From Desulfosudaceae bacterium (GTDB taxonomy: Bacteria > Desulfobacterota > Desulfobacteria > Desulfobacterales > Desulfosudaceae): 64,000 nt of DNA. Below are positions 1 through 64,000 of this stretch, piece after piece. The stretch covers positions 672,001 through 736,000 of the forward strand of contig CAXXDV010000003.1 of NCBI GenBank assembly GCA_963674745.2. Direction: 5' to 3'. A model generated the notes under the pieces. That model saw only the letters and a program-made list of their open reading frames with translations, was not told the DNA's origin and made no database searches. A program made the translations under genes and the position numbers. Each line of letters starts with the position of its first letter. Position 1 is the first letter of the stretch.

Positions 1-250
1 AAATCAGTTCCGGTGTGGCTTCAAATAATTTGGCAGCGGATTCTTTCATGTCCATTCCGGAGCAAAACCCTTTTTCACCGCTGCCGGTGATGATCAATAC
101 CCGCACATTGTCATTATTCCGAAGATCGTCAAGCAGGGCATCCAGCTCTTCCACCATTTGCTGGTTCAGGGCATTGATGGTTTTGGGGCGGTTTAGTGTC
201 AGCAGGCCGATATGGTCTTTTTCCGTAAACAGAATTGATTGATCCGTCAT
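1..250 (-). CDS. Enoyl-CoA hydratase/isomerase (crotonase) family protein, N-terminal part (runs off window)
   Basis: Not in the ORF track. Manual translation from ATG at 250: MTDQSILFTEKDHIGLLTLNRPKTINALNQQM...VRVLIITGSGEKGFCSGMDM, with crotonase LNRP..NAL and FCSGxD motifs. Confidence 0.88.
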   Translation of the reverse strand, partial: MTDQSILFTEKDHIGLLTLNRPKTINALNQQMVEELDALLDDLRNNDNVRVLIITGSGEKGFCSGMDMKESAAKLFEATPELI

Positions 251-433
251 TTTATTTGTCCCCGATTCCTCCGAATATATTTTTGAAATTCTTCAACAAA
301 AGATGATAAGACAAAAGATAAAAATTTATTATGTTTTTCTGAGCCCTGGAAAAATGAAATTATATATTATAAAATATGACGGATATTCAGCCGGAATGCA
401 AGTTCCATGTTACTTTTTCGAGGGAGGGATCAC

Positions 434-895
434 ATGCCGCTTTTTCTGGTTCAGCACGGCAAAAGCTTACCAACCGAAACAGATCCCGAGAAGGGGCTTT
501 CCAGCGAAGGGTTTTCCGAGGTCGAGCGGATCGCGAAAGTCGCTCAAGGATACAATGTGAAGGTATCACGCATTGTCCACAGCGGTAAGAAACGGGCCTT
601 GCAGACGGCCGAAATCTTTGATTCCTTTTTGAAGCCCGCGGGAGGTGTTCACAAAGAAAGCGGGCTGTCCCCCATGGATGATGTGGCGGCCTGGGCGATC
701 AGGGTTGATCCCGCAGACGACCTGATGCTGGTCGGCCATCTCCCTTTTATGAGCAGGCTCACGTCTCTTCTTATTGCCGGATCCACGGATAATCCGGTAT
801 TCAAATTTCAGAACGGCGGTATCGTCTGCCTTGATATCGATCCGGACAGCCGTTCCTGGGTGATCCGCTGGACGCTTTGCCCGAATATTTCATGA
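434..895 (+). CDS. sixA: Phosphohistidine phosphatase SixA
   Basis: LVQHG (RHG-like), HSGKKRALQTAE and LVGHLP motifs; GGAGG SD before ATG 434. Confidence 0.85.
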   Translation: MPLFLVQHGKSLPTETDPEKGLSSEGFSEVERIAKVAQGYNVKVSRIVHSGKKRALQTAEIFDSFLKPAGGVHKESGLSPMDDVAAWAIRVDPADDLMLVGHLPFMSRLTSLLIAGSTDNPVFKFQNGGIVCLDIDPDSRSWVIRWTLCPNIS

Positions 896-1003
896 AATTT
901 TTCAACAACAGATAACGAGATGTTGCCAGTAAAAAAAGCTGTATTTCAAAAAACAAACGGCCATTTACTGTATTTATGGAATTTTTGCATTGTTTAAGGA
1001 GCA

Positions 1004-1837
1004 GTGGTGCGGGTTAATATCATTTGTTTTTCCCAGACCGGTAATACACGGAAAGTCGCGCGGGACATGGCCGGTGTCTTCAAGCAGGATGGACATGACG
1101 TCGGTTATATCTCATTCAGAAAGGCCGGTTACCGGCATTTCACGGAAGCCGATCTCATCGGGGTCGGCGCACCCTGTTTCGAAAGCCAGGCACCGGAACC
1201 GGTCAGAACGTTTTTAAAGCCCCTGCCTCATCTGGAGGGGAAAAAAGCGTTTGTGTTCGCTACTTCCGGAGGCGGCCCCGGCCGGGTATTATATGATCTG
1301 GCCAGGCCCCTTATGGATGCCGGGGCTGATGTGATCGGCGGATTTCTTTGTCGGGGCACCTGCTACTATCCGGTACCCTGCCTGGTCAACCGTTTTCCCG
1401 ATCGGCCGGACCAGGCGGACCTGGCGGACGCCCGGTTTTTCGCCCGGTCGGTTTTGGAACATGTGACTTCCGGGCGGGCGGGGCCATTGCCGGAAACCCG
1501 GCCGGATGCCTTGAAGCATGGATTCGGGTTTTATCATATGCTGGCCGTTTTGTTAAAAGATCCGCTGATTCGAGCCGTCATGCCGGAACCCGTCCTTGAT
1601 CCGGAAAAGTGCGATGAATGCCGGTGGTGCTTTCACGCCTGCCCCACCGGCAGTATTGTGCTAAGCCCTTTACCGCAAATAGGTTCGACCTGCATCAGAT
1701 GCTATCGCTGCATGAATGGCTGCCGACCACAGGCCCTGTCTGTAAAATGGGGCATTTCCAATTTTTTGACATGGACGCTTTACAACAAAACGTTTGAGCG
1801 CTGGCTGGGGGATATTCAGCCCGGTGAAAAGATTTAG
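1004..1837 (+). CDS. Flavodoxin-ferredoxin fusion (EFR1-like 'ferrodoxin')
   Basis: N-terminal FSQTGNT flavodoxin phosphate loop; C-terminal CDECRWCFHACP and CIRCYRCMNGC 2x[4Fe-4S] motifs. Confidence 0.85.
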   Translation: MVRVNIICFSQTGNTRKVARDMAGVFKQDGHDVGYISFRKAGYRHFTEADLIGVGAPCFESQAPEPVRTFLKPLPHLEGKKAFVFATSGGGPGRVLYDLARPLMDAGADVIGGFLCRGTCYYPVPCLVNRFPDRPDQADLADARFFARSVLEHVTSGRAGPLPETRPDALKHGFGFYHMLAVLLKDPLIRAVMPEPVLDPEKCDECRWCFHACPTGSIVLSPLPQIGSTCIRCYRCMNGCRPQALSVKWGISNFLTWTLYNKTFERWLGDIQPGEKI

Positions 1838-1943
1838 AGCGCCTCTAAAAATTGCCTTTTGGCCCGATGTCGGTGTTGTGTCCAAATTTTTAATCCTCAC
1901 GCCTTGACCTCGAACCAACATCCTGATTTCTAGAGATGCACTA
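1835..1943. repeat. MITE-like short element with imperfect terminal inverted repeats, TA at both ends
   Basis: TAGAGCGCCTCTAAAAAT (1835) versus reverse complement of ATTTCTAGAGATGCACTA (ends 1943): 14/18 match. Confidence 0.55.
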
Positions 1944-1969
1944 ATGCTTCAAATATGAGGAGGCGGATG

Positions 1970-2356
1970 ATGGAAAAGATCGCTTATTACAAAAATCTTT
2001 TTTTAATCGGTGCCACCTGGAACTGGCTGGCGACCCTGTCTTTCGCGCTGGGTTACAAATGGATTTTTGCTTTGTTTAGCATGAATTTGCCCGTGTTCCC
2101 GGTATTTTTTATTCTTTTTCTGGGCCTGGCTTTTGTTTTTGGTATCGGATATTACTGGGTGTCCAGGGATATCAACAAAAACCATGATATCGTCAAAATG
2201 GGTATCATCGGAAAAGTGTTCGTCTTTGTGGCCCTCCTGTGGGCTGGTATTTCCGGTCAAATCGCCTGGCCCTTGGCCGGCGCAGGAGTCGTAGATCTGC
2301 TTTTTGCGCTGCTTTTTATCGAATTTCTCATAACCTCGAGTAAACATTTGAATTGA
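1970..2356 (+). CDS. Small 4-TM membrane protein (paralog of 10325..10741)
   Basis: Four hydrophobic segments; AGGAGG SD; shares WN, FGxGY, D..KN, GIIxK, D..ALLF motifs with the paralog. Confidence 0.75.
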   Translation: MEKIAYYKNLFLIGATWNWLATLSFALGYKWIFALFSMNLPVFPVFFILFLGLAFVFGIGYYWVSRDINKNHDIVKMGIIGKVFVFVALLWAGISGQIAWPLAGAGVVDLLFALLFIEFLITSSKHLN

Positions 2357-2563
2357 TTTAGGCTGATATCGATTTTTCCCATCGGAGCACTTTTTTTGTT
2401 TTGGTATTAAGCTTTTGAAAATTATGATACCGTATTTTGAAAAACCGCTATCCTGTCTTTTCTTCTTCTCTAAGAAACGCAGGGTAAACTTTTTTTATTT
2501 GAATCAACGGTAGCCGCCTTGGCTGCTGCCTGTTACAGAGACATCCAAAAGAAAGGATCTAAA

Positions 2564-3052
2564 ATGAAAAAACTGATCGCTGCAATAACCCTTCTGGTTT
2601 TATTAATCCCTTTTTATGCCGTTGCTGACGAGAAAACTGATCTGGCGGAAAAGCTGATAACCCTGACCAATATGGACAAGATGATGGAACAGACAAAACA
2701 GCAGATCCTGCAGATGGAATCGCAGATGGTCGGCCAGTTTGATGTCCCCGAAGAAAAAAAAGCTGATGCGATGGCTTTTCAAAAAAAGCTGACGGAAAAA
2801 ACGTTTGAAATTATGAATTTCGACGATCTGCACAAAGATTATGCGGCCCTCTTTGCGGAGGTTTATTCTCTTGAAGAATTAAAGGGGCTGGTTGCTTTTT
2901 ATGAGTCTCCGGTTGGTCAGAGCATGATTGAAAAACAACCCGTCGTTATTCAAAAGGCCATGCAGATTTCACAAAAACGAATGGCCTCCTTGATTCCCGA
3001 AATCCAGAAAATGTCCGAAGCGTTTAAGGCATCACTGGAAAAAGCGGAATAG
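2564..3052 (+). CDS. Exported DUF2059-domain protein
   Basis: Signal peptide MKKLIAAITLLVLL; YSLEELKGLVAFYESPVGQ motif. Confidence 0.85.
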   Translation: MKKLIAAITLLVLLIPFYAVADEKTDLAEKLITLTNMDKMMEQTKQQILQMESQMVGQFDVPEEKKADAMAFQKKLTEKTFEIMNFDDLHKDYAALFAEVYSLEELKGLVAFYESPVGQSMIEKQPVVIQKAMQISQKRMASLIPEIQKMSEAFKASLEKAE

Positions 3053-3071
3053 CGAACAAAAAAGTTGAATG

Positions 3072-3104
3072 ATGGGCGGTGGAAAAGACCACCGCCCATT
3101 TTTT
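3072..3104 (+). terminator. Rho-independent terminator between convergent genes
   Basis: ATGGGCGGTGG-aaaaga-CCACCGCCCAT perfect 11-bp stem followed by a T run. Confidence 0.85.
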
Positions 3105-3110
3105 ATCGTA

Positions 3111-4592
3111 TTATCTTGCTGTTACTGCTTTTAGAAAGCACCCGCCGCCGCTGCCGCTGCCGCTGCTGTTTGGATTAACGGGGGCGGTATCGTCACCGCC
3201 ATTATCATCGGTATCAAACAAACCCGGTCCGGACGGATCATTAAAGATGCCGTTGGCCTCACCGTCCGCGTCACCGGGACCGCCGTCCTGGGCCATGATG
3301 GTCAATGACATGCGGTCTTCGCTGATGACCACATAATCTGAAAAATCATACCAGCCGACAGCCGGGTCGTATTTATACCAGACCGCGCCTTCGGGGATCG
3401 GTTCTGAGAAATAGAAGGTCAGTTCGACGGTGTCTCCCGGGTTTGCCATCAAGGCGCTGAAGTTGATCAGCCCCAGCGGTAGCTGGTCCGGCCGGTTGCT
3501 GGAATCGTCAATAGTTGATGGGTCGATCCACTCCAGAAGTTCAAGGCTGATCCCCGGAGGAACCACAACACCGATAAATAAATCACCGGCGGTGCCACCG
3601 GGCGTGACCCGCATGTCGTCCTGGTCACGGTCGGGAATGCCGTTGCCGTCCATGTCCAGGTCTTCGGGTATCCCATTGTCATCATCTGCATCCAGACAGT
3701 CCGGTATGCCGTTCTGATCATTGTCATCGTCTGTCACACCGCAACCGCAGGCGCCCGGATCGATTTTGTCCGGATCGTTGGGGCAAAGATCTCTGTCATC
3801 GGGTGTGCCGTCGCCATCACTGTCCAGTTTGTCAAAATTGGCTGTAACCGCTTTGTTCCTGTTCATAATGAGGGTACAATCGGTGGTGCCGGTGCAGGCA
3901 TCAGACCATCCGACAAAGGTGCTTCCTTCATCCGCAATGGCCGTCAGCGGGACAAATGCGCCGGGGGTATAATACTGCATGCAATCGTCGCCGCAATCAA
4001 TGCCCGGAAACTCGCTGACGACCGTGCCATCGCCTTCCCCGGCCTTGACCACGGTCAGCCTGTAACGTTGCGGTGGTTGCGGGCCCTCATTGGGTTCTTG
4101 TTCAGGTTGATAGACATAGGTTTGATCATAAACGACGTCGTTACCGCCATTGGGATCGTATGTCGACGAGGAAACAAACGCCTGGTTAAGCAGTATACCT
4201 TCTCCGAAGCTGTCGACAGTGACGACAAGGGTATATTGGCCGCTGCCGCCGGCCGCGATCGATCCCAGAAAGCAGGTCGGGCAGCCAGCGGGGTCTTCCG
4301 CACACCCGGTAGTTGACACAAACGTTACTTCAGGCGGCAGAATGTCGCTAACGGTCACACCATCAGCCGTATCTGGTCCATGGTTGGTGACGGTAATGGT
4401 ATAGGTCAGGGTATCGCCCAGATTGACGGGATTATTGTCACCGGATTTGATGATCGACAGATCCGCTTCCAGAGGCCCGACAGCAGCCCAGCCGGTTGAG
4501 AATAATAGCGGAACGGCAATAAAACAAACGGCTGCCAATAATGAAAAGACAGGCGACGGTTTCGTTAAAGGATTTTTTGATGATGATTTCAC
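3111..4592 (-). CDS. Secreted/surface protein: DUF11 + InlB B-repeat-like domain + Asp-rich TSP3-like repeats + choice-of-anchor-U-like domain, ending in GGGCF tail
   Basis: Signal peptide; ADLSIIK...YTITVTNHGPD (DUF11); FVGWSDAC; DSDGDGTPD repeats; WYKYDP...QDGGPGDADG...DPSG; C-terminus SGSGSGGGCFLKAVTAR. Confidence 0.78.
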   Translation of the reverse strand: MKSSSKNPLTKPSPVFSLLAAVCFIAVPLLFSTGWAAVGPLEADLSIIKSGDNNPVNLGDTLTYTITVTNHGPDTADGVTVSDILPPEVTFVSTTGCAEDPAGCPTCFLGSIAAGGSGQYTLVVTVDSFGEGILLNQAFVSSSTYDPNGGNDVVYDQTYVYQPEQEPNEGPQPPQRYRLTVVKAGEGDGTVVSEFPGIDCGDDCMQYYTPGAFVPLTAIADEGSTFVGWSDACTGTTDCTLIMNRNKAVTANFDKLDSDGDGTPDDRDLCPNDPDKIDPGACGCGVTDDDNDQNGIPDCLDADDDNGIPEDLDMDGNGIPDRDQDDMRVTPGGTAGDLFIGVVVPPGISLELLEWIDPSTIDDSSNRPDQLPLGLINFSALMANPGDTVELTFYFSEPIPEGAVWYKYDPAVGWYDFSDYVVISEDRMSLTIMAQDGGPGDADGEANGIFNDPSGPGLFDTDDNGGDDTAPVNPNSSGSGSGGGCFLKAVTAR

Positions 4593-4713
4593 TTGTAACC
4601 CCCATATTCTGATAATGATTCTGAAAAGTTAATCCCGCGTATGAATAATGTTATTTCCCCGTTTCACCTGAAGAATTTTAAATAGTCTATTTTTCGGTAT
4701 GATACAAGCTAAA

Positions 4714-5343
4714 TTACATCCAGCCAAGAATATTGACGAATACAATCCACAAAACGATATCTGCCGTCAGGAGGCTGAAAAACAGGGTGGCTTTGCCTTT
4801 TAATCCCAGGTTGTCATAAACCCAGACGACCAGAAAAAAAGGCGCGGTATAGGCAAGCAAAATAAATTCAATATGGGGCCAGGACCAGTATTTATATTCC
4901 CAGACAAGAATACCGAAATAGTTCAGCGCCACCTCGACCAGGATACAGAATATCCCCATGGCAACGGGAATAAAAATCCGGTTGGGGACGCCCAGGATGG
5001 TGATGTTTTTATCCATGGACAGGAGCTTGGCAAAAATAATGCCGGCCGTGCAGAACATCAGGCTGATTTCGATATTGACGCCGATCAGGATGACAAAGGC
5101 CGAGCTTTTCGGTGTCATCCACAAACCGGCGTAATTGGTAAAATGCAGAACAAGTCCATTGATAAATTCCGGCAGAAAAACGGCCACCGAAAATATCAGG
5201 CCCAGCAGGACGTTGTCCCAGGCTTTTCTTTCGATCTCAACCGTGTAAACATATAATAAAAATGGAATATAAAGAATAATGTAGGGCTGAAAATGGTCCG
5301 GGCTTCTGAGTATGCTCAGTGTCTGCAGGGTCGCTTCGGTCAT
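4714..5343 (-). CDS. Polytopic membrane protein of unknown function
   Basis: 209-aa ORF with about six hydrophobic segments; AGGAG SD. Confidence 0.75.
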   Translation of the reverse strand: MTEATLQTLSILRSPDHFQPYIILYIPFLLYVYTVEIERKAWDNVLLGLIFSVAVFLPEFINGLVLHFTNYAGLWMTPKSSAFVILIGVNIEISLMFCTAGIIFAKLLSMDKNITILGVPNRIFIPVAMGIFCILVEVALNYFGILVWEYKYWSWPHIEFILLAYTAPFFLVVWVYDNLGLKGKATLFFSLLTADIVLWIVFVNILGWM

Positions 5344-5388
5344 GGCTGGCTCCTGTCCTTGGTGGATCTTACGCTTTTTCCCGTTTGG

Positions 5389-6186
5389 TTATTTCAGAAT
5401 CATTTCAGGGGCGCAATCGGCCCTTTGTTCTTTCATTAATTGCAGCTTTTTCTTGTATCTCGATTGAACAATATCGGTCATCACCATGACAAAGATAATA
5501 AAATAAAAGGTGGCCTTGTTCATGGGGGTGATGGCATGACCTAATAACCGCAGATGCGCCAGGTGGCCGCCTTCGGAAAGAAGCATGACGCCGACCACAA
5601 AAAGAATAAACAGGCCAAGCACTTCATACATCCGGTTTTTTTGCAGGAAAGCCGCTACACGATCAGCCAGCCATATCATCAGAATCCCGCCCATGATAAT
5701 CGCCGCGGCCATTACCCAAAACACGTGGGTCAGGGCAATGGCGCTCAATATGGAGTCAAATGAGAAGACGGCATTCATGGAAACGATCAGAAAAACGATC
5801 ATGGCCACGGATTGCTGCTGCCGTATTTCATGGACAACATCTTCCATGCTCATCATATGAAGCACTTCCCGGGTTGCCGTGTACATAATAAACACGCCGC
5901 CCAGCAGGACAACCAGGCCGTGCAGATTTAATTCACTTTCGATCACACCGGTCATGTTGATACTCATAAAAGGCTCATGGAAATAGTCGATCAGCCTGAG
6001 CAGAATGAACAGTAAAAAAATCCGTAATAAAACGGCCAGACCGATTCCCAGCCGCCTGACAAAGGCCTGTCTGTGTTCCGGTGCCCGCCTGGATTCAATG
6101 GAGATGTAAAGCAGGTTGTCAAAACCCAGAACGGCCTGGAGCAGGGTCAATAAACCCAGTGTGATGAAGTTTTCAATGGTAAACAT
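5389..6186 (-). CDS. TerC family integral membrane protein
   Basis: VLGFDNLLYISI and NAVFSFDSILSA motifs; start at MFTIENF after GGAGG. Confidence 0.88.
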   Translation of the reverse strand: MFTIENFITLGLLTLLQAVLGFDNLLYISIESRRAPEHRQAFVRRLGIGLAVLLRIFLLFILLRLIDYFHEPFMSINMTGVIESELNLHGLVVLLGGVFIMYTATREVLHMMSMEDVVHEIRQQQSVAMIVFLIVSMNAVFSFDSILSAIALTHVFWVMAAAIIMGGILMIWLADRVAAFLQKNRMYEVLGLFILFVVGVMLLSEGGHLAHLRLLGHAITPMNKATFYFIIFVMVMTDIVQSRYKKKLQLMKEQRADCAPEMILK

Positions 6187-6259
6187 TTGCTTGTTTTTCC
6201 TCCCGCAAAATAGGCAATAAATCAAAGCGACTGAAATTGTCATTCTAGAATTTTTCGGG

Positions 6260-7057
6260 TCAGGCACCCGAGAATTTGGGTTTGCGTTTCTGAAGATAGG
6301 CTTCGACACCTTCTTTAAAATCTTCGGAAAGCAGGGTCAACACAAACTGATCGACATCCATATGCGTGGTTGATTTGTCCAGGGCGTTGGCGACGGCGTT
6401 TACGGTCTGCTTGGTCATCGCGGCCGACACAGGCGGCAGGCAAAGGACTTTATCCGCGATTGCCCGGGCTTCATCCATGGTTTTGTTGTCAGGGCAGACC
6501 CTTTGGGCAAACCCCCAGTCATAAGCGTCTTTGGCGTAAACCTTATCACCGAACAGAACAATTTCCTTGGTCCTGGGCGGGCCAACCAGATGAACCAGCC
6601 GGGGGATCGTGGCCCAGCTCATGTTCATGGCCAGCCCGATTTCCGGAACCCGCATAAAGGCCGATTCCGCCATGACACGGAAGTCGCAGGCGCAGGCCAG
6701 GGAAACACCGCCGCCCACGCAGAAGCCTTCTATGGCGCATATGGTTATCTGATCCAGTTCTTCCCACATCCGGCACATCCTGGGGCCATATGCCATTAAT
6801 TTGCGTTTTTCAGCCAGGGTGGCGGTAAGCACTTGCGCCAGAGCAGGGTCGGCAAGATCGACGCCGGCACTGAAGCAACCGCCCGCGCCGGTTAAAATGA
6901 TCGCAGACACATCGGAACGCTTTTGAAAGCTTGCGGCCACGTCACAGAGTTTGTCCAGTACGTCCACGGACATGGCATTTTTTTGCCCGGGCCGGTTGAT
7001 GGTCACAATCGCCAGGGCGCCGTCATGGGTTGTGGTAATGACATTTTCATGAGTCAT
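6260..7057 (-). CDS. Enoyl-CoA hydratase/isomerase family protein
   Basis: INRPGQKNAM, FSAGVDL, GFCVGGG, PEIGL, KRKPKF motifs. Confidence 0.92.
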   Translation of the reverse strand: MTHENVITTTHDGALAIVTINRPGQKNAMSVDVLDKLCDVAASFQKRSDVSAIILTGAGGCFSAGVDLADPALAQVLTATLAEKRKLMAYGPRMCRMWEELDQITICAIEGFCVGGGVSLACACDFRVMAESAFMRVPEIGLAMNMSWATIPRLVHLVGPPRTKEIVLFGDKVYAKDAYDWGFAQRVCPDNKTMDEARAIADKVLCLPPVSAAMTKQTVNAVANALDKSTTHMDVDQFVLTLLSEDFKEGVEAYLQKRKPKFSGA

Positions 7058-7094
7058 ACGAACACCTTGTTATTGATTGATTAATATTTTTGGT

Positions 7095-7143
7095 TCTTCT
7101 CCAATTTAGTGAGCACACAGGGTTCAAGGGGTCGAGGGGTCAA
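7095..7143. repeat. Dispersed intergenic repeat, copy 1 (see 27943..27999)
   Basis: TCTTCTCCAATTTA..TG.GCACA.AGGGTTCAAGG..GGTCGAGGG.TCAA shared with 27943. Confidence 0.8.
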
Positions 7144-7186
7144 ACACTTTTCTGGAATCGGCCGAAGCGATATCTTCAAAGATTTC

Positions 7187-7951
7187 TCAGCCGATAATCG
7201 AATCCAGCAATGAAGTGAGTTGACCCAGGGCCGGGCTGTCGTCCGGTATCTCCATCAGCGACCGGCCGGACAGATCAAAATCCGAAATCACCCGGTCCGG
7301 CTTGATACATCCGTAACACAGCATTTTTTGATCCGTGATCAGTTGAACCAGCTTGTTATCCGCTTCGTCAACACGGTTGAAAATGACGCCGGTTTTAATC
7401 GGGGCCATTTTAGGGATATCGTTGATAATCTCGTCGATCATGACTGCTGTTCTGACACTCCGCATGGAATTGTCGCAGACAATCACCGGGTAGTGAACTG
7501 TTTCGACCACCTTCCGGTTGACCTGTTCCAGGCCGGCTTCGGCGTCAATGATGATCACGTCATACTGGGATGAAATGGCAGCGATGGTTCCCCTGAGCAG
7601 TTCATTTAACGGACAGTAGCAGCCGATGTTATCGGTCCTGCCCATTACCAGGAGACTGAAATCGGGCGCTTCGTACAAGGCTTCGAGTATCAGATAATCG
7701 ATCATGTTGAAAAGGTCGGCCTTTTCTCCGGCGGCCTTTTTTTGCGCGGCTTTGCGGATAATTTTTTCCCGTGCCTGTCCGATTGTCTTCAAGTCTAAAA
7801 CGCCCAGCGAACCTTCAAGGCCCCTGGCCGGATCGGCGTCAACAAAAAGAACCCGTTTGCCCTGACCGGAGAAAATCTTGCCCGTGAGGGCGGACAGGAT
7901 TGTTTTCCCCACCCCGCCTTTGCCGGTAAACGCCATGATCAGGGGACTCAT
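7187..7951 (-). CDS. CooC/AcsF-type MinD-like ATPase (nickel insertase family)
   Basis: Deviant Walker A GKGGVGKT, DADP, Ni-binding GCYC motif, DAEAGLE. Confidence 0.88.
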   Translation of the reverse strand: MSPLIMAFTGKGGVGKTILSALTGKIFSGQGKRVLFVDADPARGLEGSLGVLDLKTIGQAREKIIRKAAQKKAAGEKADLFNMIDYLILEALYEAPDFSLLVMGRTDNIGCYCPLNELLRGTIAAISSQYDVIIIDAEAGLEQVNRKVVETVHYPVIVCDNSMRSVRTAVMIDEIINDIPKMAPIKTGVIFNRVDEADNKLVQLITDQKMLCYGCIKPDRVISDFDLSGRSLMEIPDDSPALGQLTSLLDSIIG

Positions 7952-7952
7952 A

Positions 7953-8723
7953 TCATGATCTCCTTTTTTTCCTTATCGCGGTTCTTATGGTGTCACAAAT
8001 CGGTTTGTCATCGCAGGCGCTGCAATCCAGGTCCGAACAACTGATGGTGCCGTCCGCTTCGAGTCTGAGCCGGGTGTGTTCCCCCCGGATGGCCGCCGCC
8101 CGTTTATGGATATCATCAATGGCGCTGATGACCTCCGGTATTTCCGCCACAATGATCACTTTGACATCTTTTATGTCGGGAAAAGCGTCCCTGTATGCAA
8201 AGATCAGGCACTGACCCAGAGCGGCCAGGGTGAACCCTTTTTTCATCAGGTCGTGGCTGATTCTGATCCAGAGCTTTCCGGGAATACTCCGGGTCATAAA
8301 ACCCGGAATTTTATTCGAGAGGTTTTTTGCGTTGTTAAAATCCGGCGACAGCGGATCAATATCCGGGCCCGGGTTGGTGATGACGGTTACGGCTATCGAT
8401 GCCGGCCCTTTTCCCATATCAGCCAATTCCGTTCCCAGTGTATAAACGGCATCCCGGCCGATATCCGATTCGCAGGTCCACAGAACGGCACTTGACGAAA
8501 TATGTGAGGGGGATCCGATTTCAAGAGCGGTATCACTTTCCGGGACGATAAAGGCGGTTTTCTTTCCGGATTTTTTTGAAACAAAACCAAGCCGTCCGGC
8601 TTCTTTGCCGTTATCAAAGGCGTAAGTCCTGAACGCGTTTTCATTTAGCATGTTCTCGATCAGATGGATCAGCGGCAGGTGGTCGCATACCGGCTGGTCT
8701 GTCCCGTTGCCCGTGTCAGTCAT
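7953..8723 (-). CDS. Truncated acetyl-CoA synthase (AcsB/CdhC) middle-domain-like protein with C-terminal Cys cluster
   Basis: LEIGSP; IPGFMTRS...LWIRISHDLMKKGFTLAALGQCL...AFPDIKDVKVII recalls the AcsB middle domain; C-terminal CSDLDCSACDDKPIC. Confidence 0.62.
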   Translation of the reverse strand: MTDTGNGTDQPVCDHLPLIHLIENMLNENAFRTYAFDNGKEAGRLGFVSKKSGKKTAFIVPESDTALEIGSPSHISSSAVLWTCESDIGRDAVYTLGTELADMGKGPASIAVTVITNPGPDIDPLSPDFNNAKNLSNKIPGFMTRSIPGKLWIRISHDLMKKGFTLAALGQCLIFAYRDAFPDIKDVKVIIVAEIPEVISAIDDIHKRAAAIRGEHTRLRLEADGTISCSDLDCSACDDKPICDTIRTAIRKKRRS

Positions 8724-9535
8724 TGGCGTTGCCTTTTGGGGGAAATGAAATTACCTCCGGCAATAACAGCGGCGCCGTAGGCCGCCATAAGTTGCGGATC
8801 AATATCCGAGTGTTTGACGGTTAGATTGGCCATTTTCTTCAACCGGGCCGTAAAAGCCGGCACCTTGGCCAGACCGCCTGACAGAATAATGTCGCTGTCG
8901 GTATCCGCACTGCTGAACATGGATGTCGTTTTGGAGGCGATGGAATCAATCACGCCGGCGATGACATCGTTTTTGTTTTTGCCGGCATTGACCTGGCTGA
9001 TGACACTGCTTTCGGCAAATACGGCGCAATTGCCGGCAATCATGAATTGCTCGGTGGCCTGTTCCGCGTAAGCTGAAATTTTTTCAAACGGAATCTGGAT
9101 GGCTTCGGCGACCATTTCCAGAAACTTACCGCTTCCGGCGGCACATCTTTCATTAACATAGTCCTGCTCGGCAAAGCCGCTATCGTCAATGGTAACGACT
9201 TTAATAAAAAAACCGCCGACATCAATAATGGTTCGGGCATTATTGTCAATCGAAAAGGCCCCGCGCGCAAGGCAGACGGGCTCGCTTAACCGGTAAGTCG
9301 CCTTGTTTACCAGCCTGGCACCGTATCCGGTTGCAACGGACTTTTTTACGGACCGGTTCCGTATTTTTTTCCCCCGGGCCGTGGCCGCCAGATCAAGCGC
9401 CTCGCGAAACGCGTGCCGGTACAATCTGTCAAACCGCCGGTCCATTTCGCGGCAGGCGTATCCGAGGAGCCTGGCATCTTCAACAAGGCAGATTTTCAGG
9501 AACCGTGTTCCGACGTCTATTCCGGCCGTTATCAT
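8720..9535 (-). CDS. ASKHA-family CoA-enzyme activase (HgdC/BcrA/BcrD-like), subunit 2
   Basis: GIDVGT, ATGYG, IDVGG, NERCAAGSG, NCAVFAES, LSGG, AYGAA motifs. Confidence 0.92.
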   Translation of the reverse strand: MITAGIDVGTRFLKICLVEDARLLGYACREMDRRFDRLYRHAFREALDLAATARGKKIRNRSVKKSVATGYGARLVNKATYRLSEPVCLARGAFSIDNNARTIIDVGGFFIKVVTIDDSGFAEQDYVNERCAAGSGKFLEMVAEAIQIPFEKISAYAEQATEQFMIAGNCAVFAESSVISQVNAGKNKNDVIAGVIDSIASKTTSMFSSADTDSDIILSGGLAKVPAFTARLKKMANLTVKHSDIDPQLMAAYGAAVIAGGNFISPKRQRQ

Positions 9536-10323
9536 GTTAAGCCTTTCATGGCGAAAACAGCCGCCCCCAGCGCCCCGGTTATTTGGGGGTCGATGTTCAG
9601 CCGGGTAAATTTCAGGCTCAGGTGCTTTTCAAGCTGCCGCACAACCCCCTGATTTTTTGATACGCCCCCGGTCAGACAGACATTTTTTTGAATTTCAATC
9701 ACCGTGGAAAGATCTGCGACCCTTTTGGCCACAGCATCAGAAAGCCCGGCGGCGATGTGTTTTAATTTCTTTTTTTCGTAAAGGGCTTCTAAAATTTCAA
9801 GTTCCATGAATATGCTGCATTTATTGGTAATATTTAATGGTTTGCGTGATTTTAACGTCAAGGGGCCTAAATCCTCAAGTTTTACCCCGATTGTTCTGGC
9901 CAGTATCTCCAGGGAGCGACCGGTGCCGGCCGCGCATTTATCGTTCATGGCGAAGTTTTTGATCAACCCCTTTTCATCGATTGAAATCACTTTGCAATCC
10001 TGGCCGCCGATATCGATGATCGTTCGAATGCTGTTATCGGCATAAAAAGCACCCATGCCATGGCAGGATATCTCGCTTAAATTCATATCCGCAAAAGGAA
10101 TACCGGTTCTTCCATATCCGGTACTGCAGCAGCGGGTAATATTGTCAAACGTCAGGCCGCTTGAGGAGAGTACCCGCTGCATGACGCAGGTCGCGGATTC
10201 TAAAACCGTCGGCTTTACCCTGATAATATCCGTGGCCAGGATCGATTGACCGTCCATGATCACGGCTTTTGCCGTAAGTGAACCCACATCACAACCGGCA
10301 AATATCTCTGTTTTCTGAATCAT
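9532..10323 (-). CDS. ASKHA-family CoA-enzyme activase (HgdC/BcrA/BcrD-like), subunit 1
   Basis: GCDVGSLTAK, STGYGR, IDIGGQD, NDKCAAGTGR, KCSIF, TGGV, GALGAA motifs. Confidence 0.93.
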   Translation of the reverse strand: MIQKTEIFAGCDVGSLTAKAVIMDGQSILATDIIRVKPTVLESATCVMQRVLSSSGLTFDNITRCCSTGYGRTGIPFADMNLSEISCHGMGAFYADNSIRTIIDIGGQDCKVISIDEKGLIKNFAMNDKCAAGTGRSLEILARTIGVKLEDLGPLTLKSRKPLNITNKCSIFMELEILEALYEKKKLKHIAAGLSDAVAKRVADLSTVIEIQKNVCLTGGVSKNQGVVRQLEKHLSLKFTRLNIDPQITGALGAAVFAMKGLT

Positions 10324-10324
10324 T

Positions 10325-10741
10325 TTATCCGATAAAATGGTTAACCGTCACGTTATCCCTGGTCAGCTGGAGAAAGCGGAAAAACAGTAGTGCCCATAAG
10401 AAATCTCCGAAAAGGGTTGAAAATGCCAGAAAGGTGGCCTGGCCGATGATAAAACACCAGGTAAATATCGCGAAAAGAATCAGTTTTGCGATGATTCCCA
10501 GCCAGATCACGACCCTGTTTTTCGTCAGGTCTGCGGCAACCGAGCAGTATCCGACACCGAAAATCACTACTGCCAGCATAAAAACCTTAAAAAACAGAAC
10601 CTGGTAAAAATTACCAGTCAGTGCCTGATCCCCCAGCAACAGCTTTGTCGCAAGAGTACCGAACGCCAGACCGAATACGCCCAATCCGATATTCCACAGC
10701 CCGCCCACAAAGAAAGCCTTCTTATAAAAATGGTAATTCAT
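10325..10741 (-). CDS. Small 4-TM membrane protein (paralog of 1970..2356), first gene of leftward operon
   Basis: Hydrophobic 138-aa ORF; GAGG SD; ends 1 nt before the activase start. Confidence 0.78.
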   Translation of the reverse strand: MNYHFYKKAFFVGGLWNIGLGVFGLAFGTLATKLLLGDQALTGNFYQVLFFKVFMLAVVIFGVGYCSVAADLTKNRVVIWLGIIAKLILFAIFTWCFIIGQATFLAFSTLFGDFLWALLFFRFLQLTRDNVTVNHFIG

Positions 10742-10797
10742 TTTTTTGCCTCATATTTATACGATTTTAAAAGCTTTTATTCGATATGATGGATGCC

Positions 10798-10812
10798 ATG
10801 ACAACAGGTCAT
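10798..10812. promoter_or_regulatory. Palindromic operator candidate ATGAC-N5-GTCAT
   Basis: ATGACAACAGGTCAT in the divergent intergenic region; same TGAC-N5-GTCA core as 15262..15274. Confidence 0.5.
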
Positions 10813-10837
10813 TTTTTTTGCACCCGTAGAATTTTAC

Positions 10838-10863
10838 TTGACACGGAATCTACCATTTGTCAA
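10838..10863. promoter_or_regulatory. TTGACA-N14-TGTCAA inverted repeat (divergent -35 boxes or operator)
   Basis: Perfect sigma70 -35 hexamer on both strands between divergent operons; -10 matches are weak. Confidence 0.45.
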
Positions 10864-10947
10864 TAATCAAAGCGTAGAACATTTAAGGTCGCCCCTTAAG
10901 AAATATTATGCTTTTTTATTCTTTAACGCTACGGTAGAGGTGCAGGT

Positions 10948-12132
10948 CTGTCAATCTTAGATGAAATAAAAAAAATCGCGGCAACAGATTACCATTCCCT
11001 CCTGGTGGATGAAAAAAAATCAGGCAGGAAAATTATCGGCTATTTTTGTTCTTATTTTCCGGAAGAAATCGTCCATGCGGCCGGTTTTGTGCCGTACAGG
11101 ATGAGAGCCGTCGGCAGTACCGGAACGACAAAAGGCGATATCTATTTTTCTTCGCTTAATTGCACATTTGTCAAACGGTGTTTTGATAAAGCCCTCCATG
11201 GTGACTTTGATTTTTTAGACGGGGTCGTCTTTTTGAACGGCTGTGACCATACCCGAAGAATGTATGACAACTGGCGGCATGCCGGGATTGATCCCGATTT
11301 TCGTTACATGTTTGTTGTGCCCCATAAGACCGGCAGGCTGGCGGAAAAAAGGTTTACGGCCGAGATGGAAACATTCAAGGCCGCCCTTGAAAAAGCCTTC
11401 AGCATCACCATATCTGAAGATTCGATCCGGGCCTCTATCCGTCTTTACAATCAGAAAAGATGTCTGCTGTCTGAATTGTACCGGCGACGGTATGAAAAAA
11501 AGGTCCCCATCAACGGCAGTGAAATCCTGAGTGTCATGCTTGCCATAACCGCCATACCGGTTGAACAGGCGATTGATCTCCTGGACAAGGTCCTGGCTGA
11601 AATATCCGGCAGGGATGTGGGCGCGGAAAACAAAATCAGGGTGTTTGTCAGCTCCGGGTGTATGGAAGAGGTTGACCATCTGCAGCTTATTGAAGAATGC
11701 GGTGGGATCGTGGTCGCTGATAACCTGTGTCTGGGGGCCCGTCATTTTGACGGTATGGTGGATGAAACGGCACCCGTATTTGAGGCCCTTTCCCGTCGAT
11801 ATCTTAACCACTTGTCCTGCCCGCGGATGGTCAATGATTTTGCCGGCCGGAACGCATTTCTGAAAAAGACGATTCAAGAATCAGGAGCCGAAGCTATCAT
11901 CGCCGAAAAACTGAAGTTTTGTGATATCTGGGGGGGCGAGCTGTATCTGATGCGGCAGGAAGCAGGAAAAAGCCATCTCCCCATACTCGCCCTTGAACGT
12001 GAGCTTTACGGCGGCGGCGAAGGACAGATCAGAACCAGGGTGCAGGCCTTTTTTGAACAGGTCAGAAACCGGGCGGTGGTTGATGCCGGTCTGCTGCCGA
12101 CTGCGGGCAGGGATTACCAGGCCAAACTGTGA
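10948..12132 (+). CDS. 2-hydroxyacyl-CoA dehydratase / class I benzoyl-CoA reductase (BcrC/BzdN-like) subunit with six conserved Cys; probable CTG start at 10948 (track start GTG 11005)
   Basis: GYFCSYFPEE, NCTFVK, NGCDHTRR, DNLCLG, SCPRM, KFCDIW, RTRVQAF motifs. Confidence 0.9.
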   Translation: MSILDEIKKIAATDYHSLLVDEKKSGRKIIGYFCSYFPEEIVHAAGFVPYRMRAVGSTGTTKGDIYFSSLNCTFVKRCFDKALHGDFDFLDGVVFLNGCDHTRRMYDNWRHAGIDPDFRYMFVVPHKTGRLAEKRFTAEMETFKAALEKAFSITISEDSIRASIRLYNQKRCLLSELYRRRYEKKVPINGSEILSVMLAITAIPVEQAIDLLDKVLAEISGRDVGAENKIRVFVSSGCMEEVDHLQLIEECGGIVVADNLCLGARHFDGMVDETAPVFEALSRRYLNHLSCPRMVNDFAGRNAFLKKTIQESGAEAIIAEKLKFCDIWGGELYLMRQEAGKSHLPILALERELYGGGEGQIRTRVQAFFEQVRNRAVVDAGLLPTAGRDYQAKL

Positions 12133-12158
12133 ACGAATGCATAAAGTATGGATGAAAA

Positions 12159-13511
12159 ATGACTGCACAGAAACATTATGAGTACATTGTCATCGGTACC
12201 GGCCCCGGGGGCGGGCCGGTGGCGCTGGAACTGGCCAAGGCCGGAAAAAGTGTCCTGGTCGTTGAAAGGGGCGCCTACCACAAACGGTTTCTCGGGTCAC
12301 CGCTGGGTGCCAGGCTTTCCGAACGGTTTTTCTGTTTCAACCGTTCAAAAGAAGGGGTCGTGCTTGAACGGGGGCTGACCGTGGGCGGATCATCCATGAT
12401 TTATCAGGGCAATGTTTTTGATCCGGCCAAACATCTTCTGAATGCCATGGGGCTTGATTTTTCTCCCGAGGCGGACGAGATCAAAAAAGAGATCGGTACC
12501 AATACCCTGCCGGACAGATTTTACAACCGGTTGACCAACGGTACGGCCAGGCTTCTGGAAGCCGCGGAAAAAATGGGCTGCCCGTTCGAGGAGCAGGAAA
12601 AGTTTGTGGAGCCGGACAAATGCCGGCTGGGTTGTGACTGGTGCATGATGGGATGCCCGTATGATGCCAAGTGGTCCACCAGGCGCCTGGTAGAAGAAGG
12701 TCTTGAAAAATATGGCGATAATTATGAGTTGCTGGTAAAAAGTCCGGTCGACAGGCTGCTCATGGATACCAATAAAAAAGTGACCGGGGTGAAGCTCAAA
12801 AACGGGCAACAGATTTTTGGAGACAATGTCATTCTGGCGGCCGGCGGTATCGGCTCGCCGGGTGTTATGCTCAGGTCCGGAGACAATCGGGTCGGCAAGC
12901 GGTTTTTTATGGACCCCATGCATATTCTTTACGGCATCAATAAACATAAAGACGGCGGCCTCTGGGGAGAACAGACGTTTACCCATGCCATTGAAACGTT
13001 CGCCCAAAGCGACGGTTTCATGATCGGCAACAGCTCGGCTTTCGGTACCTATGCGGTAATGAATATCGTCAGGCTCAAGGCTGCCATGAAAACATGGTAC
13101 AAGGCGCCGTTTGTCAAACAGGGTGTCGGTCTGTTCGTAAAGCTGGCTGAAGATGACAGGGGGGAGATTTTCCCCAATGAAAGAACCAGCAAGCCCATGA
13201 CCGAGAACGATAAAAAAAGAATGAAAAAAGGGACGGATATCGCCTCCGAACTGATGATAAAGGCCGGTGTCAAGCCGGATTCCATCGCCATGCTGGAGTG
13301 GGCCGGCGGGCACCCGGGCGGTACCATCGAAATGGGCAAGCTTGTTGACAGGACATTTCGGTCGGAATATCAGAACCTTTATGTTTGTGACGCCAGTGTA
13401 TTCCCGGTTTCACCGGGTTCACCGCCAAGCCTGTCGGTTATGGCCATGTCCAGGCTATTGTCAAAGTTCCTGTTGAAAAAAGTAAAGCCCGAAGACCGGT
13501 TTATCGATTAA
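12159..13511 (+). CDS. GMC-family FAD oxidoreductase with an Fe-S-type Cys motif
   Basis: IGTGPGG, VERG, VGGSS, LAAGGIGSP, HPGGT, NLYVCDASVFP motifs; CRLGCDWCMMGCP. Confidence 0.9.
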   Translation: MTAQKHYEYIVIGTGPGGGPVALELAKAGKSVLVVERGAYHKRFLGSPLGARLSERFFCFNRSKEGVVLERGLTVGGSSMIYQGNVFDPAKHLLNAMGLDFSPEADEIKKEIGTNTLPDRFYNRLTNGTARLLEAAEKMGCPFEEQEKFVEPDKCRLGCDWCMMGCPYDAKWSTRRLVEEGLEKYGDNYELLVKSPVDRLLMDTNKKVTGVKLKNGQQIFGDNVILAAGGIGSPGVMLRSGDNRVGKRFFMDPMHILYGINKHKDGGLWGEQTFTHAIETFAQSDGFMIGNSSAFGTYAVMNIVRLKAAMKTWYKAPFVKQGVGLFVKLAEDDRGEIFPNERTSKPMTENDKKRMKKGTDIASELMIKAGVKPDSIAMLEWAGGHPGGTIEMGKLVDRTFRSEYQNLYVCDASVFPVSPGSPPSLSVMAMSRLLSKFLLKKVKPEDRFID

Positions 13512-13530
13512 CTTAAATTGCAGGTCACCA

Positions 13531-14934
13531 ATGGCGCCAAATTTAGAAAAACTGAAACCCTATGAGTTGTTAAGGAAAAACGCGGGCGGGAATGTGCGAA
13601 AAGTTTTTTTCTCATTAAGTTCCCCGTACGTTGTAAAAGCTCTTTTATATCTTCTCAGACCGCTTTATATGAAAAAGGAAACCTGGTTCAACAGATCGTT
13701 CCGGTATTATGCGCTTTCACTGGGGGCGGGCAGCATGGCGCCTGAAGATATCAAGGCCATGCTTTTTTCTATCAGAGCAGTAGCCGCAAATTTTTTGAAA
13801 GCCATTGACGCCGCTGAAAACAATCAACCCGTTGTCTGGGTGGAGTGGATACTTCAGGGGGAAATCGGGGAGGCCTTTGACCTGACGACGATTAATCCTG
13901 AAGCGTTGAATGTTTACGGCAATTCCTTGAGTGGCGAGTATCCGCCGCTTTTGATTGAAGCCGCCGAAAAGCAGGGCACGCCGATTGAAAACTGCTCGGC
14001 CCAGAAACTGGCCATCGGCGCCTACATTTCAAAGCAGACACCGCCGCCGTCTTTAATTATCGGCGGATCCCATCCCTGCGATACCAGTGTTTCGGTTTAC
14101 CAGACACTTGAATATCTGACCGGTGCGCCTGCATTTATCCTCGACGTGCCATACTGGAAAGACGAAGGCGCTTATAAATATTTTGAAGATAATATTTGGG
14201 AACTGATCGCTTTTCTTGAAAAACATACCGGCAAACCGGCTGACTGGGATAAATTAAGAACCGTCCTGGAACGGGTCAATCAGATTAATTACTATCTGCG
14301 GGAAGTCTGTGAGATGGCGCGGGCCATTCCCTGTCCGTCTTCAATCAATACGCTTCTTTTTGCCTGGGCAACCCGTGAGATTGATGTGCGGTCGCCCCAT
14401 ATGCTTGATATGGCCAAGGCCCTTTATGAGAATTCAAAGAAGCGTTTCGATAAAGGGCAGGGCGTTATTAAAAACGAAAAAGTCCGCATCATCATGTGGT
14501 TTCCGCCCATCGCATTCTATCTTTATTTTTTTACATGGCTGGAAAAGGAGTTCGGTGCTGTTGTGGTCGCCGATTTTATCGGTCATATTTCAACGATTCA
14601 GGTAGACACCTCTTCAAAAGAATCCATGGTCGAAGGCCTGGCTAAAGCCCAGATGCACCTTGCCATGGGCCGGCAATGTCACGGTCCCATGGACTTTTTT
14701 ACCGATGAACTGAATAAAATGATAGATGACTATTCGCCGGACTGCATTTTCTTTATGGGCCACAACGGATGTAAGCACGGCTGGGCCGGTCTGAAGATTG
14801 TCCAGGACACCATTAAGCAAAGAGGGCTGCCGGCGCTTTATTTAAATATCGATATTATGGACAAACGCCATACGTCCGAGACCGAAATCAAGAAACAGAT
14901 TACAGATTTTATGGTTAGCCACGGTTGGGGATAG
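13531..14934 (+). CDS. 2-hydroxyacyl-CoA dehydratase / benzoyl-CoA reductase (BcrB/BzdO-like) subunit with N-terminal extension
   Basis: NPE, ENCSAQK, HPCDTS, LDVP, HNGCKHG, DIMDKR motifs. Confidence 0.88.
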   Translation: MAPNLEKLKPYELLRKNAGGNVRKVFFSLSSPYVVKALLYLLRPLYMKKETWFNRSFRYYALSLGAGSMAPEDIKAMLFSIRAVAANFLKAIDAAENNQPVVWVEWILQGEIGEAFDLTTINPEALNVYGNSLSGEYPPLLIEAAEKQGTPIENCSAQKLAIGAYISKQTPPPSLIIGGSHPCDTSVSVYQTLEYLTGAPAFILDVPYWKDEGAYKYFEDNIWELIAFLEKHTGKPADWDKLRTVLERVNQINYYLREVCEMARAIPCPSSINTLLFAWATREIDVRSPHMLDMAKALYENSKKRFDKGQGVIKNEKVRIIMWFPPIAFYLYFFTWLEKEFGAVVVADFIGHISTIQVDTSSKESMVEGLAKAQMHLAMGRQCHGPMDFFTDELNKMIDDYSPDCIFFMGHNGCKHGWAGLKIVQDTIKQRGLPALYLNIDIMDKRHTSETEIKKQITDFMVSHGWG

Positions 14935-15010
14935 CCCGGATATATCAAGAATTGATTCGACCCCGCGCACCTGACACATTCTGCGATACGCCACTCCGCC
15001 CGCTGATATT

Positions 15011-15069
15011 GTAGGGGCGGCCCCCTGTGGCCGCCCTGCACAAGGGCAACCACAGGGGGTTGCCCCTAC
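15011..15069. repeat. GTAG-type REP doublet (REPIN/BIME-like)
   Basis: GTAGGGGCGGCCCCCTGTGGCCGCCCT ... AGGGCAACCACAGGGGGTTGCCCCTAC: two hairpins in inverted orientation with GTAG/CTAC ends. Confidence 0.85.
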
Positions 15070-15106
15070 ATGGTTATCCGATAAAAGGGCAACCCCATAG
15101 GGGGGG

Positions 15107-15146
15107 GACGTGATTCACAATCGGGCACGGCACGCCGTGCCCCTAC
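15107..15146. repeat. GTAG-type REP with extended tail; inverted copy of 21595..21634
   Basis: GACGTGATTCACAATCGGGCACGGCACGCCGTGCCCCTAC, 39/40 identical to the reverse complement of 21595..21634. Confidence 0.88.
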
Positions 15147-15227
15147 GTGAGTCTGCGGCCTGCGCCTTGCGGGTGCCGCCAGACAGCGTCCAACGCGGCC
15201 CCGTTATTTTTCCGGGTATAAAATGTC

Positions 15228-15274
15228 TTGACATTGGCATGAGAAATCCCTATTTTTTAAATGACCAGCGGTCA
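15228..15274 (+). promoter_or_regulatory. Sigma70 promoter with adjacent TetR-type operator
   Basis: TTGACA (15228)-17 nt-TATTTT (15251), then palindrome TGACC-AGC-GGTCA (15262-15274) at the expected +1. Confidence 0.72.
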
Positions 15275-15288
15275 GTTAAGCGCAGGGG

Positions 15289-15981
15289 GTGATTGTTGAA
15301 CCTATATCAATTTCAACGGGGAAGATGAAACGAGCCAGACAATCAGACCAGAAGACGGCCCGGCGTCAGGACATTTTAACGGCTGCCTGGGATTTGTTTT
15401 TAGAGTCATCCGGAGAATTGCCGACCGTAACACGCGTGGCGCGGCGGGTCGGTCTGTCAAAGGGAACCCTTTATCTCTATTTTTCTTCCAAAGAAGAATT
15501 ATTTTTTTCTGTTTTTGAAAGCCGGGTAGAGGAATGGGTGCGGTCAATTGAAACCGTCCTGGGAGAGAGGATGGCGGATATCGGTATAATAGACTTATCC
15601 CGTGCACTGACCGGGTATGCGGCTGAAAATCCCCTGGTGATCAAACTAGGCACCATCACCAAGAGTTTTATTCAAAACAACATCGATGCCAACATTATTT
15701 ATGATTGCGATAAGCGCATCGTGACCCTTGTCGATATGGCGGCCGGGGTAATCTCGGAACGATTTTCCTTTATCACCCGCAAGCAGGCCTCGCAGATGCT
15801 GGCACGGGGTTATGCCCTGACGCTCGGGCTTTGGCAGGTACTGGATCGGCCACCGGCGGTCAGCAGCCGGTTACTGGATGAGGGAATCGATATGTTTATG
15901 CCGGAATTTGAGAAAAATATTGTTGAGACAACGGAAATATTTTTAAACGGCTATTTGCGTTACCTGAAAGAAACCGGATGA
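15289..15981 (+). CDS. TetR/AcrR family transcriptional regulator
   Basis: VTRVARRVGLSKGTLYLYFSSKEELF HTH; start may be ATG 15325. Confidence 0.93.
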   Translation: MIVEPISISTGKMKRARQSDQKTARRQDILTAAWDLFLESSGELPTVTRVARRVGLSKGTLYLYFSSKEELFFSVFESRVEEWVRSIETVLGERMADIGIIDLSRALTGYAAENPLVIKLGTITKSFIQNNIDANIIYDCDKRIVTLVDMAAGVISERFSFITRKQASQMLARGYALTLGLWQVLDRPPAVSSRLLDEGIDMFMPEFEKNIVETTEIFLNGYLRYLKETG

Positions 15982-16003
15982 TACATCGGGTTGGGAACCG
16001 GAT

Positions 16004-17377
16004 ATGAAAAGAATTTTCTTGTTTTTGTTGATTGTCGTAATGCCGGTCAGTGGCCGGGCATTGACGTTGCAGGAGGCGGTGTCCGTCGGGTTAAAAAAGA
16101 ACCTGGAATTGTCGGCCGCGGAAAAGCAGCAGGACGCGGCCCGGGCCGAGGCGTCCGGACAAATGCGCGATTTCTTCCCCAAACTTCTGGCGGAAGGTAA
16201 ATACATGGATTTGACGGATCAGGGAAGCATGGAAATCCCTCAAGGGGCATATAATATGGGTGTTCCCATGACGCCCATACCCGCTTATGATGTGGCGACA
16301 TACTTAAACGACAAGACCATGCATGACTATTCCTTCACCCTGGCCCAGCCGATTCTGGGGCTTTATAAAATCAACAAAGCCTGGCGTTTAAAAAAGAAAA
16401 TAGCCGCCATTGCCGGGGCCGATGTCGGGGTCTTGAAGCATAAAGTCACCATGGACGTGATCGAAGCCTTCTGTCATGTCAAGATGGTGGAAAAAAAGAT
16501 TGATCTGGCAAAAACCAATATCACGGAACTTACCGCTCACCTGGCGCGAATCCAAAGCCTCCACCGGGTGGGGCATGTGCTGGACCGGGACCTTTTCCAG
16601 GTCCAGCTGGGGCTGGACAATGCCCGGCTGGAACTGGAAATAGCCGAGCGTGAACGATTGCTGGCCATTGAAAAACTGTTCTGGGTGATGGGCGGGGAGG
16701 TTGAGCCACCGGTTTTTGACGAGCCGGTGGTAGAATTGCCCATGGATGTCGGTGTCAATGACGTTGACGCGGCCCGTTTTGTTAAAAGCGGTCTTCAAAA
16801 TCGCTGGGAAATGAAGAAAGCCGTTGAAGCGGTCAAGGCCGCCGGACTCCAGGTGGGACTGGCGGTCAGTGAATATCTGCCGGAGTTGAACGTATTTGCC
16901 CGATACACGGAGCAGGACGGCGACCATTCTTTGCCGGACAAAAACACGATTGTCGGAGTAGAGGTGACGGCCACACTTTTTGAATGGGGAAAGACCGGTA
17001 AACAGAAGACCGCGGCGGGCATGCGCCTGGACAGCGCCCGAAAGAACCTTGAAAATGCCAAAGAAATGATCCGCCTTGATGTGCTGCTGGCACTGAAGAC
17101 CTTTGAAGACAGCCGCTCCAGGCACCGGCTGGCCGATCAGAGCTTAACGCTGGCCGAAGAATCCCTGCGCATCACCCAGAAGCAGTATGAAGCGGGCCGG
17201 GCCACCATAACCGACCTTTTGAATGACCAGACGGTTTTTCACCAGGCCCGAACAGACCTTGCCCTGGTCGCGGACCAGATGATTATCGATTATGCCGCGG
17301 TGCGGACGGCAGCCGGAATGCCGCCGCTTCCCGACATGGATATCAACGAATCTCGTTATACAGGTGACACATATTAA
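16004..17377 (+). CDS. TolC family outer-membrane efflux protein
   Basis: Signal peptide, LTLQEAV, DFFPKL, EYLPEL, LFEWG, YEAGRAT. Confidence 0.92.
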   Translation: MKRIFLFLLIVVMPVSGRALTLQEAVSVGLKKNLELSAAEKQQDAARAEASGQMRDFFPKLLAEGKYMDLTDQGSMEIPQGAYNMGVPMTPIPAYDVATYLNDKTMHDYSFTLAQPILGLYKINKAWRLKKKIAAIAGADVGVLKHKVTMDVIEAFCHVKMVEKKIDLAKTNITELTAHLARIQSLHRVGHVLDRDLFQVQLGLDNARLELEIAERERLLAIEKLFWVMGGEVEPPVFDEPVVELPMDVGVNDVDAARFVKSGLQNRWEMKKAVEAVKAAGLQVGLAVSEYLPELNVFARYTEQDGDHSLPDKNTIVGVEVTATLFEWGKTGKQKTAAGMRLDSARKNLENAKEMIRLDVLLALKTFEDSRSRHRLADQSLTLAEESLRITQKQYEAGRATITDLLNDQTVFHQARTDLALVADQMIIDYAAVRTAAGMPPLPDMDINESRYTGDTY

Positions 17378-17388
17378 AGAGGCGCCTT

Positions 17389-18435
17389 ATGAAGAAAGTT
17401 TTTTTGTTGCTGCTCGTTTTTTCGTTGCTGTGCTACGGGTGTAAGGAAAGCGAAAAAGAAGATGCGCAGGTCCTGCCCATCCCCGTCAAGGTGCGCAAGA
17501 TCGAAACAAGTGTTCTGACAAACACCATCCGTCTGACAGGTACCATCCGTCCCCGGGAGAAAGCGGGGCTGTCATTCAAGGTGCCGGGCCGGATTGCGGA
17601 TATACTGGTCGATGAAGGCGACCGGATCGGCAAAGGCGATGTGGTGGCCCTGCTGGAAGCTAATGATTACGAGCTGAACGTCAAAATGGCGGAAGCGCAA
17701 GTTAAAGCCCTGGCCCCGGAATACCAGCGGCAGCGGTCCCTGCTCAAGGATAAAGCCATTACCCAGGCCGAGTTCGAGCAGTTTGAAGCCCAGTACAAGG
17801 TGGCCACCTATAAATTGAACCTGGCCAGAAACAACCTGAAGGACTGCCAATTAAAAGCGCCTTTCGACGGCGAGATCGCCCGGCGCCAGGCCGATTCCGG
17901 TGAACTGGCTGCGCCTGACCGGGTCATCGTTCTATTAATGGATATGAGCGGGGTGGAGGCGGAGATCGGCGTGCCCGACCTTGATATCAACCGGTTTAAA
18001 CTGGGTGAGGAAGTGGCTTTTACCATGAGCGCGTTTCCGGAAAAAAAGTTTACCGGCAAAGTCGTACTCATCGGTTCCATGCCGGATCCGGTTTCCAGAA
18101 CCTATCGGGTCCGGGTCAGCCTGCCCAATCCGGGCGGCCTGCTCAAGGCCGGCATGATCGTGACCATGAATTTTAAGATCAAAAACGGGGGGAAGAAACT
18201 GGCCGGCGCACCGCTTTCCGCCATTCTTCATTCGGTTGACGCCGGTCCGTACGTATTTGTGGTCAAAGACGGTAAGGCCGTCAAAAAGGATATTGTCCTC
18301 GGTCCCATGTTTCAGAAGCTGGTGGGAGTGGAAAGCGGTCTGGAAGATGGTGACATGCTGATCGTCGAGGGACAGCATTACGTCCGGCCCGGACAGCAAA
18401 TCAAGATTATGAACCAGACGACCCAGGCAGGTTGA
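17389..18435 (+). CDS. RND efflux periplasmic adaptor (MFP), lipoprotein
   Basis: Lipobox-like CYGC; FKVPGRI, LKAPFDG, DPVSRTY, LKAGM, SGLEDGD. Confidence 0.92.
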   Translation: MKKVFLLLLVFSLLCYGCKESEKEDAQVLPIPVKVRKIETSVLTNTIRLTGTIRPREKAGLSFKVPGRIADILVDEGDRIGKGDVVALLEANDYELNVKMAEAQVKALAPEYQRQRSLLKDKAITQAEFEQFEAQYKVATYKLNLARNNLKDCQLKAPFDGEIARRQADSGELAAPDRVIVLLMDMSGVEAEIGVPDLDINRFKLGEEVAFTMSAFPEKKFTGKVVLIGSMPDPVSRTYRVRVSLPNPGGLLKAGMIVTMNFKIKNGGKKLAGAPLSAILHSVDAGPYVFVVKDGKAVKKDIVLGPMFQKLVGVESGLEDGDMLIVEGQHYVRPGQQIKIMNQTTQAG

Positions 18436-18436
18436 T

Positions 18437-21400
18437 ATGAACATCCCCAAAGCGTCCATTCAAAGAGGGCCGGCCCTGATCGTGGCCGTTGTCCTGATCG
18501 TCATCTGGGGTATTTTCGGGTACCGGGATATCCCCAAAAGAGAATACCCGGAAGTTGATTTCCCGGCCTGCAACATCATAACGATCTGGCCGGGTGCTTC
18601 ACCTGAAAAGGTGGAACAGCTTATCAGCGAGAAAATAGAGGACGCGGCCGGCAAGGCGGAAAATATCGAAAAAACCGTTTCCTGGAGCCGGACGGGTATC
18701 AGTATTGTTTTTGCCTATGTCGACACCGACAAATTGTTTCTGGACAAGCAGAAGATCTGGGACGAAGTCAAGGAAGAGGTGGACCGGGTCCGGGATGAGA
18801 TGCCCGAGGGAATTTATTTCGGGCCTTTTGTGAACGACCGCTTTTCCGAAGTAAAATCCATGCTCATTTCACTGTCTTCGGACGAAAGGTCTTATCCGGA
18901 GCTGATCGATTACGCCGAAAGTCTGTCCGATGAATTAACCTATCTTGATACCGTAAACCGGTCGGAAATTTCCGGAAATACCCGGGAAGTGATTTATCTT
19001 GTTTCAACCGAGCGTTTTAATGAATACGGTGTCCATCTTCTGGATGTCATGCGCGCCCTTTCCGCGCGAAACATCACCATGAGCGGCGGAATCCTGAGCC
19101 TTTCCGGCAATGAAATGATTATCGAGCCTTCGGGTGAGTTCAACAGCCTGTCTGAAATCGGTGACGTGGTTATCAATGTCAGCCCGGAAACCGGCCATGC
19201 CGTGTACCTGAGGGACCTGTTTACCATCAGGCGGGGACTGGAAGACCCGCCCGACCAGATGGCCCATGTCAACGGCAAACGGGCGATCCTGGTGGATGTG
19301 GAGCTGAAAAAAGGGGAGAACGTCATCCGCATGGGCGAGCAGGTGGAAGAAATGCTCGAGCGGGCGAAAAAGACGTTTCCTTCGGACGTAAATATCAATG
19401 TGGTGGTCAGCCAGGCTGAGGTTGTGTCTGAAAAACTGAGTGAATTTTCCAGGAACCTCTATCAGGGCATTATCCTTGTTTTGGCGGTGGCCCTTTTATC
19501 CATCGGCATCAGGCCGGCCGTTATCATGGCTGTGGCCATTCCCCTGTCTCTTTTATTTACCTTTGGTGTTCTGCCCGTCATGGGACGTGACATGGAAAAC
19601 ATGGTCATCACCGGACTGATCGTGGCCCTGGGGATGATCGTGGACAATGCCGTGGTGATTACCGAAAATATCGACCGTTATATGCAAATGGGGTATGACA
19701 AAGTTCGTGCCGCCTGGACCGGAACCGGCGAGGTGGCCATCCCCATGCTCAGCGCCACGGCCACGACCATCGCGGCTTTCGGACCGCTGGCCTTTATCCC
19801 CGGAACCGTGGGCGAGTTCATCGTCTCCATTCCCCTGGTGGTGATCATTGCCTTGAGTGCTTCTTACGCCATTGCCATTACCATTACCCCCTGGATGTGT
19901 TCCCGTATCCTTGTCGCCAGAGAGGTCGAGCAGAAACCGGAGAAATCAGCCATAAACGAACAACTGCCCGGTTTTTGGGGCAGAATCGGTCGCGTTTACA
20001 ATACTGTGATCGGCGTTTCATTAAAGCGGCCGAAACTGGTGATCATGGCGGCCCTGCTTGTTTTTATTGTCTCCCTGATGTTGATTCCCAGGCTGGGGAT
20101 GCAGTTTTTTCCCCTGGCGCAGAAAGACCTTTTTTTAATCGAAGTCTGGGCGCCGGAGGGTACCAATGTCGATAAAACCAGAGAAATCGCCGCGCAGGCA
20201 GAGGATATTTTAAAGGAAGAAAAGAAGATTAAATCCTTTGTAACCTATACCGGTATCGGTTCACCCCGGATTGAACTCGGTGTCATACAGCAGAACCTGA
20301 CGCCCAATTATGCCATGATCTGGGTGAAAACGCACGACTGGCATGAAACCAACGACCTGGTGCCGGAGATAAGAGAGAAAATAAGAAGAAACGTGGTCGG
20401 TGCCCGGGTGGAAACAAAACTTCTGGAAACCGGCCCGCCGGTCGGGGCACCGGTGTCCATAGAGATCCAGGGGGAAGATATCGATATTTTGAGAGGCCTC
20501 TCCGAACAGGTCCAGCAGTTGATTGCCGGACAGAAAGGGGTTTTTGCCATTCATGACGATTTCGGGACCAACGCCTACAAGATCAGCGGTGATTTTGACG
20601 AGGACGAAATAAAAAGGATCGGCCTGACCAACCAGGAAATCGCCCTGTCGCTGATGGCCAATTTTTCCGGGCTGCATGTCACCAATTTCAGAGAGGACGA
20701 CAAGACCATTCCGATCAAGCTGAAAGCCGCCGATTACCTGATTGATGACTTTAATGACCTGGCCGAAACCCGGGTGCGTTCGTCTCTTACCCAAAAAGAA
20801 ATTGCCATAAAGCAGGTGGCAAAAATTACGGCCCGGCCCTATGTGCCGGTGATCCGCCACAAAAACGGCAAAAGAACCTTAAAAGTCAACGCCTTTGTGG
20901 AAGAAGGGGTTCTGGCCGATACTATTCTTAAGAATATCTGGCCGGACATCGAGAAGCTGGAAATACCGGAAGGTTATCATCTGAAAAAGGCCGGTGAGTT
21001 TGAAGAGCGCGAAAAGGCTTTCGGCCGTATTTCCCGGGCTTTCATGAATGCGATCCTGCTCATGCTGCTGGTGCTGATGATCAATTTCAACTCCGTTAAA
21101 AAGACCCTGATTATTTTTTCCACCATACCCCTTTCCCTGGTCGGTTCGGTAACCGGGTTGTTTGTCACGGGTTACCCTTTCGGTTTCATGGCGTTTCTGG
21201 GGGTGGTGGCCTTAAGCGGGATTGTGGTCAATAACGCCATTATCCTGATTGATTTTATCGATAAAAGAATAAAGGATGGTGAAAAGCCGTCGTCTGCCAT
21301 CCGGAACGCAGGGCGGTTAAGAATGCGGCCGATTTTTGTGACAACCGCCACCACCATGGGCGGCATGCTGCCCCTGGGCCTGGCCGGCGGGCCGCTTTTC

Positions 21401-21523
21401 GCGCCCATGGCCTGGGTGATTATTTTCGGTTTGGCCGCTTCCACGGTACTGACCCTGATCGTGGTGCCTAATTTATATTATGTGCTGATCGGTAAGAAAC
21501 TCGAAAGTGCCATGGCGGTTTAG
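18437..21523 (+). CDS. RND efflux transporter permease (AcrB family)
   Basis: 1028 aa; PGASPEKVE, LGMIVDNAVV, GIVVNNAIIL, RMRPIFVT motifs. Confidence 0.95.
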   Translation: MNIPKASIQRGPALIVAVVLIVIWGIFGYRDIPKREYPEVDFPACNIITIWPGASPEKVEQLISEKIEDAAGKAENIEKTVSWSRTGISIVFAYVDTDKLFLDKQKIWDEVKEEVDRVRDEMPEGIYFGPFVNDRFSEVKSMLISLSSDERSYPELIDYAESLSDELTYLDTVNRSEISGNTREVIYLVSTERFNEYGVHLLDVMRALSARNITMSGGILSLSGNEMIIEPSGEFNSLSEIGDVVINVSPETGHAVYLRDLFTIRRGLEDPPDQMAHVNGKRAILVDVELKKGENVIRMGEQVEEMLERAKKTFPSDVNINVVVSQAEVVSEKLSEFSRNLYQGIILVLAVALLSIGIRPAVIMAVAIPLSLLFTFGVLPVMGRDMENMVITGLIVALGMIVDNAVVITENIDRYMQMGYDKVRAAWTGTGEVAIPMLSATATTIAAFGPLAFIPGTVGEFIVSIPLVVIIALSASYAIAITITPWMCSRILVAREVEQKPEKSAINEQLPGFWGRIGRVYNTVIGVSLKRPKLVIMAALLVFIVSLMLIPRLGMQFFPLAQKDLFLIEVWAPEGTNVDKTREIAAQAEDILKEEKKIKSFVTYTGIGSPRIELGVIQQNLTPNYAMIWVKTHDWHETNDLVPEIREKIRRNVVGARVETKLLETGPPVGAPVSIEIQGEDIDILRGLSEQVQQLIAGQKGVFAIHDDFGTNAYKISGDFDEDEIKRIGLTNQEIALSLMANFSGLHVTNFREDDKTIPIKLKAADYLIDDFNDLAETRVRSSLTQKEIAIKQVAKITARPYVPVIRHKNGKRTLKVNAFVEEGVLADTILKNIWPDIEKLEIPEGYHLKKAGEFEEREKAFGRISRAFMNAILLMLLVLMINFNSVKKTLIIFSTIPLSLVGSVTGLFVTGYPFGFMAFLGVVALSGIVVNNAIILIDFIDKRIKDGEKPSSAIRNAGRLRMRPIFVTTATTMGGMLPLGLAGGPLFAPMAWVIIFGLAASTVLTLIVVPNLYYVLIGKKLESAMAV

Positions 21524-21594
21524 CCGGATATGTCACGAGTTGATTCGGACCCGATCTCCCGGTTCTTTCAGCAAGTCGTGGTACGCGAATTTCT

Positions 21595-21634
21595 GTAGGG
21601 GCACGGCGTGCCGTGCCCGATTGTGAATTACGTC
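21595..21634. repeat. GTAG-type REP with extended tail
   Basis: GTAGGGGCACGGCGTGCCGTGCCCGATTGTGAATTACGTC. Confidence 0.88.
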
Positions 21635-21904
21635 ACAGTTACTTCCCAGTCTGGTTTTATGCATTTGTTGTCAGGCGTTGTCACTGCCCGATTAAATTCA
21701 TGTTTTTGATTCAACCGGCTGCTTTTCATTGCATATTCCTTTTAATATTAAAAATATACAGTAGTACAAAAGTTGCAGCCGTCCGCCAGAATAAAAATTT
21801 TACCTGTGGTGTATAGGCGCATTTATTACTTGACTGGTCGGTCTATTCGTGCCAGATTGATTATCAGTAATTCACTTTGGTTTGTATGTTATACAGGGGG
21901 GGAA

Positions 21905-22258
21905 ATGGAAAAAAAAGTTGAATGGATCCGTCACAAAGACAAACGTATTCTGTGCACCAATTATTCCGGTTTAAATGATGACGAGTATTGCCGGACTGCG
22001 GATGAAGCCCGACGGATTCTGGAAAAAGAGCCGGAAAATTCCGTATTGTGCATGGCCATTGTTGACTCCGGAAAGGTGAACGAGCGGATCCGTCAGAAAG
22101 CCAAAGAGCAGAGAGAGGCCACAAGGAAATACTTAAAAGCGTTGGCCGCCGTGGGCATGAAGGGGCCGGCCAAGATCCTGGCCCAATTGATCTATCGGGA
22201 CGTCAATTTCTTCAATAATACTGAAGAAGCAATGGACTGGCTGGCGGCTCAGGAATGA
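21905..22258 (+). CDS. Small cytoplasmic protein, possibly STAS/SEC14 (SpoIIAA-like) fold
   Basis: G-rich SD then MEKKVEWIRHK; C-terminal FFNNTEEAMDWL is typical of this fold group. Confidence 0.6.
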   Translation: MEKKVEWIRHKDKRILCTNYSGLNDDEYCRTADEARRILEKEPENSVLCMAIVDSGKVNERIRQKAKEQREATRKYLKALAAVGMKGPAKILAQLIYRDVNFFNNTEEAMDWLAAQE

Positions 22259-22354
22259 GGTCTTGTGTCGTTTCCGCCGGTTGCGCTCTAATCTCTCACG
22301 GACTGCTATCGTAGCGCCAGGCTTTTGCCGTCTGCCGGAACCTTTTCTCTTCAG

Positions 22355-22570
22355 CTAAACGCCTTGTTCATCAAGAAACCCGACCAGTGTACGATGCCAG
22401 TGATCGGTCTGCTCCAGATAGCAGGGGTGAGGTGCGTCCTTCAGAAACACCGGTGATGTGATCCCCTCCTGTTTGAGTAATTCATAAACCAGGTCAACCG
22501 GCGAAGCCGGGCAGGATGGCGAGCGGCCGAATCCCGGCATATCCAGGGCATGTACCCGGTAACCGGGCCA
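22355..22570 (-). pseudogene. Alpha/beta-hydrolase remnant with N-terminal loss and internal deletion
   Basis: GYRVHALDMPGFGRS joined after about 25 aa to FLKDAPHPCYLEQTDHWH..L.FL; nucleophile Ser and acid regions absent. Confidence 0.7.
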
Positions 22571-22721
22571 GTTGTTAAACTGCCGTTCGGTAGGCGCCGG
22601 CACTGCGTTCAAGGGAGGGAATGTAAACGTATTTTGTATTGACAGACAGAGACCGCCTATGCGATAGATAGTCGCCATATAAGCACTCCGCTTATATGGC
22701 TCCTGCCCGGATATTTTCCAT

Positions 22722-24146
22722 ATGAATGATATGACATCGTCAAAAGCGAAAGAGATGCTTTTGTCCGTCAGCCAGGGCGCTGTCGGCCTTTTTGTCAGCA
22801 TTGTCAGCCTGGTTATCATAGAGCGGACGTATGGCGAAAAAGGTCTGGGCACTTTCTCTTTTCTGATTTCCCTTTACATTCTTTCGGGATTTATCACCGA
22901 ATTCGGTATGGCCGGTCTGGTTGAACGGGAAACGGCCATCAACAGCGGCAGAAAAGAGATCCTTTTGCGGGAAGCCTACTGCGCCCTTTTCTGGTGGGGC
23001 TTTTTGTTTACTGTTCTGTTTGTCCTGACAGCCGTCTACGATGCCTCCTGGACAAAAGTTGATGAAAAACGTATGGCTTATCTGATCATTGCCTTAACCT
23101 TCCCCATCAGAAACCTCAACAAACTCAGGCTGGCCGTTCTAGACGGCAGTAAACATCACGACCAGGCGGCCATGTTGCGGCTGCAAAAGCATCTGATATT
23201 TATTTTTGCGGTTTTCTGGCTGGCACTGATTGAAATTCCCGTCTCCTTTCTGACCCTGGGGTTTCTGGCTGCTGAGATCGGACAGGCCGGTTTTGCAAAA
23301 AAACACCTTCGGCTGCCGCCGCTGTCAAACCTGTGGCGTCCGTTTGGGGCCATACCCCGGACGCTGAAACAGGGATATCAATATATTTTTACTGACGAAG
23401 CACTGGATGTGGTTCTGTACATGGACTTTTTTATCCTTGGCTTTTTTGTTTCGTCGTGGAATCTGGGGATTTATGCCGAAGCCTCGGTGCTGGTGAAGAT
23501 TTTTTTGCTGATCCCCATGTGTTTGAAGCCCATTTACCGGGAGAGCTATTGCGAGCAGGCCGCCCTGGAATGTCATGAAGATCTGGCCGCCCGGGTGCGA
23601 CGGACATCGACCTGGATTTTTTTTCTTCACGCCCTCGTCGGGCTGTATATGCTGATATATTATCCCAGGGTGATCAACTGTCTGTTTGATTTTCACGGAC
23701 AGCGGGAAATCTCTTTCCGGTTGTTTGCCACCCTGCTGCCCGGTCTGCTCTATTTTTCTGCTGTTATTGTCAGGGAACCGGTTTATGAGGCCGTGGGCCG
23801 ATCCGGGGCACTTCAGCAGATCATTATTTTAATCGCCGTTGTGAATGCGGTTCTTAATTTTTATTTTATTCCCTTTGCCGGTCATTTTGGGGCCGCTTTT
23901 TCAACCGCCACGGCCCTGCTGGTTTATTTCTTTGTTTTTGATTACGATCTCGATCCGGTATATAAAACCGATCGAATGCTATATATTGTCGCCGGTGCCG
24001 CCATTTACCTGATTTATATGTTGTTTTCACATGTCAAGGTGAAGCCCGCCATCAGTTTCTGGTTGATTCCGGCGGTGTTGTTTGTGTTGCTGGTGTTGAC
24101 CGGGTTCTTTACGACTGGAAACAAAGAAGAGGGAAAAAACCCTTGA
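22722..24146 (+). CDS. Wzx/MOP-superfamily oligosaccharide flippase-like protein
   Basis: Many TM segments; RTYGEKGLGTF, MDFFILG..LGIY, NAVLNFYFIP.AGHFGAA motifs. Confidence 0.8.
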   Translation: MNDMTSSKAKEMLLSVSQGAVGLFVSIVSLVIIERTYGEKGLGTFSFLISLYILSGFITEFGMAGLVERETAINSGRKEILLREAYCALFWWGFLFTVLFVLTAVYDASWTKVDEKRMAYLIIALTFPIRNLNKLRLAVLDGSKHHDQAAMLRLQKHLIFIFAVFWLALIEIPVSFLTLGFLAAEIGQAGFAKKHLRLPPLSNLWRPFGAIPRTLKQGYQYIFTDEALDVVLYMDFFILGFFVSSWNLGIYAEASVLVKIFLLIPMCLKPIYRESYCEQAALECHEDLAARVRRTSTWIFFLHALVGLYMLIYYPRVINCLFDFHGQREISFRLFATLLPGLLYFSAVIVREPVYEAVGRSGALQQIIILIAVVNAVLNFYFIPFAGHFGAAFSTATALLVYFFVFDYDLDPVYKTDRMLYIVAGAAIYLIYMLFSHVKVKPAISFWLIPAVLFVLLVLTGFFTTGNKEEGKNP

Positions 24147-24177
24147 GCTTAAAAATCTATAGACAAGGAGCCAAACC

Positions 24178-25269
24178 ATGGAAGATCAAGAGGTCATTAA
24201 AAGGGTGCCTGAAATACCCCGGAATTTTAAAAGAATTAAAATCCCGAAGATCAGGATTTCGGGCAAGCTGGGATTGATTATCCTCTTTCTGGCGGTCATT
24301 GTCGTTCTTTACAATTCTTTTCTGGTTTATGTCGGTCCCAATGAGTACGGGATCAAACAGGTGAAAATCGGTACAAACCGGGGCATCCAGAAAAAGACTT
24401 TTACGCCGGGACTTCATATTATCATTCCGGTGTTTCAACGCATGCATTATCTGCCGAAAGATGCCCAGGTGTTGGAGCTGACCAATTATCCCGCTACCGC
24501 CTCCCGCTATGCGCGAAGGGAACGGGCGGCCCACATCCAGACATCGGACGGATTTTTTGTGGATGTCGATGTTTCCATCCTTTATCACATTGCAGATCCT
24601 TACAAGGTGTTCACCATGATCGGCCCGGGCACCCTGTTTGAAGACAACGGCATTATCCCCAAAACCGAACCGGCCTTAAAAGACACCCTTGGTAAGTTGA
24701 CCACCGAGGAGTTTTACAACAGCCCCCTGCGGGTCGAACGGGCTCTGGCGGCCAAGGAGAAACTGAACCAGGAGTTAAACGAAAAAGGCATTGCCGTTGA
24801 CCAGGTTCTGGTCCGGTATTTCAAATACAGTGATGAAATTCAGAAAAATATCGAAGAGAAAAAGTTAAAAGACCAGCTGGTGTTTAAGAATCAGGCCGAA
24901 GCCCGGGCGGCGACTGAAGAAGCCACGCTCAAAAAGATCGAGCAGGAAGGAAAAGTCAACGTATCAGTGGAGATGGAAAAAGGCAGCGCCTATGTTACCA
25001 GAAAGCGGGCGGAAAAAGACCTTTATGCCCGAAGTAAACGGGCGGAAGCCGATTTGCTGGTCAAACTGGCCGAAGCCGAGAAAGTCCGGCTTAAAAACGA
25101 GGCCCTTAAAGGCGCCGGCGCCGAGCGGATGGTCGGTCTTAAAATGGCTGAAGTGTATCAGGGCCTGGAACTGATCATCCTGCCCAGCGACGGCCCGTCC
25201 GGCGTCAACCCCCTGGATCTGGATAATGCCCTCAATCTGTTTGATGTCCGCAAAGGAGGTGCCAAATGA
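24178..25269 (+). CDS. SPFH (band 7/prohibitin) domain protein with N-terminal TM
   Basis: PGLH, QTSDGFFVDVDVSILY, coiled-coil C-terminus. Confidence 0.88.
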   Translation: MEDQEVIKRVPEIPRNFKRIKIPKIRISGKLGLIILFLAVIVVLYNSFLVYVGPNEYGIKQVKIGTNRGIQKKTFTPGLHIIIPVFQRMHYLPKDAQVLELTNYPATASRYARRERAAHIQTSDGFFVDVDVSILYHIADPYKVFTMIGPGTLFEDNGIIPKTEPALKDTLGKLTTEEFYNSPLRVERALAAKEKLNQELNEKGIAVDQVLVRYFKYSDEIQKNIEEKKLKDQLVFKNQAEARAATEEATLKKIEQEGKVNVSVEMEKGSAYVTRKRAEKDLYARSKRAEADLLVKLAEAEKVRLKNEALKGAGAERMVGLKMAEVYQGLELIILPSDGPSGVNPLDLDNALNLFDVRKGGAK

Positions 25270-26300
25270 GAAAAATGATGATTACCATAATGCTGTTGAT
25301 GATATTGCCATTAACGCAGGCCTGTGTCCCCCATACCACCGGTGAAACCGAAGTCGGGGTCCAGGTCAAGAAACTGGCTTTGTGGGGTGAAAAAGGCGTG
25401 TCCGACAGGATATTCTCTCCAGGTTCAACCTTCTTTTTTCTCCCCTTTATAAATGACTGGTACACCTTCGACACCAAACTGCAGAACATGGAAATGACCT
25501 TTCAGCGAACACGGGGCGACCGGCCCACCCAGGACGACCTGTTATTTAAAACCATCGACGGTAATGATATCGGTCTGGACGTGATTATCGCCTATCGCAT
25601 CATGCCGGAAAAGGCGCCCTATATTCTGCAGTATGTGGCTGAAAACGATGATACCCTGAGGGATAAAATCGTCAGGACCATTGCCCGCAGCAAACCCAGG
25701 GATATTTTCGGCGAACTGAAAACCGAAGATTTTTATATTGCCAAAAATCGTGAAGCCCAGGCTCAGGAAGTCAAGAAACAACTACAGGCCATGTTTGACC
25801 CCATGGGTGTTATCATTGAAAGGGTTTTGACTAAGGATTACCGGTTTAACCCGGCCTATCAGAAGGCCATTGAAGACAAGAAAGTGGCCGATCAGATGGT
25901 GGAAAAAAACCGCTCCGCCCAGCACGCCACGCAAGAGGAGTACCTGCGCAAATTGGAACAGGCCAAAGGCGAGGTCAATAAAATGGTGGCCGATATTGAC
26001 GGTGAATACCTGAAAGCCAAAATCGAAGTGGATGCCTACTATGAGAAGCAGAAGCTCATCGCCCAGGCTATAAAAGCCGAAGGTATTGCCGAGGCCCAGG
26101 GCATTCAGGAAATGAACACCGCCATGGCCAGCGCCGGCGGAGAGGCCTTTGTCAAACTGAGAATCGCCGAGTCCCTGCAGGGCAAGGAAATTTTTCTGCT
26201 GCCGGTTTCTGAAGGCGGAATGAACCTGAAAACCACCGACATCAATGACCTGATCAACACCATGGGGATTAAAAAACTGTCGGACAAAAGCAGGAAATGA
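25266..26300 (+). CDS. SPFH domain protein, probable lipoprotein
   Basis: Signal with LTQAC; KTIDGNDIGLDVIIAY; YQKAIEDK; ATGA overlap with the upstream gene. Confidence 0.88.
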   Translation: MRKMMITIMLLMILPLTQACVPHTTGETEVGVQVKKLALWGEKGVSDRIFSPGSTFFFLPFINDWYTFDTKLQNMEMTFQRTRGDRPTQDDLLFKTIDGNDIGLDVIIAYRIMPEKAPYILQYVAENDDTLRDKIVRTIARSKPRDIFGELKTEDFYIAKNREAQAQEVKKQLQAMFDPMGVIIERVLTKDYRFNPAYQKAIEDKKVADQMVEKNRSAQHATQEEYLRKLEQAKGEVNKMVADIDGEYLKAKIEVDAYYEKQKLIAQAIKAEGIAEAQGIQEMNTAMASAGGEAFVKLRIAESLQGKEIFLLPVSEGGMNLKTTDINDLINTMGIKKLSDKSRK

Positions 26301-26380
26301 TTGGATCGAACCGGTACCTCAAGGCGTGATGGTTGTAAACAATCTTCGGGTCCGTCAACCGGCTGTGCCCGGATTCGGCA

Positions 26381-26438
26381 GTAGGGGCACCCCCCTGTGG
26401 GTGCCCTTGCATCGTACGGCCACAGGGGCCGCCCCTGC
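26381..26438. repeat. GTAG-type REP doublet (second half degenerate) between convergent genes
   Basis: GTAGGGGCACCCCCCTGTGGGTGCCCTT...GGCCACAGGGGCCGCCCCTGC. Confidence 0.82.
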
Positions 26439-26478
26439 AATATCTAAGGTGACTCCTTCGCAGGGTGAAGTATTCGGT

Positions 26479-26934
26479 CTAACCGGGTGTGCCGGGATCC
26501 AGCAGTTTAAAGCCCAGGTCGGGTTCAAGACGTCTTATCGCGGTTGTGTCCAGTAATTCAAAAATAATGATTTCCAGGATCTGCCAGGTAATGACACCGC
26601 TTCGGATGCAGCCGGTGGTGGTTTGGCCTTCACGGCCGCAGGCCATGTGCATGTGCAGCATGGGAAGTCCTTCCTCGTCCGGGAACAATGTCCCCACGCC
26701 GGCGATTTCGTGAACATTATCCAGTAACCGTTGCATGGGGATGACCGGAGTGGCGCGCCCGTCTTCCGGGCCGACCACCAGTGCGCTGTACTGGTCAGCG
26801 CCGCCTACGGCGACCAGCGCTGCTGCGGTTATTCCCTTGTCCCGGGCAAAAGACTCAATCACCTGGTGAACGATTTCGCCGTCCTCCAAACGCAGGATAA
26901 AAATACGGCCCTGCCGGGCTTCTGAATATTTCAT
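26479..26934 (-). CDS. PPC-domain (DUF296) protein
   Basis: LRLEDGE, HEIAGVGT, LHMHMACG motifs. Confidence 0.88.
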   Translation of the reverse strand: MKYSEARQGRIFILRLEDGEIVHQVIESFARDKGITAAALVAVGGADQYSALVVGPEDGRATPVIPMQRLLDNVHEIAGVGTLFPDEEGLPMLHMHMACGREGQTTTGCIRSGVITWQILEIIIFELLDTTAIRRLEPDLGFKLLDPGTPG

Positions 26935-27098
26935 GGCGGACTCCTTATTACGTTCAATTGTTTTGAGACATTTTTATCATGAAACCGTATCGTTTTCCAG
27001 AGACATGTGTTGAAAAACAGGCGGTGGTATTCTATTATCAGTCCGTATCAAGAGGGGGACTTAGGTTATCCGGTAATAAAATGCAAGAAGGAGCAGCA

Positions 27099-27935
27099 AT
27101 GAAATGGAGACAGTTTTTCACGCCTGTTAAATCCATGGACAGCGCACAAGCCCGGGAGATGATTGAGAACACGCCCCGGGAAGATATTTCTATTATTGAT
27201 GTGCGTCAGCCCGGTGAGTATAAGTCCGGTCATATTCCCGGCGCCCGTTTGATCCCGGTGGGTGAACTGGGTAACCGGCTGAACGAAATACCGGCTGATA
27301 AACCGGCTGTGGTTTATTGTGCTGTCGGCGGCCGCAGCCGGGTAGCGGCCCAGATGATGGCCGCCAAAGGGTTTTCCGATGTCATTAACCTGGCCGGAGG
27401 TTTCAAGGCCTGGAAGGGTAATGCGGCTGTCGGACCGGTGGACCAGGGCCTGGATTTTTTTTCAGGTCAGGAAACCATCGACCAGATACTGGCGGTGGCT
27501 TATTCCATTGAAGATGGTTTAAGGGATTTTTATCTCATCATGGCCGAAAAGGTCCGAAACGCTGAAGCCGCCGACCTGTTTGCAAAACTGGCGGAAATAG
27601 AAGTCAAACACCAGGATCGCGTCTACGGGATTTATAAAGCCCTGGCCGACCAGCCTATGCCAAGGGAGGCTTTTGTCACCGACCGGGTCGGTAATGTGAT
27701 TGAAGGCGGCCTGACGACCGAAGCCTATATCGCCATGTTCAAACCCGATATGGAATCGGTTGTCGATATTATCAGCCTGGCCATGTCCATCGAAGCCCAG
27801 GCCCTGGATCTTTATTCCCGGGCGGCTGAAGCGGTTACCCCTCCTGAGGGGCAGAAGGCGCTGGCACAGCTGGCCGATGAGGAACGGACGCATATCAGGC
27901 GGCTGGGAGAATTGATTGATGGGCTGTCTGAATAA
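27099..27935 (+). CDS. Rhodanese domain + ferritin-like (rubrerythrin) domain fusion
   Basis: IDVRQPGEY..GHIPGA, YCAVGGRS, NLAGGFKAW; then two E..FY/LY...LAxxExxH half-domains. Confidence 0.88.
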   Translation: MKWRQFFTPVKSMDSAQAREMIENTPREDISIIDVRQPGEYKSGHIPGARLIPVGELGNRLNEIPADKPAVVYCAVGGRSRVAAQMMAAKGFSDVINLAGGFKAWKGNAAVGPVDQGLDFFSGQETIDQILAVAYSIEDGLRDFYLIMAEKVRNAEAADLFAKLAEIEVKHQDRVYGIYKALADQPMPREAFVTDRVGNVIEGGLTTEAYIAMFKPDMESVVDIISLAMSIEAQALDLYSRAAEAVTPPEGQKALAQLADEERTHIRRLGELIDGLSE

Positions 27936-27942
27936 TACAGGC

Positions 27943-27999
27943 TCTTCTCCAATTTAATGTGCACAAAGGGTTCAAGGATTCAAGGGGTCGAGGGCTCAA
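27943..27999. repeat. Dispersed intergenic repeat, copy 2
   Basis: Matches 7095..7143 with one extra 8-nt unit (ATTCAAGG). Confidence 0.8.
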
Positions 28000-28054
28000 G
28001 TGTTTGTCATTGAAAGTTTTATGAATGCTAAACACATAATTTTTACAAAAGTTC

Positions 28055-29194
28055 ATGAAAGGTCCGGATATGGGGCATCTAGTATTAGCTGGCGGCGGTC
28101 ATGCCCACATGGTAACGCTGGAACATATTGATGATTTTGTCGGTCGCGGACACCGGGTCACGGTTATCGGCCCTTCGCCATATCATTATTATTCGGGTAT
28201 GGGGCCGGGCATGCTGGGTGGTTTTTATTCTCCGGACGATATCCGTTTTGCTACCCGACTGGTTACTGAAAAAAAAGGCGGGACGTTCGTGCATGACAGG
28301 GTTGAGCGTATCGACCCTGCAGAGAAAAGAGTCCACCTGGCATCCGGTGACACCATTGATTATGACGTTCTCTCCTGTAACCTGGGCAGTCAGGTGCCTG
28401 GGGATCTGATTACAAACGATTATGGTGACATCTACGCGGTCAAACCCATCGAAAAACTGCTTGAAGCACGGCAGCGGGCCATCGAAATCATGTCCGACAA
28501 TCAGGCTTCTATCGCTGTTGCCGGCGGTGGGCCGGCGGCATCCGAGATCGCGGGTAATATTTATCACCTGGCCAAAACCACGGGCAAGGCCATGCCTACC
28601 ATATACATGTGTGCCGGAAAAGGGTTTATGGGCCGGTTTCCTGAATCGGTCCGCAGCCGTGTTTATCACTCGCTGACCGAACGGGGTATTATTGTTGATG
28701 AATCCGGTTACGTTAAATCCATCGAAACCGGTGCCGTCACACTTGAGTCGGCTAAGATTATCGCCGCGGACCTGATTTTTGTGGCCCTGGGGGTGAAGCC
28801 ATCGCCGGTTTTCGCCGCTTCCGGTCTGCCGCTCGGTCCTGACGGCGGCCTGCTGGTCAACCAATTCCTGCAATCGCCGAAATATCCCGAAATTTTCGGC
28901 GGCGGTGACTGTATCTATTTTGAACCCCGTCCACTTGACAAGGTCGGTGTTTTTGCGGTCCGGCAGAATCCTGTTCTGTGTCATAATTTGATGGCAACCC
29001 TTGAAGACCAATCGTTGAAACCGTTTGACCCGGGCGGAGATTACCTGCTGATTTTCAACCTGGGCGATCGCCGGGGCGTGCTCAAAAAGAAATGGCTGAC
29101 CTTCAGCGGCCGGTCGGCATTCATGCTCAAGGATTATATCGACCGCCGGTTCATGAAAAAATTCCAGCGCATGGAGAAAAGTCAAAAGGCTTAA
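28055..29194 (+). CDS. FAD/NAD(P)-dependent pyridine nucleotide-disulfide-type oxidoreductase (resembles the N-terminal domain of SelD fusions)
   Basis: LAGGGHAH, YSGMGPG, VKPIE, GGGPAASE, GGGDC, KVGVFAVRQ, LKDYIDRRFM. Confidence 0.85.
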   Translation: MKGPDMGHLVLAGGGHAHMVTLEHIDDFVGRGHRVTVIGPSPYHYYSGMGPGMLGGFYSPDDIRFATRLVTEKKGGTFVHDRVERIDPAEKRVHLASGDTIDYDVLSCNLGSQVPGDLITNDYGDIYAVKPIEKLLEARQRAIEIMSDNQASIAVAGGGPAASEIAGNIYHLAKTTGKAMPTIYMCAGKGFMGRFPESVRSRVYHSLTERGIIVDESGYVKSIETGAVTLESAKIIAADLIFVALGVKPSPVFAASGLPLGPDGGLLVNQFLQSPKYPEIFGGGDCIYFEPRPLDKVGVFAVRQNPVLCHNLMATLEDQSLKPFDPGGDYLLIFNLGDRRGVLKKKWLTFSGRSAFMLKDYIDRRFMKKFQRMEKSQKA

Positions 29195-29253
29195 ACGCCG
29201 CAAAGAAAAAGTTTTTAACGATAAAAAAGTAAATGGAAAACAGGGTATCCCGG

Positions 29254-29940
29254 TCAGGGGTAGTATTTTTTCAGTTTTTCCGGATGAACACCGGCGTAGA
29301 ACAGGGTGGATAATATCCAGTTACGCAGGGTGGTATAAATCAGGCCTTCTTTTTTCCAGCGCCGGGCGGAAGTCGTCACCGGCTCGGGGATCAACCGGAT
29401 GCGATAACCGCGTTTCTTGATTCGCCGCATGAGGTCGATATCTTCCATGAGCGGCATCTCTGTAAACCCGCCCAGTTCCCTGAAACAGCCGGCTTTTATG
29501 AATATGGCCTGATCACCGTAAGGGATATGTGTGAGGCGGGAGCGAATCGAGGCGGCCTTTTCGATGATTCGAAAAGCCGGTCCGGGCGCATCTATGGCAA
29601 GGTCAAAGGCCCCGCCCACGGTCCCTGAATCGCGACAAACGTCCAGGATCGACCTGACAGCGGTTTCGGGCAGAATCGTGTCAGCATGAAGAAACAGCAG
29701 GATCTCTCCGGCGGCTTTTTCCGCGCCGGCGTTCATCTGGACGCTTCGGCCTGATGAGGCCTTTGTTTTGGTGACATCCGGGTCGGCAATCGCCCGCAGG
29801 GTGGTCTCCGACGGGTCTCCATCCACCACGATGATTTCCGTATCGGCATTTTTGTCCGTTGTCTTTATTTGAACAATTGTCCGATTGATCCGGTCAGCCT
29901 CGTCAAGCGCGGGGATAATTATGGATATCATCGGTTTCAT
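29254..29940 (-). CDS. TIGR04283-type GT2 glycosyltransferase (rSAM/selenodomain-associated, 'arsenosugar' family)
   Basis: SIIIPAL.E, GRSVQMNAGA, LFLHADT, PYGDQAIF, LMED, TSARRW. Confidence 0.92.
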   Translation of the reverse strand: MKPMISIIIPALDEADRINRTIVQIKTTDKNADTEIIVVDGDPSETTLRAIADPDVTKTKASSGRSVQMNAGAEKAAGEILLFLHADTILPETAVRSILDVCRDSGTVGGAFDLAIDAPGPAFRIIEKAASIRSRLTHIPYGDQAIFIKAGCFRELGGFTEMPLMEDIDLMRRIKKRGYRIRLIPEPVTTSARRWKKEGLIYTTLRNWILSTLFYAGVHPEKLKKYYP

Positions 29941-29966
29941 AAGCCGGTAGAACGGTTCGGAATCGG

Positions 29967-30770
29967 TCAGGGCTGGTCAGCGTTCGTGCCTGATTTGAAA
30001 ATGATATCGCCGTAAAAGGCGGTTGTTGCCTCGCCGGTGTTGTCTGAATCGGTCATGATGGCCACCCCGGAAATCATGGGGGGCGGCTGACCGAAACTGT
30101 CCACATAATCCTGATAGATATTTCTTTCTTCATTGACCCAGGTACCGGCCTTGTCCGGTCCGCTTTCCACGACAATCATCATGACCCGGTCGGTATAGGG
30201 GTTGGTTACCCGGGTGCCTTTTGCCGTCCGGCTTTCCCAGATATAATTGATGGCTCCGATGGGGGGATACTCGCCGTAAAGAATCCGGACTGTCTCAAAT
30301 TTTGCCTTTTCCAGAAACCCCACCCGATCGGCGTCATACTCAAAAGCAATATATATCCGGACCGGATAGTCATCACCGCTTTTTTTGGTAACATCTCCGT
30401 TTTCATATACACCGGTGATTTTCCAGTTCCACTGGATGACGGGATATTCCCGCGGGTCAATCCGCATTTTACGGATCAGCCCGGAAGCCGAAGCCTTGCT
30501 TTTGGCCCGGATGACGGTTTTCCCGTCTTCAACAACCGCTTCATACAGGGTATGATTGTCGATTTTTTTGAACGTCAACGGCTCCCAGTTTTCCGGAAGC
30601 CGGTCGGCCGCAGCGACAGCATTGGAAAAATCGCCCACCTTCAACACCTCTTCAGCTTTGATCCATCCGGGCTGAAAAAGTGCCATCAGGATAACCGCCA
30701 GTCCGCATAATGATATATTCTTTATATCGTTCATTTGTTGTAACCCCGTTGGTTGTATTACAGTCATCAC
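29967..30770 (-). CDS. DUF3047 domain exported protein
   Basis: SKASASGL, WNWK, DDYPVRIY, INYIW, AIMTDSDNTG motifs; start uncertain (30770 GTG or 30734 ATG). Confidence 0.87.
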   Translation of the reverse strand: MMTVIQPTGLQQMNDIKNISLCGLAVILMALFQPGWIKAEEVLKVGDFSNAVAAADRLPENWEPLTFKKIDNHTLYEAVVEDGKTVIRAKSKASASGLIRKMRIDPREYPVIQWNWKITGVYENGDVTKKSGDDYPVRIYIAFEYDADRVGFLEKAKFETVRILYGEYPPIGAINYIWESRTAKGTRVTNPYTDRVMMIVVESGPDKAGTWVNEERNIYQDYVDSFGQPPPMISGVAIMTDSDNTGEATTAFYGDIIFKSGTNADQP

Positions 30771-31459
30771 TTGATCTTTGCCTGTTGCAGGTAAGCCCGG
30801 GTGTGTTTGGCCAGCCCGGGGACTTCTTTCAGCGTCAGTGACAGGTTGTCAAGGTCTACGATGGTGTCAATATCCCGCCAGACCGGCAATATTATGGGCA
30901 CGATACCATTATCCCGGAACCGCTTCAGGGTGTTACTCAAAACCGTATCCGTTCCCCAGGAAATGTTGTCAAAAATTTCCGGTAGAAAACCGTCTGCCGT
31001 AAATCCGATCAGGTAATATCCGCCGTCCCGGCTGGGCCCGATGACGGCCGAGTTTTCCTTTAAACGATCAAAGGCTTCATCGATAATTTCCGGCAAAAGA
31101 TCGGGTAAATCAGAACCGATGATAATGGCCCGTTTAAAGCCCGCAAAAAATGTTTCAGCCAGGGCGTTTTTCATTTTTTCGCCCAGATTGTCGCCAGTTT
31201 GCGGGAAAATATCAAACCCGTCGCCCAGCCAGGACCGGATTTGATCGCCGGCCCGGGCCGGATAATAATAGACGCTGATATTCAAGCCGGTGGATTGAGC
31301 CATGGTCAGGACATCCGCAACAAAGCATCGATAGAGTTCCAGGGCGGCCGCATCACCGATTGATTCGGCCAGACGGGTTTTGACCGCGCCTTTTATTGGT
31401 GCCTTGAGAAAAAGAATAATGCGGAAGTCTTCTGATGTTTCATTTTGTTGTGTTGTCAT
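30767..31459 (-). CDS. TIGR04282-type (DUF2064) transferase (rSAM/selenodomain-associated, 'arsenosugar' family)
   Basis: KAP..GAVKTRL, QTGDNLGEKM, IIGSDLP, GPSRDGGYYLIG, WGT, DIDT..DL. Confidence 0.92.
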   Translation of the reverse strand: MTTQQNETSEDFRIILFLKAPIKGAVKTRLAESIGDAAALELYRCFVADVLTMAQSTGLNISVYYYPARAGDQIRSWLGDGFDIFPQTGDNLGEKMKNALAETFFAGFKRAIIIGSDLPDLLPEIIDEAFDRLKENSAVIGPSRDGGYYLIGFTADGFLPEIFDNISWGTDTVLSNTLKRFRDNGIVPIILPVWRDIDTIVDLDNLSLTLKEVPGLAKHTRAYLQQAKIK

Positions 31460-31464
31460 AAGGC

Positions 31465-32988
31465 TTACTTGACGAATTCAAAGCTCTGATCAAAAAGGTC
31501 AGGGTCTGAAAAATAGGCTTTGCCGACCAGTTTCAATGCATGATGGCTGCGCTGGCGCATGCTGCCGACCTTGGGAATCCCCATGGAAAAAAGCAATAGC
31601 GGCTCTATGCGTTTTGAATTTTTGGCGATGCCGTGCCGGTTGAACATGCTTGCAAAGGTGCCGTCGGACGCGGGCAGCATCTCAAGAGACTTATAAGGGA
31701 CAAGCCGGTAGGGGATGTCCTTTGCCGGGGGCGGTTCGTAAGACAGACCGACCACCTGGTGCCAGTCGGCGTTGACATGGACATTGAGCGGGGTCCCGGA
31801 GAAGGATTCCGGCAGTCCGGCTGGCGCAAAGGCGTCTATGGTCAGGGACTGCGGTCTGACGGCCTTGACGGACCCGTCGGCCGGGACAAAAAAATGGTAA
31901 CAGCCGCAGTTGTTCATGATATCCACCATCACCGGCCGTCCGTCCTGCCCCAGGCTGATGCGGAAGGTCAGCCCGTCCAGCGTTCCTCTTTCAATCGATG
32001 GCGCGCCGGGTCCTGTCCGGGCCGGATACCACACCACATAGTTGATTTGAAGAACCGGTTGTCCGTTATAAAAGGCATTGGTGAAATAATAGTACATGGT
32101 CGGCCGGTCACCGGCCACGATGATATTATGCTCCTGCCATTTGATGGCACCGATACGGTCGTCATCACCACGGATATCCTGGGTCAGAACCGGCGCGAAG
32201 GCTGTGGCCAGCACCTGTTGGGTGTTTTCATTGGGTCGGGGGACGGACAGGGCATTGTTTGATGCTTTGAGTATCATCCGTTTGATCTCCTCGGTCGAAA
32301 GATCATAGCGCTGGTCCGGTATATAGGAAATCCAAGTCCCCCCGGGCAAAATGTTGTCAGTTTTCCTGTTGAGCCAGCGCGTCATCCGTTTATGGGCTTT
32401 TTTGGTCAGAAAAGCGACCGGCAGGGCGGCCAGGGGATAGACCCCGGCCACACGCATGGTGGTTTTATATTCACTCGGGCATTGGACCGCCTCTGACAAG
32501 GATTCATAAAATCCAGGCAGACTTCGATGTGCGGACAGCAGGCTGGCGGCACACGTTTCGGCATGGGTGGATAATGCCGCGATCGTGGGTGATAAACCCG
32601 CCCTGTCTGCCAGTTCTTGTCGTGCCTGTTTTGGCAGGCAGGCAATCTCGGTGTATCTGGCCCTGGTGTCCCGGGCTCGCATCCAGTCGACCCATACATC
32701 TTTTTCCGCCTGATTGGCAACACGGTTTTTCAGTCCGCATAAAAAACGGTCGGTTCTAAGATACGGAAAACCTTCCAGCCGGAACACGGCGGCATTGTTG
32801 ACACCCGCCTCGGCCACTGCTTTATCCAGGTCCATAAGAAAAGCCGCGCTGGCGGCTGTATCATCGCCAGCCGGAAAAACAGAGGGTTTTACACCCGGCG
32901 CGCAGGCACTTAAAGACAGTGCGCCTATGATGATAATGAACAGAATTTGAAACCGTTGTTTAAACTGTTTCGTGCTTAAAAATCTCAT
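31465..32988 (-). CDS. Uncharacterised lipoprotein
   Basis: Lipobox LSAC; motifs FPYLR, QINYVVWYP.R, NNCGCYHFF, MRQ..HHA. Confidence 0.8.
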   Translation of the reverse strand: MRFLSTKQFKQRFQILFIIIIGALSLSACAPGVKPSVFPAGDDTAASAAFLMDLDKAVAEAGVNNAAVFRLEGFPYLRTDRFLCGLKNRVANQAEKDVWVDWMRARDTRARYTEIACLPKQARQELADRAGLSPTIAALSTHAETCAASLLSAHRSLPGFYESLSEAVQCPSEYKTTMRVAGVYPLAALPVAFLTKKAHKRMTRWLNRKTDNILPGGTWISYIPDQRYDLSTEEIKRMILKASNNALSVPRPNENTQQVLATAFAPVLTQDIRGDDDRIGAIKWQEHNIIVAGDRPTMYYYFTNAFYNGQPVLQINYVVWYPARTGPGAPSIERGTLDGLTFRISLGQDGRPVMVDIMNNCGCYHFFVPADGSVKAVRPQSLTIDAFAPAGLPESFSGTPLNVHVNADWHQVVGLSYEPPPAKDIPYRLVPYKSLEMLPASDGTFASMFNRHGIAKNSKRIEPLLLFSMGIPKVGSMRQRSHHALKLVGKAYFSDPDLFDQSFEFVK

Positions 32989-33238
32989 CTGTCTTTAGTC
33001 CTTTCGGAATTTTAGACCTTTTTAAATACCCTCCTAACTGATCATCAGATGTTTTTGACCGGTATTTTAATTTTATATAAGGTCTGTTGCCATCATTCGG
33101 ATGAAATCCGGTTTGGAGGTGTTCTCTTTCAAAGTTTTTTAGTTCTCTGAACGAGCCGTTGTTCTCGACGTAAACATATGGGTAAGGTATTTGTAGAGCC
33201 TCTTCTGGTGAAACAATTGCGCGAGAAAGTTTGTTCAT
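32960..33238 (-). CDS. Small AT-rich hypothetical protein
   Basis: 92-aa ORF, visibly more AT-rich than neighbours; overlaps the lipoprotein start by 29 nt. Confidence 0.6.
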   Translation of the reverse strand: MNKLSRAIVSPEEALQIPYPYVYVENNGSFRELKNFEREHLQTGFHPNDGNRPYIKLKYRSKTSDDQLGGYLKRSKIPKGLKTDEIFKHETV

Positions 33239-33354
33239 ATCTCTTTTAATTTGTGTTGTCCGCAGTGTGTTATTTTATTATCCCCTCATAATTGATTCTG
33301 CCTGATTTTTTGCGAAATTCAAGAGATTTATCCATAATTGTTTCCGCCCGTTAG

Positions 33355-33382
33355 AAGGGCACCCACAGGGGGGTGCCCCTAC
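33355..33382. repeat. GTAG-type REP (exact inverted copy of 26381..26408)
   Basis: AAGGGCACCCACAGGGGGGTGCCCCTAC. Confidence 0.85.
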
Positions 33383-33423
33383 AGTTTTACGGTTTGCGTT
33401 TTGCAGAATGAATCAAGAGCCCG

Positions 33424-33480
33424 GGGCATATTTTACAGGTGGCTTAAACCGCCGGCTATATGCCCACATCCCTTCGGGAT
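33424..33480. repeat. Double-hairpin extragenic palindrome
   Basis: GGGCATAT...ATATGCCC stem enclosing GGTGG-cttaaa-CCGCC, then ATCCC-ttc-GGGAT. Confidence 0.6.
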
Positions 33481-33496
33481 AAATTTGTACCGCCAA

Positions 33497-36400
33497 TTAA
33501 ATTTTAAAATAGGGGCAATCCTTCTGGATACACTCCCTGTTCCTGCCCTGCTGGCGGCACTGAACATCTCCGTCGGCCTTTAATGGCAGGGGCAGGTAGG
33601 TCTCGGATAATTCAGCCGCCGCCTTTAAAGCCGTCCAGACCTCACGCTGACAGCAGCGGGCGGCTTCCGTCCGGTTCAATCGGCTGATAATGGCTTCGGA
33701 AACCTTTTGAATGATCTGGCGGGGGCCGGGTGCGAGCGGGTTGCTTTTTAAAATAATGCCAAAGGCGATACCCACGCCCACGGCCGCGCCGCAGGTACCC
33801 CAGAATCCGCAGGCCCCGCCGGGTACGGCGCGTCCCCGTTCAATGGCGGTAACAATATCCTTTTCGGTCAGGTCGCCCCCCAGGTTTTTGTAAGTCGCGG
33901 TAATTACCCCCGGTACCGCAAAATGGTGCTCGGGACCGTGAACGGAAAAAGCCGGGTGCCGTCTGAGTTGATTGATCAGGTCGATCATGTCCACTAAGTC
34001 GGTATGGGTACAGACATGTTTGACAATATCGACCATGTCGCTGCCATGGCAACTGTCACAGACAAAGTGACCGTCTTCGCAGGCCGCGTTGGCCATGAGT
34101 TTATTCCCGCAGAAAACGCAGGTTTCCTGCCGGTCTTCGGAAAAATAGATCAGTGGCTTACCGCACAGCATGCAATCCCGACTGTGTTTTGGATCATTGT
34201 TCATAAAAAGAGCTGTAACGGGGGCCGGTTTGTCCCCGGCCGATCGACTGTCCTCAGGCGGAACGGAACAGTCACAACTCACAGCACCTTCAGGTGGTAT
34301 GCCACAGCTGCAGGCATTGGCTGCTTCTATGTTGTCGACATTGCCCATGGCATCGAGTTTGAAAATCGCTGAATCACCCTGGGCGTCATAGGGCCAGTTA
34401 ATTTCCGATACCTGTCCCCGCAGCAATAACTCTCCATCGTCGGTTACCACGGCCGCGTAAGGACCGGGATACATGGCCGGGGATTTTTCTTCCGGCATGG
34501 GCCGAAAGGCCGTATAGGTGACCGAATAAAAGTGGTGCCCCAGGACTTCTTTGTAGAAAAAACGTTTGACGATGCGGATATGGCAGAACCCGGCCGATTC
34601 CAGGATGGCGATCAGATGGGGCTGGACCAGGGCGCCGGCAATGCATTCTCCGCGCAGTTTGGCATCATTCTGAATGGCCGGCGGGCAGGGGGTGTCGGTG
34701 ACGACGTCGGAAATGAAGATCCGTCCCCCGGGCGTAAGAACTCGGAATATCTCGGAAAATGTCCGGCGCTTATCTTCGGAAAGGTTGATCACACAGTTGG
34801 ATATGACCACGTCAACCGTTTTGTCGCTTACGGGAAGCTGCTCGAGAAAGCCCTTTTTAAATTCGACGTTCCGGTATCCCAGGTTATCGGCCACTTCATC
34901 CATGGGGCGCCGGGCCAGGGCCAGCATATTGTCCAGCATATCGATGCCTGTCACCGAACCTTTCGGTCCGACCTTGCGGGCGGCAATGTAACATTCGACC
35001 CCGGCGCCCGAACCCAGGTCAACAACTGTTTCACCGGGTTTAATGGCGGCATCCAGCACCGGGCTGCCGCATCCGTATGAGCGGATCCGGGCTGCGGGCG
35101 GGATGTGCGGCATCTCGGCATCGGGATAACAGACCGGGTTGGTGATGTCTGTGTTCTCATCTTCTGCGGCGGTGGAATAAAATTCGCCGACAACCCCGCG
35201 GGTGCCGGAGAAAGTCAGTACGCAGTTGGAATGGGTCAGGGCAACACCTTCCCCTTCCTGAATGCAGTGCAGCAGTTTTTCCCCCATTTTTCGCCGGATC
35301 TGGGGCCAGGGCCGTTCTTCGACAATTTGGGCGGATTGAACCATCAGCCACAATGCCAGACGATTATAGAGCGGTACATAAGGATCATGACCGACATAGG
35401 CACCACCGGCATAATAGCTGTGGTCAATGTCGCCACCGCCGATGATATATTTCAGGGGGTTGGCATTGTAGTTGGTATCGCTCACGATGGATAATTCCCG
35501 AAGGGACGCCAGCGCCGGACTGTTTCGCCAGACGTTTTCCAGGTTTTCGGAAATGTGACCGCAGACCGTGTCTTTGCGGCCGATCAAGGCGGGGGTGGGG
35601 TAAACACTGCCGTTCGGGCCGATGGCCAGCGACTCCCAGCCGGCATTGCCAAGATCGTATCTGGTCCCCGGCGTGGAAAACACCTGGGCTGACAGGTTGG
35701 AGATATTATCGATGGTCACATTGTTTTTTTTCGCCAGGGCATGAGATTGAACCAGGTCGGAAAACAGTGCGTCGGCCGGCACATACGACAGGCCGGATGC
35801 CCGTCCGGTGTTCAGCAGCCACATGTAGTGGACGCTGTTGATGTTGTGCCGTGCGGCCAGTGACACCATGTCCGTCATCTGGTGCCGGTTATCGGGCGTA
35901 ACCGCCATGGAAAGGGTCGTCTGGAGGCCCAGCCCGTCAAGGGCCGTCAGCCCGTTTACGATTTTTGCAAATGATCCCTTGCCTCGCAGGTCGTCGTTGA
36001 CATCTTCAAGTCCGTCCAGGCTGACCTGGAGAAAAAGCCGGTCGGATGGCAGCGACTGTAAAAAGGACCGTTGTTCCGGTAGTAAAATGCCGTTGGTCAG
36101 GATGGCCAGCATGGTATCGGGAAAATCAAACAGAACCAGACGGCATATCTGTTGAAAGTCCGGATGAACAAGGGGCTCTCCACCGGTCAGGTAAAAGACG
36201 CGGGTGCCCAGGCCGTATGCATCAGAAACAACCGTCTTGATCGATTCCAGGGAAAGCGTCGTCTGTGTCTTTGCCGAGCATGAAAACAGGCAATGACGGC
36301 AGGACAGGTTGCATTGATCGGTAATATGCAGCCAGCATTCTTTCAAGTGGTTCAGTTGCAGAGCGCCGGCACGTCCGTCATAATCTTCGATTTCCGGAGA

Positions 36401-36640
36401 CGTCAGCAGGGAAAGAAACTGGGTTACACGCATGATGTCCGCAAAATCGGTTCCGCCGGATGCTTTGGCATGATATCGGCGATCGCCGATAATCGCCATC
36501 TCACCATATTCGATTACATTCTGCAGCAAGCGGTCTCCGGTTGAACTGGGGACCATCCAGTCCGGCGTATCAGGCCGGATAAATACCGGTGTATTATCAA
36601 GTTCAAATCTTACCCAGTCCTCGAAACGGTTTTTCTTCAC
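33497..36640 (-). CDS. Radical SAM + degenerate SPASM-like + ArsM-like methyltransferase + Cys-rich (DUF5714-like) fusion protein
   Basis: CNLSCRHC, TGGEP, LTNG, SLDG; YGCGSP, DLGSGAG, SNCVINL, GECIAGA; CMLCG..CVFCG..CEDGHFVCDSCH, HGPEHH, GGACGFWGTCGAA, RCCQR. Confidence 0.9.
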   Translation of the reverse strand: MKKNRFEDWVRFELDNTPVFIRPDTPDWMVPSSTGDRLLQNVIEYGEMAIIGDRRYHAKASGGTDFADIMRVTQFLSLLTSPEIEDYDGRAGALQLNHLKECWLHITDQCNLSCRHCLFSCSAKTQTTLSLESIKTVVSDAYGLGTRVFYLTGGEPLVHPDFQQICRLVLFDFPDTMLAILTNGILLPEQRSFLQSLPSDRLFLQVSLDGLEDVNDDLRGKGSFAKIVNGLTALDGLGLQTTLSMAVTPDNRHQMTDMVSLAARHNINSVHYMWLLNTGRASGLSYVPADALFSDLVQSHALAKKNNVTIDNISNLSAQVFSTPGTRYDLGNAGWESLAIGPNGSVYPTPALIGRKDTVCGHISENLENVWRNSPALASLRELSIVSDTNYNANPLKYIIGGGDIDHSYYAGGAYVGHDPYVPLYNRLALWLMVQSAQIVEERPWPQIRRKMGEKLLHCIQEGEGVALTHSNCVLTFSGTRGVVGEFYSTAAEDENTDITNPVCYPDAEMPHIPPAARIRSYGCGSPVLDAAIKPGETVVDLGSGAGVECYIAARKVGPKGSVTGIDMLDNMLALARRPMDEVADNLGYRNVEFKKGFLEQLPVSDKTVDVVISNCVINLSEDKRRTFSEIFRVLTPGGRIFISDVVTDTPCPPAIQNDAKLRGECIAGALVQPHLIAILESAGFCHIRIVKRFFYKEVLGHHFYSVTYTAFRPMPEEKSPAMYPGPYAAVVTDDGELLLRGQVSEINWPYDAQGDSAIFKLDAMGNVDNIEAANACSCGIPPEGAVSCDCSVPPEDSRSAGDKPAPVTALFMNNDPKHSRDCMLCGKPLIYFSEDRQETCVFCGNKLMANAACEDGHFVCDSCHGSDMVDIVKHVCTHTDLVDMIDLINQLRRHPAFSVHGPEHHFAVPGVITATYKNLGGDLTEKDIVTAIERGRAVPGGACGFWGTCGAAVGVGIAFGIILKSNPLAPGPRQIIQKVSEAIISRLNRTEAARCCQREVWTALKAAAELSETYLPLPLKADGDVQCRQQGRNRECIQKDCPYFKI

Positions 36641-36664
36641 ATCAATCCTCTATAAAAATTCGGG

Positions 36665-38806
36665 TTATCCGCGTCGCCAGGCCAGGTAGCGTTGGACCAG
36701 GCCAAGGGCCTTTTCCGGCACCCGGGCTTTTTTCCACTCACCGGCCGCGAAACGGTTGGCCTCCGTCAGCGTGGGATAAATATGTATGGTGCCGAGCATT
36801 TTATTTAACCCGATATTGTGCTTCATGGCCAGGACAAATTCGGCGATCAGGTCGTCGGCCTGAGAACCGACGATGGTGACGCCAAGGATTGTATCTTTAC
36901 CCGGCCGGGTCAATACCTTGACAAACCCTCTGGCTTCCGAGTCGGTAATGGCCCGGTCAAGATCGTCAATATGATAACGGGTGATTTCATAGTCGATGTC
37001 GGCCGCTTGGGCTTCGGTTTCATTCAGGCCCACCCGGGCCACTTCCGGATCGGTAAACGTCGCCCATGGAATGACCCGGTAATCGATTTTGAATTTTTTG
37101 ATGCCGCCGAACAAGGCGTTTACAGCCGCGAACCAGGCCTGGTAAGCGGCCACGTGGGTGAACTGAAAGGGGCCGACCACGTCACCGGCGGCGTAAATAT
37201 TGGGCAGGGCGGTCTGCAACCGGTCATTGGTTTTGACGGTGCCGTTGGGATTGACCGCGACACCGATTTCTTCCAGGCCGAAGCCCCGGGTGTTGGCCCG
37301 GCGTCCCACAGCTACCAGCAGGGCGTCGAATTCAATGGTGACATCCCGGTCATCATGAAGGCAGACCAGTATTTTTTTGTCCTGTTCAACCCGGACTTCT
37401 TTGGCCTGGTGACGGGTCAGAACGGTTATGCCTTCTTCAATAAAGGTGTTTTTAATGAAATCCGCGACATCCTTGTCTTCACGGCCCATGATCTGGTGTG
37501 CCATCTCGACCTGTGTGACCCGGGAACCAAGACGCGCAAATGCCTGGCTAAGCTCGCAGCCGATGGGCCCGCCTCCCAGGACGACCAAGCGGTCGGGACG
37601 TTCCTTTAACGACCAGATCGTGTCGGATGTCAGGTAGTCGATCTGATCAAGGCCGGGAATAGGGGGTATCAATGGGCCGGCGCCGGTCGCTACCACGATG
37701 CTCCGGGTGGTGATGATCCTGTCGTTGACTTCGATTTCATAGGGGGAGGTAATCCGGGCCTGCCCGGAGATGCAGTCAACACCCAGATCGGTATACCGTT
37801 CGACGGAATCATGGGGTTCTATTTTTTTGATGATGTCTGTCACCCGCTGCATGACATCGGCAAACTCAAAATCCACCCGCGTCTGACGAAAACCGAATTC
37901 AGAGGCCCGGCGGGCGAAGTTCAGCATTCTGGCACTGCGGATCAGGGCTTTGCTGGGCACGCAACCGGTGTTCAGGCAGTCCCCGCCCATTTTGTCTTTT
38001 TCAATTAATGCCACGCCGGCCTTGACCGTGGCCGCGATATAAGCGGTCACCAGTCCGGCTGAGCCGGCCCCGATAACGACCAGGTTGTAGTCGAACCGGG
38101 ACGGTCGCCGGAAACGTGCCATCGCCCGCCTGTTCTTTACAAAATTCGTAAAGGCCCTGGCAACCCATGGAAACACGCCCAGCAGGGCAAACGAGGCGAT
38201 CAGTGCCGGTGAAAGAATGTCGCCCGGGGATTGGACCCGGGACAGCTGGGTACCGGCATTGATAAACACCAGTGTTCCGGGCAGCATGCCCACCTGGCTG
38301 ACGATATAGAACATGCCGGTCCGGATGGGGGTCAGTCCCATAACGACATTGATCACAAAAAACGGGAATATCGGCACCAGACGGAGGGTGAATAGGTAAA
38401 AGGGACCGTCTTTTTGAATGCCCTCATTGATCTTTTTCAACCGGTCGGCAAAACGGGTCTGGATATAATTTCTTAACAGAAAACGTGCCATCAGGAAGGC
38501 CAGGGTGGCACCGATGGTACTGGCAAAAGAGACAACGATCAGGCCGGTCAGCAGGCCGAACAACGCTCCTCCGGCCAGGGTCATAACAGCTGCTCCGGGA
38601 AGTGACAGGGCGGCCATGATGATGTAGGTGCCGGCATAGACGGCGATGGTCAGCAGGGTATGGTCGGTATAAAAAGCTTCCAGATCGGCCTGTCTGGCCT
38701 TGAGGTTGTCAAAGGTAATATGGTGGTGAAGCCCGGAGGCGAAAAACAGGGTAATCCCCAGGACAATCAGCACAAGCACAAGCAGTTTATAAAATCTACG
38801 GTTCAT
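36665..38806 (-). CDS. TVP38/DedA membrane domain fused to a flavoprotein disulfide reductase (Lpd/MerA-like)
   Basis: LSLPGA, LRLVPIFPF, GMLPGT (VTT/DedA); GAGSAG, GGDCLNTGCVP, GGGPIGCE, AAGDV, HIYPT..E. Confidence 0.92.
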   Translation of the reverse strand: MNRRFYKLLVLVLIVLGITLFFASGLHHHITFDNLKARQADLEAFYTDHTLLTIAVYAGTYIIMAALSLPGAAVMTLAGGALFGLLTGLIVVSFASTIGATLAFLMARFLLRNYIQTRFADRLKKINEGIQKDGPFYLFTLRLVPIFPFFVINVVMGLTPIRTGMFYIVSQVGMLPGTLVFINAGTQLSRVQSPGDILSPALIASFALLGVFPWVARAFTNFVKNRRAMARFRRPSRFDYNLVVIGAGSAGLVTAYIAATVKAGVALIEKDKMGGDCLNTGCVPSKALIRSARMLNFARRASEFGFRQTRVDFEFADVMQRVTDIIKKIEPHDSVERYTDLGVDCISGQARITSPYEIEVNDRIITTRSIVVATGAGPLIPPIPGLDQIDYLTSDTIWSLKERPDRLVVLGGGPIGCELSQAFARLGSRVTQVEMAHQIMGREDKDVADFIKNTFIEEGITVLTRHQAKEVRVEQDKKILVCLHDDRDVTIEFDALLVAVGRRANTRGFGLEEIGVAVNPNGTVKTNDRLQTALPNIYAAGDVVGPFQFTHVAAYQAWFAAVNALFGGIKKFKIDYRVIPWATFTDPEVARVGLNETEAQAADIDYEITRYHIDDLDRAITDSEARGFVKVLTRPGKDTILGVTIVGSQADDLIAEFVLAMKHNIGLNKMLGTIHIYPTLTEANRFAAGEWKKARVPEKALGLVQRYLAWRRG

Positions 38807-38836
38807 TTGAGGCTGATCTCCCGGGTTGTCTGATGA

Positions 38837-39172
38837 TTAGAGTTTTTCTTTATCCAGCCGTTCAAGATAGGCGTCCCATTCCACCGGTACCAGCCGGTTC
38901 TTTTCGGTGTTGCAGGTCTTGCAGGCCGGAACCACGTTGCCTTTTGTGGTTTTACCGCCCCGTGAAAGGGGCACGACATGATCCATTGTCATCTCCGCCG
39001 GCAAAAAGGACCGGCCGCAGTAATGGCAGACACCCCGGGCGATCTGCCTTTTCCACCACTGGGTCTTCCGCATTTCCCGGGCCTTGTTTTTTTCCCGCTT
39101 TATCCCGCTGTCACTGATCAGATTGTCACTGAAACGTGTTGTCCGGCGGTTTCTTTTTGGTCGATCAGCCAC
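38837..39172 (-). CDS. Small HNH endonuclease
   Basis: CHYCG...TMDHVVPLSRGG...NVVPACKTCN. Confidence 0.88.
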   Translation of the reverse strand: MADRPKRNRRTTRFSDNLISDSGIKREKNKAREMRKTQWWKRQIARGVCHYCGRSFLPAEMTMDHVVPLSRGGKTTKGNVVPACKTCNTEKNRLVPVEWDAYLERLDKEKL

Positions 39173-39981
39173 TGTTGTACCGCTTGTGTCAGTAATTGAT
39201 AATATTGCCGGGTCCCACCCAGGCCGCGCCGTCCAAAATAATAGTTGATCTCCAGGAAGAACGGCCGTTCGTTTTTTTCTGTTGATGAAAAAATCAGGTC
39301 AAAACCGGCCAGGTTGATGCCGGTTTGATCGCAGAATTTGCTTACCGCCCGGATGCCTTTTTCCCTGAGGTCCGGCCGCGTGTTTTTATCAATGGCGGCG
39401 CCACGGGCGGCGTTGACGCGGAAGTCGTCAGGATTCCGGCTGACCCGCCAGTAAGCGATAATGGTTTTGTATATAACACATACTCTCAGCACCCGGCCAC
39501 CGGTTTCAATGTAATCCTGGACAAGAAAGCCCGGGTCTCCTGTTTTTTCGGTTTTTGCCGCCAGGTCCAGAAACGGGGGAATGCCTTCGGCGGTTTTGAC
39601 CAGAAAGACACCACGGCCTTCGTCCGTTCCGTTCAGTTTCAGTACCACCGGAAAATCAAAGCCCGGATCCCCGGGGTGATTGACGCGGTTGTAAAAATCA
39701 ACGGTGTCAGAGAATATCACGGTTTCCGGGTGGGGTGTGCCGGTTTTCCGGAACAGCCGTATCTGGCCGGTTTTTCCCGGGTAGGCGAATTTGCTGTCAA
39801 AATTCGGAAACACGCTACGGCAATGGGCGCCGGCTGCTTCATACAGTTCTTTTTTGCAGGCCTGGGGCAGAATGACGGCCGAAGCCTGACTGATGGCCGC
39901 GATGTCTTCAGTCGTCAGATTTCTGCCGCCGCAATTGATGAACCGATCACCGGAAAAGCAGGGGTGAAACGAAAGGATCAT
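39118..39981 (-). CDS. RimK-like ATP-grasp protein
   Basis: FPVVLK, EGRGVFLV, LVQDYI, AGFDL, LEINY; ATG 39981 overlaps the era stop (ATGA). Confidence 0.82.
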   Translation of the reverse strand: MILSFHPCFSGDRFINCGGRNLTTEDIAAISQASAVILPQACKKELYEAAGAHCRSVFPNFDSKFAYPGKTGQIRLFRKTGTPHPETVIFSDTVDFYNRVNHPGDPGFDFPVVLKLNGTDEGRGVFLVKTAEGIPPFLDLAAKTEKTGDPGFLVQDYIETGGRVLRVCVIYKTIIAYWRVSRNPDDFRVNAARGAAIDKNTRPDLREKGIRAVSKFCDQTGINLAGFDLIFSSTEKNERPFFLEINYYFGRRGLGGTRQYYQLLTQAVQQWLIDQKETAGQHVSVTI

Positions 39982-40901
39982 GAGTAGCCGAACTCCGTCA
40001 AGTTGGCGTCGCTGGAGCGCCATTTGTCCTGGACCCGCACAAAAAGCTCCAGGTATACTCTGGCGCCGGTCATGCGCTGAATATCCAGGCGGCTTTTTTC
40101 ACCGATCTCTTTCAGCTGTTGTCCTTTTTTGCCGATGATAATGCCTTTTTGTGAGGACCTTTCCACATGAATAGTGGCCTGGATATGGATTACCGCGCCG
40201 CCCTTTTTTTCTTTGAATGAATCAATGCTGACAGCCGTTGAATATGGGATCTCCTGGTTGGTCAGGCGAAAAATCTTTTCCCTGATCATTTCCGCGGCAA
40301 TAAACCGTTCCGGCATATCGGTTACCATGTCATCCGGAAACAGGGGGGCACCGGAAGGAAGAAGCGTTTCCAGCACCCGGACCAGTTCGTCGGCCTGGTC
40401 ACCATGTTTGGCGGATACCGGAACAATATCGGAAAAGGCGTAGATGGTTCGCCATTGATCAATGTGCGCCAGAATGTCTGGCTTTTTGATCAGGTCGATT
40501 TTGTTCAGGGCCAGGACGACCGGCGTATTTATCCTTTCCAACTGGCGGACGATCAGCCTTGAATCGTTCATGCGGGGTCGGCCGGAAACGTCAATCATCA
40601 TCAGTATAAGGTCGACATCAGCCAGGGCGGATATGGCCGTATTGACGATCCGGGTATTGAGTTTGCCGGTGGCTTTGAAAATACCGGGCGTATCGATAAA
40701 GACCAGTTGCGATTTCTCCCGGCTGACAATACCCAGAATCCGGTTCCGGGTCGTCTGCGGTTTGTTTGACGTAATGGAGATTTTTTCGCCGGTCAGCCGG
40801 TTGAGCAGGGTCGATTTGCCGGCATTGGGCGGTCCGCAGATGGCGATAAATCCGGATCGGAAATCATTCTCCGGGTGGTTGTTTTGTGTCTTGCTCGTCA
40901 T
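39978..40901 (-). CDS. era: GTPase Era
   Basis: GPPNAGKSTL, KPQTTR, DTPG, NKID, EIPYS, KH-domain GIIIGKKG. Confidence 0.97.
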   Translation of the reverse strand: MTSKTQNNHPENDFRSGFIAICGPPNAGKSTLLNRLTGEKISITSNKPQTTRNRILGIVSREKSQLVFIDTPGIFKATGKLNTRIVNTAISALADVDLILMMIDVSGRPRMNDSRLIVRQLERINTPVVLALNKIDLIKKPDILAHIDQWRTIYAFSDIVPVSAKHGDQADELVRVLETLLPSGAPLFPDDMVTDMPERFIAAEMIREKIFRLTNQEIPYSTAVSIDSFKEKKGGAVIHIQATIHVERSSQKGIIIGKKGQQLKEIGEKSRLDIQRMTGARVYLELFVRVQDKWRSSDANLTEFGYS

Positions 40902-41481
40902 ATCCCGTCATGTCCTCAATGGCGGTCAGAACCGCCTCTTTACCCAACCGGGTTTTGGTTGAAAAACGGATGAGATTACGCTCATCCAGCCCGAATGCCG
41001 CCGCAATAGCCTGGTGTTGTTTTTGTTGGGCTGTTTTTTTTAATTTATCGGCCTTGGTCAGGATAATAATAAATGGAATTCCGTGGCGTGTAAACAGGTC
41101 CAGGAGGATGAACTCATCTTCCCGGGGCTCGCGCCGCAGGTCGACCAGCAGGGCCGCGCCTTTTAATGCCGACCTGTCGGTCAGGTAGGTATCGATCATC
41201 GGCCCCCAGGCTTTCTGCTCCCGGCGGGATACCTTGGCATAACCATAACCGGGAAGGTCTACGAAAATCAACCGGTTGTTGATATCAAAAAAATTGACCA
41301 AACGGGTTTTTCCCGGCGTGGAACTGGTCTTGACCAGGTTACGGCGGTTTACCAGGCAGTTGATCAGAGAGGATTTGCCCACGTTGGAACGGCCGGCAAA
41401 GGCGATTTCCGGCAACCCTTCGTCAGGGTACTGGTCCGGTTTGACCGCGCTGGTGATAAATTCTGCGGATTTAATGATCAT
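40864..41481 (-). CDS. engB: Ribosome biogenesis GTPase EngB/YihA/YsxC
   Basis: GRSNVGKSSL, PGKT, DLPGYGYA, TKADK. Confidence 0.96.
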   Translation of the reverse strand: MIIKSAEFITSAVKPDQYPDEGLPEIAFAGRSNVGKSSLINCLVNRRNLVKTSSTPGKTRLVNFFDINNRLIFVDLPGYGYAKVSRREQKAWGPMIDTYLTDRSALKGAALLVDLRREPREDEFILLDLFTRHGIPFIIILTKADKLKKTAQQKQHQAIAAAFGLDERNLIRFSTKTRLGKEAVLTAIEDMTGYDEQDTKQPPGE

Positions 41482-41636
41482 GATTACTGCCCCGGATATT
41501 CCATGACGTATATGGACACCCATATCTTTTAGACGATTAAGACGAACTTCAATACACCGTCGTTTATTGATTACCGGCAGGCAGATCTGCCGAAAGTCAT
41601 GAAATTATCCGATCGGGCCGGTTGCCCACGAAAAGT

Positions 41637-42512
41637 TTACAGTACCTTGTTTAACGGATATTCGATAATACCTTCGGCACCGTTGGCCATCAGTTCCGGG
41701 ATCAGGTCCCGTACGGCGTTGGCCGCTACAACGGTTTCAACGGCAAACCATTCCGACTGGTATAAAGGGGATACGGTCGGGGCGTTCAGGCTGGGCAAAA
41801 GGGCCATAATTTTTTCCAGCCGGTCACCCGGAGCGTTCATCTTCAGACCGACCATTTTTTCGGCCTGCAGGGCACCGGTCAGCAGCAGCGCGATCTGTTC
41901 CAGCTTTTTCCGTTTGAAAGAATCCTTCCAGGCCTCGTGATTGGCAATGAGCTGGGTATGGGTCTGCATCAGCTCATGGATGATTCTCAAGTTGTGAGCC
42001 CGGATGGTGCTCTCGGTTTCGGTGATTTCCACAATGGCATCGGCCAGACCGTTTACAACTTTTGCTTCGGTGGCACCCCAGGAAAACTCGATATTGACAT
42101 TGATCTTTTTTTCCGCAAAAAAGCGCCGGGTAAAGTTGACCAGCTCGGTGGAAATGGTTTTGCCTTCCAGGTCTTCCAGTGAGTTGACAGGAGAATCCTT
42201 GGCCACGGCCAGTACCCAGCGGGCGGGACGGGCGCTGACCTTGGAGTAAATCAGGTCCGTCACCACATGAACGTCGGATTTGTTCTCAGCCGTCCAGTCC
42301 AGACCGGTCAGCCCGGCATCCAGGGTGCCGTGTTCCACGTTTATGGACATTTCCTGAGCCCGGCACAGGGCACAAGATATGTCATCATCATTAATCTCCG
42401 GAAAATAACTCCGGTCATTGACGTTGATTTTCCAGCCGGACCGTTTGAAAAGGTCGAAAGTCGCGTTCTGCAGGCTTCCCTTGGGAATTCCCAGTTTCAG
42501 CACCTGTGTCAT
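41637..42512 (-). CDS. hisG: ATP phosphoribosyltransferase (long form)
   Basis: [30 protein letters not shown]-terminal regulatory domain. Confidence 0.96.
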
Positions 42513-42886
42513 TTTGAATATACCTCCGCGGGGTCAAATACACGTTCTTCGGTGATGATCGCTTCCCCGTCATTTTTAATTTGCGTATAAAAACAGGTCC
42601 GATACCCTTTGTGGCAGGCGGCACCGGCCTGATCCACCCGGAACAGCACGGTATCCAGGTCACAATCGATTCGGATCTCTTTGATTTTCTGGACGTGTCC
42701 GGAGGTTTCGCCTTTGACCCAGAGGGCTTTCCGGGAGCGGCTGTAGTAGGTGGCGTTTCCCGAAGCCAGGGTGGCTTCCCAGGCGTCCTTGTTGATATAA
42801 GCCAGCATCAGGACATCACCCGTTTCGTGGTCCTGGACAATGGCGGGAATCAGCCCGCCGGTTTTGTCAAAATCAGGATTGATCAT
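42509..42886 (-). CDS. hisI: Phosphoribosyl-AMP cyclohydrolase
   Basis: [34 protein letters not shown]. Confidence 0.96.
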
Positions 42887-43026
42887 TTTTCTGCTTTTTC
42901 TTTTGTTGTTCAGCCGATGTCGTTAAAACGACGCTTCTGCCGTTATTTTTGCTTTTAAGTATCGTTAATCCACTGTGTTGTCAATATCCTTTATCGATAA
43001 ATATGGGAGAGAAGATATGGTAATGT

Positions 43027-43056
43027 TTGACGGAACTGCATGCAGTGGGGTATAAT
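43027..43056 (+). promoter_or_regulatory. Sigma70-like promoter for subtilase 1
   Basis: TTGACG-18 nt-TATAAT. Confidence 0.6.
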
Positions 43057-43249
43057 AACAAAAATTGTAAGTATCGGTTGAATATTATTAATCCCGTAAA
43101 ACCACATCTCCCCTCAAAGGATTTTTTCTGGATTGGAGAAAGACGTTTTTGGTTTTAAAGGCAATTCCGGCGGCGATGAATCCGGAATCCGCTGTTCTGG
43201 ATGCTTTCGGCCGGCAATGGTGTGCCGGCAACGGAGAAAATCGAAAATT

Positions 43250-46200
43250 ATGAGATCCCGAGTTTTTGCTATAAGAAACAACCCCTTGCCCTTCCTTTTT
43301 TCATGCTTTATCTGGGTTTCAATATCCCTTTTGATCGGTCAGGCATTTATTGTTCCAGATGCCGGCGCCCAATGCGTTTCGTGCGCCAGGGAACAATCCT
43401 TTGACAATCTTTTTCAAAAGCTCGAGCAGGCGGAATCAATCAGGGTCATTGTCTGGCTGGATGTGGACGGCATAAAAGATCTGACGGCCGCTTCCAATGG
43501 CTTTTCGGTGGTTGCACCGGGCAGATCATTTCCCCAATCCGGAAAAGACGCGGACCGCAGATTGAAAGCGGCCATTGATGGTGTGGCCGATGGGGTCGTC
43601 AACGCCCTGAAGGGAACGGCTTTTAGAGTAAGTTCAAGGTTTTCGACGCTTCCATTGATTGCCATGGAGGTTTCGGCCGACGCTCTGGCGACCCTGGAAA
43701 CACTGCCCCGGGTGGTTAATTGCGTGCCGGATCGACCGGTTAAACTCATCCAGCCCATCGAGGGAAGGGTACCGGCGGGCAAATCCGGCAAGACTGTATC
43801 GGGCAGGGGCGCTGCCGACTTGAGTAAACCGTTTTTAAACAATACCACCGGCATTATCGGGGCGGAAGACGCCTGGGCCATGGGGTACACCGGTTCGGGC
43901 TGGTATGTGGCCGTCCTGGATACCGGGATTCGAAGCTCGCACGCGTTTTTTGCCGGAAAAACCATCGTGGAAAAGTGCTATTCAGCAAACAATGACTGCC
44001 CGGATGGTACCGACGAGGACGAGGGTTCCGGGGCGGCCGCGCATTATGCGTCAAGTTATCAGGGCTATGATCATGGCACCCACGTGACCGGGATCGCCGT
44101 CGGCAACAACGGTACCCTGTTCGGGGTGGCCAAAGATGCCGATATCATTGCCGTTCAGGTGTTCTCCAGATTCCCGGCGACTAGGCCTGAATGCGGCGGC
44201 TCTCCCTGCGTCATGAGTTATGACAGTGATTCGCTCAAGGGGCTTGAATATGTCTACGGGTTACGGTCGACCTACAGTATTGCTTCGGTCAATATGAGCC
44301 TGGGCGGCGGTGCCTATTCAGACTTTTGTGATGATGAAGACGCCGACCGGAAAACGGCCATCGACAACCTGCGCGCGGTGGGCATTGCCACCGTCATTGC
44401 CACCGGCAATGAATACCTTTGCGGCCAGGTCAGTTCCCCGGCCTGTGTTTCAACATGTATATCCGTGGGCGCGTCGAATGATAGTGACGTCCAGGCCTCG
44501 TTCAGCAACTGGCATCCGGTCATGCAGCGGTTTTTTGCGCCCGGTGTGTCGATAAATTCTTCAACCGGCGTTTCGGACACCAGTTATGCGTCATGGGGCG
44601 GCACGTCCATGGCCACGCCCCATGTGGCCGGCGCCTGGGCCATTTTACGCCAGGCCGATCCCGCGGCCTCGGTAACGGATATTTACGATGATCTGACCGC
44701 AACCGGGACCCTGATAACCACCACCTGTGCGGGCGGCGGCAGTGTGCCCCGGATCAACATCGACCGTGCCATTTCCTGTGATCCTAATGCTTTAGCGGTT
44801 GACGCGTTCTTGCCGCAGGCATCGGCGGTCTTGATGCCCGGCAGCCAGGTGACGCTGAATGCCCGGGTGTCCGGTGATTGCGGCGGCCTGGTGGACGGCG
44901 TGACAGTATCGGCCACGTTTTCAAATGGCGATGGTGCAGTACAAATGTATGACGACGGCCTGCATGACGACGGGGCTGCTGACGACGGTCTTTATGGCAA
45001 CTGGTGGATACCGGTTAATGAACAGGACCCGACCACCATTACCTATACCGCTTCAAAAACCGGTTACACTTCAGGTTCGGACCAGGTTGATGTTACGGTG
45101 GTCATGGATTATTGTCCTGCCGGAGCAGGTGACAGTTCATATGAACATATCGCTAACGTGACCTTTGCCGGTATCGATAATGATTCGACCTATTCGGGCG
45201 GGTATGCGGATTATACCGCCGGTACACCGGCAAATGTGACAGCCGGGACAGACGTCAATCTCTCGGTAACCATCAGCCCGGACTCCGGGGATTATTTATC
45301 GGTATTTATCGACTGGAACCGGAACTTAATTTTTGATGATCCGGCTGAAAGATACGACCTGGCGGCTGCGACAGATCAATCCGGTCCGTTTACCACCCTG
45401 GTATCCGTTCCCGAGGACGCGGCCCTGGGTGATACGCGCATGCGGGTTGTGTTGAAATGGGGGGAACGTCCGGATCCGTGTGGCGGTTTTAACTATGGTG
45501 AAGTGGAAGACTATACGGTTAATATCGCCTGTTCTCCGATCATACTGGTAGTTGACGCCCTGTCACCCACGGCCGGTGCGTTTATAGTCCCGGGCGTTGC
45601 CACGCTCCTTCAGGCCGGTTTGGCCGATCAGTGCGGAGACCCGGTCAGCGGTGCGACCGTGGAGGCAACCTTTTCAAACGGCGACAGCCCGGTTCAATTG
45701 TATGACGACGGTCTTCATGATGACGGTGCCGCCGATGACGCTCTTTTCGCCGACTGGTGGACACCGGTTAACGAGCAGGACCCGACCACTATTACATTTA
45801 CGGCCTCAAAAACCGGTTACACATCGGGCACGGACCTGGTCGATGTGGCGGTTGTGTCCGATTATTGCGATGCCGGCGGGCTTGACAGCATAATGGAATA
45901 TATTACCAACGTGACCTTTGCCGGTATTGATAATGATTCTACCCAGGCGGGCGGATATGCGGATTATACGGCCGGTACCCCCGGGAATGTGACGGCCGGG
46001 ACAGACGTCAACCTGTCGGTTACCATCAATCCGGATGCTGATGATAATGTGTCGGTATTTATCGACTGGAACCGGAACCTGGTGTTTGACGATCCCGACG
46101 AGCGATATGACCTGGTGAGCGCGACGGATCAGCCCGGTCCGTTTTCTACGCTGGTGTCGGTTCCTGCGGATGCCGTTTTGGGCGACACGTGTCTGCGGGT

Positions 46201-47113
46201 GGTGTTAACCCGCGACACCACGCCGGTGCCATGCGGAACCTTTGATTATGGCGAGGTCGAAGACTACACCGTTAATGTGGCTTGCAATTCGAGTCTTTTG
46301 TCGGTTGATATAATTTCTCCGTTGCCCTTTGCGACCGTCACCCTGGGAAATCAGGTGACGATTCAGGCGCAGGTTTCAGATCAATGCGGTGTTTTTGTGG
46401 ACGACATTACCGTGGAAACGACCTTTTCCAATGGCGATAATCCGGTATTGTTGTACGACGACGGTCTTCACGGTGACGGTGCCGCCGATGACGGCCTTTA
46501 TGGCAACTGGTGGATACCGGTCAATGAACAGGATCCGACCACGATTACCTGTACGGCCTCAAAAACCGGTTTTGTGTCAGCCACGGACCAGGTCGATGTC
46601 TATTTTATAGTGGTTGCAACCCGATTCCTGCCCTTGATCGGGGGCTGGAACCTGATATCCCTGCCGCTTTCGCCGCTGGACAAGGCCATTGAAACCGTTT
46701 TGTCCTCCATTGCGGGTAAGTATATCAGCGTCTGGTCTTTTTCTTCGGGCGCCTGGAAATTTTATGACCCGGCCAGTCCCGGTTTCAATGATCTGTTCGA
46801 GATGGATGCCGGCATCGGCTACTGGGTCAACATGTCCGAAACTGCGACACTTACACTTCTGGGGACCGTGCCACAGAACAGTATCGCCATTTTAAACGGG
46901 TGGAACCTGGTGGGCTATAATTCCTTCTCGGTTCAGGATCCGGCAACGGCTTTGGCCTCAATCGCGGGCCACTATGTTCTTGTGTGGGCATATGTTAATA
47001 ATGCCTGGCTGATGTACGATCCGGCCAATCCGGGCTTAAACAATCTGCCGACCATGGAATCCGGTTTAGGGTACTGGATAAACGCAAGCGGGGATTGTAC
47101 CTGGACAATGTGA
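43250..47113 (+). CDS. Secreted modular subtilase (S8) 1: prodomain, S8, three YDDG (choice-of-anchor-X-like) and two GEVED domains, duplicated GWNL C-terminal repeat
   Basis: Triad LDTG / HGTHV / GTSMATPHV; repeats YDDGLHDDGAADDG and GEVEDY; start may be as far upstream as 43133. Confidence 0.92.
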   Translation: MRSRVFAIRNNPLPFLFSCFIWVSISLLIGQAFIVPDAGAQCVSCAREQSFDNLFQKLEQAESIRVIVWLDVDGIKDLTAASNGFSVVAPGRSFPQSGKDADRRLKAAIDGVADGVVNALKGTAFRVSSRFSTLPLIAMEVSADALATLETLPRVVNCVPDRPVKLIQPIEGRVPAGKSGKTVSGRGAADLSKPFLNNTTGIIGAEDAWAMGYTGSGWYVAVLDTGIRSSHAFFAGKTIVEKCYSANNDCPDGTDEDEGSGAAAHYASSYQGYDHGTHVTGIAVGNNGTLFGVAKDADIIAVQVFSRFPATRPECGGSPCVMSYDSDSLKGLEYVYGLRSTYSIASVNMSLGGGAYSDFCDDEDADRKTAIDNLRAVGIATVIATGNEYLCGQVSSPACVSTCISVGASNDSDVQASFSNWHPVMQRFFAPGVSINSSTGVSDTSYASWGGTSMATPHVAGAWAILRQADPAASVTDIYDDLTATGTLITTTCAGGGSVPRINIDRAISCDPNALAVDAFLPQASAVLMPGSQVTLNARVSGDCGGLVDGVTVSATFSNGDGAVQMYDDGLHDDGAADDGLYGNWWIPVNEQDPTTITYTASKTGYTSGSDQVDVTVVMDYCPAGAGDSSYEHIANVTFAGIDNDSTYSGGYADYTAGTPANVTAGTDVNLSVTISPDSGDYLSVFIDWNRNLIFDDPAERYDLAAATDQSGPFTTLVSVPEDAALGDTRMRVVLKWGERPDPCGGFNYGEVEDYTVNIACSPIILVVDALSPTAGAFIVPGVATLLQAGLADQCGDPVSGATVEATFSNGDSPVQLYDDGLHDDGAADDALFADWWTPVNEQDPTTITFTASKTGYTSGTDLVDVAVVSDYCDAGGLDSIMEYITNVTFAGIDNDSTQAGGYADYTAGTPGNVTAGTDVNLSVTINPDADDNVSVFIDWNRNLVFDDPDERYDLVSATDQPGPFSTLVSVPADAVLGDTCLRVVLTRDTTPVPCGTFDYGEVEDYTVNVACNSSLLSVDIISPLPFATVTLGNQVTIQAQVSDQCGVFVDDITVETTFSNGDNPVLLYDDGLHGDGAADDGLYGNWWIPVNEQDPTTITCTASKTGFVSATDQVDVYFIVVATRFLPLIGGWNLISLPLSPLDKAIETVLSSIAGKYISVWSFSSGAWKFYDPASPGFNDLFEMDAGIGYWVNMSETATLTLLGTVPQNSIAILNGWNLVGYNSFSVQDPATALASIAGHYVLVWAYVNNAWLMYDPANPGLNNLPTMESGLGYWINASGDCTWTM

Positions 47114-47189
47114 TGATTAACGGTGATACCCGAAGTGCTTTTTTAATGGGCTGGTATTATATTAATATGCGCCGTTTTTATCTGACCGT

Positions 47190-47219
47190 TTGACTGGACG
47201 GAAAGACATCCTGTATAAT
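47190..47219 (+). promoter_or_regulatory. Sigma70-like promoter for subtilase 2
   Basis: TTGACT-18 nt-TATAAT. Confidence 0.6.
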
Positions 47220-47361
47220 ATTAAATATTTTTAAATATTGGTTTTTTATTAAAAAATCACCTTCCCAGGGACAGCGCCAATAATTTAAAATGCATTTTTG
47301 ATCAGTGTTTTGTTTTTTCACTGGCCGTCTGTTTTTTAATTTATTCAGGATGGAAAAACTG

Positions 47362-50300
47362 ATGAAAGAAAAAAACGAAAACCTGAGGCAGACGCAGCCG
47401 GCTTTATTATCGGTTGCCGTGGCCTGGCTGGTGGTCATAATTCTGGCCGGTCAGTTTGCGGCAGTCAGAATGGCAGGTGCGCAATGCACCAATTGTTCAC
47501 GCGAAGCATCTTTTGATCAACTGTTTGAGGAAGCCGCGCAAAAGGGCTCTGTGATGATCATTGTGCGGTTGAACATTGCCAGGCTGCAGGAGTTGACGGC
47601 CGCTTCCAATGCCTACTCCGTGATGCAGCCCGGCAGATCATTCCCTCAATCCGGAAAAGACGCGGATCTTGCCTTGAAAGCCGCCATAGACGGAGTGGCG
47701 GACGCCGTCGTCAACACCTTGAAAGGCACGGCTTTTACTGTGACAAGGCAATTCTCAACCCTGCCCCTGATCGCCATGAGAGTGTCGCCTGATGCCCTGG
47801 CGGTTCTGGAAACGCTGCCCCAGGTGGCCAATTGTGTGCCTGATCGACCCGTCAGGCTTGAGCCCCCGATTGAAGGGCTGTCAACAAGGAGCAAGCCTGA
47901 AGATTTTACATGGGAAAAGGGTGTTCTTGACCTGAACAAACCGCTTTTGAACGATACCACCGGCATCATCGGCGCGGAAGACGCCTGGGCCATGGGGTAT
48001 ACCGGTTCGGGCTGGTATGTGGCGGTGCTGGATTCCGGGATTTTAAACACCCACGAGTTTTTTGCCGGAAAAACCATCGTGGAAAAATGTTATTCCCTGA
48101 GAAGCAACTGCCCCAATGGTACCGACGAGGATGTCGGACCGGGGTCGGCAGCCCATTATTCCTCAATCTATCAGAGTTATGACCATGGAACGCATGTGGC
48201 CGGGATCGCCACCGGCAATAACGGCACCCTGTTCGGGGTGGCCAAAGACGCTGATATCATTGCCGTTCAGGTGTTCTCACGGTTTACGCCCACAGAATGC
48301 TGCGGTGACCCTGACGGTACTCCCTGTGTCATGAGCTATACCAGTGATCAGCTTAAAGGGCTTGAATATGTCTACGGGTTACGGTCAACCTACAGTATTG
48401 CTTCGGTCAACATGAGCCTGGGGGGCGGTGAATATTCGGACTTTTGTGACGATGCACAAGTTGAGCGGAAAGCGGCCATCGACAACCTGCGCGCGGTGGG
48501 TATTGCCACGGTCATTGCCACCGGCAATGACGGCTACTGCGGCGCGGTCAGTGCCCCGGCCTGTATTTCCTCCGCCATATCCGTGGGCGCGTCGTATGAT
48601 AATGACACCGAAGCGCCGTTTAACAACTGGCACCCGGTTCTGCAGCGGTTCTTCGCGCCCGGTGTGTCGATTTATTCTTCAACCGCTGATACCAATACCA
48701 GCTATGAGTACTGGAACGGCACGTCCATGGCCACGCCCCATGTGGCCGGTGCCTGGGCTATTTTACGCCAGGCCGATCCCGCGGCCTCGGTAACGGATAT
48801 TTACGATGACCTGGTGGCGACCGGTACCCCGGTATCAACCGCATGCACTACCGGCGGCAGTGTGCCCAGGATTAATATTGACTCGGCCATTTATTGTGAC
48901 CCCGCTGTATTGCTGATCGATGCCCTTTTACCCGAATCAGCAGCAGGTTTGAAGCCCGGTGTCCAGGCAACACTTAAGGCGCGGGCCTCTAATGATTGTA
49001 ACCGCTATGTTTACGGGGTAGCCGTGGAGGTTATTTTTTCCAATGGTGACAGCCCCATACAATTATATGACGACGGTCTCCATAGTGACGGCGCCGCCTA
49101 TGACGGCATTTTTGGCAACTGGTGGATACCGATAAACGAACAGGACCCGACCACCATTACGTATACGGCGACAAAAACCGGTTATACGTCGGGTATGGAC
49201 CAGGTTGATGTAACCGTTGTTGCCGAGTATTGCGATGCCGGAGGGACTGATGCTGCAGATGTATATATATCCAATGTCACCTTTGCGGGTATCGATAATG
49301 ATTCAATTGAAGTGAGCGGTTATTCGGATTACACCTCGGGTACGGCAGCCAGTGTGTCTCCCGGTACGGATGAAGTTCTGTCTGTTACCATCAGCACGAT
49401 GGGTTATCAATTTTTAACCGTATTTATTGACTGGAATCATAATTTCAGCTTTAACGATGCGGGCGAACGATACGATCTGGCCAGTTCAACAAGTCTACCC
49501 GGCCCCTATACCACTACAATTTCAGTGCCCGCGGACGCTGCACCGGGTGACACACGTATGCGGGTGGTACTGAATTTTATGGCCGGTGCTGAGTCGTGCG
49601 GGATTTTCAAGTTTGGTGAGGTAGAGGACTATACCGTCAGTGTTGTTTGTGATCCCAACATATTGATGGTTGACGCCCTGTCGCCCGATGACGCGGCGAA
49701 TGTTGCTTCCGGCGTCGCTACCCTCCTTCAGGCCGATGTGGCCGATCAGTGCGGTGACCCGGTCAGCGGTGTGACCGTAGAAGCGACTTTTTCCAATGGC
49801 GACAGTGCGGTACCGCTTTACGACGACGGCCTTCATGATGACGGCGTTGCCGATGACGGCCTTTTTGCCGACTGGTGGACGCCGGTCACCGAGCAGGATC
49901 CGACCACCATTACCTTTACGGCTTCAAACACCGGTTACACCTCGGGCACAGACCAGGTTGATGTGGCGGTTGTGTCCGATTATTGCGCTGCCGGCGGGCT
50001 TGATAGCGCTTCCGACTATATCACCAATCTCACGTTTGCCGGAATTGATAATAATTCGACCCAGGCGGGCGGGTATGCGGATTATACGGCGGGTATACCG
50101 GCAAATGTGGTCAGCGGAACAAATTTAAATCTATGGGTTACCATTTCGCCCGACACCAATGATTACCTGTCGGTTTTTATCGACTGGAACCAGGATATGG
50201 TGTTCGACGATCCGGATGAGCGATATGATCTGGCCGGTCCGACGGATCAGCCCGGTCCGTTTACTTCGTTGATATCCGTTCCCGCTGATGCGGTTTTAGG

Positions 50301-51657
50301 CGATACGTGTCTGCGGGTAGTGATGACGCGCGACACCGTATCTTTACCCTGCGGATCATTCGACTACGGTGAAGTGGAAGATTATACCGTCAATGTCGCC
50401 TGTAATACCGGCTTGTTGACGGTTGAGGCGCTTTCCCCGGCGCCGGCGGCCGTTCTCGCCCTGGGAAGTCAAACAATTCTGCAGGCACGGGTCTCAGGTC
50501 AATGCGGCGCGTTAACAGGTGGTGCCGCGGTGGAAACGACTTTTTCCAATGGCGATAGCCCGATTCAGTTGTATGACGACGGCCTGCATGATGACGGCGT
50601 TGCGGATGACGGTATATTCGGCAACTGGTGGATGCCGGTCAACCAGCAGGATCCCACCACCATAACTTATACGGCTTCAGCAACCGGCTATCCGCCGTCC
50701 ACGGACCGGGTCGATGTCACCGTGGGAACGGAGTATTGCAGTGCTGCCGGAGCGGAGTCCACAATTTCTTATATCTCCAATGTCACCTTTGCCGGCATCG
50801 ACAATGATTCGACCCAGGAAGGCGGTTATTCTGATTTCACCGCGGGTACGCCGGCAACTGTTACGCCCGGCACGGATGAAATCCTGTCGGTTACCATCTT
50901 CCCCCGCATATTTGAAAATGTGTCTGTGTTTATCGACTGGAATCAGAATGCGGTTTTTGACGATCCCGGCGAAAGCTATGTCATCGTGGCCGATGCTGGT
51001 GGTGTGGCCGGACCATTTACAGTATTGATCCCGGTGCCCGTGGATGCCCCTGCCGGGGATACCCGGATGCGGGTGATCATGACCCTCATTTTTTCTCCTG
51101 TCCCATGCGGTACATTTATATACGGAGAGGTGGAAGATTACACCGTCCATGTTAATCCCCTGACCGCGTCGTTGGATCTTTTTGCCGGCTGGAACCTGAT
51201 ATCCCTGCCGCTTTCGCCGCTGGATGGGGCCATTGAAACCGTTTTAAACCCCATAGCCGGAAAATATATCAGTGTCTGGTCGTTTTCTGCGGGTGCCTGG
51301 AAACTTTATGACCCGGCCAGTCCGGGTTTCAGCGATTTGTTTGAGATGGATGCCGGCATTGGATACTGGATCAATATGACTGAAGCGGCAACCCTTGATC
51401 TTACCGGGGTGACGCCGCCGGGATTTATACCTGTATCAAATGGATGGAATTTGGTGGGGTATAATTCTTCCTCAATCCAGGATCCGGCCACGACCATGGC
51501 ATCAATTGCGGGTCAATATGTGTCTGTATGGGCATACATCAACAATGTCTGGCTGATGTACGATCCGGCCAATCCCGGTTTCAGTGATCTGCCGACCATG
51601 GAACCCGGTTTCGGCTACTGGATAAACGCCACATCGAGCTGCACCTGGACGATGTGA
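47362..51657 (+). CDS. Secreted modular subtilase (S8) 2: paralog with three YDDG and three GEVED domains
   Basis: LDSG / HGTHV / GTSMATPHV; same repeat types; identical CTWTM terminus. Confidence 0.92.
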   Translation: MKEKNENLRQTQPALLSVAVAWLVVIILAGQFAAVRMAGAQCTNCSREASFDQLFEEAAQKGSVMIIVRLNIARLQELTAASNAYSVMQPGRSFPQSGKDADLALKAAIDGVADAVVNTLKGTAFTVTRQFSTLPLIAMRVSPDALAVLETLPQVANCVPDRPVRLEPPIEGLSTRSKPEDFTWEKGVLDLNKPLLNDTTGIIGAEDAWAMGYTGSGWYVAVLDSGILNTHEFFAGKTIVEKCYSLRSNCPNGTDEDVGPGSAAHYSSIYQSYDHGTHVAGIATGNNGTLFGVAKDADIIAVQVFSRFTPTECCGDPDGTPCVMSYTSDQLKGLEYVYGLRSTYSIASVNMSLGGGEYSDFCDDAQVERKAAIDNLRAVGIATVIATGNDGYCGAVSAPACISSAISVGASYDNDTEAPFNNWHPVLQRFFAPGVSIYSSTADTNTSYEYWNGTSMATPHVAGAWAILRQADPAASVTDIYDDLVATGTPVSTACTTGGSVPRINIDSAIYCDPAVLLIDALLPESAAGLKPGVQATLKARASNDCNRYVYGVAVEVIFSNGDSPIQLYDDGLHSDGAAYDGIFGNWWIPINEQDPTTITYTATKTGYTSGMDQVDVTVVAEYCDAGGTDAADVYISNVTFAGIDNDSIEVSGYSDYTSGTAASVSPGTDEVLSVTISTMGYQFLTVFIDWNHNFSFNDAGERYDLASSTSLPGPYTTTISVPADAAPGDTRMRVVLNFMAGAESCGIFKFGEVEDYTVSVVCDPNILMVDALSPDDAANVASGVATLLQADVADQCGDPVSGVTVEATFSNGDSAVPLYDDGLHDDGVADDGLFADWWTPVTEQDPTTITFTASNTGYTSGTDQVDVAVVSDYCAAGGLDSASDYITNLTFAGIDNNSTQAGGYADYTAGIPANVVSGTNLNLWVTISPDTNDYLSVFIDWNQDMVFDDPDERYDLAGPTDQPGPFTSLISVPADAVLGDTCLRVVMTRDTVSLPCGSFDYGEVEDYTVNVACNTGLLTVEALSPAPAAVLALGSQTILQARVSGQCGALTGGAAVETTFSNGDSPIQLYDDGLHDDGVADDGIFGNWWMPVNQQDPTTITYTASATGYPPSTDRVDVTVGTEYCSAAGAESTISYISNVTFAGIDNDSTQEGGYSDFTAGTPATVTPGTDEILSVTIFPRIFENVSVFIDWNQNAVFDDPGESYVIVADAGGVAGPFTVLIPVPVDAPAGDTRMRVIMTLIFSPVPCGTFIYGEVEDYTVHVNPLTASLDLFAGWNLISLPLSPLDGAIETVLNPIAGKYISVWSFSAGAWKLYDPASPGFSDLFEMDAGIGYWINMTEAATLDLTGVTPPGFIPVSNGWNLVGYNSSSIQDPATTMASIAGQYVSVWAYINNVWLMYDPANPGFSDLPTMEPGFGYWINATSSCTWTM

Positions 51658-51747
51658 AGCCGGTCGATATGGATTTTCCCGGTTCCGGCCGGTCAGCAGA
51701 GCGCCGTTTGCCATGCGGCTTGAGTGGTTCGGAAGCAAGGTGCGGAT

Positions 51748-52248
51748 ATGAGTAAAATGAAAATATTTTTTATAAAAGTTGTTTGTTTGTGCATCATGAC
51801 CACTGGCTGCTGCTATACGGCTGTCGGGGCGGACAACGCTGCTGCAAAATCCGGTACCTATGATTTTGACAACATAACCGAAGCGGAGGCTTTACGGACC
51901 ATCAGCCAGGATACCGGTATCGTTATTAAAGCCCCTTTTGATCTTTTGCAGAAAAAAGTCCAAAAAAATTATATGCAGGTCTCTGTCGATGAAATCGTGA
52001 CGGATTTGTTGCGAAGGCGGAATTATGCCATTGTCTGGTATTATGATGATAAACAGCTTGTTACCATTGATATCCGGATTGATGATCAGAATGGACAGGC
52101 CGGTGACCTGCCGCCCGCTCTTGCCCCCGGAAATCGCGGGCGGGCTGTTTCCGGCAACGTCTCAAGCAGGAAACGGCCATTGCCGCCGGCAATCGGCCCG
52201 GGAAGGTATCGCGGGGTTGAACGTCCGCCCATGCCGCCGGGTATCTAA
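51748..52248 (+). CDS. Small exported protein, possibly secretin/STN N-domain-like, with Pro/Arg-rich tail
   Basis: Signal peptide; FDNITEAEALRTISQDTGIVI...VSVDEIVTDLL pattern recalls STN/N0 domains (weak). Confidence 0.55.
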   Translation: MSKMKIFFIKVVCLCIMTTGCCYTAVGADNAAAKSGTYDFDNITEAEALRTISQDTGIVIKAPFDLLQKKVQKNYMQVSVDEIVTDLLRRRNYAIVWYYDDKQLVTIDIRIDDQNGQAGDLPPALAPGNRGRAVSGNVSSRKRPLPPAIGPGRYRGVERPPMPPGI

Positions 52249-52309
52249 TTTCAGGGAGAATATTTTTTTCAGGCTAAGTCATTAATATTTAAAATATGGA
52301 GATGGTGCA

Positions 52310-54271
52310 GTGATGGCGATTAAAAAATTAATCAGAAGCGTTTTAACGGCGGGTTTGGTTTTGTTGTTTGTACCGATAACCAGCCATGCCGTAATACCAA
52401 TGCCTTACAGGGTCGGCGGTACCGTTACCGTCAACGGGGTTCAACTTACCCAGGCCACTGCCGCCGGCTACAGCTTTATGATAACAAATGCCGGAGGAAG
52501 TCTTTTTACCGGATCGGGTGGCACCGCTTCGGTTGACAGTGACGGTTTGAACGCGTCCGACTGGTATGTGATCGATATTCCCATGTACGATGCCACCGAT
52601 CAACCCAATGGTGCGCAACCCGTAGATTCCGCTTTTATTCGTGTCTATAAGGGCGGTGTGGCCCAAACCGTCACATCACCGGCCAATGGCCAGTTTTTTG
52701 TCGGCAGCTCCGGTGGCAGCAGTACCATCAATGTTGTTGTATCCGTCAATACGGCACCGACAGCCGATGCCGGTGGCAGCCAGGTGGTGAATGAAACCGC
52801 ATCCCTTGTCACGCTGGACGGCAGCGGCTCTTCCGACCCTGAAGGCCCTGTCGCCGGTTATGCCTGGATCCAGACAGGCGGCCCGGGCGTTACACTTTTA
52901 AATGCCAGTTCCGTCAGCCCGACATTTGTGCCCCCGAATGTGGGGCCGGCCGGTGCAATATTGACCTTCAGCCTGACGGTAACCGATTCCGGCGGATTGA
53001 CGGATTCGGATGACTGTTCGGTGACGGTCAACTGGGTGGATGCGCCGCCGGTAGCCAGTGCCGGCCTGGATCAGACCGTGGGCGAGGGCGGGGTGCAGGT
53101 TACCCTGGACGGCAGCGGTTCTTATGATGACGACGGGATTGTCTCCTATTATTGGATTCAGCTCAGCGGTACCAATGTCACGCTTTCAAACAGCAGCGCC
53201 GCCAAACCGACATTTACGGCACCGGCGGTTGCCCCCGATATGATGACCTTTGAATTGACGGTTACGGATACGGCCGCTTACACGGATACGGATACCTGTA
53301 CGGTTACGGTCTCCGACGCGCCGCTGAACCCACCGGTTGCCGATGCCGGGCCTGATCAGATCATCGAGGACGGTGGTATCGAGGTCACCCTGGACGGCAG
53401 TGACTCTGCTGATTCGGACGGTACTATTGTCGCCTACCTGTGGCAACAAACCGATGGCCCTGATGTCACGCTTTCTGATGATACCGCGGTCAGCCCGACC
53501 TTTACGGCGCCGGACGAAGATGGGCCCGTCTCTTTGACTTTCGAGTTAACGGTTACGGATAACGACGGTCTGACGGATACGGACACCTGCACGGTCATTG
53601 TCGGCGAGGAAACGTTTGAAATCAGAACCAGTTTGTTTTTCCCTTATTTTGCATCCGGTTCAAGCTACTGGCGGGGTATTGCCATTTTTAATCCCGGCGC
53701 AACCAATGGTGTTTTAAACCTGATTTTACACGACATGGACGGCAGAACATCCTCCGCAACGCTGGCCCTGAATGCCAATGCCACCTTTGTTGATATGCTG
53801 GACAACATCAACTGGGTGGGTGATGCCGATATTGACGGCCGTTGTTATATTACCGGTACCATGAGTTTTTCCGGTGGGCGGGGCTTTGCCATGTTCGGGA
53901 ATAATAAAGGCGATTCCATGGGATATGTGGTGGAAAATTTTGTCGCTGCCACGACCCCTGCCGATCTGTACTTTCCTTATTTCCCGTCGAGCAGTACCTT
54001 CTGGAGGGGAATCGTTCTTGTGAATTCCAGCACGTCCAACGGCACTGTCAATCTGACCCTGCACGATACGACCGGAAGAGCGGCTACCGCCAGTATTTTT
54101 CTGAAAGCCGGAGAGGTATACGTCGACATGGTGGAAAATATTAACTGGAACGGCCCTGCTGATGTCACCGGCCGCTGTAATATTATCGCATCCATGAATT
54201 TCACCGGTGGACGGGGATTTGCCATGTTCAGTGATAATAACGGCAATTCACTGGGATACGTGGCCAGGTAA
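52310..54271 (+). CDS. Secreted surface protein with three PKD-like domains and two C-terminal repeats
   Basis: Three P.A.AG..Q...VTLDGS.S.D...W.Q..G....L....PTF..P...F.LTVTD repeats; two L.FPYF.S...WRGI...GGRGFAMF.NN.G.S.GYV repeats. Confidence 0.85.
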   Translation: MMAIKKLIRSVLTAGLVLLFVPITSHAVIPMPYRVGGTVTVNGVQLTQATAAGYSFMITNAGGSLFTGSGGTASVDSDGLNASDWYVIDIPMYDATDQPNGAQPVDSAFIRVYKGGVAQTVTSPANGQFFVGSSGGSSTINVVVSVNTAPTADAGGSQVVNETASLVTLDGSGSSDPEGPVAGYAWIQTGGPGVTLLNASSVSPTFVPPNVGPAGAILTFSLTVTDSGGLTDSDDCSVTVNWVDAPPVASAGLDQTVGEGGVQVTLDGSGSYDDDGIVSYYWIQLSGTNVTLSNSSAAKPTFTAPAVAPDMMTFELTVTDTAAYTDTDTCTVTVSDAPLNPPVADAGPDQIIEDGGIEVTLDGSDSADSDGTIVAYLWQQTDGPDVTLSDDTAVSPTFTAPDEDGPVSLTFELTVTDNDGLTDTDTCTVIVGEETFEIRTSLFFPYFASGSSYWRGIAIFNPGATNGVLNLILHDMDGRTSSATLALNANATFVDMLDNINWVGDADIDGRCYITGTMSFSGGRGFAMFGNNKGDSMGYVVENFVAATTPADLYFPYFPSSSTFWRGIVLVNSSTSNGTVNLTLHDTTGRAATASIFLKAGEVYVDMVENINWNGPADVTGRCNIIASMNFTGGRGFAMFSDNNGNSLGYVAR

Positions 54272-54300
54272 CGATGCCGTCGAGCGTGCTTACGGGTGTT

Positions 54301-54372
54301 GTAGGGGCACGGCACGCCGTGCCCTGAATAAAAAAAAGATTCCCAATCGGGCACGGCACGCCGTGCCCCTTC
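54301..54372. repeat. GTAG-type REP doublet between convergent genes
   Basis: GTAGGGGCACGGCACGCCGTGCCCT ... CGGGCACGGCACGCCGTGCCCCTTC. Confidence 0.85.
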
Positions 54373-54443
54373 GAGTGAACTTCTGAGAGATGCAGCACAA
54401 CGCCGCCGGCCGTTTTGCGGCAATTGCCCAAATTACGCTGCCG

Positions 54444-55394
54444 TCAGGCGTGGTTGCGCAGCTTAAGCTCACTGGGGTGGGGATGCAGGTAAACCTGTTT
54501 TTTTAAATAGGGCTCATCGAATTTACGGACATAATGGCGCAGCAGGATAATCGGCACGATCAGGGGGATAAGCCCCTGGTGGTACTGCGCGATGACCTCC
54601 TTTAACTCTATTTTTTCATCAGCGGTCAGTTGTTTCTTAAAATACCCCATGATGTGATCCAGGGTGTTGGTGTTTTTCCGGACCGAGGCTTTGAGCTTAA
54701 GGGCGGACATAAGCAGTTCCAGGTACTCGGCCTGAAGACGGTTCCTGTCGGCCCGGCGCCCCTGCGCCACCAGATTGCCCATGGGTTTAAGGTCCTTGGT
54801 GCTGTGTGCCATGATCAGTAGTTTATGCCGGGTGTGAAAGTCCACCAGGCCGGCCGGGCTGCCATCGGTTTCCATGTATGTCAGCCAGCGGTGCATGACG
54901 TATATGCGTTCGATAAAATTTTCTCTCAAGCCGGCGTCGTTCAACCGGCCGTCATCCTCGACCGGCAGCAGGGGGAACCTTTCCATAAAGGCTTTGGCAA
55001 ACAGTCCGGACCCCTGGCGGGACGGCATCCCCTGTTCAGTGTATATCTTGACGCCCTGCATGCCGGAACTGGGGGATTTGCTTTTGAACACAAAACCGCG
55101 TAAATTCTCTTTTTCCAGTTGAGACAGCTTTTTTTTGATCCAGTTCAGCATTTTTTCTGTATGATCTATTTTGGTGCGGGTGGTAACCAGACGGGGCGCC
55201 TCCGGTGTCCCGATCAGCCGCATGGTTTCCCGGGGAACCGGCAAACCGCATTCTACTTCCGGGCAGACCGGCACCCATTCCACGTATTGGCCGAGCTGTT
55301 CTGTAAGAAACCGGTCGAGCTGGTGCTGGCCGTTGTAACGTACCAGGTTGCCCAGCAGGCAGGATGAGATGCCCAGTTTGATTTTATCGCTCAT
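54444..55394 (-). CDS. DUF523 + DUF1722 (YbgA-like) protein
   Basis: GISSCLLG..VRYNG, CPEVECGL.VPRE, KSPSSG, FH..HKLLIMAH, HIMGYFK, YL.PHP.EL. Confidence 0.92.
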   Translation of the reverse strand: MSDKIKLGISSCLLGNLVRYNGQHQLDRFLTEQLGQYVEWVPVCPEVECGLPVPRETMRLIGTPEAPRLVTTRTKIDHTEKMLNWIKKKLSQLEKENLRGFVFKSKSPSSGMQGVKIYTEQGMPSRQGSGLFAKAFMERFPLLPVEDDGRLNDAGLRENFIERIYVMHRWLTYMETDGSPAGLVDFHTRHKLLIMAHSTKDLKPMGNLVAQGRRADRNRLQAEYLELLMSALKLKASVRKNTNTLDHIMGYFKKQLTADEKIELKEVIAQYHQGLIPLIVPIILLRHYVRKFDEPYLKKQVYLHPHPSELKLRNHA

Positions 55395-55504
55395 GATTTT
55401 CCCCTTTAATGTTCTGACAGTATCCCCGAATTCGAATAATGATGGTTATTATAGAACAATCGGGGGCGCGAACGATAGAAAATTTTAAAAATGAAATATA
55501 CGGG

Positions 55505-56257
55505 CTATTTGCGATACAGGATATCCAGGACATTGCGTGTGTACTGCTCGTCGGACTGTCCCTCGACGGCTTCCTGGGGAAAAACCACCAGGGTCCGGAA
55601 ATGTTCGGCAATCCGGTTAAAAAGGGAAACCCGGTCAGCCGGATTAAGTTGATTCCGTCTTAACAGCGCCTGCAGGACAACTCCGGCTTCGTCCGGTGTG
55701 GTCTGCTGGCGCAGGCGGGCCGCCAGATGAGGATAAACACGCAAAGAATTGTACTTGTCGGCCAGGACGCTGTCCAGATCGGGTTCGGGTATCGACTGCT
55801 TCCAGACGACAATGGTATTGGCCGCGAAATCGCCGATCCGTTGAGCGTTTGAAGACAGCAGGCAGGCCGCCCCTCCGACCAGGTATAACCCCGGCAGGCT
55901 GTCCAGAAAACGGAACAGGTTGCGCACCACGATCTGGCTGAACTGCAGGTTCAATCCCTGGGCATCCATCACATAGAGTTGAAAAATGCGTTTACCCACG
56001 GTCTGCCCGTCCCAGAACCATTCGAGAACGATCCGGTACGCGATGGAAATGATAAAGTAGATCAAAATGGACAATGCCACAGCAAAATCGGAGTTCAGGG
56101 CGCCGATGGCCTTGAACAGTCCTTCCAGCATGGTAAAGACCGCTATAACGGAGGCGGCATCGATTACCCAGGCCAGAAACCGGGTCACCGGGCCGGCCAG
56201 ACGCAGCGAAAAATCGATTCCTTCAGGCGTTATAATATTAAGCGTGTTGGTCCGCAT
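55505..56257 (-). CDS. RDD family membrane protein
   Basis: TPEGI, RFLAWVID, GQTVGKR, RNLFR, QRIGD.AANTIV. Confidence 0.92.
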   Translation of the reverse strand: MRTNTLNIITPEGIDFSLRLAGPVTRFLAWVIDAASVIAVFTMLEGLFKAIGALNSDFAVALSILIYFIISIAYRIVLEWFWDGQTVGKRIFQLYVMDAQGLNLQFSQIVVRNLFRFLDSLPGLYLVGGAACLLSSNAQRIGDFAANTIVVWKQSIPEPDLDSVLADKYNSLRVYPHLAARLRQQTTPDEAGVVLQALLRRNQLNPADRVSLFNRIAEHFRTLVVFPQEAVEGQSDEQYTRNVLDILYRK

Positions 56258-57245
56258 GTGTTTTCCTGCCCGACTTCCATAGGAAAAGAGTTAACAGTAA
56301 CAATTCGAATACGCCTAATGTAATTTTCAGTTCATAGCTGATAACCGGCTGGTGATATTGTGACAGATAAGACTCGACCAGACCGGCCCAGATCAGTAGC
56401 ACGGCGACACCGGCAATCAATGTTAAGATGTCCCTGGAGACGTCACGGAAACGCTGTCTCACGGACACGGGTTCACCTCGACCGACGAGTGTTCCGGCAA
56501 TCACCAGGCCGGCCTGACCGGCAATGAGAATGGCGGGGATTTCAATCGAACCGTGGGGCAGAAGCCAGCCCGCCAGAAAGCGAAGCTGGCCGTCCATTAT
56601 ATAATCAACAGCGATCGCTCCCAGGATGACGCCGTTATAAAACAGCATGATGATGGTGCCGATACCCCAGGAAATGCCCAGTACCATGATGAAAATAGAG
56701 ACCCGGGTGTTATGGGTCATCAGGTAGGAGGAAAACCGGGCCTTGTGGCCTTTCATGGTGTCCTTGTCCATGCTTTCCTCCATGGCCACACGTTCGGATG
56801 GTGTTTTCTGAAGATGCTCAAACGGTATCAAGACCGGTTTTGCCTGAGTGTCGAGGCCCACCGCCGCGCCGCCGAACACGCAACCGGTGACAGTGATCAG
56901 GGCGCTGATCAGAAATGCCTGTATATGCTTTCGGAAGGTTTGCGGAAAGGTGTTGAAAAACCAGTTCAGCAGAGCGATTTTACGCGGCCGCCGACCGGTT
57001 TCATGTATGTATCCGAATGCCCGGCCGACAAGGGACTCTAAATACTGGCGCAGATTCTTTTCCGATGAAAAGGTTTTGATCCTGGCGGTATCGGCCGAGG
57101 CCCGCTGGTAAAGATAGTGGAACCGCTTGATCTGGCCCAGATCCATGCGAAAAGACGGGTCCTTTTCCAGCTTGTCCAGAAAACCCTCCAGTTCCGTCCA
57201 ATATTCTCTTTCCTCGTTGATGAATCGGGAAATATCGATGATCAA
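56238..57245 (-). CDS. SpoIIM-like (DUF95) membrane protein
   Basis: W.ELE, YQRASAD, HNTRV, NGVILG, PHGSIE, AGLVES; TTG start overlaps the upstream stop. Confidence 0.88.
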   Translation of the reverse strand: MIIDISRFINEEREYWTELEGFLDKLEKDPSFRMDLGQIKRFHYLYQRASADTARIKTFSSEKNLRQYLESLVGRAFGYIHETGRRPRKIALLNWFFNTFPQTFRKHIQAFLISALITVTGCVFGGAAVGLDTQAKPVLIPFEHLQKTPSERVAMEESMDKDTMKGHKARFSSYLMTHNTRVSIFIMVLGISWGIGTIIMLFYNGVILGAIAVDYIMDGQLRFLAGWLLPHGSIEIPAILIAGQAGLVIAGTLVGRGEPVSVRQRFRDVSRDILTLIAGVAVLLIWAGLVESYLSQYHQPVISYELKITLGVFELLLLTLFLWKSGRKTHADQHA

Positions 57246-58627
57246 AGCAATTGACTCCGTTTGACCGCCAGGTATTGACGGGTTAATTGCAGGGACAGCT
57301 TGTCCCCCTCAACCATTGAAAAGTCGATGCCCATCCGTTTTAAACGGTTTTTTGTTCCGATGATGTTTTCCCATTCCAGGTGACCGCTGAGCGCGGTATA
57401 AAGATCTTTCGGGGTGGTCAAGGGAGAAGATGAAAAAATCGGGGCCACCCCCTCAGGATTGATCATGTTGACCAGAATGACATGGCGGTTTGAAATCATT
57501 TGCGCGTTTTTGACAAAACCATCAGCCAGGACCGGATCGTCCAGGCTGGTCAAAAAAATGAGCATGGCGCGTTTTCTCAGGCTGTTGCCGATAAAGGAAA
57601 ACAACTCATTAAAATCCGGTGACACCCGTTTGGGATAGAGGTTGTAAAGCATATCCCGACAGGTGTCATAGTGGGCTTTCCCGTTTCTGGCTTTGACAAA
57701 ACCACGGATACGGTCATCAAACGAAAGCAGGCCGAAAAGGTCACCCTGCCGTTCGATGGCCAGGCCGGACATGAGAACGGTCGCAATAAAATGATCAAGA
57801 AACGAACGGGTCCCTTGTAGCCGGTTCGGTTTTCCATCTGCCGGGTTCACACGCCTTTCGCCATCTGGAAATGGCGTGTGAACCCGGCGGCCGCTTAATC
57901 GTGAAGCGTCAATGACCATATACACTTCCTGGGTGCGTTCGATCTGGTATGTCTTGGTTACGGGAAATCCCCGCCGGGCGGTTGCTTTCCAGTGAATATC
58001 CTCATAACTGTCTCCCGGCAGATATTCCCGGAGTTGTTCGAAATCCCGGCCTTTTCCGATCTGCCGCAGGGCGTGGACGCCGCTCTGGCGTCCGGCCAGC
58101 AGCCAGGCCAGATATTTTTTTTCCGGAGACAGGTCGGGATAAACACGCAGCTGCGTGTTTATGCTCACTTCTCTGCGTTTTGACCATAAATTCAGAAAGG
58201 ATTCAGTCTCAACCCGGCATCGGTTGATGTAAAATTCACCCCGCATGCCGGGCGTGCAGTTCCAGGAAATATTGGATTGGGATGCTTCCGGCAAAAGGGC
58301 GACTGACATGTCGCGGGCGCTGCTGATATGTTCCGGTAGCCCCAGTCCGAGACGCAGGCGTTGTGCTGACTGGCTCCGGTTTAAGGCCTGAAAGGGGATC
58401 ACGGTTTCCCGGTTTTCGATCATGCGTACGACCAACGGAAATTCCAGAAAGAAGGTGTCTTTTTGCCTGCCGGTTATAACGGCATCGATCAGCGCCGCCA
58501 GAAACAGTATCAATACCGGCAGATAGCTGATGGCAGGTGTGCCCGGAATTCCTGCCCTGATAATGGAAGCCGGCAGAAGTGTCAATGCCGTCCAGAGAAT
58601 CAGTCTGTTTGTGGGAACAATCGTCAT
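57242..58627 (-). CDS. DUF58 (vWA-like) protein with N-terminal TM
   Basis: RGEF, VYPD, DFEQLREYLPGD...IHWKATARRG, IDASR. Confidence 0.92.
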   Translation of the reverse strand: MTIVPTNRLILWTALTLLPASIIRAGIPGTPAISYLPVLILFLAALIDAVITGRQKDTFFLEFPLVVRMIENRETVIPFQALNRSQSAQRLRLGLGLPEHISSARDMSVALLPEASQSNISWNCTPGMRGEFYINRCRVETESFLNLWSKRREVSINTQLRVYPDLSPEKKYLAWLLAGRQSGVHALRQIGKGRDFEQLREYLPGDSYEDIHWKATARRGFPVTKTYQIERTQEVYMVIDASRLSGRRVHTPFPDGERRVNPADGKPNRLQGTRSFLDHFIATVLMSGLAIERQGDLFGLLSFDDRIRGFVKARNGKAHYDTCRDMLYNLYPKRVSPDFNELFSFIGNSLRKRAMLIFLTSLDDPVLADGFVKNAQMISNRHVILVNMINPEGVAPIFSSSPLTTPKDLYTALSGHLEWENIIGTKNRLKRMGIDFSMVEGDKLSLQLTRQYLAVKRSQLL

Positions 58628-58636
58628 GTCAGCCTG

Positions 58637-59638
58637 TCACCGCGGCACGGCTATGCCGGCCAGAATTTCTTCAATTACTTCAGCGGTCGTCAGTCGTTCA
58701 ATCTCGTATTCCGGTCGCAGTACCAGGCGATGCTCCAGGACCGGTCGGGCCATGTATTTGATGTCATCGGGAATGACAAAATCGCGGCCTTCAACAGCCG
58801 CCAGGGCCCGGCTGGACAAAAGCAGCGCCTGTGTGGCCCGGGGGCCGGCCCCGACCAGGACACTCTGGTGAGTGCGGGTGGCCCGGACGATGGTAACGAT
58901 ATATTCAACCAGTTCATCCTTGACCATGACGTCGAGTAGGGTCTCACGGAACACGCTGAGCGTTTCGGGTTTAAGCACAGGTCGAACCGCTCCGGCAGCC
59001 AGAACGGCTTCCGGTGAATCCTTGCCACGGGTTCGATGGGCCAGTTGAACTTCTTCTTCATGGCCGGGCGGTTCCATGGTGATTTTGAGGAAAAACCGGT
59101 CCTTCTGGGCCTCCGGAAGGGGATAAGTACCTTCGTATTCAATCGGGTTCTGGGTGGCAAAGACCGTAAAGTCCGGCGACAGCAGGTGGGTCTTACGATC
59201 GATGGTGACGGTGCGTTCCTGCATGGCCTGCAGCAGGGCGGACTGGGTTTTGGCCGGCGCCCGGTTGATTTCATCGGCGAGCAAAAAGGTGGTAAACACA
59301 GGTCCCTTGACCAGGGAAAAGGCATTTTTCTGTAAATTGAAAACATGGGTGCCGGTAATGTCGGCCGGCATCAAATCCGGGGTGAATTGAATCCGTGAAA
59401 ACTCACAGCTCAGCACATGCGCCAGGGTCCTGACCAGCAGGGTCTTGGCAATGCCGGGCACCCCTTCGATGAGAACATGATGATTGGTGAAGATGGCGAT
59501 CAGGGCTTTGTTGATCACGTCCTCCTGGCCGATAATGACCTTGCCCACCTCCTGCCTGGCATCGGCCAGAATGGTTCTCAACGCCTCCGTATTGGCGCGG
59601 GATTCCGGTGCTGCTTCCTGTTGGTGTTCGTCGTTCAT
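58637..59638 (-). CDS. MoxR family AAA+ ATPase
   Basis: IEGVPGIAKT, RIQFTPDLMPAD, DEINRAPAKTQSALL, ATQNPIE.EGTYPLPEAQ.DRF. Confidence 0.96.
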   Translation of the reverse strand: MNDEHQQEAAPESRANTEALRTILADARQEVGKVIIGQEDVINKALIAIFTNHHVLIEGVPGIAKTLLVRTLAHVLSCEFSRIQFTPDLMPADITGTHVFNLQKNAFSLVKGPVFTTFLLADEINRAPAKTQSALLQAMQERTVTIDRKTHLLSPDFTVFATQNPIEYEGTYPLPEAQKDRFFLKITMEPPGHEEEVQLAHRTRGKDSPEAVLAAGAVRPVLKPETLSVFRETLLDVMVKDELVEYIVTIVRATRTHQSVLVGAGPRATQALLLSSRALAAVEGRDFVIPDDIKYMARPVLEHRLVLRPEYEIERLTTAEVIEEILAGIAVPR

Positions 59639-59649
59639 GGTGCTCCCTC

Positions 59650-60894
59650 TTATTCGGATAATATTTTCAAGATGGTGTTATATTGCTTTATGGGATCATT
59701 TTTTCGTTTTGATTTGTTGCCGCCGGCTGTTATGACGGCCCGGGCCTGTTCGAGCTTTCGGGTGGTGGCGGGATATTTTATTTTGGCCCTGTTGGCCGGC
59801 GAGTTCTCCCATTCCACAACCGCCAGCCGGACAATGTCGGCGGGAGAATAGCGGCGTTTGAGCATGTTGGTCAGGCCGGCCAGGTTGCCCTTTCCGGTTC
59901 TTATTGTTTCCGAACCGTCTGTCCCCGTGGTTTCGTGTATCGGCACCAGAACGGCCGTCTGTTTCCAGATAAACAGCACCGCTATTATCACTAATGTGCC
60001 GAGTAATCCGAAAAGATTATATTTTCTGATCAATGAGGCGATGCCCGGCGATTTTTGAATTCCCAGGTGGGACTCGTCGAATACAATACGATCTGAATCG
60101 CCGACGAGCCAGGCCAGCAAGGCTGCCGGTGATTCTTTTTTCAGGGCCTCATTGCTGAAAAGATAACTGTCGGTCAGTAGGATGATGCTGCCTTTTCCCC
60201 ATTTTTTTTCAATGATCACCGGCCGGTCGTTTTTTGTATAGATAACCCGCCAGTCTTCGGCCGTTTGTTTGAAATAGCGCGTGGTCGGCCAGAACACCAT
60301 CGGCATGGTACTCCGGAGGGGGCTGTCAAATGCGGCTGTGGCAAACATGTCTTCCGGTTTTTCGGTTTCAGCGGCGATGGAGAACTCCCAGCGTTCAGAG
60401 ATAGATTGAAAAGTTTCTTCTTTTTCCGGCTGCTCATCCCCGGGTTCATCCTCGTCCGTTGGGCACGGGCATGGGTCATTCTTTTTTTCGGTCTCCGAAT
60501 CGGTTTTGGTTGCATTCTCCAGGGTGGTCCGGGGGAGGCAGGAAACAACCACCCGGCCGCCCACAGCAGCCGTATGTTCAAAATAAGCAAATGTTTTTTC
60601 GTCAAACAGGCTATGTTCAAAGCCAGCTGTTCCCAGATAAAAGAAAGCCCGTTTTTCATTGTCATGAGGAATACGGTTGATCTGCTTCAGGTTTCGGGTC
60701 ACCGTCAACGACGGCAGGGTCATCAGGCTTTCGTAGAACACCTTGCTGCCCAGGGGGTCGCTTCTGAACGAGGAGTAAGGCGGGTAAATATCACCGGCCT
60801 GGAAACGGAGATCGAACAATTTGAACACACCGCCCAGAAAAAGGATGATCAGGCAGACGAAAAGAATTTGTATGAGTTTATTGCCCGTAGACAA
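59650..60894 (-). CDS. DUF4350-type membrane-anchored protein
   Basis: TM then YSSFRSDPLGSKV; GKGSIILL...SNE; FDESHLG; second TM. Start uncertain (TTG 60894; ORF open to 60939). Confidence 0.75.
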   Translation of the reverse strand: MSTGNKLIQILFVCLIILFLGGVFKLFDLRFQAGDIYPPYSSFRSDPLGSKVFYESLMTLPSLTVTRNLKQINRIPHDNEKRAFFYLGTAGFEHSLFDEKTFAYFEHTAAVGGRVVVSCLPRTTLENATKTDSETEKKNDPCPCPTDEDEPGDEQPEKEETFQSISERWEFSIAAETEKPEDMFATAAFDSPLRSTMPMVFWPTTRYFKQTAEDWRVIYTKNDRPVIIEKKWGKGSIILLTDSYLFSNEALKKESPAALLAWLVGDSDRIVFDESHLGIQKSPGIASLIRKYNLFGLLGTLVIIAVLFIWKQTAVLVPIHETTGTDGSETIRTGKGNLAGLTNMLKRRYSPADIVRLAVVEWENSPANRAKIKYPATTRKLEQARAVITAGGNKSKRKNDPIKQYNTILKILSE

Positions 60895-62554
60895 GATTGA
60901 CGATCCTTTTGTGGTTGTCTGTAAACAATTCGACATCATTCCGGCTTACGCCATACAGGCCGTACCAGGTCCTGTCAAACAAGGTGACGTTAGCTGAAAA
61001 CAGGTCCTGGGCGTCTTTGTTTTCATGTAGACGACGGCGCAGTTCCGTGGCGTAATCCCGATTGGATTTATGTCTGGCGATCTGAATCACCCCTATTTCC
61101 GCCAGATAGGCCAGGGTGGCCAGGTAAACGGCACGCAATCCCTGTCGCAGTTCTCCTTTGGCGACCAGATCATTGGCCAGGGAGAGCCACTGGTCGACAT
61201 TCAACTCTTTTGCGTCGACATTTTCATCATTCAGGTCCGGCACAACAGGCTCATCTTCCTCAAGGTTGTCTTGAACCCGTTTTTTCCGCGCGGCCCACAC
61301 TCTTTTGGCATAAACACCCAACATGGCGCCAAAAACGCATAAAAGAAGGAACAATAATATTTTAATCCATCCTATCCAATTGATATTGCTTGACTTTATT
61401 TTGCCTGGAGGCGCTGACCGGGCGCTTTCCCGAAACCAGTCAACCAGCTTTTTTGCCAGCGGTTTGAGTATGTCGATCACCGGAGATGCAGCTGTTTTGA
61501 GAATCGGTTTTACCCATTTGAAGAAAGCTGCCAGGGGATTGAACAGCTCCCTGCTTGCATGATCGTTTCTTTCTCTTGGCAGGCGCCATGAAAATTCCGG
61601 ACGCTCAAGTACCGTCCGGATAGCAACATTCAGGTCCGCAGCGGCGACAGACTCGGCAACCGGCTGATCAACCGTCTGTTCGGCTGCGGCATGGCCACAC
61701 AGGAAGGTTACCATCAGCAAAATCGACAGAACGACAGGGATGGTTTTTCTTACAGCGGCCAGGCGACGTAACGCTACATTGAGGTCTTCACCGGTCTGGA
61801 TCGATTCATCATAAAAAGAGCGTAATGTGTATACGGTCTTAACCAGGGGGTCGACGCAAAGGTAGCACAGGCCCATAGAAACAGCCAGGTAAGTGGTGTT
61901 GAGAAATGAGCGCCAGGTCAGTGTGAAAATTGTTTCAAACCCGAATAGTGTTTTTAAAAGGTAGGGCAGAGCGAACAGCCCGATCAGGATATTAAAGAAG
62001 ACGACCGTACCGAATGCGGACAGGATGAGGAAAAGCACATGGTTCTGTTTCGGCCACGACCGGCACTGGCGAACGGCCCGGCCGACAGCCTCGCCAAGAC
62101 TTTCCGGGTGGGTATTGTCCATCAGGGACAGATGCTGATAAAAGGCGAATATCCAGGCAAAGGGAATCGTAAAAACCATGGCCAGGGGCAGGAGAACCCA
62201 TCCCGTCGGCTGGATGACCGATTGGACAAAAGCAATCCGCGAAAGGCTTTTCAGTGTTCCGGGGCGGTGGGGCATAAGGCTCAGCAAAGATCTGACCCGA
62301 TCCATAAACAGGGATTGCCAGATTTTCATCCAGGCAAAAAGAAGCGCCAGCCCTAAAGCTGCGGCGGCACAATGCTCGGCGGCAAAGGCACTACGGCTCA
62401 TGTCTCCCCAGAAGAAGAGAAAACCCATAATAAAAGGAAGGCTGCCGATATAGTATATCGGCAGTAGTGTCAGGGCATTTCCCCGCAGGAGATGGGTTGC
62501 CTCATCGATAATTTCAAGCGCGCTTTTTTCCTGTATTTTTTTCATCTTTTTCAT
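60878..62554 (-). CDS. Polytopic membrane protein with C-terminal DUF4129-like domain
   Basis: Multiple TMs; GEDL; R..YLATL...KSNRDY..EL...FDRTWYG. Confidence 0.8.
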   Translation of the reverse strand: MKKMKKIQEKSALEIIDEATHLLRGNALTLLPIYYIGSLPFIMGFLFFWGDMSRSAFAAEHCAAAALGLALLFAWMKIWQSLFMDRVRSLLSLMPHRPGTLKSLSRIAFVQSVIQPTGWVLLPLAMVFTIPFAWIFAFYQHLSLMDNTHPESLGEAVGRAVRQCRSWPKQNHVLFLILSAFGTVVFFNILIGLFALPYLLKTLFGFETIFTLTWRSFLNTTYLAVSMGLCYLCVDPLVKTVYTLRSFYDESIQTGEDLNVALRRLAAVRKTIPVVLSILLMVTFLCGHAAAEQTVDQPVAESVAAADLNVAIRTVLERPEFSWRLPRERNDHASRELFNPLAAFFKWVKPILKTAASPVIDILKPLAKKLVDWFRESARSAPPGKIKSSNINWIGWIKILLFLLLCVFGAMLGVYAKRVWAARKKRVQDNLEEDEPVVPDLNDENVDAKELNVDQWLSLANDLVAKGELRQGLRAVYLATLAYLAEIGVIQIARHKSNRDYATELRRRLHENKDAQDLFSANVTLFDRTWYGLYGVSRNDVELFTDNHKRIVNLVYGQ

Positions 62555-62874
62555 AAATTATGCCACCAGCCCGTCTGCCAGAGTGTGCCGTCATGAAAAG
62601 CAGTAGGCAACATGATCAGCAGCCGGCCGATATAGTAAAAAACGCACCATGACAGGAAAAATCCGGCAGCTGCCAGCAAGGCCTGGAGAATCCACGCAAA
62701 CCGTTTGGCGGATAAGGGTTTTTCTGATGATAGCGACCTGATGCAGGACGCACACAGCATCCGTCCGTCATGTTCGGTGACGCATTCCCGGCAGAAAAAC
62801 CGGCCGCAGACCGGACAACGTGCTGCGGCTTCGCGGGATTGATGATTGGCGCATCGCTTCCGGTGGATATCCAT
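62551..62874 (-). CDS. B-box-like zinc-finger protein with C-terminal TM
   Basis: CANH...AAARCPVCGRFFCRECV...LCASC followed by a hydrophobic helix. Confidence 0.82.
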   Translation of the reverse strand: MDIHRKRCANHQSREAAARCPVCGRFFCRECVTEHDGRMLCASCIRSLSSEKPLSAKRFAWILQALLAAAGFFLSWCVFYYIGRLLIMLPTAFHDGTLWQTGWWHNL

Positions 62875-63878
62875 CAGGCTTGATTCAATCGTCGATGTCT
62901 GAGTATAAAAACAAAACCCGTTATGCCAAGCAACAGGTCGGCGACAATAAAAAACAGGTAGCTGCTCAGCAGGACAGGATCATTCCGGACGGATACCGCG
63001 GACAAAGCCGCCATCAAAGTCCACTGGTCCTGCATGGCTTGATTCGAAAATCCCAGATGTTTTATCATGATATAGATGATCAGAAAGTAGCTTGCCACGA
63101 AGGTGATGATCGCGTATCCGAGATTAACCCACGTCAACCGACGCAGGGGCGCAAACAGATTACTGTTCTGCTGCCGCACCAGAGAGACGATAACGGTGAT
63201 CAGAAAACAGAAAAACAGGAGCGTTCCCAGGGACATGAAAAAGCTGTTATGAAAATCAATGCTGATACTGGTAACCAGGGCGTTGATCAGAATCAGGCAG
63301 ATCATGGCGGTGTGCCAGCGCCCCCTGAGCCTTTTTTGCGGCTCTGACAGACCCACGGACGACCTCACGCCTCCGGTTCCTTTATCCGGCAGGAAGATGG
63401 CGTCGGCCTGAAGCGACTCCGCGGAGATGGCCCCCTGGGCTTCCTCGATCAGGGGCTTTAACCGACGAATCACCTTTTTCGCCGTACGCAGTCGATATAA
63501 TGACGGTAGTTTTTCCATCTGGACCGCGGTGATCAGATGGCATTCACTGCTGGTCCCGTAAAGCAGTTGCTGTATGAAGAGCCCTGTGAGCGGAACGCAC
63601 ATGACGCCGAAGAAGATGGTCCAGCCGCCGGAAAGAAGGAGCGCCAGCCCAAGAAAAAGGGCGCTGAAAAAGCCTGACACGGCGATGGTGATTTTCCAGC
63701 TTTCAACTTTTCGAAGCACGATGGCTTTGATGTCCCGAAAGTAGAAGCGCTTGTATTCTTCGACAAACACCCGGGTGGTAAGTGACAGCAGGTGATCCCT
63801 GCCCAGCAGAAGCTGCTGCCTGGTGAAAGAATACCGTTTGATGCCGGGCAGTTTTTTATATTCTTTTTTTCGGGCCAT
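62874..63878 (-). CDS. Membrane protein of unknown function (MoxR operon)
   Basis: LLLGRDHLL...EEYKRFYFRDIKAI; several TM segments; coupled to the next gene. Confidence 0.8.
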   Translation of the reverse strand: MARKKEYKKLPGIKRYSFTRQQLLLGRDHLLSLTTRVFVEEYKRFYFRDIKAIVLRKVESWKITIAVSGFFSALFLGLALLLSGGWTIFFGVMCVPLTGLFIQQLLYGTSSECHLITAVQMEKLPSLYRLRTAKKVIRRLKPLIEEAQGAISAESLQADAIFLPDKGTGGVRSSVGLSEPQKRLRGRWHTAMICLILINALVTSISIDFHNSFFMSLGTLLFFCFLITVIVSLVRQQNSNLFAPLRRLTWVNLGYAIITFVASYFLIIYIMIKHLGFSNQAMQDQWTLMAALSAVSVRNDPVLLSSYLFFIVADLLLGITGFVFILRHRRLNQA

Positions 63879-63895
63879 AATTTTTTGTCAATTTT

Positions 63896-64000
63896 TCATG
63901 TCAGCCGGATCAAGGCATAAACGCCCCAGGACCAGGCCGCGATCTGCAGGCCCGCAATCAGGAAAGCGGCCATAAACCGGATTTTTGTTCTGGGCATAAT
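63896..64000 (-). CDS. C-terminal end of a membrane protein (begins outside window)
   Basis: Open frame IMPRTKIRFMAAFLIAGLQIAAWSWGVYALIRLT*, same strand as the operon. Confidence 0.6.
   Translation of the reverse strand: MMPRTKIRFMAAFLIAGLQIAAWSWGVYALIRLT

Follow-up and report, generated by a model that had tools for sequence, protein, structure and literature searches.

What is the function of a bacterial polypeptide in which a radical SAM enzyme is joined to an arsenite methyltransferase-like domain? Such a protein (P0001) is encoded in the window, the whole stretch of 64,000 nucleotides that was analysed here, which comes from a Desulfosudaceae bacterium, an anaerobe of the sulfate-reducer type. 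To our knowledge, only two radical SAM routes to C-As bonds have been described, those of ArsS (arsenosugars) and ArsL (arsinothricin). Both come from aerobic or phototrophic model systems, and we know of no arsenosugar chemistry from anaerobes of this kind. ArsS corresponds to the NCBIfam family TIGR04167 and combines a radical SAM domain with DUF3641. Since the fusion gene occupies the slot where related bacteria keep ArsS, it is probably an unstudied route to carbon-arsenic compounds. In the available parts of PMC Creative Commons papers and bioRxiv we found no description of a radical SAM/ArsM/DUF5714 fusion and no paper on DUF5714.

Overall architecture

P0001 consists of three modules (Table 1). 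The first-pass annotation had described a single polypeptide with an intact CxxxCxxC core, three ArsM-type cysteine motifs and an upstream HSNC. This description was borne out: one open frame with a GTG start covers the whole protein, and all quoted motifs were located in it, well past chance expectation. At least 120 full-length-type relatives with identities of 44–100% were found. Among 59 aligned relatives, taken from the 120 listed, C110, C114, C117, C473, C616 and C666 are kept in all 59 and C524 in 58. The AF2 model has a mean pLDDT of 85.8 and a pTM of 0.72. The zinc-ribbon/DUF5714 module at residues 818–1047 had been overlooked, as had the RRE-like N-terminus and a SPASM-like fold that lacks the cluster cysteines.

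Table 1. Positions of the fusion gene, its parts and the neighbouring genes in the window.
Feature	Position	Strand	Basis
VTT/DedA membrane domain + MerA/Lpd-like FAD disulfide reductase, 713 aa	36665..38806	-	Pfam, NCBIfam
Fusion gene, radical SAM/ArsM-like/DUF5714 protein, 1047 aa	33497..36640	-	Pfam, NCBIfam, relatives, AF2 model
RRE-like domain, residues 9–77	36410..36616	-	model secondary structure, CteB superposition
Radical SAM core, residues 106–261, CNLSCRHC + TGGEP	35858..36325	-	Radical_SAM (PF04055) E 4.1e-19
CNLSCRHC	36290-36313	-	motif check
SPASM-like fold, residues 265–445	35306..35848	-	weak Pfam SPASM match, fold match to CteB/anSME
ArsM-like module, residues 459–765	34346..35266	-	profiles (Methyltransf_31 E 3.4e-31), structures, conservation
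THSNC	35222-35236	-	motif check
YGCGSP	35060-35077	-	motif check
SNCVINL	34781-34801	-	motif check
GECIAGA	34631-34651	-	motif check
C777-x-C779-x-x-P-P-E motif + linker	34196..34312	-	conservation, pLDDT
Zinc-ribbon + DUF5714 module, residues 818–1047	33500..34189	-	PF18978 E 2e-56
92-aa ORF, without family	32960-33238	-	profile searches
Predicted lipoprotein, 507 aa, without family	31465-32988	-	profile searches
TIGR04282 (DUF2064) "arsenosugar biosynthesis glycosyltransferase"	30767..31459	-	195.1 bits, cut-off 134
DUF3047 protein	29967..30770	-	Pfam E 4.7e-81
TIGR04283 "arsenosugar biosynthesis glycosyltransferase" (GT2)	29254..29940	-	249.9 bits, cut-off 182

The radical SAM module

According to the model, the N-terminal part is a CteB-like module with RRE, radical SAM and SPASM folds. 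Residues 7–440 superpose on residues 2–450 of CteB (5wgg_A; VIA alignment, Z 30.0, rmsd 4.0, 405 aligned; Foldseek E 4.7e-15), with the predicted RRE-like domain formed by three strands followed by three to four helices. Residues 1–100 searched alone against Pfam gave no match. The cluster motif CNLSCRHC, which follows the same CxxxCxxC pattern as in ArsS, is invariant (59/59), as is TGGEP (T152–P156). The Pfam SPASM match is weak (E 7.8e-4, 20.1 bits against a cut-off of 21.5). A cysteine census of residues 265–445 in the 59 relatives shows that the seven-cysteine SPASM motif for auxiliary [4Fe-4S] clusters is absent; the sole cysteine of this region, C360, is kept in 50 of 59.

The first-pass annotation had named ArsS and ArsL as radical SAM enzymes that form As-C bonds from SAM. 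The radical SAM part of P0001 is like neither. TIGR04167 reaches 50.1 bits over its N-terminal 150 profile positions only, against a threshold of 300, and DUF3641 (PF12345) has no match in P0001 at E ≤ 0.01, whereas true ArsS neighbours within cassettes elsewhere carry DUF3641 with E 1e-45. The fusion's radical SAM module belongs to another subfamily. It shares its fold, including the RRE-like domain, with the RRE radical SAM/SPASM maturases CteB (5wgg, 5why), SkfB (6efn) and SuiB (5v1t), but differs from them in lacking the auxiliary [4Fe-4S] motif and in being fused to ArsM and DUF5714, and no precursor peptide was found nearby.

The ArsM-like module

Sequence and model agree that residues 503–765 are a near-complete ArsM, with As(III) methylation as the putative activity. 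The module contains C459, THSNC with C473, a SAM-binding Rossmann core of the class I methyltransferase fold with the glycine-rich motif VVDLGSGAG, and an ArsM-type C-terminal beta domain. The model superposes on CmArsM (4fr0) with Z 27.8, rmsd 6.4 and 261 aligned residues, and the best sequence matches among solved structures are all ArsM (5evj, E 6.5e-38; 4fr0, 5.6e-35; human AS3MT 8xt7, 4.4e-33). Compared with ArsM/AS3MT (CmArsM 4fr0/4fsd/6cx6, CrArsM 5evj, human AS3MT 8xt7), identity is 33–35% and the fold is shared over chain residues 42–344. C524 (YGCGSP), C616 (SNCVINL) and C666 (GECIAGA) line up exactly with C72, C174 and C224 of 4kw7, which we take to be the As(III)-binding or catalytic cysteines (CmArsM numbering). 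All 45 ArsM-like rows in the alignment behind the tree keep the triad, bar one fusion row at C524. PDB titles among the matches include C72A and C224A mutants.

The first-pass annotation had named a domain phylogeny as a check on the methyltransferase. In our tree the fusion methyltransferases form one clade (SH-aLRT 85–90) inside, not outside, the ArsM-like radiation. The assignment to ArsM is upheld by sequence, structure model, cysteine triad and tree. The arsenite methyltransferase family NF008823 is the top NCBIfam match (234 bits, E 2.1e-69, profile positions 36–232 of 272), but it remains below the curated cut-off of 263. The nearest stand-alone relatives likewise score 227–256 bits.

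Further differences from ArsM/AS3MT are that the module is embedded in a 1047-aa protein and that its N-terminus reads xNPxC. Where stand-alone relatives have their "CC" motif, with the fourth, N-terminal cysteine, the alignment shows TNPV; the cysteine of xNPxC, C504, lies close by and is kept in 47 of 59. C459 and the invariant THSNC cysteine C473 are additional. We assigned the HSNC motif to the ArsM-like module because the alignment of the two-module relative P0151 with P0001 (residues 466 to 1046, 40% identity) begins at residue 466.

The CxC linker and the zinc-ribbon/DUF5714 module

C777 (58/59) and C779 (52/59) head a disordered linker at residues 778–815 (pLDDT < 50). The following module matches PF18978 over its full length (190.7 bits against a gathering score of 26.2; profile 1–173 of 173) and an NCBIfam MbdU-like model with 133 bits. 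Fifteen Cys and three His residues are invariant, and the module includes the motifs CxxC...CxxC, CxxxHxxCxxCH, GxCGxWGxCGA and RCC. MbdU (NF045648), named a "metal-binding double selenoprotein", shares the family membership and the Cys/His pattern of residues 818–1047 but is a separate, longer protein, whereas the module of P0001 uses Cys only and is the C-terminal part of a larger enzyme. In genome G022 a DUF5714 match with an in-frame TGA proved to be a C-terminal remnant whose CC pair is intact, and gave no hint as to which Cys is exchanged for Sec.

Modelled separately, the module reached a pLDDT of 92.6. Foldseek against the PDB gave nothing at E ≤ 0.001 (best 0.87), and the ESM Atlas yielded no usable match. 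In VIA-align, which covered 48,161 chains, even the top matches, the [2Fe-2S] protein CyuA (9fsl, Z 6.0) and the split-Soret cytochrome (1h21, Z 5.7), came out below a meaningful level. A lenient Pfam scan of the module returned only C_GCAxxG_C_C (E 0.0031, 18 bits against a cut-off of 27), which we treat as a lead.

Gene neighbourhood and distribution

The fusion gene lies 24 nt downstream of the DedA-MerA-like gene and is separated from the transferase genes by the 92-aa ORF and the lipoprotein gene (31465..33238), which tblastn did not place in the cassette of other loci, the same-genus genome excepted. The resulting order is DedA-MerA-like, fusion, these two genes, TIGR04282, DUF3047 and TIGR04283. 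In relatives the cassette canonically runs DedA-MerA-like, AhpD-like, ArsS and TIGR04282/TIGR04283, and full-length DedA-MerA-like homologues adjoin ArsS in six genomes (G034, G042, G095, G021, G148, G011). DUF3047 is also part of the cassette at loci L033, L052, L054 and L056. The fusion gene takes the cassette position that ArsS has elsewhere. No AhpD-like gene is present in the window's operon. The host genome lacks ArsS, its top TIGR04167 match being the fusion gene itself with 50 bits. The "arsenosugar" names of TIGR04282 and TIGR04283 are based on association only. No Rfam match at gathering thresholds was found in the entire window. In the ArsS-bearing genome G053 a stand-alone DUF5714 gene lies between the DedA-MerA-like gene and DUF3047.

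In the order sample the fusion was found in 15 of 151 genomes; TIGR04282 is present in all 15, ArsS in one, and none of the 59 genomes without TIGR04282 has the fusion. The phylum sample gave 19 of 251, with TIGR04282 in 19/19 and ArsS in 2/19, and 0/129 among genomes without TIGR04282; ArsS itself occurs in 85 of the 122 TIGR04282-positive genomes. Fisher p values are 0.0012 and 7e-9, but overstate the case because the sampled genomes are related. The distributions of fusion and ArsS are nearly complementary. Within 1.5 kb of TIGR04282 the fusion lies in 9 of 32 distinct fusion genomes from at least eight families, and complete operons with it occur in G347, G286 and G345. Position and distribution together support a link of the fusion to the ArsS/TIGR04282/TIGR04283 "arsenosugar-type" cassette.

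A proposed stand-in for ArsS and ArsM

In Synechocystis, ArsS and ArsM are the two-enzyme start of arsenosugar biosynthesis (Xue et al., as given in text citing that work). In the accessible text on this system arsS adjoins arsM, shares its transcript and consumes the methylarsenite that ArsM makes, and the adenosyl C-S bond is broken by ArsS through radical chemistry. We propose with a probability of roughly 55% that the fusion is a non-orthologous stand-in for ArsS plus ArsM, which would carry out both As(III) methylation and As-C bond formation. Like that pair, it combines a radical SAM enzyme with an ArsM-type methyltransferase, and it shares the cassette position and the accessory genes TIGR04282, TIGR04283, DUF3047 and the DedA/MerA-like reductase. 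It differs in being one chain without DUF3641 and with zinc-ribbon/DUF5714, and in lacking the AhpD-like gene in the operon. Its genome distribution is almost mutually exclusive with that of ArsS.

The fusion would then stand at the core of an organo-arsenical pathway that is a variant of the "ArsS-type", arsenosugar-like one, a single polypeptide replacing the separate ArsS and carrying its own ArsM. The ArsM module would bind As(III) on C524, C616 and C666 and methylate it with SAM. The radical SAM module may cleave a second SAM and form an As-C bond on the trivalent methyl-arsenical, most simply by 5'-deoxyadenosyl transfer as in ArsS. The Cys/His-rich DUF5714 module, perhaps with the CxC arm, could hold a metal, Fe-S or metalloid or relay reducing equivalents; the DedA-MerA-like reductase might supply or regenerate thiols, and TIGR04282, TIGR04283 and DUF3047 may process the product later. 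That arsenic is the substrate, and that both SAM chemistries are channelled on one metalloid centre as the first-pass annotation had proposed, is likewise an inference.

Several observations speak against a stand-in. The radical SAM module shares only the superfamily core with ArsS and has a peptide-maturase look, and the methyltransferase score is under the curated cut-off. No transferase neighbour is present on the same stretch for 23 of the 32 fusion genes, and ten of 12 order-sample loci contain no transferase genes, no common theme among their unrelated neighbours, and no ArsR, Acr3 or ArsC. Of the TIGR04282-positive genomes, 37 of 92 in the order sample and 20 of 122 in the phylum sample, the same-genus G129 included, have neither ArsS nor the fusion.

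The fusion family is common in anaerobic sulfur and iron bacteria (19/251 sampled phylum genomes). Should the fusion form As-C bonds, an enzyme with a different evolutionary origin would be producing complex organo-arsenicals in anoxic sediments, a peptide-maturase scaffold would have been recruited convergently, and DUF5714, a domain of unknown function, would gain its first functional handle.

Alternative readings

The same architecture and cassette could act on Se, Te or Sb and give an organo-selenium or related product, which we consider unlikely. It is favoured by the selenoprotein nature of the ArsS family and of many ArsM relatives in the order, where most ArsS rows and many of the ArsM rows show an in-frame TGA, and by the resemblance of the DUF5714 module to MbdU, which a table of PMC13188914 lists as a double selenoprotein. 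Selenocysteine in an enzyme, however, is uninformative on its substrate, the window holds no selD, selA or selB, and the cysteine triad and fold correspond to those of enzymes whose structures were determined with As(III) and aryl-arsenicals. ArsS, in the accessible text the sole characterised member of the partner system, acts on arsenic. Two genes nearby on the opposite strand count in favour of selenium or its like: one encodes a rhodanese-rubrerythrin fusion, the other an oxidoreductase that resembles TIGR03169, "N-terminal to SelD" (257 bits, cut-off 310). The latter stays next to DUF3047 in the same-genus genome.

A more elaborate version of the arsenic reading is quite unlikely. In it, the protein would work as an assembly line of the carrier type, complete in itself, for an organo-metalloid: As(III), or Se/Sb, would be held on its own conserved CxC arm, the RRE-like domain, a legacy of peptide maturases, would dock this arm in cis, and the metalloid would pass between the ArsM and radical SAM sites and then to the DUF5714 metal site. 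A peptide-maturase scaffold would thus have given anaerobes a second enzyme, independent of the first, that forms As-C bonds by radical chemistry.

Very unlikely is a retained peptide or protein job, in which the radical SAM module would modify a separate peptide, its own Cys-rich arm or the DUF5714 module, and the methyltransferase would methylate the product. The superposition on CteB with its RRE domain, further top matches to SkfB, SuiB, anSME and ChlB, and the conserved CxC-PPE motif on a disordered arm are what such a protein might show. The auxiliary-cluster cysteines used by such maturases are absent, however, and at 12 loci no conserved small ORF (25–150 aa) was found up to 2.5 kb from the gene: 676 small ORFs compared all against all gave only TIGR04282 antisense shadows and one weak pair. 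A substrate encoded further away, or the protein itself as substrate, would escape this search. An intact ArsM triad would be unexpected in a peptide methyltransferase, and the strict tie with TIGR04282 and the anti-correlation with ArsS are left unaccounted for.

Very doubtful, too, is a protein that is only an elaborated arsenite methyltransferase for detoxification, in which radical SAM and DUF5714 would act as internal redox or Fe-S partners without making a radical As-C bond. In its favour, fusions of ArsM-like domains with Cys/Sec domains of redox type recur (the NCBIfam models ArsM/AhpD and ArsM/DUF2284 reach 120–134 bits), methyltransferase plus DUF5714-only proteins occur (P0151, P0122, P0140), and there is the weak match to the "redox-active" C_GCAxxG_C_C. 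Against it, the SAM-cleaving motifs CxxxCxxC and GGE are invariant (59/59), the genome already holds a canonical stand-alone ArsM (308 bits), ars resistance genes are absent nearby in 12 loci, and the complementarity with ArsS is left unaccounted for.

Related fusions

Genuine ArsS-ArsM-like fusions in G314 and G308 (TIGR04167 368–370 bits, NF008823 151–165 bits) occupy the same kind of cassette. Those at L058:2556-4544 (662 aa) and L059:2296-4302 (668 aa) resemble the window's fusion in joining radical SAM and ArsM-like parts in one chain, and their cassettes include TIGR04283, VTT, TIGR04282 or a MerA-like gene. They differ in their genuine ArsS part and in having neither DUF5714 nor RRE, and their methyltransferases are only 33–36% identical to that of the window.

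Architecture of the fusion protein

The radical SAM/ArsM-like/DUF5714 fusion combines its modules in one chain, with the SAM-cleaving motif and the arsenic-binding cysteine triad conserved. As the first-pass annotation had claimed, it is a single polypeptide, encoded by one uninterrupted ORF of 1047 codons with a GTG start, and every motif quoted there was found by translation, with its coordinates confirmed. That annotation did not contain the DUF5714 domain. The top NCBIfam match is the arsenite methyltransferase model NF008823 (profile positions 36–232 of 272), whose score of 234 bits lies below the curated cut-off of 263 bits; further ArsM models rank after it. Similarity to the 'metal-binding double selenoprotein MbdU' (133 bits) is seen at the C-terminus.

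Positions and conservation of features of the fusion and its surroundings (residue numbers refer to the fusion; fractions are counts in 59 aligned relatives)
Feature	Position	Strand	Evidence or remark
Fusion gene	33497-36640	(-)	translation
CNLSCRHC	36290-36313	(-)	translation
THSNC	35222-35236	(-)	translation
YGCGSP	35060-35077	(-)	translation
SNCVINL	34781-34801	(-)	translation
GECIAGA	34631-34651	(-)	translation
Radical_SAM	residues 106-261		Pfam E 4.1e-19
Class I methyltransferase models	residues 533-667		Pfam, best E 3.4e-31
DUF5714, full-length	residues 873-1045		Pfam E 2e-56
Sactipeptide maturase CteB (5wgg_A, chain 2-450)	model 7-440		Z 30.0, rmsd 4.0, 405 aligned
CmArsM (4fr0, chain 49-343)	model 503-765		Z 27.8, 261 aligned
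Human AS3MT (8xt7)	model 506-764		Z 22.7, 250 aligned
Radical SAM cysteines	C110, C114, C117		59/59
SPASM-like region, sole Cys	C360		50/59
Cys	C459		58/59
Cys of THSNC	C473		59/59
Cys	C504		47/59
Cys	C524		58/59
Cys	C550, C616, C666		59/59
Linker Cys	C777 / C779		58/59 / 52/59
DUF5714 module	15 Cys + 3 His		invariant (59 aligned)
VTT/DedA + MerA/Lpd-like FAD disulfide reductase, 713 aa	36665-38806	(-)	ends 24 nt before fusion
Hairpin	33357-33378	(-)	120 nt past fusion stop
Small HNH endonuclease ORF	38837-39172		after fusion/reductase stretch
Rhodanese-rubrerythrin fusion and TIGR03169-like gene	26979-29194	(+)	divergent from transferase genes
Two SPFH/Band-7 genes	24178-26300	(+)	upstream of locus
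TolC/adaptor/RND efflux operon	16004-21523	(+)	upstream of locus
Two large tandem genes	43133-51657	(+)	subtilase S8, GEVED

An AlphaFold2 model based on 59 relatives reached a mean pLDDT of 85.8 and a pTM of 0.72, and its Foldseek matches were re-examined with VIA-align for residue correspondences. According to these correspondences, the fusion is predicted to consist of an RRE-like domain followed by a radical SAM core and a SPASM-like fold, then a near-complete ArsM, a linker and a zinc-ribbon/DUF5714 module. The linker at residues 778–815 is disordered in the model (pLDDT < 50). Modelled separately, the zinc-ribbon/DUF5714 module had a pLDDT of 92.6; no convincing relative was found among solved structures by Foldseek (best E 0.87) or VIA, where the best Z scores of 6.0 and 5.7 are under the tool's significance guide. 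Both of these VIA matches are Fe-S-bearing helical domains.

Conservation and relationship to ArsM

A search with the fusion protein yielded 1125 matches out of 7999 scored candidates. Among the best 120, 115 comprise 1010–1092 aa with 98–100% query coverage and 44–100% identity, and the remaining five 785–976 aa. Named sources among these matches are Desulfobacter, Desulfoluna, Desulfosarcina, Dissulfurirhabdus and Desulfurivibrio, and their annotation is solely 'DUF5714 domain-containing' or 'methyltransferase domain-containing'. Cysteines were counted in an alignment of 59 of the 120. Since C360 is the sole cysteine of the SPASM-like region, the seven-cysteine SPASM motif is absent. In phmmer alignments to solved ArsMs, C524, C616 and C666 correspond to C72, C174 and C224 of 4kw7, and PDB titles describe C72A and C224A as arsenic-binding-site mutants. 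As to the fourth cysteine, an upstream CC pair that is conserved in stand-alone ArsM relatives aligns to TNPV and then C504 of the fusion. The two-module relative P0151 (604 aa) comprises a methyltransferase and a DUF5714 module and nothing else. Its alignment with residues 466–1046 (40% identity) includes HSNC, so the motif is part of the methyltransferase module.

A quick IQ-TREE analysis of the methyltransferase comprised 50 rows: 20 fusion domains (every third of the 59), one two-module protein, the 11 nearest stand-alone relatives, nine proteins passing the NF008823 cut-off, four long cyanobacterial-type ArsM-like proteins and, as outgroup, five unrelated methyltransferases of the same genome, with row labels assigned from HMM scores rather than experiments. 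The fusion and two-module domains form one clade (SH-aLRT 85; fusions by themselves 90); its sister group (93) comprises the stand-alone and cyanobacterial-type proteins. The ArsMs passing the cut-off (90) fall outside this grouping, with a root support of 77% and very long outgroup branches. A grouping of the methyltransferase outside ArsM, named in the first-pass annotation as part of what would refute its reading, is not seen in this tree. The domain's nearest stand-alone relatives score 227–256 bits and thus, like the fusion, just below the NF008823 threshold.

Genomic context

The fusion is a member of an ArsS-type cassette. In twelve fetched and annotated loci, the canonical order is a DedA-MerA-like gene, (DUF547), an AhpD-like CMD of ~110 aa, ArsS with DUF3641, and TIGR04282/TIGR04283, two families labelled 'arsenosugar biosynthesis glycosyltransferases' by NCBI. 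In the window, the slot between reductase and transferases is held by the fusion: the order on the (-) strand is DedA-MerA-like reductase, fusion, a 258-nt gap, a 92-aa ORF, a 507-aa lipoprotein to which no family was assigned, TIGR04282 (195 bits, cut-off 134), DUF3047 and TIGR04283 (250 bits, cut-off 182). The gap contains a perfect 8-bp GC-rich hairpin (GGGCACCC / GGGTGCCC, 6-nt loop) preceding the next ORF; it lacks a clear T-run, which makes the transcript boundary here uncertain.

The DedA-MerA-like reductase has full-length homologues (58–70% identity) in 29 genomes (sampled genomes are given G numbers). These homologues lie beside ArsS in G034, G042, G095, G021, G148 and G011, and an unfused MerA-like gene is found at most ~650 nt from ArsS in G001, G064, G085, G044, G109, G054 and G088.

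Coordinates and tblastn place TIGR04282 no more than 1.5 kb from the fusion gene in 9 of the 32 distinct genomes that carry the fusion (G000, G134, G133, G231, G296, G347, G222, G345 and G286). TIGR04283, TIGR04282, the fusion, a VTT gene and a MerA-like gene are contiguous on one strand in G347. The order in G286 is dicluster/VTT protein, TIGR04282, TIGR04283 and fusion; it recurs in G345, but with the fusion split into two genes overlapping by 4 nt (fetched locus L063:1681-4967), which encode a 761-aa radical SAM plus methyltransferase protein and a 334-aa linker plus DUF5714 protein. In the remaining 23 genomes, fusion and TIGR04282 are on separate contigs or distant, and ten annotated loci of fusion genomes have unrelated neighbours.

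G053, which has ArsS in a normal cassette on another contig, encodes a stand-alone zinc-ribbon/DUF5714 protein of 253 aa between a DedA-MerA-like gene and DUF3047 (L052:2535-6387). It is 64% identical to fusion residues 817–1046. Even where the fusion is absent, the DUF5714 module thus belongs to the system. An exhaustive HMMER search with residues 810–1047 found 1025 representative clusters (E <= 0.001), many of them stand-alone proteins of 230–260 aa. In 24 scanned matches, the module was joined to ArsM-like methyltransferases, to other types of radical SAM enzyme (two with an HMPTM zinc ribbon) and, once each, to LMWPc (ArsC-type phosphatase fold), an alanine-racemase-like domain, GGDEF and a kinase; the partners that recur are SAM-using enzymes.

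G314 and G308 encode proteins of 662–668 aa in which a genuine ArsS (TIGR04167 368 and 370 bits, residues 10–308) is fused to an ArsM-like domain (NF008823 151 and 165 bits; L058:2556-4544 and L059:2296-4302). The cassette around the former also encodes TIGR04283, a VTT-containing protein and TIGR04282, and the latter adjoins a MerA-like gene. G284 and G372 have frames of 692–704 aa that suggest two further fusions of this kind. Radical SAM enzymes have therefore been joined to ArsM-type methyltransferases at least twice in this system, the radical SAM domains of the two kinds of fusion belonging to different subfamilies.

Distribution

The fusion and ArsS alternate almost exclusively. ArsS is absent from the genome studied here, where the top TIGR04167 match is the fusion gene itself (50 bits). 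In the order sample, 15 of 151 genomes contain the fusion, if a partial, stop-containing copy from a 60%-complete genome and a copy split between two contigs are counted. TIGR04282 is present in each of the 15, compared with 92/151 overall; the fusion is absent from all 59 genomes that lack TIGR04282, and only one of the 15 has ArsS (G033). ArsS itself occurs in 45 genomes, in 44 above cut-off, and TIGR04282 usually adjoins. The phylum sample (251 genomes, seven common to the order sample) gave the same picture: 19 fusion genomes, all with TIGR04282, no fusion in 129 genomes without it, and ArsS in two of the 19 (G231, G385), compared with 85 of the 122 TIGR04282-positive genomes. Fisher tests among TIGR04282-positive genomes gave p = 0.0012 (order) and 7e-9 (phylum), values that are too favourable, given the non-independence of related genomes. 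Fusion genomes represent at least 25 family codes.

Against replacement, 37/92 (order) and 20/122 (phylum) TIGR04282 genomes have neither enzyme. The same-genus genome G129 is one of these. It retains the lipoprotein, TIGR04282, DUF3047 and TIGR03169-like genes (L054, L055), while the fusion is missing from that site and the DedA-MerA-like gene is at a different location. This site, together with the HNH endonuclease ORF and a GC content of 54–56% in the fusion/reductase stretch (window 34001-40000) versus 51–52% in the flanks, hints at rearrangement or lateral gain.

In the order sample, one in-frame TGA is present in most ArsS and many stand-alone ArsM-like genes, which fits selenocysteine forms; the fusion in the window, unlike these, has cysteine only.

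Proposed function

Published work describes a radical mechanism in which ArsS breaks the adenosyl C-S bond. By analogy with ArsM and ArsS, we consider it somewhat probable (roughly 0.55) that the fusion acts in place of ArsS: As(III) methylated by the ArsM module would then receive, from the radical SAM module, the As-C bond made elsewhere by ArsS. The DUF5714 module and the CxC arm could hold a metal or metalloid, or relay electrons, and the DedA-MerA-like reductase could keep thiols reduced. The pathway context matches that of ArsS/ArsM, but the enzyme is non-orthologous and has an extra domain of unknown fold. In a literature search of PMC Creative Commons papers and bioRxiv, no paper on DUF5714 or on radical SAM-ArsM fusions was found.

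Neither ars resistance genes nor selenium-utilisation genes are present in the whole window. Another metalloid such as selenium is an unlikely substrate. A canonical stand-alone ArsM (308 bits) is encoded away from the fusion locus; that the fusion itself serves detoxification, as an ArsM with redox partners built in, appears improbable. Equally doubtful is a radical SAM reaction directed at a peptide or at the fusion protein itself, which the CteB-like RRE would favour, but 12 loci contain no conserved small ORF and the auxiliary-cluster cysteines are missing.

Other features of the window

The TIGR03169-like ('N-terminal to SelD') pyridine nucleotide-disulfide oxidoreductase on the opposite strand adjoins the rhodanese-rubrerythrin fusion and scores 257 bits, below the cut-off of 310; it is also found beside DUF3047 in G129 (72% identity). 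Each of the two tandem genes, which are very large (1326 and 1450 aa), encodes a subtilase S8 domain together with two or three GEVED domains. The two SPFH/Band-7 genes are adjacent to each other. Besides the RND efflux operon of the window, an RND permease gene is located directly ahead of the cassette in G347 (L061:1611-4679).
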